Part shown: positions 1 to 24,000 of the stretch, piece after piece
Numbering within the stretch: the stretch's first letter is position 1
Layout of the letters: every line of letters starts with the position of its first letter
Assembly (NCBI GenBank): GCA_000309945.1
Contig: CM001633.1
Location: 5,049,174-5,073,173 of the forward strand
Origin: Leptolyngbyaceae cyanobacterium JSC-12
GTDB taxonomy: Bacteria > Cyanobacteriota > Cyanobacteriia > Leptolyngbyales > Leptolyngbyaceae
Direction of reading: 5' to 3'
Length of the DNA: 24,000 nucleotides
Notes under the pieces: model-generated
Seen by the model: the letters and a program-made list of their open reading frames with translations, nothing else
Database searches by the model: none
What the model was told of the DNA's origin: nothing
Program-made: the position numbers and the translations under genes

Positions 1-633
1 CTCATTTCCACCGCTTCTGTCTTTTGGATTTATCCAATTGGGCAGGGTAGCTTCTCGGATGGATTGCCGATGGGCATTAGTGGTACGTTCAACTTCATGT
101 TTGTATTCCAGGCAGAACATAACATCTTGATGCACCCCTTCCATATGTTGGGTGTGATTGGTGTGTTCGGTGGGTCATTATTCTGTGCAATGCATGGTAG
201 TTTAGTGACTTCTAGCCTGGTACGAGAAACCACCGAAGATGAATCAGCAAATAACGGCTACAAGTTTGGTCAAGAGGATGAAACCTATAACATTGTGGCC
301 GCTCACGGCTACTTTGGACGGTTAATCTTCCAATATGCCAGCTTCAACAATTCGCGATCGCTGCACTTCTTCCTGGGTGCATTTCCAGTCGTTTGCATCT
401 GGTGCACAGCACTTGGCATCTGCACCATGGGTTTCAACCTGAATGGCTTCAATTTCAATCAGTCCGTGTTAGATAGCCAGGGTAAGGTTGTCAATACCTG
501 GGCAGATGTGTTGAATCGAGCCAATTTGGGGTTTGAAGTCATGCATGAACGCAATGCCCATAACTTCCCACTCGATCTGGCAGGAGCAGACCCGATTCCA
601 GTAGCTTTGCGTGCCCCTGCGATTGCGAGTTAA
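1..633 (+). CDS. psbA: Photosystem II D1 protein, C-terminal ~210 aa (5' end lies outside the window). Probably the far-red paralog (psbA3) from cluster context.
   Basis: Frame 1 is open from base 1: ...[41 protein letters not shown]...SRSLHF...[29 protein letters not shown]. It keeps the Mn4CaO5 ligand positions (D170 in FSDG, E189 in [18 protein letters not shown] tail). This contrasts with the second psbA paralog at 7552. Confidence 0.9.
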
Positions 634-716
634 TCTGGCTGGCGTAGAGTGTGTCATTAAAACCGTTGGATTTCAATCAAAGTGTCTGAGATCGGATGTA
701 ACCGATTGTGTTAGTC

Positions 717-745
717 AGCGCTCTTCAAAATGGAGGGCGCTTTTT
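717..745 (+). terminator. Putative rho-independent terminator after psbA
   Basis: AGCGCTCTT (717-725) pairs with GAGGGCGCT (733-741): 9 bp including two G.U pairs, with a 7-nt loop. It is followed by a T run to 745. Confidence 0.45.
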
Positions 746-948
746 ACTAAAGGGTGGGTGTCGAAAGAGAATTTTAAGATTGCAGATTTTGGATTGCTGA
801 TCGACTGATTACCCCTCACCACCCTCAATCTTCACTCTCCACGTCCTTCCCCACTTTACTCATCCTCTGACTCCTGACTTCTGACTCCTCCCTATTTCTC
901 TTAACATTCAATTTCCCTTATGGATTGGTTAAGGAAACCCACCCATCA

Positions 949-971
949 TCTTTAGCAGTTCTTCATTTTTT
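949..971 (+). promoter_or_regulatory. Conserved 23-nt element TCTTTAGCAGTTCTTCATTTTTT, copy 1 (candidate psaA2-operon promoter/activator site)
   Basis: It is identical to 7441-7463. It contains TCTTTA and TCTTCA half-sites 11 nt apart. A -10-like TACTCT lies at 982-987, and a shared TCATC..CCTGAAT block follows at 989-1001. It sits 146 nt upstream of the psaA2 ATG. Confidence 0.5.
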
Positions 972-1094
972 CTAGTTATCCTACTCTGTCATCCCCTGAA
1001 TCTCTGATATCCCTTGCAGAGAACCAGTTAGGGGTTTCCTTCATACGTTTTTTCTGCCTTTCCTTGATTGTTTCACTTCATAAGGAGAGTCTAA

Positions 1095-3446
1095 ATGTCC
1101 ATCAGTCCTCCGGAACGAGGACAACGGGCAAGAGTTACGGTTGATCGCGATCCAGTCCCCACCTCATTTGAGCCGTGGGCAAAACCGGGTCATTTTGATC
1201 GCACCCTTGCACGCGGTCCTAAAACCACAACCTGGATTTGGAATCTGCATGCCAATGCTCATGATTTTGATTCCCACACCAGTGATTTAGAAGATGTTTC
1301 ACGAAAAATCTTTTCGGCTCACTTTGGGCACTTAGCGATTGTTTTTATCTGGCTTAGTGGCATGTACTTTCATGGTGCTAAGTTTTCTAATTTTGAAGCC
1401 TGGATGAGCAATCCAACCGACATCAGACCCAGTGCCCAGGTGGTTTGGCCGATTTTTGGTCAAGATATTCTAAATGCGGATGTGGGTGGCGGCTTTCACG
1501 GGATTCAAATCACATCTGGACTATTCCAAATGTGGCGTGCGGCTGGTTTTACAAACTCATTTCAACTGTATTGCACAGCAATCGGCGGGTTAGTGATGGC
1601 AGCCTTGATGCTGTTTGCAGGGTGGTTTCATTATCATAAGAGCGCACCCAAGCTGGAATGGTTCCGCAATTGGGAATCTATGATGAATCACCATCTGGCA
1701 GGTTTGCTGGGGTGTGGTGCACTGGGCTGGGCAGGTCACCAGATCCATGTTGCCCTACCCACTAATGAACTTCTGGATCGGGGTGTTGCACTCAAAGAGA
1801 TTCCCCTGCCGCATGAGTTCATTCTCAATAAACAGTTGATGGCAGATATTTATCCCAGTTTTGCCAAAGGGGTTGTCCCTTTCTTCACGCTCAACTGGGG
1901 AGCTTATAGCGATTTCCTGACTTTTAAGGGAGGGCTAAATCCGGTAACGGGTGGGCTTTGGTTAACGGATACAGCTCATCACCATGTGGCGATCGCAGTT
2001 CTGTTCATCATTGCAGGTCATTTTTATCGCACCAATTGGGGCATTGGGCACACGTTCAGAGAATTACTAGATGATGCTAGAACGCCAAAAATGTTCCCCT
2101 TATTTGGGTTTATTGGTCCAGTTGGGCACCAGGGGCTAGACAAAATCTTTGAAACCTCCTGGCATGCCAACCTGGCAATTCACCTGGTGCAATTTGGCAC
2201 TGCCAGTTTACTCGTGGCCCATCACATGTATGCCATGCCACCTTACCCCTATCTGGCAACAGACTATGCCACAGTCACTTCACTCTTCACCCATCATGTG
2301 TGGATTGCTGGCTTCTGTATTGTCGGTGGTGCAGCCCATGCCGCTATTTTCATGGTGCGGGATTACAATCCGGCAGATCATGTTAACAACGTGCTTGATC
2401 GCGTCTTGCGACACCGGGATGCCATTATTTCTCATCTTGCCTGGGTCTGCCAATTTTTGGGCTTCCACAGCTTTGCCATGTATTGCCACAACGATACAAT
2501 GCGAGCCTTTGGACGTCCCCAGGATATGTTCTCTGATACAGGCATTCAATTACAGCCTGTGTTTGCTCAGTGGATTCAGCACATTCATACAGCAGCCGTT
2601 GGTGCTGCCCAAACAGCCCAACCCTTAGGCAATGTGTTTGGGGGGCTGCGCAATATTGAACTCAGCGGTTTAGGTCAGACAGCTCCTCACATCATGGGTC
2701 CAGTGAGCCATGCCTGGGGAGGCGGCGTGGTTGCAGTCGCTGGTAAAGTTGCCATGATGCCCATCCCACTGGGTACTGCTGATTTCATGATTCACCACAT
2801 CCATGCCTTTACGATTCATGTCACCGTTTTAGTGCTGTTGAAAGGTGTCCTATTTGCCCGCAGTTCACGTCTCATCCCTGATAAAGCAAATCTGGGCTTC
2901 CGCTTCCCTTGCGACGGTCCTGGACGTGGAGGCACTTGTCAGGTCTCTGCCTGGGATCATGTCTTCCTCGGCTTGTTCTGGATGTACAACTCCCTGTCGA
3001 TGGTGATTTTCCACTTTTTCTGGAAGATGCAATCGGACGTATGGGGAACGGTTGCACCTGATGGGACGATCAACCACATCACAGGTGGAAACTTTGCTGT
3101 CTCTTCAATAACCAATAATGGTTGGCTACGAGACTTTCTGTGGGCGCAATCGACCCAGGTTATCACCTCCTACAATTCAGCATTGTCGGCATATGGTTTG
3201 CTATTCCTGGGTGGTCACTTTGTGTTTGGGTTTAGCCTGATGTTTTTGTTCAGTGGGCGGGGCTACTGGCAGGAATTGATTGAGTCGATTGTTTGGGCAC
3301 ATAACAAGCTGAGAATTACACCCACAATTCAACCGCGTGCCCTCAGTATCATTCATGGTCGGGCAGTGGGGGTAGCGCATTACTTACTGGGCGGCATTGT
3401 CACAACTTGGGCATTTTTCCTAGCTCGAACAGTAGCCCTGAGTTGA
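1095..3446 (+). CDS. psaA2: Photosystem I P700 apoprotein A1, far-red paralog (PsaA2)
   Basis: 783-aa ORF with an AAGGAG Shine-Dalgarno (SD) sequence upstream. It shows PsaA hallmarks ([23 protein letters not shown]) and the FX-binding loop [19 protein letters not shown]. It sits in the FaRLiP context next to chlF and apcE2. Confidence 0.95.
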
Positions 3447-3481
3447 CAGGCCCCATCGCAAAACTCAAACCGGTATGAATT

Positions 3482-5713
3482 ATGGCAACTAAATTTCCTA
3501 AATTTAGCCAAGATTTGGCAAGTGATCCGACGACACGGCGACTCTTTTATGCGATCGCCACAGCACACGATTTTGAAAGTCATGATGGCATGACGGAAGA
3601 GAATCTGTATCAACGGATTTTCGCCTCTCATTTTGGACATCTGGCAATTATTTTTCTGTGGGCATCTGGTGTTCTATTTCACGTAGCATGGCAGGGAAAC
3701 TTTGAGCAATGGATCAAAGATCCACTGACGGTCAGACCCATTGCCCATGCCATTTGGGATGCTCAGTTTGGTCCACCTGCGATCGAAGCATATACTCAAG
3801 CTGGTGCTCGTAACCCAGTCGATATCTGCTATTCCGGCGTATATCACTGGTGGTATACCATTGGGATGCGAACCACGAATGATTTGTTTGTGGGTTCCAT
3901 CTTTTTGATTTTCCTGGCATCACTGTTTTTATTTGCTGGGTGGCTCCATCTCCAACCCCGCTTCCGTCCCAATCTGGGTTGGTTCAAAAATGCAGAATCC
4001 CGCTTAAACCATCACCTGGCTGGATTGTTTGGGGTGAGTTCCCTCGCATGGACAGGACACCTGGTACATGTTGCCATTCCTGAATCACGGGGGCAGCATG
4101 TGGGTTGGGATAATTTTTTGTCTGTGCTACCCCATCCCCAAGGGTTAACACCCTTCTTTACGGGAAATTGGATGGCATATGCGGCTAATCCTGATACGCC
4201 CAATCATATTTTTGGCACTTCTCAGGGAGCAGGCACAGCTATCCTCACTTTCCTGGGTGGTTTCCATCCCCAAACAGAATCACTCTGGCTGACGGATATG
4301 GCGCATCACCATCTGGCGATCGCAGTCATTTTCATCATTGCTGGGCATATGTATCGCACCAACTGGGGCATTGGGCATAACATTAAAGAAATGCTAGAAG
4401 CCTTGCATGGACCAGGCTGGAAAGGCTTTTTCATCGCTCCCAGAACTGGACGTGGGCATCAGGGCATTTACGATACCTACAACAACTCATTGCACTTCCA
4501 ACTCGGTTGGCACCTGGCATGTTTAGGCGTGGTGACCTCACTCGTCGCACAGCATATGTATTCCATGCCACCCTATGCCTTCATCTCCAAAGATTTCACC
4601 ACAATGTCAGCGCTATATACTCACCATCAATACATTGCAGGATTTTTGATGGTTGGCGCATTCTCTCATGGTGCAATTTTCCTGGTGCGAGACTATGATC
4701 CTGAATTAAATCGGGATAATGTGCTGGCACGAATGCTAGATCATAAGGAAGCGCTGATTTCCCACTTGAGCTGGGCATCACTGTTCCTAGGTTTTCATAC
4801 CCTCGGTCTTTATGTCCACAATGATGTAGAAGTTGCTTTTGGTTCCGCAGATAAGCAAATTTTAATTGAGCCAGTTTTTGCTCAGTTTATTCAAGCCTCT
4901 CATGGTAAGTTGTTGTACGGGTTTAACACCTTGTTATCTAACCCAGATAGTGTGGCAACAACTGCCTGGCCCAACTATGGCAACGTCTGGCTGCCAGGCT
5001 GGTTAGATGCAGTTAACAATGGCACTAACTCGCTATTCTTGACGATTGGACCTGGCGACTTTTTAGTGCATCATGCGATCGCGCTAGGGTTGCATGTTAC
5101 CACCCTGATTCTGGTGAAAGGAGCCCTTGATGCCAGAGGTTCCAAGCTCATGCCCGATAAAAAAGACTTTGGGTATTCTTTCCCCTGTGATGGTCCTGGA
5201 CGAGGCGGCACCTGCGATATTTCTGCCTGGGATGCGTCTTACCTAGCAGTTTTCTGGATGCTGAATACTCTAGGTTGGATTACCTTCTACTGGCACTGGA
5301 AGCATTTAGCCATCTGGTCAGGCAATGTTGCCCAGTTCAATGAAGGCTCTACCTACCTGATGGGCTGGTTCCGAGACTACCTCTGGCTCTACTCTGGTCC
5401 CTTAGTCAATGGCTACAATCCCTTTGGTACTAGCAGTTTAGCTGTTTGGTCGTGGATGTTCTTGTTTGGTCACCTTGCCTGGGCAGTTAGCTTTATGTTC
5501 CTGATTACCTGGCGCGGCTACTGGCAAGAACTGATCGAAACCTTGCTCTGGGCACATGAGAACACCCCATTATCATTTGGCTACCCCAAAGATAAACCTG
5601 TTGCGTTGTCAATTGTGCAGGCTCGCCTGGTTGGGCTAACCCATTTTACGGTCGGGTATATCGCAACCTATGGTGCGTTTTTGATTGGCGCAACTGCTAG
5701 TAAGTTTGGGTAG
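3482..5713 (+). CDS. psaB2: Photosystem I P700 apoprotein A2, far-red paralog (PsaB2)
   Basis: 743-aa ORF starting 35 nt after psaA2: [20 protein letters not shown]..., [14 protein letters not shown], and FX loop [18 protein letters not shown]. Confidence 0.95.
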
Positions 5714-5772
5714 CGTTGCATCAAGTTTGGCTAGCGAATGCAGAGACTCTCCTCTCTCAGTAACTAGCTAAT

Positions 5773-5803
5773 AGTCCTGGTGCCATCACTGGGACTTTTC
5801 TTA
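5773..5803 (+). other. Weak stem-loop plus T-rich run between psaB2 and psaL2 (possible partial terminator)
   Basis: AGTCC..GTG / CAC..GGACT form an imperfect stem (5773-5796), followed by TTTTCTT. Confidence 0.25.
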
Positions 5804-5826
5804 TCTTCTATTGCAGGATATTGATT

Positions 5827-6342
5827 ATGAGCTATACCGATGATACTGATTGGGTGAAACCCTACAAAGGTGATCCGTTTTTAGGAAACTTATCAACTCC
5901 AGTCAACGACTCGCCCTTAGTCCGAGCCTTTATCAGAAACCTCCCTGCCTACCGTCCTGGCTTGACTCCATTCATGCGTGGGCTAGAAATCGGCATGGCG
6001 CATGGGTACTTCTTGATTGGACCTGAAATTGTGGTTGGCCCCTTGCGCGAAACAGCCCATGGAGCAAATTTAAGTGGTTTAATTACAGCCATTTATATTG
6101 CAGTGCTGGCATGTTTGGGAATTTCATTATTTGCTCTTACAACCTTTCAAGGAAATCCCAAAGGGGCATACAGTCGCTATTCTCAGGATGATCTAAGACC
6201 ATTGAGAACGAAGGAAGAATGGTTCCAGCTTAATGGTGGCGTTTTCTTAGGAGCAATGGGCGGAGCTATTTTTGCCTATCTCTTGTTAGAAAACTTTGGC
6301 GATCTGGATGCAATGTTACGTGGAGCCGTGAATATCAATTAG
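5827..6342 (+). CDS. psaL2: Photosystem I subunit XI, far-red paralog (PsaL2)
   Basis: PsaL-like sequence: VKPYKGDPFLGNLSTPVNDSPLVRAFIRNLPAYRPGLTPFMRGLEIGMAHGYFLIGP. The ATG at 5827 is preferred over the TTG at 5821 given in the ORF track. Confidence 0.85.
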   Translation: MSYTDDTDWVKPYKGDPFLGNLSTPVNDSPLVRAFIRNLPAYRPGLTPFMRGLEIGMAHGYFLIGPEIVVGPLRETAHGANLSGLITAIYIAVLACLGISLFALTTFQGNPKGAYSRYSQDDLRPLRTKEEWFQLNGGVFLGAMGGAIFAYLLLENFGDLDAMLRGAVNIN

Positions 6343-6358
6343 TCATTCCATACAATCA

Positions 6359-6392
6359 AGTTTGTTATAGAGATAGATAGCTATAGCAAACT
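6359..6392 (+). other. Intercistronic stem-loop between psaL2 and psaI2
   Basis: AGTTTGTTATAG (6359-6370) pairs with CTATAGCAAACT (6381-6392): 12 bp including one G.U, with a 10-nt loop AGATAGATAG. Confidence 0.45.
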
Positions 6393-6433
6393 CGATGTTT
6401 CACAATTCAGTCATACGAATTTGGAGATTGATT

Positions 6434-6589
6434 ATGGTAGATATGTCTCAGTTAACGGGTGCCTATTCAGCCTCATGGCTACCGTGGATTATGATTCCGC
6501 TAATTTTTTATATTTTGCCGTTTCCGGTAATTGCGATCGTGTTTCTCTGGATAGAAAAAGAAGCTAATGGAGAAGAAACTCAAACGTAA
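6434..6589 (+). CDS. psaI2: Photosystem I subunit VIII, far-red paralog (PsaI2)
   Basis: 51-aa product MVDMSQLTGAYSASWLPWIMIPLIFYILPFPVIAIVFLWIEKE... matches the PsaI single-helix pattern (SxLPxIxIP...). A GGAGA SD lies at 6423-6427. The upstream ATG at 6395 has no SD and adds non-PsaI residues. Confidence 0.75.
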   Translation: MVDMSQLTGAYSASWLPWIMIPLIFYILPFPVIAIVFLWIEKEANGEETQT

Positions 6590-6604
6590 GATTAGTCACA
6601 AGTG

Positions 6605-6653
6605 ATTAGTCATTGGTCATTGGTCATTAGTCATTAGTCATTGGTTATTGGTT
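6605..6653. repeat. STRR-type heptanucleotide tandem repeat (ATTRGTY x7)
   Basis: The copies are ATTAGTC, ATTGGTC, ATTGGTC, ATTAGTC, ATTAGTC, ATTGGTT, ATTGGTT. The unit contains TTGGTCA, the STRR2 unit described in heterocystous cyanobacteria. An extra degenerate copy lies at 6591-6597, and partially complementary sequence (AATGACCAGTGAC) lies at 6657-6685. Confidence 0.85.
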
Positions 6654-6730
6654 CAAAACCAAGTGACAATGACCAGTGACAAAGTAACAGCATGGATAAT
6701 TCACAATCTTGGACAGTGGAGAAGCTGAGT

Positions 6731-7240
6731 ATGCAAGATACATTAACGCGGGTGATTAATCGCTATGATGTGACCGATCGCTTTCTGGATAACGCTGCGA
6801 TCGCGACCCTTACTGAATTCTTAGAAACTGGCAGTCTGCGAGTTCAGGTGGTTGCTGTAATCAACGCTAATGCCGTTGAAATCGTTCGAGAATCCGCCAG
6901 ACAACTGTTTGAGGAACTGCCCTATTTAATTCAACCTGGTGGTAATGCTTATACCACCCGCCGCCATAGTATGTACTTGCGGGACATGGATTATTTCCTA
7001 CGCTACTCCTCCTACGCGCTGTTGACTGGGGATACTAGCATTCTAGATGAGCGCTTGTTGGCTGGATTAAAAGACACCTTTAACTCCCTTGGAATCCCAC
7101 TTGGGGTAACGGCTCGTAGCGTTCAACTGATGAAAGAGCGAACCCATCAAAAACTGATAGAAGCTCAATTAGGCAATCCTGCGTTTGTTGATGAGCCATT
7201 TGATTACATCATCCGAGCCTTAAGTGAACGTAACGTTTAG
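6731..7240 (+). CDS. Allophycocyanin beta-18 (ApcF)-like phycobiliprotein paralog with no cysteine
   Basis: The 169-aa product starts MQDTLTRVINRYDVTDRFLD. The stretch ...FEELPYLIQPGGNAYTTRRHSMYLRDMDYFLRYSSYAL...FVDEPFDYIIRALSERNV is ApcF-like in both motifs and length. The canonical bilin-attachment Cys (..RRYAACLRDMDY..) is Tyr here (codon TAC at 6974-6976), and the protein contains no Cys at all. A GGAGAAG SD precedes the ATG at 6731. Confidence 0.85.
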   Translation: MQDTLTRVINRYDVTDRFLDNAAIATLTEFLETGSLRVQVVAVINANAVEIVRESARQLFEELPYLIQPGGNAYTTRRHSMYLRDMDYFLRYSSYALLTGDTSILDERLLAGLKDTFNSLGIPLGVTARSVQLMKERTHQKLIEAQLGNPAFVDEPFDYIIRALSERNV

Positions 7241-7326
7241 ACCAGTAATTTTTGCTTGAGACAGTGGCATTCTGCTCAAGGTAGGGGATGCATATTAGGT
7301 GTGCTAAGTATCAATAAAATCGCGGT

Positions 7327-7360
7327 AGGGGCGTTGCCAACTAACGTCCCTTTTTTATTT
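7327..7360 (+). terminator. Rho-independent terminator ending the psaA2...apcF-like operon
   Basis: AGGGGCGTT (7327-7335) pairs with AACGTCCCT (7343-7351): 9 bp including one G.U, with a 7-nt loop. It is followed by TTTTTTATTT. Confidence 0.7.
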
Positions 7361-7440
7361 GAATTCTTACGTTTATTCATCAAATTCAAGGATTTTTTCT
7401 ACCTGATTTTTACAAATCTAAAATTGGATATTGATACGAT

Positions 7441-7463
7441 TCTTTAGCAGTTCTTCATTTTTT
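7441..7463 (+). promoter_or_regulatory. Conserved 23-nt element TCTTTAGCAGTTCTTCATTTTTT, copy 2 (candidate chlF promoter/activator site)
   Basis: It is identical to 949-971. A -10-like TACAAT lies at 7475-7480, at the same offset as TACTCT in copy 1. The shared TCATC..CCTGAAT block lies at 7481-7494. It sits 111 nt upstream of the chlF ATG. Confidence 0.5.
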
Positions 7464-7551
7464 TGATTTACTCTTACAATTCATCAGCCTGAATGCTGAA
7501 ACTCCATATCCTGTATTAGTCAGGTGAATACTGTAAGGAGAATTGAATTGC

Positions 7552-8700
7552 ATGTCACAGTCCAGCAGTGAGATTGTGTCTGGTCGTGATTCCGCTCACC
7601 CGACAACAATTACAAGCCCTTTATCAAACCGAAAAACGCTCTCTCAGGTCTGGCAGCAGTTTTGCCAGTGGGTCACCAGTACCGATAATCGTCTTTATAT
7701 CGGGTGGTTTGGGGTGTTAATGATTCCAACCCTGGCAACTGCTGCTATTACATTTATTATCGCGTTTATTGCTGCGCCACCTGTTGACACAACTGGAACT
7801 GGTGCTCCGATCGCTGGTTCCTTATTAGATGGCAATAATCTAATGACGGCGGCGGTTGTTCCAACTTCTGCCGCGATCGGGCTACACTTTTACCCTATTT
7901 GGGCAGCTGCTTCAGTCGATGAGTGGTTATATAACGGTGGTCCCTACCAACTGATTGTGTTGCACTTTGTCATTGGCATTATCTGTTATCAAGACCGGGA
8001 ATGGGAGTTGAGCTATCGTTTGGGAATGCGTCCCTGGATTTCTCTTGCCTTCACAGCTCCTGTTGCAGCAGCATTATCGGTACTATTGATTTACCCGATT
8101 GGGCAGGGTGGTTTTTCGGCAGGAATGCCGTTAGGAATTTCTGGAACCTTCACATTCATGATGCAGTTTCAGGCAGACCATAACATTCTCATGAGTCCAC
8201 TTCACCAACTTGGAGTGGTGGGCGTTGTTGGAGGCGCTTTCTGTTGCGCAATGCATGGCTCATTAGTAACTTCAACGCTGGTTCGTAAAACGGGTGAAAA
8301 TGAATCGATTAATGCAGGGTATCGTTTTGGGCAAAAAGAAGCGACCTACCGCTTTGATGTTGCCCAAACCTACCAACATCGTACCTGGGGACGGTTTTTG
8401 ACATTTCCTAACTCGCGATCGCTCCACTTTATGTTAGCAGCGATTCCCGTAGCAGGTATCTGGTCAGCCGCTTTAGGAGTCGATATTTCTGGACTAAATT
8501 TTCACCGACTCAACCTGAGCCAACCTGATCTTTACAGCAATCGTCGAATTATACAAACCTGGGCAGATCGAGTCACTCAAATTAATGTAGGACTGCAATC
8601 TGTCAGTGAGTCGCGTTCTCAAGAGCTTTTACTGGAAAGCCAACGCCCTCTACCAATGGACTGGGTTGCCGGTGACTCAGTGCCAGTAACCTTTCGATAA
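7552..8700 (+). CDS. chlF: Chlorophyll f synthase (super-rogue D1 paralog, PsbA4/ChlF)
   Basis: It is D1-like over TM helices 1-5, but D170 is Ala ([10 protein letters not shown]), E189 is Asp (QADHN), and the whole [14 protein letters not shown]-terminal ligand region is replaced by unrelated sequence. The diagnostic QD motif is present ([19 protein letters not shown] versus D1 CYMGREWELS). Y161, H198, H215 and SRSLHF are retained. The ATG at 7552 follows an AAGGAG SD. Confidence 0.9.
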
Positions 8701-8705
8701 AAAAC

Positions 8706-8731
8706 GAGAACGTCAGCTTGCTGACATTCTC
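8706..8731 (+). other. Stem-loop immediately 3' of chlF (no U-tract)
   Basis: GAGAACGTCAGC (8706-8717) pairs with GCTGACATTCTC (8720-8731), near-perfect with one C/A mismatch. It starts 6 nt after the chlF stop codon. Confidence 0.45.
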
Positions 8732-8747
8732 ATGAGATGGGCAATTT

Positions 8748-8772
8748 TGCCCAAGTAGATTGCCAAGTAGAT
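8748..8772 (+). repeat. Tandem direct repeat TGCC(C)AAGTAGAT x2 upstream of apcD5
   Basis: TGCCCAAGTAGAT (8748-8760) is directly followed by TGCCAAGTAGAT (8761-8772). The pair lies 71-95 nt upstream of the ATG at 8843. Confidence 0.6.
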
Positions 8773-8842
8773 AGGGAAACTATCGGTTGTTCAATCCTTG
8801 TTTCTAGATTTGATCAATTCATCAATTTCAGGAGAAAAACGG

Positions 8843-9319
8843 ATGAGTATTGTGACTGAATTAATCCTCAATGCGGACAGTGAAGCTCGTTATCCTGCGC
8901 CAAAGGAACTGCGAATTTTCCAGGATTTTTTGAAAACGGGAGAGCAGCGCATTCGGATTGCAAGACTGCTGGCAGACAATGAGCAACGCATTGTGCAAAA
9001 CGGAAGTGCTAAATTCTGGGAACGAGTTCCTGTAACTCCCAGTAATAGTGGCAACCCCCGCAAAACTGCATCTTGCCAGCGAGATCAAGGATGGTACATT
9101 CGCTTAATTGCCTACTCGATTTTAGCAGGCAGCGAAAAACCCTTAGAAGAAATTGGCACAGTGGGCATTAAAGAGATGTATAACTCCCTCGAAATTCCCC
9201 TGCGGAATATTGTTGAATGTATGCGCTGTTTGAAAGAGGAAGCAGTGTCATTAATGAGTCCAGAAGATGCTGCAGAAGTTGCCCCTTACTTCGATCATAT
9301 TATTCGATCTCTGTCTTAA
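8843..9319 (+). CDS. apcD5: Far-red allophycocyanin alpha-type subunit (ApcD paralog; apcD5, formerly apcA2, by position)
   Basis: The 158-aa product MSIVTELILNADSEARYPAPKEL... has the FRL-type segment [26 protein letters not shown] in place of the canonical PGGNAYG..C(L)RD(Y/L). The attachment Cys is present. A CAGGAGAA SD lies upstream. The paralog number is inferred from the order alpha-apcB2-alpha-apcE2-alpha. Confidence 0.85.
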   Translation: MSIVTELILNADSEARYPAPKELRIFQDFLKTGEQRIRIARLLADNEQRIVQNGSAKFWERVPVTPSNSGNPRKTASCQRDQGWYIRLIAYSILAGSEKPLEEIGTVGIKEMYNSLEIPLRNIVECMRCLKEEAVSLMSPEDAAEVAPYFDHIIRSLS

Positions 9320-9469
9320 ATCGTTTGAGATTGATGAGTGATGAATAGTAGGTCTAAATCTGATAACTGAACTCTCTCACCTCAAATCTGCAATCCACAA
9401 TCTGTAGTTCCCAATCCAAAATCTTTAAGTTCTGTTTTGACTCAGTTTTTAATTGAAGGAAAACTACCC

Positions 9470-9955
9470 ATGCAAGATGCAATCACAACTCTGATCAACT
9501 CTTCTGACACTCAAGGAAAATATTTAGATGATGCTAGCTTAGAGAAGCTACAAAACTATTTTCGCAGTGGTGAACTACGAGCTAAAGCAGCAACAAGTAT
9601 CAGTGCAAATGCCAGTACGTTGGTAACGCAAGCTGTTGCGCGATCGCTTATGTATACCGACATCACTGCCCCTGGCGGAAATATGTACACCTGCCGCCGC
9701 TATGCTGCCTGCATCCGGGATTTGGATTACTTCTTGCGCTATGCTACCTACGCCATGTTAGCTGGTGACCCTTCCATTCTAGATGAGCGCGTGTTGAACG
9801 GACTGCGAGAAACTTACAACTCATTAGGTGTTCCAGTTGGTGCAACGATTCGCGCTGTGCAGGCAATGAAAGATGTGGTAACGGATTTGTTAGGAGCAGA
9901 AGCTGGTAAGGAAATGGGCGTTTACTTTGACTACATTGCCGCAGGCTTAAGCTAA
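9470..9955 (+). CDS. apcB2: Far-red allophycocyanin beta subunit (ApcB2)
   Basis: The 161-aa product [21 protein letters not shown]...[44 protein letters not shown]...[10 protein letters not shown] is collinear with ApcB. Cys81 is present, plus an additional Cys75. Confidence 0.9.
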
Positions 9956-9977
9956 CTCTTACCATAATCCATGTCTT

Positions 9978-10457
9978 ATGAGCATTATCACTCGAACGAT
10001 AGCCGTTGCCGATCTAGAAGCTCGATATCTTACTATCGCAGAGTTACAAACGATTCGTGACTTTTTTGAAGCTGGGCAGCAGCGGCTCCGAATTGCTAAC
10101 ATCCTGGCAGCAAACAGCCAAACAATCATCAACACAGGGACACAACGGTTTTGGGAGCGCTGTCCAGTGACTCCTAGTAACAGCGGCAATCCAACCTATC
10201 GAGCTTCGTGCATTCGTGATCAGGGTTGGTATATCCGTTTAGTAACCTACGCATTGGTTGAAGGCGATACCAAAATCATTGATACAGTTGGTATCAGAGG
10301 CGCAAAAGAAATGTACATCTCTCTAGGGATTCCTCTCGAAAACCTGGTGGAGTGTATGCGCTGTCTGAAAGAATCGGCTCTGGATTTGTTGTCGCTAGAT
10401 GATGCAATGGTTGTTGCCCCCTATTTTGATTACATCATTTGTGGGCTAACTCCCTAA
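9978..10457 (+). CDS. apcD2: Far-red allophycocyanin alpha-type subunit (ApcD paralog; apcD2 by position)
   Basis: The 159-aa product MSIITRTIAVADLEARYLTIAEL... carries [27 protein letters not shown]. It starts 22 nt after apcB2. Confidence 0.85.
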   Translation: MSIITRTIAVADLEARYLTIAELQTIRDFFEAGQQRLRIANILAANSQTIINTGTQRFWERCPVTPSNSGNPTYRASCIRDQGWYIRLVTYALVEGDTKIIDTVGIRGAKEMYISLGIPLENLVECMRCLKESALDLLSLDDAMVVAPYFDYIICGLTP

Positions 10458-10634
10458 GCATTAGTCAACCAATCTTTGCAGGCTGGGTGCAGCTTGGTGG
10501 AATTGAATAACTTCAGCACCTCCTAAAATTGCATCAGGTTTCATCCACCTGCAATATTTCAGATATTTTCCATTGAGATTTTTTCAGTGAAATTTCATCT
10601 ACAACAGTATTCCCAATGGGAGTGATCAAACTTC

Positions 10635-13010
10635 ATGAGCATTTTTATCAGCAGCGGCAGCCCGGTGGCTCATCCGCAACGATACCATACTCTACCGACG
10701 GTTACACTTTCGCAGGCAGAGCAACAAGACCGCTGGCTCAAACCAGGCGAATTGAGTCAATTACTAAGCTTTTTTCGTTCCGGCGCAAAGCGATTGGAGA
10801 TTGCTGAAATCTTGAGCCGCCATGCAGAGCAAATTGTTGCGGCAGCAGGAAATCGGATTTTTGTGTGGGGTTCTCCCATGATGTATTTAGATCCGATGCC
10901 TAATCGGGTGAATTTACCAGGATTTAATAGTTGGGCGTGGCAGCGATCGCGTAGCTCAACTTTCAGTGCAAACCTGCCGCAAAAGTTCAAATATACAGAA
11001 CCAGGAACCGGACTTGGAAATGTTGCCAAAAATAATTGGTTAGAAAGTCTACAGTTTGTGTTTGCTCAGGATCTCGATCCAGTCCCTGATAAGTTCCATC
11101 GCATTAACGTATTACGCTATGGCACTCGCAACATGAAAAAATCAATGCGAGACATTGCCTGGTTCTTGCGCTACGTTATTTATGCGATCGTGGCAGGTGA
11201 TTCTAGCATTCTGACTGTGAATGTCCGGGGTTTGCGGGGTGTCATTCCAGAAAACGTCACGGCTGCAACAGTCGTCGCAATGCAAACATTAAAATGGAAA
11301 AGTTTGAGCTACTTTAAACAAGATCGAGATGCTCAAGAGATTATTCGTCAGCATTTTGATGTACTCATTGCCGAATATCAAACAGAAAGTCCAACTGGAC
11401 ATTTGCGCCAGGGTACATCACTCGATCAACAAGGATTACAGTTGCCAGAAACTTATAAACTCACTAACCTCAGACCTAAATTTGTCATCAAGCCTGGAAT
11501 GGCAACAACAGAACTCCGGGAAGCGATTAGAGCTGCCTACCGTCAAGTATTTGAACGAGATTTAACCCGTGCTTATGGAGTCAGTTTAGGTGATCTGGAA
11601 TCCCAGGTAAAAAGTGGACAGCTATCTGCCAAAGAGTTTATCCGGCGTTTGGGGAAATCTCGCCTGTATCGCCAGGAATTTTATGAACCATTTACTATCA
11701 GTCGTGTCATTGAGTTGGCTGTGCGTCACTTTTTGGGACGAGGGTTGTACTCAATTGAAGAATTTCAAACTTACTTTGATGTCATAACTCAAGGGGGCTT
11801 GGCAGCATTAGTTGATAGATTGGTGGACTCTGAAGAATATAGTGACTACTTCGGGGAAGAAACCATTCCCTATCTGCGGGGATTGGGGCAGGAGGCGCAA
11901 GAATGTCGGAATTGGGGTGCTCAGTTTGAATTATTTAACTTTGGGGCTGCGGCACAAAAAATTCCCCAATTTATCACCCTTTTTGGTAGTTATCGGCAGC
12001 CGTTGCCAAATCAACATCCTTATGGAGCAAGTCATGACCCGCTGGAGATTCAGTTTGGTGCTGTTTTCCCCAAACCTGAACAAACATTAGCTGAACATCC
12101 TGGATATTTTAACGCGAATCATCATCGGATTTTGATTAGCTCTGGCATGAGTCACGGTGCACATAATGGCAATGGCACAAGTCATGACTTTGGTAGAGTG
12201 CCAGGATCGATCGCGTCTCGTCCGCTCAAATTTAGCGTAGCGCATAACAATGCGACTGGTAGTCCCAACCTGAATATTTATCCTCATTCTCCAGAAGCTG
12301 TCATTTTAGCAGCCTATCGTCAGGTGTTTGGAGGTGGTTTGTATGCAGGGCAACGACTTACAGCGGCAGAAGTTAAGTTGAAAAGTGGGGAGATTACGGT
12401 ACGAGAATTTATTCGGCAGTTGGGTAAGTCACGTCTGTTCCGTAGGCAAGCCTGGGAATCGCTTTACATTACTAAAGCAATTGAGTATATTCATCGTCGC
12501 TTGCTAGGACGACCTACTTATGGACGAGAAGAACTAAATCGCTATTATGATCTCTGTGCTCGTCAAGGGTTCTATGCCCTGATTGATGCCTTGATAGATA
12601 GCGCAGAATATAGTGACGTATTTGGCGAAGATACTGTGCCCTATGAACGCTATGTCACACCCAAAGGATTGGCAATGCGATCGCCCAATGGCACAGGCAA
12701 CTCCTGGAAAAACGGCTTTGCGGGGTCTACTCGGCGTCCAGCAGAATTGATTCCTTCAGCGGCTCCAGCACTCGAAGTATCGGAAGGGGGTAAAGCTTGG
12801 GCGTGGATGATGCAAGTCGCTGTTCAGCGATCGCATCTTACCAGCCAGCGATCACTGAACGGATCTCCACCATCTCAGCTTCCACCACCTGCCACCGCAG
12901 TCATCAACGAATTGATGAGTCAAACTTCTGAACCTGCTGTTTCTCCTGATCAACCGAATCAACCGATATCTTCGGCTGAAGAAGGGGAACCCATTGCCAC
13001 ACCATCTTGA
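10635..13010 (+). CDS. apcE2: Far-red phycobilisome core-membrane linker (ApcE2), two REP domains, Cys-less phycobiliprotein domain
   Basis: The N-terminus MSIFISSGSPVAHPQRYHTLPTVTLSQAEQQDRWL is ApcE-like. The PB domain has a loop insertion. It has ..RGLRGVIPENVTAATVV.. where canonical ApcE has ..ENACSGEAT.., so no Cys at the bilin site (V208 at 11256-11258) and none in aa 1-250. There are two linker-REP domains (AYRQVFERD...EEYSDYFGEETIPY and AYRQVFGGG...AEYSDVFGEDTVPY). Confidence 0.9.
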   Translation: MSIFISSGSPVAHPQRYHTLPTVTLSQAEQQDRWLKPGELSQLLSFFRSGAKRLEIAEILSRHAEQIVAAAGNRIFVWGSPMMYLDPMPNRVNLPGFNSWAWQRSRSSTFSANLPQKFKYTEPGTGLGNVAKNNWLESLQFVFAQDLDPVPDKFHRINVLRYGTRNMKKSMRDIAWFLRYVIYAIVAGDSSILTVNVRGLRGVIPENVTAATVVAMQTLKWKSLSYFKQDRDAQEIIRQHFDVLIAEYQTESPTGHLRQGTSLDQQGLQLPETYKLTNLRPKFVIKPGMATTELREAIRAAYRQVFERDLTRAYGVSLGDLESQVKSGQLSAKEFIRRLGKSRLYRQEFYEPFTISRVIELAVRHFLGRGLYSIEEFQTYFDVITQGGLAALVDRLVDSEEYSDYFGEETIPYLRGLGQEAQECRNWGAQFELFNFGAAAQKIPQFITLFGSYRQPLPNQHPYGASHDPLEIQFGAVFPKPEQTLAEHPGYFNANHHRILISSGMSHGAHNGNGTSHDFGRVPGSIASRPLKFSVAHNNATGSPNLNIYPHSPEAVILAAYRQVFGGGLYAGQRLTAAEVKLKSGEITVREFIRQLGKSRLFRRQAWESLYITKAIEYIHRRLLGRPTYGREELNRYYDLCARQGFYALIDALIDSAEYSDVFGEDTVPYERYVTPKGLAMRSPNGTGNSWKNGFAGSTRRPAELIPSAAPALEVSEGGKAWAWMMQVAVQRSHLTSQRSLNGSPPSQLPPPATAVINELMSQTSEPAVSPDQPNQPISSAEEGEPIATPS

Positions 13011-13036
13011 CTATCAGCGCCTGGGAGAATTCCTAT

Positions 13037-13282
13037 ATGACATTCCTTGAGCACCTGTCTATTGCCCTGAACCCCCCTGATCACTTACAGGCTGAAATGG
13101 TGTCCTTACTACATGCTCAAAGGTGTAGGTTGAGTGATTTAGGCTCTGCCATGCGAAAGTGGCTGGGGCAACTGATCGCTTCCGCTAAACGCCCTCGTCG
13201 CGATCGCCGCAACATTGGACGGCTGTACTTCGGTTGGTTTGGCGGCGTGCAGTTTTTTTACAGTCAGGAGAGTAAGCCATGA
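13037..13282 (+). CDS. Hypothetical small basic protein (81 aa) filling the apcE2-apcD3 gap
   Basis: The ORF MTFLEHLSIALNPPDHLQAEMVSLLHAQRCRLSDLGS...RPRRDRRNIGRLYFGWFGG... is open across the whole 268-nt gap. Its TGA overlaps the apcD3 ATG (ATGA at 13279-13282). No homolog was recognised and no clear SD is present, so it could be a chance ORF. Confidence 0.3.
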   Translation: MTFLEHLSIALNPPDHLQAEMVSLLHAQRCRLSDLGSAMRKWLGQLIASAKRPRRDRRNIGRLYFGWFGGVQFFYSQESKP

Positions 13283-13764
13283 GCCTAGTTAAAGAAGTGA
13301 TTGAAACTGCTGATAGCGAAGTGCGCTACCCAACGGCAGGGGAAATTTGGATGATTCAAAATTTCTGCAAATCGGGAGAACAGCGGATTCAAATTGCCAA
13401 CAAATTGGCCTGTAACGAACGCTATCTGGTAGAGCGAGGTAGCCAAAAGTTTTGGCGGCGCTGCCCAGTCACTCCCAGCAACAGTGGCAACTTACGCAAA
13501 ACCAATTCCTGCCAGCGTGACCAAGGGTGGTATATTCGGCTGGTTGCCTATTGTGTTTTGGCAGGTAGCCAAAAACCCCTCGAAGAGATTGGCACCATTG
13601 GCATGAAGGAAATGTATCGCTCGCTAAATATCCCTATTGCTAACTGGGCAGAGGCGATGCGATGCATTAAAGAAGAGGTGATTTTGCTTTTAGGCGAAGC
13701 GGATGCTGCCACGGTGACGCCTTACTTTGATCACATTATTGATACCTTTTCTCAGGGGATTTAA
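13279..13764 (+). CDS. apcD3: Far-red allophycocyanin alpha-type subunit (ApcD paralog; apcD3 by position)
   Basis: The 161-aa product [23 protein letters not shown]... carries [38 protein letters not shown] lies upstream, and psbD3 follows directly. Confidence 0.85.
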
Positions 13765-13766
13765 CT

Positions 13767-14825
13767 ATGACTATTGCACTGCAACGCCCCGGTGAATGGG
13801 GTGATATTTTGTTTAGGATTGATGATTGGCTGAAGCGCGATCGCTTCGTCTTCATTGGCTGGTCAGGATTATTGTTGTTTCCCTGTGCCTATTTAGCGCT
13901 AGGCGGATGGTTTACTGGCACAACATTTGTTAGTTCCTGGTATACACACGGATTAGCAACCTCTTACTTAGAAGGTTGCAATTTCCTCACCGCCGCAGTT
14001 TCTACACCTGCAAATAGTCTGGGACATTCACTTTTGTTGTTGTGGGGACCGGAAGCACAGGGCGATTTCACCCGCTGGTGCCAGCTTGGTGGGCTATGGA
14101 CTTTTGTGGCGCTGCATGGAGCGTTAGGGTTGATTGGTTTTTGTTTACGTCAAATTGAAATTGCCCGATTAGTTGGTGTTCGTCCATACAACGCGATCGC
14201 GTTCTCTGCCCCCATCGCCGTTTTTGTCTCTGTCTTTTTAATCTATCCACTCGGACAATCTGGTTGGTTTTTTGCACCCAGTTTTGGAGTCGCGGCTATC
14301 TTCCGGTTCCTGCTATTTTTCCAGGGTTTTCATAACTACACGCTCAATCCATTTCACATGATGGGTGTGGCAGGTGTATTGGGTGGAGCACTCCTCTGCG
14401 CAATTCATGGTGCCACTGTAGAAAACACCCTATTCGAGGAAACACGCGGCTTTAATACGTTTCGTGGTTTTACAACCACTCAAGCCGAAGAAACCTACTC
14501 CATGGTGACGGCAAATCGCTTCTGGTCACAGATTTTCGGCGTAGCATTTTCGAACAAACGTTGGCTTCACTTCTTCATGTTATTTGTTCCAGTGACAGGC
14601 TTATGGATGAGTGCAATTGGGATGATTGGCACCGCCTTTAACCTGCGGGCGTATGACTTTGTATCTCAAGAAATCCGAGCCGCCGAAGATCCTGAATTTG
14701 AAACCTTTTACACCAAAAATATCCTGCTGAATGAAGGGCTACGTGCCTGGATGGCACCTGCTGATCAGCCCCATGAACATTTTGTATTCCCAGAGGAGGT
14801 TTTGCCCCGTGGAAACGCCCTTTAG
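13767..14825 (+). CDS. psbD3: Photosystem II D2 protein, far-red paralog (PsbD3)
   Basis: 352 aa: [48 protein letters not shown]...[12 protein letters not shown]. The D2 length and termini are canonical. It starts 2 nt after apcD3. Confidence 0.95.
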
Positions 14826-16221
14826 TCCTTCGGTACCAATTGTTCCAACACCAGGTCGTGGTATTACTACTCGGCGCGATGGCAAAGATGAAGCCTCAAC
14901 TGGTTATGCTTGGTGGGCAGGAAATGCCCGATTCATGAACCTTTCGGGTCGGTTATTAGGGGCACACGTTGCTCATGCAGGTCTAATTGCCTTCTGGGCA
15001 GGTGCCATGCTGTTGTTTGAAGTTGCACACTTCACTCCTGATAAACCCATGTACGAGCAAGGGTTAATCCTCATGCCCCATGTTGCAACACTGGGAATTG
15101 GTGTTGGTGCAGGGGGCGAAGTCGTAGATATTTTTCCATTCTTTGCGATCGCTGTTGTTCATCTGATTGGCTCAGCTGTATTAGGGTTTGGAGGGCTTTA
15201 CCACTCTTTGCAGGGTCCCGATCGCTTAGCTGGATTTTTTGATTTTGATTGGGCAGACAAAGATAAAATCACCACCATTTTGGGCTTTAACCTAATTTCT
15301 CTGGGTGTTGCAGCCTTATTATTTGTCGGCAAAGCCATGTTTTGGGGCGGATTGTACGATACCTGGGCACCAGGGGGCGGTGATGTACGGTTAATTTCTC
15401 ATCCCACCCTCAATCCACTCACAATTTTTGGCTACCTCGTGCGATCGCCCTACGGAGAACAAGGCTGGATTATTGGAGTAAACAACCTGGAAGATATTGT
15501 AGGTGGTCATATCTACATTGGCATCATCTTGATTCTGGGTGGCATTTGGCATATTTTCACGACTCCGTTCAAATGGACTCATAAAGTCTTTACATGGTCT
15601 GGAGAAGCGTATTTAGCCCAAAGTTTGGGTAATATTTGCGGTCAAGCGCTAATTGCAACTGCATTTATTTGGTTTAATAACACCGCCTATCCCAGTGAGT
15701 TTTATGGACCAACCTCGGCTGAAGCATCCCAGGCACAAGCCCTGACCTTCTTAGTCCGTGACCAGAACCTAGGAGCAAATGTTGTTTCAGCTCAAGGTCC
15801 CACAGGGTTAGGAAAATATCTGATGCGATCGCCGACTGGAGAAATTATCTTTGGCGGAGAAACCATGCGTTTCTGGGATTTCCGCGGTCCCTGGCTAGAA
15901 CCTCTGCGCGGACCCAACGGTTTAGATCTCGACAAACTCCGCCATGATATTCAACCCTGGCAAATCCGACGTGCTGCTGAATATATGACTCATGCCCCAC
16001 TCGGATCACTCAACTCAGTTGGCGGTGTCGCCACTGAACCCAACTCCTTTAACTTCCTTTCACCCCGCAGTTGGCTGGCAGCCGTGCATTTCATCTTTGC
16101 CTTTCTGTTTTTGGTTGGGCACCTCTGGCACGCCGGACGCGCAAGAGCTTCGGCTGCGGGATTTGTGCGCGGCATTGATCGAGAAAATGAACCTGTTCTT
16201 AAAATGCCCAATTTGGATTAG
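14809..16221 (+). CDS. psbC2: Photosystem II CP43, far-red paralog (PsbC2); start overlaps the psbD3 3' end
   Basis: CP43 motifs are present: [36 protein letters not shown]... The GTG at 14809 is preceded by GAGGAGG (14793-14799), matching the known GTG start and psbD overlap of cyanobacterial psbC. In-frame ATGs at 14773 and 14731 are alternatives. Confidence 0.9.
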
Positions 16222-16247
16222 TGCGCACTTATTCTGTACATCTGCAA

Positions 16248-16296
16248 ATTTTAGATTTTAGATTTTGGATTGAATCTAAAATCTAAAATCTAAAAT
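16248..16296 (+). other. Long AT-rich hairpin built from TCTAAAA/TTTTAGA heptamer repeats, 3' of psbC2
   Basis: ATTTTAGATTTTAGATTTTGGATT (16248-16271) pairs with AATCTAAAATCTAAAATCTAAAAT (16273-16296), about 22 bp with one G.U. A T6 run at 16316-16321 follows 20 nt later. Confidence 0.6.
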
Positions 16297-16345
16297 CCAC
16301 AATCTAAATCTGCTGATTTTTTCACGCTTCAGCCCTTTTCGCCCT

Positions 16346-16720
16346 ATGTTTCACTCCTTCTATCTCCTCACGTTTTACCCACTGCAGACTTATTTAACAC
16401 CAATTTGTTTTTTTACTGCATGGATTGTTTTTCTAATGCTCTTTGCTAATCTTTGGGCATTGAGCCAGGATACAGTCACCTATGCTAGCCGAATGTACCA
16501 AATTCCCTGTTCTAATTGTCGTTTTTTCACTGAGAACTATCAACTTAAATGCACAATCCATCCAATTGAAGCATTAACAGAAGCAGCTATTGATTGTCCA
16601 GATTATCAATCAAATGATTACTCCTTTAGCCTTGATCCAAACCCGATGTGCTCAACTTCCAATATGGAAAAAGCAATTACAGAAAATTCCAGAGCGGAAC
16701 CCATGAGCACTAAAGTCTAA
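16346..16720 (+). CDS. Hypothetical membrane-anchored Cys-rich protein (124 aa)
   Basis: An N-terminal hydrophobic helix (ICFFTAWIVFLMLFANLWAL) is followed by IPCSNCRFFTENYQLKCTIHPIEALTEAAIDCPDY (CxxC...C...C). It is on the same strand as, and nested between, psbC2 and psbB2. No strong SD is present. Confidence 0.55.
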   Translation: MFHSFYLLTFYPLQTYLTPICFFTAWIVFLMLFANLWALSQDTVTYASRMYQIPCSNCRFFTENYQLKCTIHPIEALTEAAIDCPDYQSNDYSFSLDPNPMCSTSNMEKAITENSRAEPMSTKV

Positions 16721-16751
16721 ATCAGCTTAGATGTAACGAAACCCAACGCAC

Positions 16752-16781
16752 ACTCAACCAATCAAAACTCAACCAATTAAA
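16752..16781 (+). repeat. Tandem 15-mer x2 directly upstream of the psbB2 ribosome-binding site
   Basis: ACTCAACCAATCAAA (16752-16766) is followed by ACTCAACCAATTAAA (16767-16781), with one mismatch. An AAAGGAG SD follows at 16783-16789. Confidence 0.6.
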
Positions 16782-16799
16782 ACAAAGGAGCATCACTCA

Positions 16800-18416
16800 A
16801 TGGGACTCCCTTGGTATCGTGTTCATACTGTTGTCATCAATGATCCTGGACGTTTACTAGCCGTTCACCTGATGCATAATGCCCTCTGTGCAGGTTTTGC
16901 TGGATCAATGTTGTTATTTGAACTGGCATTATTTGATCCCAGTGATCCTGTACTCAACCCAATGTGGCGGCAGGGCTGTTTTCTGATGCCTTTCGTGGCG
17001 CGCCTGGGGGTAATCAATTCCTGGCAGGGTTGGAGCATTACTGGCGAAACAGTTACAGACCCAGGTTTTTGGACTTTCGAAACTGTCGCAATTGCTCACA
17101 TCATCTTTTCAGGACTGGAATTTTTGGCAGCAGTTTGGCACTGGAATTATTGGAATCTTTCCACTTTCTACGATGCAAAAACAAATGAACCCGTGCTTGA
17201 CCTACCCAAAATTTTCGGCATTCATTTATTCCTGGCAGGACTCGTCTGTTTTGGATTTGGAGCCTTTCACCTGACGGGGGTATTTGGTCCGGGAATGTGG
17301 GTTTCCGATCCTTATGGTCTCACCGGACACATGCAACCTGTTGCTCCGGAGTGGGGACCTGCTGGCTTTAATCCCTACAATCCTGGTGGAGTCGTTGCCC
17401 ATCACATTGCGGCTGGCATTGTAGGGATTATTGGCGGACTGTTCCATATCTATGTGCGCCCTTCTGAATATCTCTATAAAGGCTTACGCATGGGCAACAT
17501 CGAATCAGTACTGGCAAGTGCACTGGCAACATTCTTTTTTGCTGGGTTTGTGGCAACTGGTACGATGTGGTATGGCACTGCTACAACACCCATTGAACTT
17601 TGGGGTCCAACCCGATTCCAATGGGATGACAACTACTTCCACAACGAAATTGATCGCCGTGTTCAGGCAGGTCTTGCAGAAGGAAAAAATCTGTCTGAAG
17701 CCTGGTCAGCCATTCCAGAGAAACTTCTTTTTTACGATTATGTCGGTAATAGTCCGGCAAAAGGTGGTTTATTCAGAGTTGGACGCATGGTAGACGGTGA
17801 TGGTGTTGCTCGAGGCTGGTTAGGGCATCCCGTTTTCAAAGATCGAGAAGGACGAGAACTAACCGTGCAGCGAATGCCCAACTTCTTTGAAAATTTCCCC
17901 GTTATTTTAACGGACAAAGATGGTATTGTGCGGGCTGATATTCCTTTCCGACGGTCAGAGGCAAAATATAGCTTGGAGCAAAAGGGTGTCACAGTTAGCT
18001 TTTTTGGCGGCAAACTGGACGGACAAACTTTCACAGAACCTGCACAGGTGAAGCAATATGCTCGCCAAGCGCAATTAGGGGAACCGTTTGAATTTGATCG
18101 CACTGTTCATAACTCTGATGGCGTTTTCCGCACTAGCAACCGAGGCTTCTTTGCCTTCTTCCACGCATGCTTTGCTCTTGTCTGGTTCTTTGGCCATCTC
18201 TGGCATGGCACTCGCACTCTCTTCCGAGATGTATTTGCAGGCATCGATCCAGAACTAGACGAAGAACAAGTTGAGTGGGGCATCTATCAAAAAGTGGGCG
18301 ACAAAACCACTCGCAAACGACCAGTTTTGCAGCCAGTTGCACCAATTCAAGCTACAACATCCGCAAATTTGGGAGCGAATCCCAATCCTTCCTTACAGGA
18401 AAGCCTTGAGATGTAG
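16800..18416 (+). CDS. psbB2: Photosystem II CP47, far-red paralog (PsbB2) with extended C-terminus
   Basis: [41 protein letters not shown]... is collinear with CP47 up to ...[16 protein letters not shown] (aa 506). About 32 further residues follow ([32 protein letters not shown]). Confidence 0.95.
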
Positions 18417-18433
18417 CTTCTGTGTATAGGGAC

Positions 18434-18457
18434 AGGGACGTTAACACTAACGTCCCT
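18434..18457 (+). other. Perfect 10-bp stem-loop between psbB2 and psbH2
   Basis: AGGGACGTTA, loop ACAC, then TAACGTCCCT. It starts 18 nt after the psbB2 stop. No U-tract follows, so it may be a processing or stability element. Its right arm is identical to the right arm of the terminator at 7342-7351. Confidence 0.6.
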
Positions 18458-18480
18458 ACGATAAAAATTTGGAGGATTAC

Positions 18481-18849
18481 ATGGAAATCAAATATCCACC
18501 TAAAAAGGTTGCTCCAATTCAATACACCTTGCGGCAACTTAATTCCGAAGCAGGAAAGGTAACTCGTGGATGGGGAACAACTCCCTTCATGGCATTACTG
18601 ATGCTACTATTCTTCCTGTTTCTGCTAATTATTTTGCAAATCTATAATGCATCAATATTATTGCAAGGTGTTGATATTGACTGGTCAGTACTGAATAACT
18701 ATCCAACTCCAGTTGAAACTCACTCATACGGTGAAGGGGAGTTTTCAGCTACAGGTTTTAGTGTATTTCTAGGTCTGTTAGCATTCAGTCTAGGATGTGT
18801 TGGCTTTATTCTATATGGTGCAACAACGTATCCAAAAGACCAGGAATAA
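18481..18849 (+). CDS. psbH2: Photosystem II PsbH, far-red paralog (PsbH2) with a 52-aa C-terminal extension containing a second hydrophobic helix
   Basis: aa 1-70 match PsbH ([52 protein letters not shown]). aa 71-122 are extra, including [23 protein letters not shown]. The ATG at 18481 has a GGAGGA SD (18471-18476). The TTG at 18469 in the ORF track is rejected. Confidence 0.8.
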
Positions 18850-18938
18850 AGCCTACTAATATCAACTCACCTGATTTGAGCACACAAATTTTGAGTACTC
18901 AATTTTTGAATACGCATTGAAGCAATAGGATTATACCC

Positions 18939-19418
18939 ATGAAAAGACTGTGTATGCTGGTTTTAGCGATCGCGCTTGTCTGTAGTCTGACATTTCCCGC
19001 CACAGCGAATGCTGGCGTGCTAGTTCCCTGCAAAGAATCCAAACTGTTTCTAGAACGACAAAACTCTGCACCTGATACATATTACTTTAACCAACCTTAC
19101 AAAGCTTACTCAGAATATCTTTTGTGTGGTGAAGATGGGCTACCCCATCTGCCCCTACGGTTTGACCGTGCCGTAGATATTGCCATTCCATTTGGTTTAT
19201 TCTTCTACATTGCTGGCTTTATTGGTTGGAGTGGTCGCGCCTATCTCCTGGCAGCCCAAAACTCTAGTTCACCTGAAGAAAAGGAAATTTTCATCGATAT
19301 TCCTCTGGCAATTCAGTCTTTAATCAAAGGACTGCTTTGGCCACTGTTATTTCTGCAAGAGCTGACCACAGGACGATTAACTGCAAAAGATCAGGAAATT
19401 TACGTTTCTCCTCGCTAA
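18939..19418 (+). CDS. psaF2: Photosystem I subunit III, far-red paralog (PsaF2)
   Basis: The signal peptide MKRLCMLVLAIALVCSLTFPATANA is followed by VLVPCKES...LLCGEDGLPHL...GWSGRAYLLAAQNSSSPEEKEIFIDIPLAI...LTAKDQEIYVSPR, which are typical PsaF motifs. Confidence 0.9.
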   Translation: MKRLCMLVLAIALVCSLTFPATANAGVLVPCKESKLFLERQNSAPDTYYFNQPYKAYSEYLLCGEDGLPHLPLRFDRAVDIAIPFGLFFYIAGFIGWSGRAYLLAAQNSSSPEEKEIFIDIPLAIQSLIKGLLWPLLFLQELTTGRLTAKDQEIYVSPR

Positions 19419-19498
19419 GTACAGAACCATTCCATTTGCTATTTCCACACCAGCAACCAATTCACAATCACCTATTGAGATTTTTGGGAGAGATTCTA

Positions 19499-19639
19499 AT
19501 GACTCACTTCACCAAATATTTGACCAGTGCCCCTATTGTTGCCATCTTGACTCTGGTTTTGCTCGCCACCTTATTAATAGAGTTAAACTATTTATTCCCA
19601 GGATTGCAATACGGTACCTATTTCAAGCCAGCTTTTTAA
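19499..19639 (+). CDS. psaJ2: Photosystem I subunit IX, far-red paralog (PsaJ2)
   Basis: The 46-aa product MTHFTKYLTSAPIVAILTLVLLATLLIELNYLFPGLQY... matches the PsaJ pattern (M.HF..YLS.APV......IE.NR.FP). A GGGAGAG SD lies at 19485-19491. The longer 100-aa ORF overlaps psaF2 and is rejected. Confidence 0.8.
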   Translation: MTHFTKYLTSAPIVAILTLVLLATLLIELNYLFPGLQYGTYFKPAF

Positions 19640-19678
19640 GTCCTACACTACAAAAAGCGGCTTCATTACCTTGCAACA

Positions 19679-20380
19679 CTAGTCAGCATAGTCTGGGTTC
19701 AGGCGATAGTTCCCTCCTGGCAAAGTCTGAATCACATTCTCACAACCTAAATCTAAAAGTTTGCGACGGAGCCGTCGAATTTGTGCAGCCACCACGTTAC
19801 TAGTTCGCTCAGCTTTTACTTCATAGAGGTAGTTTAAGATCTGTCCGTGGCTGGCTGCTTTATACGGATGTTTCATAAAGTATTCCAGTAACTGAAACTC
19901 CTTTTTACTAAGCTGAACGCTACGTTGTCCACATTTAACCGATTGCCAAAAAAGTGTTTGACTGTCACAGTCTAATGTTAAATTACCAAATCGTAGCTGT
20001 AGAGATTGAAATTGGGGAAAGCGACGCCGCAGTGCCCGCAATCGTGCCAATAGTTCCTCTCGTCGAAATGGTTTCATCAAATAATCATCAGCACCAGCAT
20101 CCAAACTTAAAACTCCATCTTCCCAGCGATCAGGCTTAACTAATATTAGCACCAGCAAAGAACTCTGTTGATTGCGTAAGCGTTTGCATAATTCTAATCC
20201 TGTTAGACCTGGCAACTCCCAATTCAAGATTGACAGTATATACTGATTATATTGACTATCTAAATAATTCCAGGCTGAAACTCCATCTTGTACCCAATCA
20301 ACAATATATTTCTCCTGAAGCAGATCTCGATAAATAGATATTCCCAAATCTAGCTCATTTTCAGCAAACAAAATTTTCAT
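19679..20380 (-). CDS. OmpR/PhoB-family winged-helix response regulator with a degenerate (non-phosphorylatable-looking) receiver domain
   Basis: 233 aa. The receiver fold is kept (ILFAENE..., ...DDYLMKPF with the conserved Lys). The phospho-acceptor position reads LNWELPG where the family has LDxxLPG: Asn53, codon at 20222-20224. The acidic pair reads E-N (Asn8), and the Thr/Ser position is hydrophobic (LILVKPD). The C-terminus is a trans_reg_C wHTH (LSKKEFQLLEYFMKHP...AAQIRRLRRKL...YRL). Confidence 0.85.
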   Translation of the reverse strand: MKILFAENELDLGISIYRDLLQEKYIVDWVQDGVSAWNYLDSQYNQYILSILNWELPGLTGLELCKRLRNQQSSLLVLILVKPDRWEDGVLSLDAGADDYLMKPFRREELLARLRALRRRFPQFQSLQLRFGNLTLDCDSQTLFWQSVKCGQRSVQLSKKEFQLLEYFMKHPYKAASHGQILNYLYEVKAERTSNVVAAQIRRLRRKLLDLGCENVIQTLPGGNYRLNPDYAD

Positions 20381-20453
20381 CGCAAATAGTGATTATCTAA
20401 GAAATGCCAACGCTGTGATCGCATGAATGCTGATCTCCAGCTTCACAGTTCAC

Positions 20454-20475
20454 GATGAGATTAAGATGAGATTAG
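20454..20475. repeat. Tandem 11-mer x2 (GATGAGATTAA/GATGAGATTAG) upstream of the response-regulator gene
   Basis: The two units are exactly adjacent and differ only at the last base. They lie 74-95 nt upstream of the minus-strand start at 20380. Confidence 0.6.
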
Positions 20476-20730
20476 GGTTAATCTTTGATATTCCTCTGTA
20501 TCAGAAAAGCTCAATAAAGTTCTTCCAACTCAGGATGTGAGTGAGACCAATGTTACTTTATAAAAGATCACTGGTTCTTCTTAGATTGTTGAAAGAACTC
20601 TATTGAGTGTCTACTAAAATCATAAAATCTCTGGATGAAGTTAGGATGAAAAACATAGCCAGGGTTACTTACTCACTATCTACTTAGATACTTCCTGAAT
20701 TGACTAATCATCACTATATTTGGCTTCATG

Positions 20731-20758
20731 AAAAAAGGCGGCCTATTAAGTACCGCCT
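20731..20758 (-). terminator. Putative rho-independent terminator of the porin gene (minus strand)
   Basis: On the minus strand the sequence reads AGGCGG, an 11-nt loop, CCGCCT, then TTTTTT. It lies about 90 nt downstream of the stop at 20846. Confidence 0.5.
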
Positions 20759-20845
20759 AAGATTAACGGAGGTGTGAGAAGATTTCGATGCTAACCACAC
20801 AAATGAAGGCTAGTTCAAAGAATTAAGGGAATTGATCTGGGGTTC

Positions 20846-22645
20846 TTAGAATGTAAAGGTAGTCCGAACTACACCAACAAACTGAGTATTATTCGCGCTA
20901 TTCCCTTCAGGGTTGAATAATACGAATACTCCGGGCGTAATAGCAATGTTGTCATTCACCCGGTAGCGGTAGAACGCTTCAAGATGGAAGGGTGGATCTT
21001 CATCCAGACGACGGCGCACGTTCGGGTTGGGTAAGCCACGATTGGGACCAGTGGCGAAGCGAGCACGAAAATCGTTATCCACTACGCGAGGTTGCATCCC
21101 AAACAATAGTCCCAATAGATTACCTTTGCGTCCTAAGTCGGGGAAGCCCAAGAAACCAGCCCAGTTAACGATTCGTGCTTCTTCGCTGGTACGTCGATTG
21201 TTGGCAAAGCTGTAGCCGTACCAACCTCCTATCGTAATGGCAGGAGTTAAGCGCCATTGAACTTGGGCAGAAAGGTTATCAGTAGCTGTTGCCTCGCCAC
21301 CGAAAGGATTGGCGGCGTAGCCTGTGCCAGTACTGCCGAAGAGGTTTGGAGCACCTTGATTGAAAACGGTTGAACTGCCTGGGAAATAGGAGCGAACGTA
21401 GGTGAAGCCAATATCAAAGGTGCGAGAAGGGCGAAAGACAATTTGCCCAACGGCAGCATAGTTGCCGTTGAACAGCCCATTCTTCTCTCCCGGATCGTTT
21501 GCATTCACATCAGAGAAATAACCACCCTGCAAGCTGAATTGGGGGCTAAAACGGTAGTCAAACGAAATTCCTGGAGAACTCGTAAATCCCTGGTTGTTAG
21601 CGCGGAAGATTGGATTAAACCGTCCAAAGCGAGAAACAGATCCAAAGCCACTGCTTTCAAATGCGCTGAGGGGTTCGATGAGAGAACTGTAAATTCGACT
21701 TTGAACTGCGTCAACCTGGATGCGGAGATTTTGTCCGAGAGGAAACCGATAATAAAGGTGGTCAACGTTGACGGCATTTGATTCGTTGCCATCGAAGCTT
21801 AGTCGGGTTTCATTAGTACCTGTAAAGTTGCCGCTGAAAGGGGTAACATTGCGTGCTTGCAGCCGCACTCGAAGCCGATCTCTTCCTGTAAAACTGGAAT
21901 CAAGCGCAAGACGAACGCGATTACCGAAGATAGTTTCAGTACGATCGTCTTCTAGGTTGCCTCGGTTGTTGGCGTTGACCCCGCCTAGAAAGCTGTCATT
22001 GCCAGTAAAAATGGCACGATCGCCAAAGGTATCAGCAACCGCAAAAATGACTTCACCGCTTAGTTTCGTCGTTGTGGAGAATTGCTGCTTTTCTAGGGTT
22101 GCTGTGCGAACCTCCAGCGCTTCAACCCGACCTCGCAATGCTGAGAGTTCAGCCGCAAACTCCTCCTGTAAGCGCTTTACGACCTCCAAATCTTCTTTTC
22201 TAACAAAATCAGCCGTGGCAGCCGCGATCAATTCCTGAATTTTGTCTAAGCAAGCATTGAGTCCAGCGGCGAACTCGTAGCGAGTGAGGGCACGATTTCC
22301 CCGGTAAGTTTTGTCGGGATAGCCCACGATGCAACCATAGCGTTCAACCAACGACTGTAAGGCTTGAAATGCCCAATCTGTTGGGTTGACATCCGAGAAT
22401 TGAGAAACTGAGGTTACTTGATTCATTGCTCCATTTTTGCCCTCAGCGCTGTAGCTGCTAACTTGTTGTAAAGTTGCACTACTTTCTGAAACACTGGCTT
22501 GCTCCAACGTCAGAGCTTTAGGTTTAGCTGCTGCGTTAAGACCCATTTGCTTGGGTGCTGAATCTGCGATCGCGGATTCAGAAAGTACCAGCACCATCAT
22601 CAAAAATGCTGGAGCACTCCAGCCAAGATCTCTCAGTAAACGCAT
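20846..22645 (-). CDS. Outer-membrane porin with N-terminal SLH domain, coiled coil and OprB-type beta-barrel (cyanobacterial SomA/Slr1841-like)
   Basis: It has a signal peptide (…LVLSESAIA) and an SLH motif (FSDVNPTDWAFQALQSLVERYGCIVGYPDKTYRGNRALTRYEFAAGLNACL). A heptad-rich segment follows (EDLEVVKRLQEEFAAELSALRGRVEALE). The remainder is Gly/Asn/aromatic-rich with alternating beta-strand pattern and ends ...VVRTTFTF with a C-terminal Phe. Confidence 0.85.
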   Translation of the reverse strand: MRLLRDLGWSAPAFLMMVLVLSESAIADSAPKQMGLNAAAKPKALTLEQASVSESSATLQQVSSYSAEGKNGAMNQVTSVSQFSDVNPTDWAFQALQSLVERYGCIVGYPDKTYRGNRALTRYEFAAGLNACLDKIQELIAAATADFVRKEDLEVVKRLQEEFAAELSALRGRVEALEVRTATLEKQQFSTTTKLSGEVIFAVADTFGDRAIFTGNDSFLGGVNANNRGNLEDDRTETIFGNRVRLALDSSFTGRDRLRVRLQARNVTPFSGNFTGTNETRLSFDGNESNAVNVDHLYYRFPLGQNLRIQVDAVQSRIYSSLIEPLSAFESSGFGSVSRFGRFNPIFRANNQGFTSSPGISFDYRFSPQFSLQGGYFSDVNANDPGEKNGLFNGNYAAVGQIVFRPSRTFDIGFTYVRSYFPGSSTVFNQGAPNLFGSTGTGYAANPFGGEATATDNLSAQVQWRLTPAITIGGWYGYSFANNRRTSEEARIVNWAGFLGFPDLGRKGNLLGLLFGMQPRVVDNDFRARFATGPNRGLPNPNVRRRLDEDPPFHLEAFYRYRVNDNIAITPGVFVLFNPEGNSANNTQFVGVVRTTFTF

Positions 22646-23415
22646 TTTTCATCCTCACACTCAATAATGAAGAACAGAGCATCCGTACTGCTAATTGAGT
22701 TACAATTCTGCTAGAACGCTCCTATTTAGAGCTTGACAGGATGAAGTGAAATCCCGATGACAATCGTTGATAGAAGTTTAACGTCTGATTAATTCAACAC
22801 AAACTCAAGCTTAAGAGAGCGATCGCAGATCGCGAATGTACACAGTTTTGAGGAATTAGCCGCCTAAAAAACTTTTTTATCGATGAACCATTAATCAGAG
22901 GCTTGTACACAGGTATCAATCAGGGCTTCCCAAATTTTCCCCGAATCTAAACTGTCTGTTTTGCAATGGCAACGAACCGAAACTGACAGTCCTTTCCGAT
23001 ACAGATGGTGGCACCGCTCTATTTCTTCGCTTTCAGGGAACTGAAGTCACCAGTACAATCTTGTTACACTCTTAAATTCAACCCCTCAGTTTAGGTTCTA
23101 AATCACCTCCAGTTCAAAAACCAGAGATTTTTCTAAGGAAAAACAAACAGATTTGGAGGTGAATAAGGTTTAATTCAATTTGGCATTCTCAAAGAAAACG
23201 CTATAACACCTTGAACAATCATTGCACTGTGTTCTTTCCAGCATAGTGGAACAGTTGTGTTTAACAATAGCTCTAAAAAACGATTGTAATCATTTTTAAA
23301 GGCTAAATATTAATCCCTCACAAGTTCCTCATAAGTTCCTTAAAATGTTTTGTTAATCTAATAAGTAAGAGGAGGAGTCAGAGAGAGGAGGTGTAAACCT
23401 GAGGGGGCGATTAGC

Positions 23416-23772
23416 ATGACAAAATCAATTATCAATTTAACGTTGCCATTGGTGGTTGCAGAGATTGAGCAAGTTTTAGGAGGCTATCCTCACTACCCTT
23501 ATCAACAAGCTTTTGCCAATCCTGACCTGCGCCAAGAACTCATTGCTTACGTTCTGACACATATCCGCAGCGTTTATGTAGCAATTGATGAAGGAAAGCA
23601 ACAAATTGACAAGCTAAGACCGGGATCTGACTTAGGGGAAACCCAATCGTGTCTAGAGTCTTTTGTTCATCAAGGAATTAACTCCATTCTGCAACAGCAT
23701 CAAGCAATGGCAGATTTTCAAGTACCTAAAGAAAATGATGGATACTTAGCTGCTTCTCACTGGTTTGGCTAA
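23416..23772 (+). CDS. Hypothetical protein, possibly ComFB-like fold (118 aa)
   Basis: A GAGGGGG SD lies upstream. The N-terminal pattern NLTLPLVVAEIEQVL...NPDLRQELIAYVLTHIRSVYVAIDEG resembles cyanobacterial ComFB-family proteins. This assignment is from memory only. The gene ends 15 nt before the next gene. Confidence 0.5.
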   Translation: MTKSIINLTLPLVVAEIEQVLGGYPHYPYQQAFANPDLRQELIAYVLTHIRSVYVAIDEGKQQIDKLRPGSDLGETQSCLESFVHQGINSILQQHQAMADFQVPKENDGYLAASHWFG

Positions 23773-23787
23773 ATGCAGGAGGCTAAA

Positions 23788-24000
23788 ATGCATCGCTTCG
23801 ATTATGTGATTTTAGGGGCTGGACTGGGTGGACTTTCCACTGCTGCTTGCTTAGCTCGGCAGGGGCATAGGGTTATTGTTTTAGAAAGACACTACTTACC
23901 CGGTGGCTGTTGTCATACCTTTGATTACGGAGAGTACCGCTTCTGTGCAGATGTTCACTATATCTCTCAGTGCGGTCCTGGTGAAACGATTGACCAATTT
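23788..24000 (+). CDS. NAD(P)/FAD-dependent oxidoreductase, phytoene-desaturase/CrtI-like family (N-terminal 71 aa; continues beyond the window)
   Basis: MHRFDYVILGAGLGGLSTAACLARQGHRVIVLERHYLPGGCCHTF is a Rossmann dinucleotide-binding GxGxxG...E motif followed by the PGG of the amine-oxidase/CrtI family. An AGGAGG SD lies upstream. Confidence 0.7.
   Translation, partial: MHRFDYVILGAGLGGLSTAACLARQGHRVIVLERHYLPGGCCHTFDYGEYRFCADVHYISQCGPGETIDQF

What the first reader, a model, noticed from the sequence alone, without database searches (positions are those of the whole stretch)
949..1015. 23-nt identical element plus extended similarity upstream of psaA2 and chlF: a candidate far-red-responsive promoter module
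TCTTTAGCAGTTCTTCATTTTTT occurs identically at 949-971 and 7441-7463, each in an intergenic region upstream of a FaRLiP transcription unit. An exact 23-mer match by chance in 24 kb is negligible. Similarity continues downstream: -10-like hexamers at the same offset (TACTCT 982-987 and TACAAT 7475-7480), TCATC at +40 in both, CCTGAAT at +46/+47, and ATATCC further on. The element contains two half-sites, TCTTTA and TCTTCA, spaced 11 nt apart (one helical turn), and it overlaps the expected -35 position. That is the geometry expected for a winged-helix (OmpR/PhoB-type) class II activator, and the FaRLiP master regulator RfpB has a winged-helix domain. I am not aware of a defined RfpB operator.
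Basis: partly seen in the sequence, partly recalled or inferred. Interest (0 to 1): 0.7.

Follow-up and report, generated by a model that had tools for sequence, protein, structure and literature searches.

The report
Far-red promoter box, already described
The repeated 23-base sequence is real and is the core of a promoter element that sits in front of the far-red-light photosynthesis operons of every cyanobacterial lineage I sampled, but a 2024 preprint already catalogued this motif class (listing the strain whose ChlF is identical to this window's), and its presumed binding protein, RfpB, is still untested.

Summary
The exact 23-mer at 949-971 and 7441-7463 is confirmed (0/100 shuffles). 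The window is a FaRLiP cluster whose ChlF is 100% identical to that of Leptolyngbyaceae cyanobacterium JSC-12.

Across 27 FaRLiP loci from several orders, a 34-nt box recurs 42 times. It is always on the coding strand, upstream of chlF, psaA2, psbA3 or an rfpD-like gene. It was not found at that strength in 1.14 Mb of control cyanobacterial DNA.

The consensus is TCTTCATnRGT-TCTTCAKnTTT (two 11-nt direct repeats), then 10 nt, then a -10 element TAnnCT. No -35 consensus is present. This is the geometry of an E. coli Pho box, and RfpB carries an OmpR/PhoB-type Trans_reg_C domain.

Its -10 hexamers are 5-6 nt off: the conserved ones are TATCCT 977-982 and TACTCT 7469-7474. "TCATC" at +40 is the likely transcription start.

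Antonaru et al. (bioRxiv 2024) already described this motif class, proposed RfpB binding, and list JSC-12. No experiment defining an RfpB operator was found. Verdict: real, functional-looking, already known. RfpB binding is inferred, not shown.

A weak fourth copy at 23326-23359 precedes a ComFB-like/CrtI-family gene pair.

The parts
949..982 (+). FaRLiP box upstream of psaA2 (34 nt: two 11-nt direct repeats, T-tract, -10)
   Evidence: PWM score 40.0 bits. It includes the exact 23-mer at 949-971. Orthologous boxes lie upstream of psaA2 in L082, L084, L005 and L006.
949..955 (+). half-site 1 (TCTTTAG; cross-species consensus TCTTCAT)
   Evidence: Frequency matrix of 39 unique sites: C2 35/39, T3 39/39, T4 38/39, A6 39/39.
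960..966 (+). half-site 2 (TCTTCAT), 11 nt after half-site 1
   Evidence: T12 39/39, T14 39/39, C16 35/39, A17 39/39.
977..982 (+). conserved -10 element TATCCT (TAnnCT), 10 nt after half-site 2
Evidence: T29 38/39, A30 38/39, T34 38/39 at a fixed offset.
989..993 (+). TCATC: predicted transcription start region (inferred, 7-9 nt after the -10)
   Evidence: Same offset (+40) in both window copies. A related YATCA element follows chlF boxes in other lineages (flanks). No start-site data are available.
7441..7474 (+). FaRLiP box upstream of chlF
   Evidence: PWM score 40.9 bits. It includes the exact 23-mer at 7441-7463. Boxes lie upstream of chlF in 21 site instances across the 27 FaRLiP loci.
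7441..7447 (+). half-site 1 (TCTTTAG)
7452..7458 (+). half-site 2 (TCTTCAT)
7469..7474 (+). conserved -10 element TACTCT
Evidence: Offset +28, as in all lineages.
7481..7485 (+). TCATC: predicted transcription start region (inferred)
717..751 (+). terminator-like hairpin plus T-tail after psbA3, about 200 nt before the psaA2 box
   Evidence: 11 pairs, 6 GC. Terminator-like sites are not enriched in the window as a whole, so this is only consistent with a transcription-unit boundary.
7327..7361 (+). terminator-like hairpin plus T-tail after the apcB-like gene, about 80 nt before the chlF box
   Evidence: 10 pairs, 5 GC, tail TTTTTTATTT
1095..7240 (+). presumed transcription unit 1: psaA2-psaB2-psaL2-psaI2-apcB-like
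   Evidence: Family assignments. No further box lies inside it.
7552..19624 (+). presumed transcription unit 2: chlF, apc genes, apcE2, psbD3, psbC2, psbB2, psbH2, psaF2, psaJ2 (extent inferred)
   Evidence: Family assignments. No other box above 12 bits lies between 7475 and 23325.
23326..23359 (+). weak candidate fourth box (TCCTCATAAGTTCCTTAAAATGTTTTGTTAATCT), 56 nt before a ComFB-like ORF
   Evidence: 25.8 bits against a control maximum of 19.2 in 1.14 Mb. A homologue of the ORF sits inside the FaRLiP cluster of L082/L083.

Best explanation
The two copies are the core ('3-prime region') of the conserved FaRLiP promoter box. This is an activator-dependent sigma-70-type promoter that marks the start of far-red-induced operons.

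Each box has two 11-nt tandem direct repeats (TCTTCATnRGT / TCTTCAKnTTT; in this genome the first heptamer is TCTTTAG). These sit where a -35 element would be and end 10 nt upstream of a conserved -10 (TAnnCT). Transcription probably starts at the conserved TCATC, about 7-9 nt further on.

The most likely mechanism has three steps. In far-red light the phytochrome kinase RfpA phosphorylates RfpB, via RfpC. A head-to-tail pair of RfpB winged-helix domains then binds the two repeats. Like PhoB at a Pho box, the bound pair recruits RNA polymerase to a promoter that has no -35.

On this contig there are three strong boxes: psbA3 (521 nt before the window starts), psaA2 and chlF.

Shown here: the sequence conservation, fixed geometry, strand and position, the enrichment over 1.14 Mb of control cyanobacterial DNA, and the RfpB domain type. 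Inferred: RfpB as the binder, activation, and the start site.
For: - Exact 23-mer twice in the window.
- A PWM finds 42 sites of at least 27 bits in 27 FaRLiP loci (438 kb). All are on the strand of, and 35-470 nt upstream of, chlF (21), psaA2 (6), psbA3 (9) or rfpD-like genes (6). The maximum in 65 control loci around ordinary psbA (1.14 Mb) is 19.2 bits.
- The frequency matrix shows two 11-nt repeats, invariant T3, A6, T11, T12, T14, A17 and T21, a -10 TAnnCT at a fixed offset, and no -35 consensus.
- psaA2 carries its own box only where it is not directly downstream of chlF: the window clade and Nostoc. L007 and L089-L091 have chlF-psaA2 adjacent and a single box.
- No box lies upstream of rfpA, rfpB or rfpC in the loci covered.
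- RfpB is REC-Trans_reg_C(PF00486)-(Hpt)-REC.
- Literature: RfpB is a winged-helix activator required for expression of all FaRLiP cluster genes (PMC4658448). PhoB binds tandem 8-bp repeats with 3-bp linkers located 10 bp upstream of a TAN3T -10 (PMC1906773).
- In reporter tests only the chlF upstream region of Leptolyngbya JSC-1 was far-red inducible, about 30-fold; the regions upstream of psaL2, apcE2, psbB2 and rfpB were not (PMC10127269). This matches the box distribution in the similarly arranged locus L090.
- The same motif class and RfpB hypothesis are in Antonaru et al. 2024.
Against: - No binding, footprint or start-site data exist for any FaRLiP box in the literature I could search.
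- The PWM was trained on the FaRLiP sites it then scores, so only the control comparison is independent.
- A degenerate form of the pattern is not unique at metagenome scale. Most of 120 hits were chance matches in low-GC or gut contigs, although the five best PWM scores were all in FaRLiP context.
- chlF, psbA3 and apcD5 upstream regions from Synechococcus 7335 were not induced in Chlorogloeopsis. The box may therefore be insufficient, or recognition may be lineage-specific.
- The window itself does not contain rfpB.
Confidence: 0.7

Rival explanations
1. The box is a far-red-operon promoter element, but it is bound by a regulator other than RfpB. Candidates are another OmpR-family protein (RpaB, or the RppA-like regulator encoded at 19679-20380 next to the cluster) or a factor downstream of RfpB. 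In that case RfpB would act indirectly.
For: An OmpR-type regulator (NCBIfam RppA, 303.8 bits) flanks the cluster. No direct RfpB-DNA data exist. Zhao et al. allow direct or indirect regulation for some outputs.
Against: No RppA-like short regulator gene was detected next to the cluster in the other FaRLiP loci, whereas the box is found in every lineage sampled. The RpaB HLR1 pattern is absent at both sites. RfpB is the only DNA-binding component of the Rfp system, and rfp genes co-occur with the box in the loci long enough to show them.
Confidence: 0.15
2. The 23-nt identity mainly reflects recent duplication or gene conversion of one promoter within this genome. Only the -10 and T-tract would be functional, as an ordinary promoter, and the repeats would have no specific regulatory role.
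For: Similarity extends about 45 nt beyond the 23-mer, which suggests common descent of the two copies. The variable positions 7 and 9 co-vary between the chlF and psaA2 copies in three genomes: GCAG/GCAG, GCGG/GCGG and TCAG/TCAG. Antonaru et al. infer that psa motifs arose by duplication of the chlF motif.
Against: Duplication explains the origin, not the maintenance. The heptamers are near-invariant across orders whose ChlF proteins are only 60-70% identical, while flanking intergenic DNA is unconserved. The psbA3 copy shares the box but not the flanks. A missing -35 argues against an activator-independent promoter.
Confidence: 0.08
3. The element acts as RNA (a 5'-UTR or small-RNA motif), or it is a dispersed repeat or mobile element rather than a DNA-level protein-binding site.
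For: It is repeated within one genome, and conserved sequence continues into the presumed 5'-UTR.
Against: There is no Rfam match at either site. The box lies upstream of the conserved -10, so it is probably not transcribed. Only three strong copies and one weak copy were found on the about 32 kb of this contig that I scanned; all are oriented towards a gene, and none lies in the 1.14 Mb of control DNA. The T-rich direct repeats have no hairpin potential.
Confidence: 0.03

Closest known systems
FaRLiP intergenic motif ('chlF', 'long' and 'short' motifs) of Antonaru et al., bioRxiv 10.1101/2024.05.15.594131
   Same: It is T-rich and conserved, lies within 440 bp upstream of chlF, psa, psbA3, apc and rfpD, and is absent before rfpABC. 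It has a 3' region of about 33 bp and is proposed to bind RfpB. The psa copies are inferred to be duplicates of the chlF motif. JSC-12, whose ChlF is identical to the window's, is listed with a '(short)' chlF motif. My 34-nt box matches the 33-bp 3' region in size and position. The GTAAC...TGAAG box I see at -26 in other lineages matches their 5' region.
   Different: Nothing essential differs. The preprint text I could read does not describe the two 11-nt direct repeats, the fixed 10-nt distance to a -10 element or the Pho-box analogy. Its logos are figures that I could not read, so a base-by-base comparison was not possible.
E. coli Pho box / PhoB-activated promoters (OmpR/PhoB family)
   Same: Both have tandem direct repeats with 11-bp periodicity (a 7-8 bp core plus a 3-4 bp linker), located 10 bp upstream of a TAnnnT -10 and replacing the -35. 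In both cases the regulator has a Trans_reg_C winged helix.
   Different: The repeat sequence differs (TCTTCAT here). RfpB has an extra C-terminal receiver domain and often an Hpt domain. Binding and a sigma-region-4 contact are untested.
RcaE/RcaF/RcaC with the L-box, and CcaS/CcaR with the G-box (chromatic acclimation types 3 and 2)
   Same: Each is a light-colour-sensing kinase that signals (through a single-domain CheY protein in Rca) to an OmpR-class regulator, which binds a repeat motif in promoters of alternative light-harvesting genes. RcaC shares the REC-wHTH-HPt-REC layout of RfpB; that layout for RcaC is from my own knowledge. The pathway parallels are in PMC5737509.
   Different: The photoreceptor type differs (knotless phytochrome versus cyanobacteriochrome), as do the motif sequence and the target genes. 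For the L-box and G-box, binding has been demonstrated; for the FaRLiP box it has not.
RpaB / HLR1 element of photosystem and hli promoters
   Same: It is an OmpR-family direct-repeat element in cyanobacterial photosynthesis promoters.
   Different: The HLR1 pattern (KTTACAWW-N2-KTTACAWW) does not occur at or near either site, even allowing 3 mismatches.

Membership tests
FaRLiP intergenic motif (Antonaru et al. 2024) | Conserved T-rich sequence within about 440 bp upstream of operon-leading FaRLiP genes (chlF, psa, psbA3, apc, rfpD) | tested here: met
   42 sites lie 35-470 nt upstream of chlF, psaA2, psbA3 or rfpD-like genes on the coding strand. The window sites end 112 and 77 nt before psaA2 and chlF.
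FaRLiP intergenic motif (Antonaru et al. 2024) | 3' conserved region of about 33 bp | tested here: met
   A 34-nt block of high information content, positions 1-34.
FaRLiP intergenic motif (Antonaru et al. 2024) | 5' conserved region about 12 bp upstream (present in 'chlF' and 'long' types, absent in 'short') | tested here: not met
   GTA-N8-T[AGT]A sits at -26 in 11 of 38 unique sites, but not in the window's psaA2, chlF or psbA3 copies. This agrees with the paper listing JSC-12 chlF as '(short)'. The window copies are therefore the short form.
FaRLiP intergenic motif (Antonaru et al. 2024) | Absent upstream of rfpA/B/C; specific to FaRLiP genomes | tested here: met
   No box precedes rfpB, rfpA or rfpC in the loci covered. 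The control maximum is 19.2 bits in 1.14 Mb. Caveat: degenerate pattern matches occur by chance in very large metagenome collections.
FaRLiP intergenic motif (Antonaru et al. 2024) | Base-by-base agreement with the published logo | not testable with these tools
   The logos are in figures, and the supplementary tables held as text lack the sequences.
OmpR/PhoB-type activator site (Pho-box-like promoter) | Two or more tandem direct repeats with about 11-bp periodicity | tested here: met
   Positions 1-7 and 12-18 both read TCTTCAT/K.
OmpR/PhoB-type activator site (Pho-box-like promoter) | Repeats replace the -35 and lie about 10 bp upstream of a TAnnnT -10 | tested here: met
   Exactly 10 nt (positions 19-28) separate heptamer 2 from TAnnCT, with only one site showing a 1-nt shift. 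Positions 6-11 carry no TTGACA-like consensus. That this hexamer is the -10 is inferred from conservation, not from a mapped start site.
OmpR/PhoB-type activator site (Pho-box-like promoter) | The cognate regulator has a Trans_reg_C winged-helix domain | tested here: met
   RfpB homologues in L088, L090 and L091 are Response_reg - Trans_reg_C - (Hpt) - Response_reg. The rfpB of the window's own genome was not retrieved.
OmpR/PhoB-type activator site (Pho-box-like promoter) | Demonstrated binding of the regulator and regulator-dependent transcription from the site | not testable with these tools
   This needs EMSA or footprinting and reporter or start-site mapping. None was found in the literature.
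RpaB HLR1 element | KTTACAWW-N2-KTTACAWW direct repeat | tested here: not met
   Only two matches with up to 3 mismatches in the window, both elsewhere (19750, 23283), and fewer than chance expectation.

The most novel reading that the evidence does not exclude
The FaRLiP box is a true Pho-box-type operator for RfpB, and the RfpB regulon reaches beyond the canonical cluster.

The weak box at 23326-23359 would place a ComFB-like protein, and the overlapping CrtI-family flavoprotein that starts at 23773, under far-red control. A homologue of the ComFB-like protein is embedded in the FaRLiP operon of a related genome.

This would link far-red sensing to a small signalling protein and to an uncharacterised pigment-type oxidoreductase. 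In addition, the lineage-wide switch of half-site 1 from TCTTCAT to TCTTTAG in all three strong boxes of this genome would reflect co-evolution with its RfpB.
Probability: 0.15. Interest if true: 0.55.

Novelty: already known. Interest (0 to 1): 0.3.

Why it matters
FaRLiP is of interest for extending photosynthesis into the far-red and as a source of tightly light-switched promoters. The DNA target of its master regulator RfpB is still experimentally undefined; Liu et al. 2023 state that such studies are 'underway'.

The box gives a concrete, testable operator: two heptamers, 11-nt phasing, and 10 nt to the -10. It also explains why only some intergenic regions of the cluster behave as far-red-inducible promoters.

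For this window specifically, the finding adds no new kind of element. It re-identifies, from raw sequence, a motif already catalogued in a 2024 preprint that lists the strain with an identical ChlF.

Tried and rejected
Only about 15 were FaRLiP loci; the rest were reused as negative controls.
Chance matches in low-GC or gut contigs dominated, many of them antisense to coding sequence. Only about a dozen hits were in FaRLiP context, so it supports specificity only for the highest PWM scores.
3. The motif sequences and logos of Antonaru et al. could not be read because they are figures, and Table S11 lost its colour coding. The promoter sequences of Liu et al. are not held.
4. An unanchored local alignment of the regions downstream of the 23-mer is not significant (298/2000). 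Only the position-anchored comparison is.
5. Terminator-like sites are not enriched window-wide (20 against 19.9 expected). The two hairpins before the boxes are therefore weak evidence.
6. The simple sigma-70 consensus scan finds no +-strand promoter at either site. This is expected for a promoter without a -35.
7. RpaB/HLR1 was rejected, as were an Rfam RNA family and a dispersed repeat or mobile element (copy number and orientation).
8. The direct-repeat pattern alone, with 2 mismatches allowed, is not specific (4 hits against 2.6 expected).
9. Concerted evolution between the paralogous boxes rests on only two co-varying positions in three genomes, and the psbA3 copy does not follow them. 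I left it as an observation.

Full report
**Observation.** The 23-mer TCTTTAGCAGTTCTTCATTTTTT occurs exactly twice in the window, at 949-971 and 7441-7463 on the + strand. No further copy exists with up to three mismatches, and none appeared in 100 dinucleotide-preserving shuffles. The repeat finder extends the pair to 30 nt at 90% identity. Anchored at the repeat, the 45 nt that follow share 26 identities, a value reached in 0 of 2000 shuffles. The 60 nt upstream show no excess similarity. The exception is the two '-10-like hexamers', which lie at +33 and +34 rather than at one offset.

**Context.** The window is a far-red light photoacclimation (FaRLiP) cluster. It holds:
- the 3' part of psbA3 (to 633);
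- psaA2 (1095-3446), psaB2, psaL2, psaI2 and an apcB-like gene (to 7240);
- chlF (ATG at 7552, with the diagnostic YQDRE motif);
- four allophycocyanin genes, apcE2, psbD3, psbC2, psbB2, psbH2, psaF2 and psaJ2;
- on the minus strand, an RppA-like OmpR regulator and an OprB porin.

The window is identical over 18.7 kb and 6.6 kb to two stretches of the JGI metagenome contig Ga0137716_10000168. Its ChlF is 100% identical to EKQ66838.1 of Leptolyngbyaceae cyanobacterium JSC-12. On that contig rfpA and rfpC precede psbA3. Terminator-like hairpins with T-tails follow psbA3 (717-751) and the apcB-like gene (7327-7361), shortly before each copy of the repeat. Such sites are not enriched window-wide, so they are only consistent with transcription-unit boundaries.

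**Comparative evidence.** I collected 27 FaRLiP loci (438 kb). They include close relatives with the same gene order (ChlF 81-99% identical) and Nostocales, Chroococcidiopsis, Pleurocapsales/Chroococcales, Coleofasciculaceae, Leptothermofonsia, Phormidesmis and other Leptolyngbya-like lineages. I also collected 65 loci around ordinary psbA genes (1.14 Mb) as controls.

A 34-nt weight matrix seeded on the window copies converged on 42 sites of at least 27 bits in the FaRLiP loci. The best control score was 19.2 bits. Every one of the 42 sites is on the coding strand, 35-470 nt upstream of a FaRLiP gene: chlF (21), psaA2 (6), psbA3 (9) or an rfpD-like CheY gene (6). No site precedes rfpA, rfpB or rfpC.

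psaA2 has its own box only where it is not immediately downstream of chlF, that is in the window clade and in Nostoc. In L007 and L089-L091, chlF and psaA2 are adjacent and share one box. The box therefore marks operon starts. The matrix was trained on these sites, so only the contrast with the control loci is independent evidence.

**Anatomy.** In 39 unique sites the consensus is T1-C-T-T-C-A-T7-n-R-G-T11, then T12-C-T-T-C-A-K18-n-T-T-T, then a T-rich stretch to position 25, then T29-A30-n-n-C33-T34. T3, A6, T11, T12, T14, A17 and T21 are invariant. T29, A30 and T34 are each present in 38 of 39 sites.

This amounts to two 11-nt tandem direct repeats with heptamer core TCTTCAT, followed after exactly 10 nt by a -10 element of the form TAnnCT. 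There is no -35-like consensus, and only one site has a 1-nt spacing change. In the window the first heptamer is the variant TCTTTAG. The same variant occurs in the third strong box of this contig, upstream of psbA3, 521 nt before the window begins (42.5 bits).

With these, the conserved TCATC at +40 (989-993, 7481-7485) falls 7-9 nt after the -10. It is the most likely start region, but this is inferred because no start-site data were available. Many lineages carry an additional box (GTAAC..TTT..TGAAG) at a fixed -26, and it contains an inverted copy of the heptamer core. It is absent from the window's copies.

**Mechanism.** RfpB homologues in the fetched loci have the architecture receiver, Trans_reg_C (PF00486), optional Hpt, receiver. 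Zhao et al. showed genetically that RfpB is an activator required for expression of the cluster, and described its winged-helix domain (PMC4658448). PhoB, the family archetype, binds tandem 8-bp repeats with 3-bp linkers placed 10 bp upstream of a TAN3T -10 (PMC1906773). The FaRLiP box has the same geometry.

The best-supported model is that phosphorylated RfpB binds the two heptamers head-to-tail and recruits RNA polymerase to a promoter that lacks a -35. Indirect experimental support comes from Liu et al. 2023. Of five Leptolyngbya JSC-1 intergenic regions tested, only the one upstream of chlF was far-red inducible (PMC10127269). In the similarly arranged locus L090, only the chlF upstream region carries a box. 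Binding itself is not shown anywhere I could search.

**Rivals.**
- A different regulator. The RppA-like neighbour was not detected beside the other clusters, and the RpaB HLR1 pattern is absent. This is possible but less likely.
- Pure duplication or gene conversion. This explains the origin of the psaA2 copy and the extended similarity. It does not explain near-invariance of the heptamers across orders whose ChlF proteins are only 60-70% identical.
- An RNA element or a mobile repeat. This is contradicted by the position upstream of the -10, the copy number, the orientation and the lack of an Rfam match.

**Comparison with what is known.** Antonaru et al. [quoted passage not shown] Their motif has a 33-bp 3' region and a 5' region about 12 bp upstream. 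It is absent before rfpABC, and they proposed that it binds RfpB. They infer that psa and psbA3 copies arose by duplication of the chlF motif. Their Table S11 lists 'Oscillatoriales cyanobacterium JSC-12' with a '(short)' chlF motif. This matches my finding that the 5' box is missing here.

The finding is therefore a rediscovery of a catalogued element. What my analysis adds is the decomposition into two 11-nt direct repeats at a fixed 10 nt from a -10, the Pho-box analogy, the corrected -10 and the probable start. The preprint text I could read does not state these, and I could not read its figures.

**Limits.** The rfpB gene of this genome was not retrieved. No transcript data were available.

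**Verdict.** Novelty: already known. Interest 0.3. The element is biologically important and makes the RfpB operator question directly testable, but it has already been put forward in the literature.

Noticed in passing
window 23326-23359 (+), ORF 23416-23772, next ORF from 23773: A weak FaRLiP-box-like site (25.8 bits; control maximum 19.2) lies 56 nt upstream of a 118-aa ComFB-like ORF (PF10719, E=8.8e-5, below the Pfam cut-off). On the same contig that ORF is followed, with overlapping stop and start codons, by a 526-aa CrtI-family flavoprotein and then a Usp protein. The site has three 11-nt tandem units (CCCTCACAAGT, TCCTCATAAGT, TCCTTAAAATG). It is a possible extra-cluster member of the far-red regulon.
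   Followed up: partly
L082:12862-13227 and L083:6598-6963: A 43%-identical homologue of the window's ComFB-like ORF sits inside the FaRLiP cluster of a related metagenomic genome (ChlF 86% identical), between an apcD gene and apcE2. The family may therefore be an accessory FaRLiP gene in this clade.
   Followed up: partly
L213:1928-1961 (same contig, 521 nt before window position 1): A third strong box (TCTTTAGAGGTTCTTCAGAATTTTTGCCTATTCT, 42.5 bits) starts only 10 nt after the rfpC stop codon and ends 35 nt before the psbA3 ATG. All three strong boxes of this genome share the TCTTTAG variant of half-site 1.
   Followed up: yes
FaRLiP loci, -26 to -10 relative to the box (e.g. L007:9459-9475, L089, L090, L026, L030, L006 psaA2): The 5' box GTAAC(T/C)TTTnnT(G/A)AA(G/A) sits at a fixed distance in 11 of 38 unique sites. 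It reads as GTA-N8-T[AGT]A and ends in TGAAGA, the inverted complement of the TCTTCA half-site. L091 has a third direct TCTTCA unit between it and the box. It could be an additional RfpB site or a site for a second factor. It is absent from the window copies.
   Followed up: partly
window 1002-1021: A small hairpin in the presumed psaA2 5'-UTR, CTCTG (1002-1006) / CAGAG (1017-1021) with a 10-nt loop containing ATATCC. It is conserved with its flanks in L082 and L084, but with no compensatory changes, so a structural role is unproven.
   Followed up: no
window 15250-15436 (-): An Rfam IsrR match (138.6 bits) lies antisense inside psbC2. It most likely reflects isiA/psbC sequence homology rather than a genuine IsrR gene.
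   Followed up: no
window 19679-20380 (-): An RppA-like OmpR-family response regulator (NCBIfam NF041734, 303.8 bits) lies immediately downstream of the FaRLiP cluster, followed by an SLH/OprB porin (20846-22645). No such regulator was detected beside the other FaRLiP clusters examined.
   Followed up: partly
window 6591-6646 and 16248-16309: There are short tandem or palindromic repeats in intergenic spacers. ATTAGTCA/ATTGGTCA 14-nt units lie between psaI2 and the apcB-like gene. Palindromic TCTAAAAT repeats (24-nt arms, 96% complementary) lie between psbC2 and the 124-aa ORF.
   Followed up: no
window 8704-8733: A strong 13-bp palindromic hairpin lies just after the chlF stop codon. The scan called it terminator-like on the minus strand. 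It could attenuate read-through from chlF into the apc genes.
   Followed up: no
L183 (metagenome contig, 4968 nt), box about 3705-3738 on the minus strand: A high-scoring box-like site (39.8 bits; CCTTCATAAGTTCTTCAAGTTTGTTTCCTAATCT) lies upstream of an ORF that, from its N-terminal sequence alone, resembles a hydrogenase maturation protease (not checked against any family library). The contig has a cyanobacteria-like GC content (0.49) and no FaRLiP gene. It may be chance or an extra-cluster target.
   Followed up: no

Follow-up and report, generated by a model that had tools for sequence, protein, structure and literature searches.

The locus at 6731-7240 raises the question of how a phycobiliprotein without a single cysteine might carry a bilin, and whether its place directly behind a set of photosystem I genes has any functional meaning. 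It lies in a 24,000-nucleotide stretch of the Leptolyngbyaceae cyanobacterium JSC-12 genome, a stretch referred to here as the window. The gene is apcF2, which encodes the far-red paralogue of the allophycocyanin beta-18 subunit ApcF, and it is part of a FaRLiP (far-red light photoacclimation) cluster. The features of the window that bear on these questions, all but the heptamer array on the + strand, are as follows.

64-633, +, psbA gene, 3' part, upstream of psaA2
1095-3446, +, psaA2 (NCBIfam psaA match)
3482-5713, +, psaB2 (NCBIfam psaB match)
5821-6342, +, psaL2 (NCBIfam PsaL match)
6434-6589, +, psaI2, 51 aa from an internal ATG, directly upstream of apcF2 (NCBIfam NF008830, E 1.5e-10)
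6591-6652, no strand, about seven tandem ATTGGTC heptamers (Tandem Repeats Finder), most of the psaI2-apcF2 spacer
6718-6721, +, putative Shine-Dalgarno-like GGAG, read from the sequence
6731-7240, +, apcF2 coding sequence, a 169-aa Cys-less allophycocyanin beta-18 paralogue (reading frame and translation, Pfam, PDB match)
6971-6976, +, codons Met81-Tyr82 (atg tac), the lost thioether attachment site, Ala81-Cys82 in canonical ApcF
7327-7361, +, intrinsic-terminator-like hairpin and T-run, 87 nt past the apcF2 stop codon
7543-8700, +, divergent psbA paralogue resembling chlF/psbA4, downstream of apcF2 (TIGR01151 psbA, 510.9 bits against a cutoff of 596)
8843-9319, +, apcD5 (PDB matches among the ApcD5/ApcD2 chains of 8UHE and 9I1R)
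9470-9955, +, apcB2, a canonical FaRLiP apc gene
9978-10457, +, apcD2 (PDB matches among the ApcD5/ApcD2 chains of 8UHE and 9I1R)
10635-13010, +, apcE2, 791 aa, two linker (REP) repeats and a phycobiliprotein domain
13279-13764, +, apcD3, named by position, a third alpha subunit whose PDB scores are about equal for ApcD5 and ApcD3

Identification of apcF2

An intact reading frame of 169 codons runs from an ATG at 6731 to a TAG at 7238-7240 on the + strand. A second in-frame ATG, at 6692, would lengthen the product by 13 residues to 182 aa. We take ATG 6731 as the start because homologues are typically 169 aa long and begin with the consensus MQD, and because the GGAG lies 9 nt before it. The predicted protein contains no Cys whichever of the two codons is used. 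It is 100% identical to protein P0001 of JSC-12, and the gene is intact and conserved, far beyond chance.

Several lines of evidence place the product with ApcF. Pfam PF00502 (phycobilisome protein) covers residues 7-164 with an E value of 5e-52, so that the beta-18-type domain is full-length. The score against the NCBIfam allophycocyanin-beta (apcB) model, 214.2 bits, falls just under the curated cutoff of 228.15, indicating divergence from ApcB proper. In the PDB ranking, ApcF/beta-18 chains take all of the first ten places (E 4e-62 to 9e-49), with ApcB2 and ApcB behind them; the protein is thus nearer to ApcF than to ApcB, and it has the length of about 169 aa and the DEPFDY C-terminal tail of ApcF2. 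The best match (E 4e-62) is chain J of 9I1R, the ApcF2 of Chroococcidiopsis thermalis PCC 7203, with 59.5% ungapped identity over 168 residues. This chain reads RRYNMYVRDMNY at the attachment site, as does the JSC-12 protein, and at each of the 168 positions compared it agrees with P0042 (Chroococcidiopsis).

The protein was compared with canonical ApcF from two structures (7EYD chain Q9 and 7SC7 chain AK). Both types are of equal length and share the DEPFDY...SE tail and the PGGNAYTTRR and RDMDY motifs, and both are expected to sit beside an ApcE phycobiliprotein domain. Identity to Anabaena 7120 ApcF is 52.7%. An assignment as canonical ApcF was considered and rejected, as it fails on Cys82. 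With Tyr at position 82 and not one Cys in the whole sequence, the product is a paralogue.

A sequence-only reading of this DNA had described a 169-aa, Cys-free protein of the ApcF (beta-18) type at 6731-7240, and the reading frame, the translation, the Pfam domain and the ranking of the PDB chains all agree with that description. The motifs on which it drew, FEELPYLIQPGGNAYTTRR, DERLLAGL, DEPFDYIIRALSERN and RRHSMYLRDMDY, are present in the protein. It had also counted five further apc genes (apcD2, apcD3, apcD5, apcB2 and apcE2), and all five are located in the window beside apcF2. Together with chlF and psaA2, these FaRLiP genes surround apcF2.

The gene is not new. Gan et al. (Life 2014/15) named apcF2 in JSC-12, referring to this same gene (PMC4390838). 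They noted that the conserved Cys is replaced by Tyr, implying that phycocyanobilin is bound non-covalently as in ApcE2, and that the gene lies inside the JSC-12 FaRLiP cluster, implying a specific partner for ApcE2 in far-red light (PMC4390838). A Cys-less protein of the ApcF type is therefore a known finding, published for this gene in 2014, and the novelty implied by the sequence-only reading does not hold. For the orthologue, the studies it called for are already in print: a phylogeny, co-expression with phycocyanobilin (PCB) synthesis, and mass spectrometry of far-red complexes. The value of the present analysis is confirmatory: the gene is recognized, the clade is wider and its location in the genome is variable. 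These are details of annotation, not a discovery.

The attachment site and the bilin pocket

In the alignment, Tyr82 (codon tac, 6974-6976) stands where canonical ApcF (RRYAACLRDMDY) has Cys82. The surrounding motif is RRHSMYLRD, in which Tyr stands for the bilin-attachment Cys82 and Met for Ala81. The substitution and the absence of any Cys were both as previously read from the DNA. Residues around the pocket are retained: N72, T76, R77, R84, D85 and Y88 are invariant in 50 members of the ApcF2 clade, and all six are present in the JSC-12 protein. The retention of the Arg-Asp pair and Asn72, noticed earlier in this one sequence, thus extends across the clade. In the 9I1R structure the bilin is contacted by Thr76, Arg77 and Arg84, and Tyr88 does not touch the chromophore (PMC12152189).

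The closest characterized protein is the ApcF2 of C. thermalis PCC 7203 (Chro_1766). Like that of JSC-12, it is 169 aa long, aligns without gaps and carries Met81-Tyr82; the clade-specific and pocket residues are common to the two proteins, and both come from FaRLiP hosts. The C. thermalis protein was detected by proteomics in far-red-grown cells only (PMC8827656). The 2.51 Å cryo-EM structure of the far-red core (9I1R; Commun Biol 2025) captures the bicylindrical core intact and shows the protein in its membrane-proximal trimers, where it forms a heterodimer with ApcE2 (PMC12152189). Its bilin is bound non-covalently, in a ZZZ,ssa rather than a ZZZ,asa configuration and with ring D nearly planar (PMC12152189). 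In heterologous expression, absorbance moves from 651 nm for ApcF to 675 nm for ApcF2 (PMC12152189, after Xu et al., 2016). The two ApcF2 proteins also differ: that of C. thermalis has Cys12, Cys93 and Tyr79, whereas that of JSC-12 has no Cys and has His79. The His79 is one of the near-pocket differences found in the JSC-12 subclade. The entire lack of Cys is likewise typical of this subclade, other members of the ApcF2 clade having one or two Cys elsewhere in the sequence.

Canonical ApcF differs at the site itself. It binds phycocyanobilin covalently through Cys82, in the ZZZ,asa configuration and with absorbance at 651 nm (PMC12152189), while JSC-12 ApcF2 has Tyr82 together with nine clade-specific substitutions. 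A closer parallel is the phycobiliprotein domain of ApcE2, which has also lost its attachment Cys and holds a non-covalent ZZZ,ssa bilin with red-shifted absorbance (PMC12152189). Unlike ApcF2, this alpha-like domain is part of a 791-aa linker protein; it is the more planar and the more strongly red-shifted of the two, and ApcE2 is the presumed terminal emitter (PMC12152189).

Without a Cys for covalent attachment, ApcF2 could be imagined as a chromophore-free beta-type subunit with a purely structural role, a fallback that the sequence-only reading had offered. We regard this as highly improbable. The orthologue contains a bilin in the cryo-EM map of 9I1R and binds PCB when expressed heterologously (PMC12152189), and the invariance of Asn72, Thr76, Arg77, Arg84 and Asp85 in the 50 clade members would be unexpected for an empty pocket. 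The other possibility raised there, a non-covalent bilin in a beta-18 position next to ApcE2, has fared better: it was proposed for this gene (PMC4390838) and shown for the C. thermalis orthologue (PMC12152189, PMC8827656).

The published account very probably applies to JSC-12, namely that ApcF2 stands in for ApcF next to the phycobiliprotein domain of ApcE2 and provides a red-shifted beta chromophore, a phycocyanobilin held without a thioether. During far-red acclimation, ApcF2 most likely takes the place of ApcF as the beta partner of this domain, an exchange that would concern those trimers of the bicylindrical far-red allophycocyanin core that lie nearest to the membrane. With Tyr in place of Cys82, phycocyanobilin would be held non-covalently. 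Loss of the thioether is expected to lengthen the conjugated system, and ring A may flip to give the ZZZ,ssa form as in the C. thermalis orthologue. Longer conjugation and the ring A flip together would move absorbance to about 675 nm, compared with 651 nm for ApcF. A shift of this size would make ApcF2 the reddest beta subunit, beside the presumed terminal emitter ApcE2. All biochemical properties of the JSC-12 protein are inferred here from orthology, the orthologue being about 60% identical, and from the conserved pocket residues. According to the published work, dropping the covalent bilin link in ApcF2, together with ApcE2, tunes the antenna to far-red light. The C. thermalis ApcF2 is also the parent from which the BDFPs, a set of small near-infrared fluorescent proteins, were derived.

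A monophyletic Met-Tyr clade

Among the 120 best homologue clusters, Met81-Tyr82 is found in 54 and Ala81-Cys82 in the other 66. The two pairs sort without exception: M81 and Y82 occur in 54/54 clusters of the ApcF2 clade, and A81 and C82 in 66/66 ApcF clusters. A neighbor-joining tree was calculated from 27 Tyr-type and 22 Cys-type sequences with the ApcB2 of the window as the root; it is a distance tree, not a maximum likelihood tree. In 30/30 bootstrap replicates the Tyr-type sequences are monophyletic, apart from ApcF and grouped with C. thermalis ApcF2. Besides Tyr82, nine near-fixed residues set the clade apart from ApcF: Q2, M81, F89, L109, F117, I122, L124, A128 and S130. Mean column identity within the clade is 76%, and 45 positions are invariant.

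By name, the Tyr-type sequences come from Leptolyngbyaceae, Synechococcales, Phormidesmis, Leptothermofonsia sichuanensis E412, Chroococcidiopsis and Nostoc. The ApcF2 clade extends beyond the two strains given in 2014. The sequence-only reading had proposed asking whether a Cys-less clade is conserved next to psaI2. The first part stands, in that a Met81-Tyr82 clade is conserved and monophyletic; the second does not, since only the JSC-12 lineage has the gene next to psaI2.

These data also bear on whether apcF2 might be a duplicate of apcF that is peculiar to this strain, no longer has the essential Cys and is in decay. It is a second copy of the apcF type, and its attachment site is substituted, as decay might produce. 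Against this, the frame is intact, the Met-Tyr pair recurs in 54 clusters from several named lineages, and the clade is monophyletic with the identity and invariant positions given above. The orthologous protein has, moreover, been found in cells (PMC8827656). We give decay next to no chance. Conservation and the published structure speak against both a decaying copy and a chromophore-free subunit, and in favor of a conserved paralogue that very probably binds its bilin non-covalently.

A profile scan of a species-level genome collection with the ApcF2 alignment returned matches that, as listed, are mostly canonical ApcF and give no basis for a census: Tyr-type sequences account for 6/80 loci among the matches listed, and neither JSC-12 nor an entry under the name C. 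thermalis PCC 7203 is among those matches. Two assemblies carry both a Tyr-type and a Cys-type apcF (L006 with L076, and L011 with L056). JSC-12 itself is said to have two ApcF copies (PMC4390838).

In L. sichuanensis E412, for which far-red acclimation has been reported (PMC10053587), a gene for a Tyr82 ApcF2 is present at 6001-6510 of the locus examined (L003; CP072600.1, 4732511-4745020), with housekeeping genes around it. A 2023 survey of phycobilisome genes in thermophiles gives one apcF homologue per strain (PMC10053587). A second, Cys-less apcF copy of E412 may have been overlooked in that survey.

Position of apcF2 and the question of a photosystem I link

As the sequence-only reading had placed them, psaI2 precedes apcF2 and a terminator-like hairpin follows it. 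The hairpin spans 7327-7351, with 10 pairs and a 5-nt loop, and is followed by TTTTTTATTT. That reading took the placement as a hint of co-expression with FRL-PSI. An extension of this idea is that ApcF2 of the JSC-12 lineage, beyond its role as an ApcE2 partner feeding PSII, is tied to FRL-PSI, either through energy transfer to it or through synthesis in step with it.

Features of the window are consistent with a shared transcript. The gene lies 3' of psaI2 on the same strand and the hairpin lies 3' of it. A consensus scan for sigma-70-like promoters found none in the psaI2-apcF2 spacer of the window, such scans being weak evidence. The spacer is 141 nt long in the window, 127 nt in L085, 26 nt in L001 and 14 nt in L005, and the two shortest suggest an operon in which psaI2 and apcF2 are co-transcribed. 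We infer from this arrangement that apcF2 is probably co-transcribed with psaA2-psaB2-psaL2-psaI2 in JSC-12.

The arrangement is shared by close relatives. The order psaA2-psaB2-psaL2-psaI2-apcF2-chlF-apcD5-apcB2-apcD2-apcE2 is common to L001 and L005, which are 81-88% identical, and to L085, an assembly that is 99.0% identical to the window over 12.5 kb and equal in gene order. At 75% identity, in Leptolyngbyaceae RU_5_1 (L002), a 360-aa psbA-family gene precedes apcF2, and apcD5 follows. At about 56-61% identity, apcF2 is found without FaRLiP neighbors and, at about 60%, with housekeeping genes around it, in E412, Chroococcidiopsis, two Nostoc MAGs, a Synechococcales MAG and CSU_1_3. Some species have been reported to carry apcF2 outside the FaRLiP cluster (PMC12152189); C. 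thermalis is among them, whereas in JSC-12 the gene lies inside the cluster, after psaI2. Because the site behind psaI2 is limited to relatives at least 81% identical, we consider it a lineage-specific arrangement and not a conserved link to photosystem I.

Other observations also weigh against such a link. The FaRLiP cluster is co-induced as a whole anyway. The terminator-like site is not conserved: there is none between apcF2 and chlF in L005, and in L001 just a weak 5-pair terminator-like site lies about 310 nt downstream of apcF2. The solved complex has ApcF2 within the allophycocyanin core, next to ApcE2, the linker that anchors to PSII (PMC12152189). The adjacency to psaI2 therefore lends no support to a functional link with FRL-PSI. 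We think it unlikely, and by a wide margin, that capture of apcF2 into the psaA2-psaB2-psaL2-psaI2 operon in the JSC-12 lineage would reflect lineage-specific delivery of energy to FRL-PSI or matched synthesis. The role of ApcF2 as the beta partner of ApcE2 in the core is the reading we prefer.

The L085 spacer is exactly two heptamers shorter than that of the window, which suggests variation in copy number of the repeat. Further heptamer arrays occur in the window at 867-889 and 16248-16308. The psaI2 genes called in L001 and L085 also encode 51 aa, as in JSC-12.

Other genes of the cluster

The gene at 7543-8700, which scores below the psbA cutoff, is presumably chlF, judging by its position in the FaRLiP cluster. 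ApcE2 has Cys at residues 424 and 641 only; its phycobiliprotein domain is thus without an attachment Cys, as expected for a far-red ApcE2. The subunit encoded at the apcD3 position is 161 aa long and keeps Cys78. In the PDB search it scores slightly closer to ApcD5 (E 2e-62) than to the ApcD3 chains (E 4e-58 and 9e-57). The solved ApcD3 proteins, 175-181 aa long, have a C-terminal extension that this subunit lacks.

Further downstream are psbD3, psbC2, psbB2, psbH2, psaF2 and psaJ2. The last two (18939-19639, +) lie 3' of psbH2, separate from psaA2-psaB2-psaL2-psaI2. Past psaJ2, the opposite strand (19679-22645, -) encodes an iron-uptake porin and an RppA-type response regulator, the latter scoring above the NCBIfam cutoff. 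The window contains no rfpA, rfpB or rfpC; in L002 these genes are upstream of the psbA-family gene.

Two small open reading frames were also noted. One, of 124 aa (16346-16720, +), lies between psbC2 and psbB2; its N-terminus is hydrophobic, and its second half contains several Cys. Pfam and NCBIfam gave no match to it, and nothing similar was found in the loci compared or among the small open reading frames inside their related clusters. The frame may encode a genuine small protein or may have arisen by chance. The other, of 118 aa (23416-23772, +), lies about 3.8 kb past psaJ2, the last FaRLiP gene, and gives a weak ComFB-like Pfam match (E 9e-5, under the cutoff). A 121-aa open reading frame between apcD2 and apcE2 (9819-10184 in L001 and 9164-9532 in L002) shares 44% identity with it. 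The L001 and L002 versions are 60% identical to one another, and both lie inside Leptolyngbyaceae FaRLiP clusters. The 118-aa frame may encode a small protein that is recurrently tied to FaRLiP clusters.

Follow-up and report, generated by a model that had tools for sequence, protein, structure and literature searches.

Two-helix forms of the far-red photosystem II (PSII) subunit PsbH have been described previously. Among 31 FRL-PsbH sequences surveyed by Gisriel, Cardona, Bryant and Brudvig in 2022, six were found to possess a second, C-terminal transmembrane helix, with examples from Aphanocapsa GSE, Leptolyngbya, Elainella and further strains, and these sequences were basal in the FRL-PsbH tree (PMC9325196). 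The second helix was reported to be homologous to a 48-residue ORF that, in Halomicronema, Nodosilinea and Chroococcidiopsis, lies downstream of psbH2, and gene fission was suggested by the authors (PMC9325196). More recently, the cryo-EM structure of Chroococcidiopsis thermalis FR-PSII at 2.17 Å revealed PsbH2' as a single helix beside PsbB2 and PsbH2, close to the other monomer without contacting it (Nat Commun 2026; PMC13396731). A chlorophyll at the PsbB2/PsbH2/PsbH2' interface, B617, was assigned as chlorophyll f, hydrogen-bonded by PsbB2 Glu107, absorbing at 749 nm and emitting at ~751 nm, with one cryo-EM map and comparative spectroscopy as the basis of the assignment (PMC13396731). PsbH2' was proposed to shield the weakly bound B617 and perhaps to aid docking of far-red allophycocyanin, and fused PsbH2:PsbH2' isoforms were noted in Leptolyngbyales and Elainellales (PMC13396731).

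The window analyzed here, a 24,000-nucleotide stretch of the genome of Leptolyngbyaceae cyanobacterium JSC-12, adds one further member of this known fused form, and no new concept. A preliminary description of this DNA had drawn attention to a C-terminal extension of PsbH2, implicitly as a novelty; the two-helix feature is real but already known, having been reported in 2022 (PMC9325196) and named the fused PsbH2:PsbH2' isoform in 2026 (PMC13396731). The second-helix reading of the extension is supported by the present analysis and a reading as PsbN is rejected. Very probably, the gene unites two far-red PSII subunits in frame as a natural fusion, with PsbH2 at aa 1-68, PsbH2' at aa 82-122 and a short lumenal linker between them; its parts are as follows.

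18481 to 18849, forward strand: the fused psbH2::psbH2' gene, 122 aa, with its ATG at 18481 and the stop codon included in the range
18481 to 18684, forward strand: the PsbH2 module, aa 1-68, comprising the N-terminal arm and helix 1 (~aa 34-60) and ending at Trp68
18685 to 18723, forward strand: the predicted lumenal linker, aa 69-81, ~13 residues, variable, acidic and lacking an in-frame start codon
18724 to 18846, forward strand: the PsbH2' module, aa 82-122, comprising a SYGEGEF motif, helix 2 (~aa 88-113) and an 11-residue tail predicted to be cytoplasmic

The first module is readily recognized as PsbH. The Pfam PsbH model (PF00737) matches aa 16-61 with E = 1.7e-22, its 79.3 bits exceeding the cut-off of 24.6, and the NCBIfam PsbH equivalog, for which the cut-off is 65, matches aa 16-68 with E = 4.8e-30 and 102.9 bits. 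Together with this domain above the curated cut-off, the protein possesses the far-red N-terminal extension and its A-P-x-Q-Y motif; in the N-terminal arm this far-red-specific motif reads APIQY and includes Ala11, and A11, P12, Q14 and Y15 are invariant in an alignment of 23 full-length relatives. The top PDB match of the window protein is PsbH2 of C. thermalis, 9T5T_H (aa 3-68; E = 1.4e-24), and the module can be aligned position by position to 9T5T_H 4-69, which terminates in the Trp equivalent to Trp68.

Beyond this domain, PsbH2 continues in frame for 52 residues, exactly as had been described: codon 71 (Leu) opens at nucleotide 18691, and the stretch 18691-18846 is translated as LNNYP...KDQE, aa 71-122. 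The extension as originally printed was correct in sequence, the sole and trivial slip being that it began two residues early, at aa 69-70 (SV), and hence ran to 54 letters. The extension is a real coding sequence, and an assembly artefact or fortuitous read-through is excluded. Three independent assemblies, namely two JGI metagenome contigs and one NCBI MAG, carry an identical copy of the gene. The extension is conserved in 26 protein clusters (90% identity; 120-149 aa), which cover 97-100% of the query at 57-82% identity, and so is not unique to the window; the next tier of the whole-protein search consists of 67-74-residue PsbH proteins covering only the first 55-59% of the query. Among 21 aligned extension modules (20 fused and one split), nine residues are invariant, and in the 23 full-length relatives F88, T91, G98, L99, C106, F109, I110, Y112, G113, Y117 and P118 do not vary. 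When helix 2 and the tail were compared with nine relatives, non-synonymous proportions were 0.14-0.27 and synonymous proportions 0.64-1.07; these pN and pS proportions are given because synonymous sites are saturated, leaving formal dN/dS mostly undefined. Helix 2 and the tail are thus under purifying selection. Finally, no in-frame ATG, GTG or TTG was found in the ORF past codon 61, meaning that helix 2 is not translatable separately.

These observations bear directly on whether the fusion could itself be spurious, that is, a frameshift or lost stop codon merging psbH2 and psbH2', or an untranslated read-through tail. A single indel could in principle join the two genes, which in many other cyanobacteria are separate and lie only 36-75 nt apart. 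Against this stand the recurrence of the same ORF in the three assemblies, an in-frame fusion with similar linker lengths in the 26 clusters as well as in eight named or MAG genomes, the lack of a start codon in the linker and downstream of it, the selective constraint on helix 2, and the independent reports of the fused state (PMC9325196, PMC13396731), so that a spurious origin retains a negligible probability.

The extension contains a hydrophobic stretch of 22 residues at nt 18754-18819 (aa 92-113), where it had been placed originally. Using the usual Kyte-Doolittle threshold for a membrane helix (a 19-residue mean of 1.6), two blocks of the protein exceed the limit, namely aa 30-66 (peak 3.0) and aa 88-116 (peak 2.35). 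AlphaFold2 likewise predicts a first helix at 34-63 and a second at 85-116 (pLDDT ~70-80 in the helices, ~76-78 in the second); overall confidence is low (mean pLDDT 62, pTM 0.31), such that the model supports the helices and is uninformative on their packing. The single helix expected of PsbH2' (about 22-26 residues) is therefore found by both hydropathy and modeling. With regard to orientation, K+R averages 4.9 in the N-terminal region, which fits the cytoplasmic side, and the interhelix loop, aa 57-91, averages 0.9 K+R and 4.0 D+E. The basic N-terminal arm and the acidic, nearly K/R-free loop together suggest a hairpin running from cytoplasm to lumen and back to cytoplasm. The N-terminal arm would rest against PsbB2 at its cytoplasmic face, helix 1 would span to the lumen, where the acidic linker, devoid of Lys and Arg, would remain, and helix 2 would span back to let the conserved YG..TYP.D tail finish on the cytoplasmic side. 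Hydropathy, AlphaFold2, charge distribution and homology to PsbH2' agree on the suggestion, made at the outset, of a second helix returning to the cytoplasmic side. The N-terminus of split PsbH2' is, we infer, also lumenal, because the fusion demands this orientation.

The identity of the second module is evident from profile comparisons. A profile of 21 extension modules searched against all PDB chains returned one match at E <= 10, namely chain G of 9T5T (E = 1.1e-14), which is the 48-residue PsbH2' of C. thermalis FR-PSII. A single-sequence search gave the same significant likeness, with aa 81-121 of the window protein matching 9T5T_G 7-47 (E = 2.6e-7). By BLASTP, the extension is 51% identical over 41 residues (E = 3e-16) to XM38_010780 of Halomicronema, and when it is aligned with five split PsbH2' sequences, 19-23 of 40-41 positions are identical. 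Residue 8 of C. thermalis PsbH2' corresponds to Ser82 of the window protein; since 9T5T_H ends at the Trp, aa 69-81 stand in for both the free PsbH2 C-terminus and residues 1-7 of PsbH2'. The position of the module is also that expected of PsbH2', being in frame after Trp68 of PsbH2 and inside the far-red light photoacclimation (FaRLiP) cluster.

A different identity had been put forward in the preliminary description, in which the extension was a PsbN-like module, derived from an ancient fusion of PsbH with its opposite-strand neighbor. In favor of the proposal, psbN adjoins psbH1 on the opposite strand in two of the loci gathered here (L015 and L026), and both PsbN and the extension are single helices with a T-x-x...Y motif. 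Real PsbN sequences, encoded beside psbH1 in the Chondrus plastid and a cyanobacterial MAG, served as references, however, and no relationship emerged. Neither the extension nor the whole protein matched Pfam PsbN (PF02468) at E <= 1, BLASTP of the extension against real PsbN gave no alignment at E <= 100, and hhalign of the extension profile against PsbN gave a probability of 8.8%, confined to 22 gapped hydrophobic-helix columns. The invariant C-terminal PsbN motif DPF(E/D)xHE, seen in L015 and L026 within a common ...E-L-x-DPFExHE, is missing from the extension, which ends in YG..TYP.D. PsbN is an assembly factor and not a subunit of the mature complex. An exhaustive phmmer search of the extension against 1.84 billion representatives returned four matches, none of them PsbN: a split form, a fused form, a fragment and P0121. 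The last of these, the top match (E = 2.1e-9), is a predicted 308-aa repetitive eukaryotic protein with eight tandem ECGFVIEMCTTYPEDE copies and was discarded as a repeat-driven false positive. When the 52-aa extension alone was the query, a word-index homology search gave no candidates. Given that the extension has a clear homologue in PsbH2', a PsbN origin is highly improbable.

The fused gene resides in the FaRLiP cluster, between psbB2 and psaF2. The order of the cluster and the features around the fused gene are as follows.

Cluster start, in order: psbA-type fragment, psaA2, psaB2, psaL2
Cluster middle, in order: apc gene, 385-aa psbA-type gene, three apc genes, apcE2, another apc gene
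Cluster end, in order: psbD3, psbC2, ORF, psbB2, psbH2::psbH2', psaF2, psaJ2
16346 to 16720, forward strand: the ORF between psbC2 and psbB2, 124 aa (94 aa from a later ATG, as in L002 and L004)
16800 to 18416, forward strand: psbB2, far-red CP47, 538 aa (Pfam PSII, E = 1.9e-261)
19679 to 20380, reverse strand: a response regulator (Response_reg and Trans_reg_C) after psaJ2, past the end of the FaRLiP cluster
20846 to 22645, reverse strand: an SLH-OprB porin beyond the response regulator

The 385-aa psbA-type gene is presumably chlF. In Leptolyngbya JSC-1 and in loci L012 and L014, psbH2 is followed by large ORFs of ~660-680 aa starting M(K/R)VLL(V/I)EDDE; gene order after psbH2 therefore varies among lineages with the fused form.

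Split arrangements are seen in other FaRLiP clusters. For example, Halomicronema hongdechloris (L001) possesses a 73-residue psbH2, a 75 nt gap and then the 48-codon ORF XM38_010780, and a metagenome contig (L021) encodes psbB2, a 72-aa psbH2, a 48-aa ORF and psbA3. In both, the split psbH2' lies directly downstream of psbH2, so the order of the genes equals the order of the modules in the fusion. Still other clusters, such as L018, have a short psbH2 with no psbH2' at all. A helix-2 DNA pattern searched in species-representative genomes found the fused form in all eight cyanobacterial matches (Leptolyngbya sp. JSC-1, Leptothermofonsia sp. ETS-13, Altericista sp. CCNU0014, and Leptolyngbyaceae and Synechococcales MAGs), and a second pattern searched in metagenomes found three split and two fused loci; both patterns are too strict for the Chroococcidiopsis-type PsbH2' (C..LI.YA), and the counts are accordingly no census. 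Two further matches of the first pattern, in Terracidiphilus and Planctomycetota, were set aside as chance. Kovacikia minuta provides a further fused form.

The SYGEGEF motif that precedes helix 2 (18724 to 18744, forward strand, aa 82-88) has a split counterpart, AYGEGQF, in C. thermalis, L021 and L023. Within the fused proteins, SYGEGEF is confined to the subclade of the window protein (P0001-P0011), the more distant P0012-P0026 and Leptolyngbya JSC-1 being without it. This distribution might bear on whether the split genes descend from a fused ancestor of this type.

Conservation along the protein is uneven. Mean column identity in the 23 full-length relatives is 0.77-0.82 in the PsbH part, 0.72 in helix 2 and 0.71 in the C-terminal tail, and falls to 0.42 in the linker (aa 71-87). 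A linker that is the least conserved part of the protein, rich in Pro, Thr and Ser, and facing the lumen, where processing proteases act, could conceivably be cut, leaving PsbH2 and PsbH2' as separate chains in the mature complex, with the fusion ensuring only co-translation and 1:1 stoichiometry; split species demonstrate that the two helices work as separate chains. Yet no conserved cleavage motif was seen in the linker, the data do not require cleavage and the literature consulted offered no proteomic sign of it, and this scenario is quite unlikely. The fused PsbH2-PsbH2' chain, we infer, stays uncleaved.

With the fusion taken as intact, its probable role can be considered alongside PsbB2. 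Residues 91-130 of the window's PsbB2 align without gaps with 9T5T_B 91-130, with SGLEFLAA common to both, and Glu107 and His114, which belong to the chlorophyll f B617 site, are identical to those of 9T5T_B. Residue 107 is Ser in Synechococcus 7335, and Leu in Calothrix and in white-light PsbB. The co-occurrence expected of the site (Glu, Gln or Ser allowed at PsbB2 107) is found in the window as Glu107 in PsbB2 and Ala11 in PsbH2, the latter answering to the Ala expected in place of Thr5. As far as sequence can tell, all features of site B617 are present in the window, and the best reading places helix 2 in the PsbH2' position, where it would stabilize chlorophyll f at B617. By homology with C. 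thermalis PsbH2', helix 2 would pack on PsbH2 and PsbB2 near the dimer interface, covering an otherwise membrane-exposed chlorophyll at site B617. Acting with PsbB2 Glu107 and the Thr-to-Ala change of PsbH2, it may stabilize the B617 chlorophyll f, the longest-wavelength pigment (~749 nm absorption), and it may also aid docking of the far-red allophycocyanin antenna. The covalent tether would secure 1:1 incorporation of both helices. The location of helix 2 in this organism's complex is argued by analogy, since the known structure is that of a split homologue of ~50% identity, and chlorophyll f would by the same analogy be expected to occupy B617 here. The original expectation of an extra helix near CP47/PsbH in FRL-PSII finds its counterpart in the cryo-EM of the homologous PsbH2' (9T5T chain G), beside PsbB2 and PsbH2. 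Another helix was considered as a candidate and rejected: it lies near PsbJ, opposite the dimer interface, and its strain is also stated to lack psbH2' (PMC13396731).

PsbB2 was also correctly said to carry an unusual C-terminal tail, and it extends ~37 residues past the end of the Pfam PSII model. The tail (18315 to 18413, forward strand) comprises ~33 residues after KVGDKTTR and ends in SLQESLEM. All fused-psbH2 loci in which the 3' end of psbB2 was found have a tail of 13-45 residues that contains RK(Q/P)PxLQP and frequently terminates in SLE(T/M). In the genomes with split psbH2' (L001 and L021-L023), PsbB2 terminates 4-7 residues past TTR/TSR. The tail receives no mention in the two PSII papers (PMC9325196, PMC13396731). 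A tail of 19 residues is nevertheless present in L018, which has a short psbH2 and no psbH2', and the link between tail and fusion is consequently not specific; it is probably phylogenetic rather than functional.

Another companion of the fused gene is the ORF at 16346-16720, which has no Pfam or NCBIfam match and encodes an N-terminal hydrophobic helix and the Cys motif CSNCRFF...C...CPDY. Five fused-psbH2 loci (L009, which is Leptolyngbya JSC-1, L012, L014, L024 and L008) have at this position an ORF that shares its N-terminal signature, and this type of ORF is absent from the Halomicronema locus (L001). The 2014 FaRLiP cluster figure (PMC4390838) shows a "conserved hypothetical (Hyp)" gene to which this ORF may correspond. 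It is tempting to suggest that, in fused lineages, the tether, the PsbB2 tail and the small Cys-motif membrane ORF form a lineage-specific docking surface on the cytoplasmic side for the far-red allophycocyanin core around B617, with the fused state ancestral and the split state arising by fission; this suggestion is speculative and unlikely to hold, as the co-occurrence of the three features is confounded by phylogeny and L018 has the tail without psbH2'.

PsbH2' is the sole PSII subunit known only in the far-red form of the enzyme, and it helps to hold the longest-wavelength chlorophyll f; as such, it bears on the red limit of oxygenic photosynthesis and on far-red crop engineering. The fused form adds the constraint that the two helices must be neighbors and oppositely oriented, and it offers a route to expressing the helix pair at a fixed 1:1 stoichiometry; earlier publications already make these points.

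When set against known systems, the window protein resembles canonical PsbH/PsbH1 (PF00737) in its standard one-helix PsbH domain at aa 16-68, and differs in its far-red N-terminal extension, its Thr-to-Ala change and its entire second helix; canonical PsbH terminates 2-6 residues past the conserved Trp, whereas the window protein runs on. PsbN, like PsbH2', is a single-helix peptide (about 43-48 residues for both) genomically linked to psbH, but it has no detectable sequence relationship to the extension, has other motifs and is encoded on the opposite strand. By comparison, split PsbH2' (9T5T chain G of C. thermalis PCC 7203; XM38_010780 of Halomicronema hongdechloris) is a homologous module of ~50% identity that shares with the extension the motif (A/S)YGEG.F..T...(hydrophobic helix)..C..(F/L)I.Y(G/A)..TYP.D. 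Like the window module, it is encoded directly after PsbH2 in a FaRLiP cluster and accompanied by PsbB2 Glu107 and the PsbH2 Ala. Unlike it, the window module lacks a separate start codon and is covalently tied to PsbH2 by the ~13-residue linker; further differences from C. thermalis are Gly for Ala at position 113 and F-I for L-I at positions 109-110. Finally, the two-helix FRL-PsbH proteins of PMC9325196 have the same architecture, and the window protein belongs to this group with no essential difference, the group now numbering 26 clusters at 90% identity relative to the 6 sequences of 2022.
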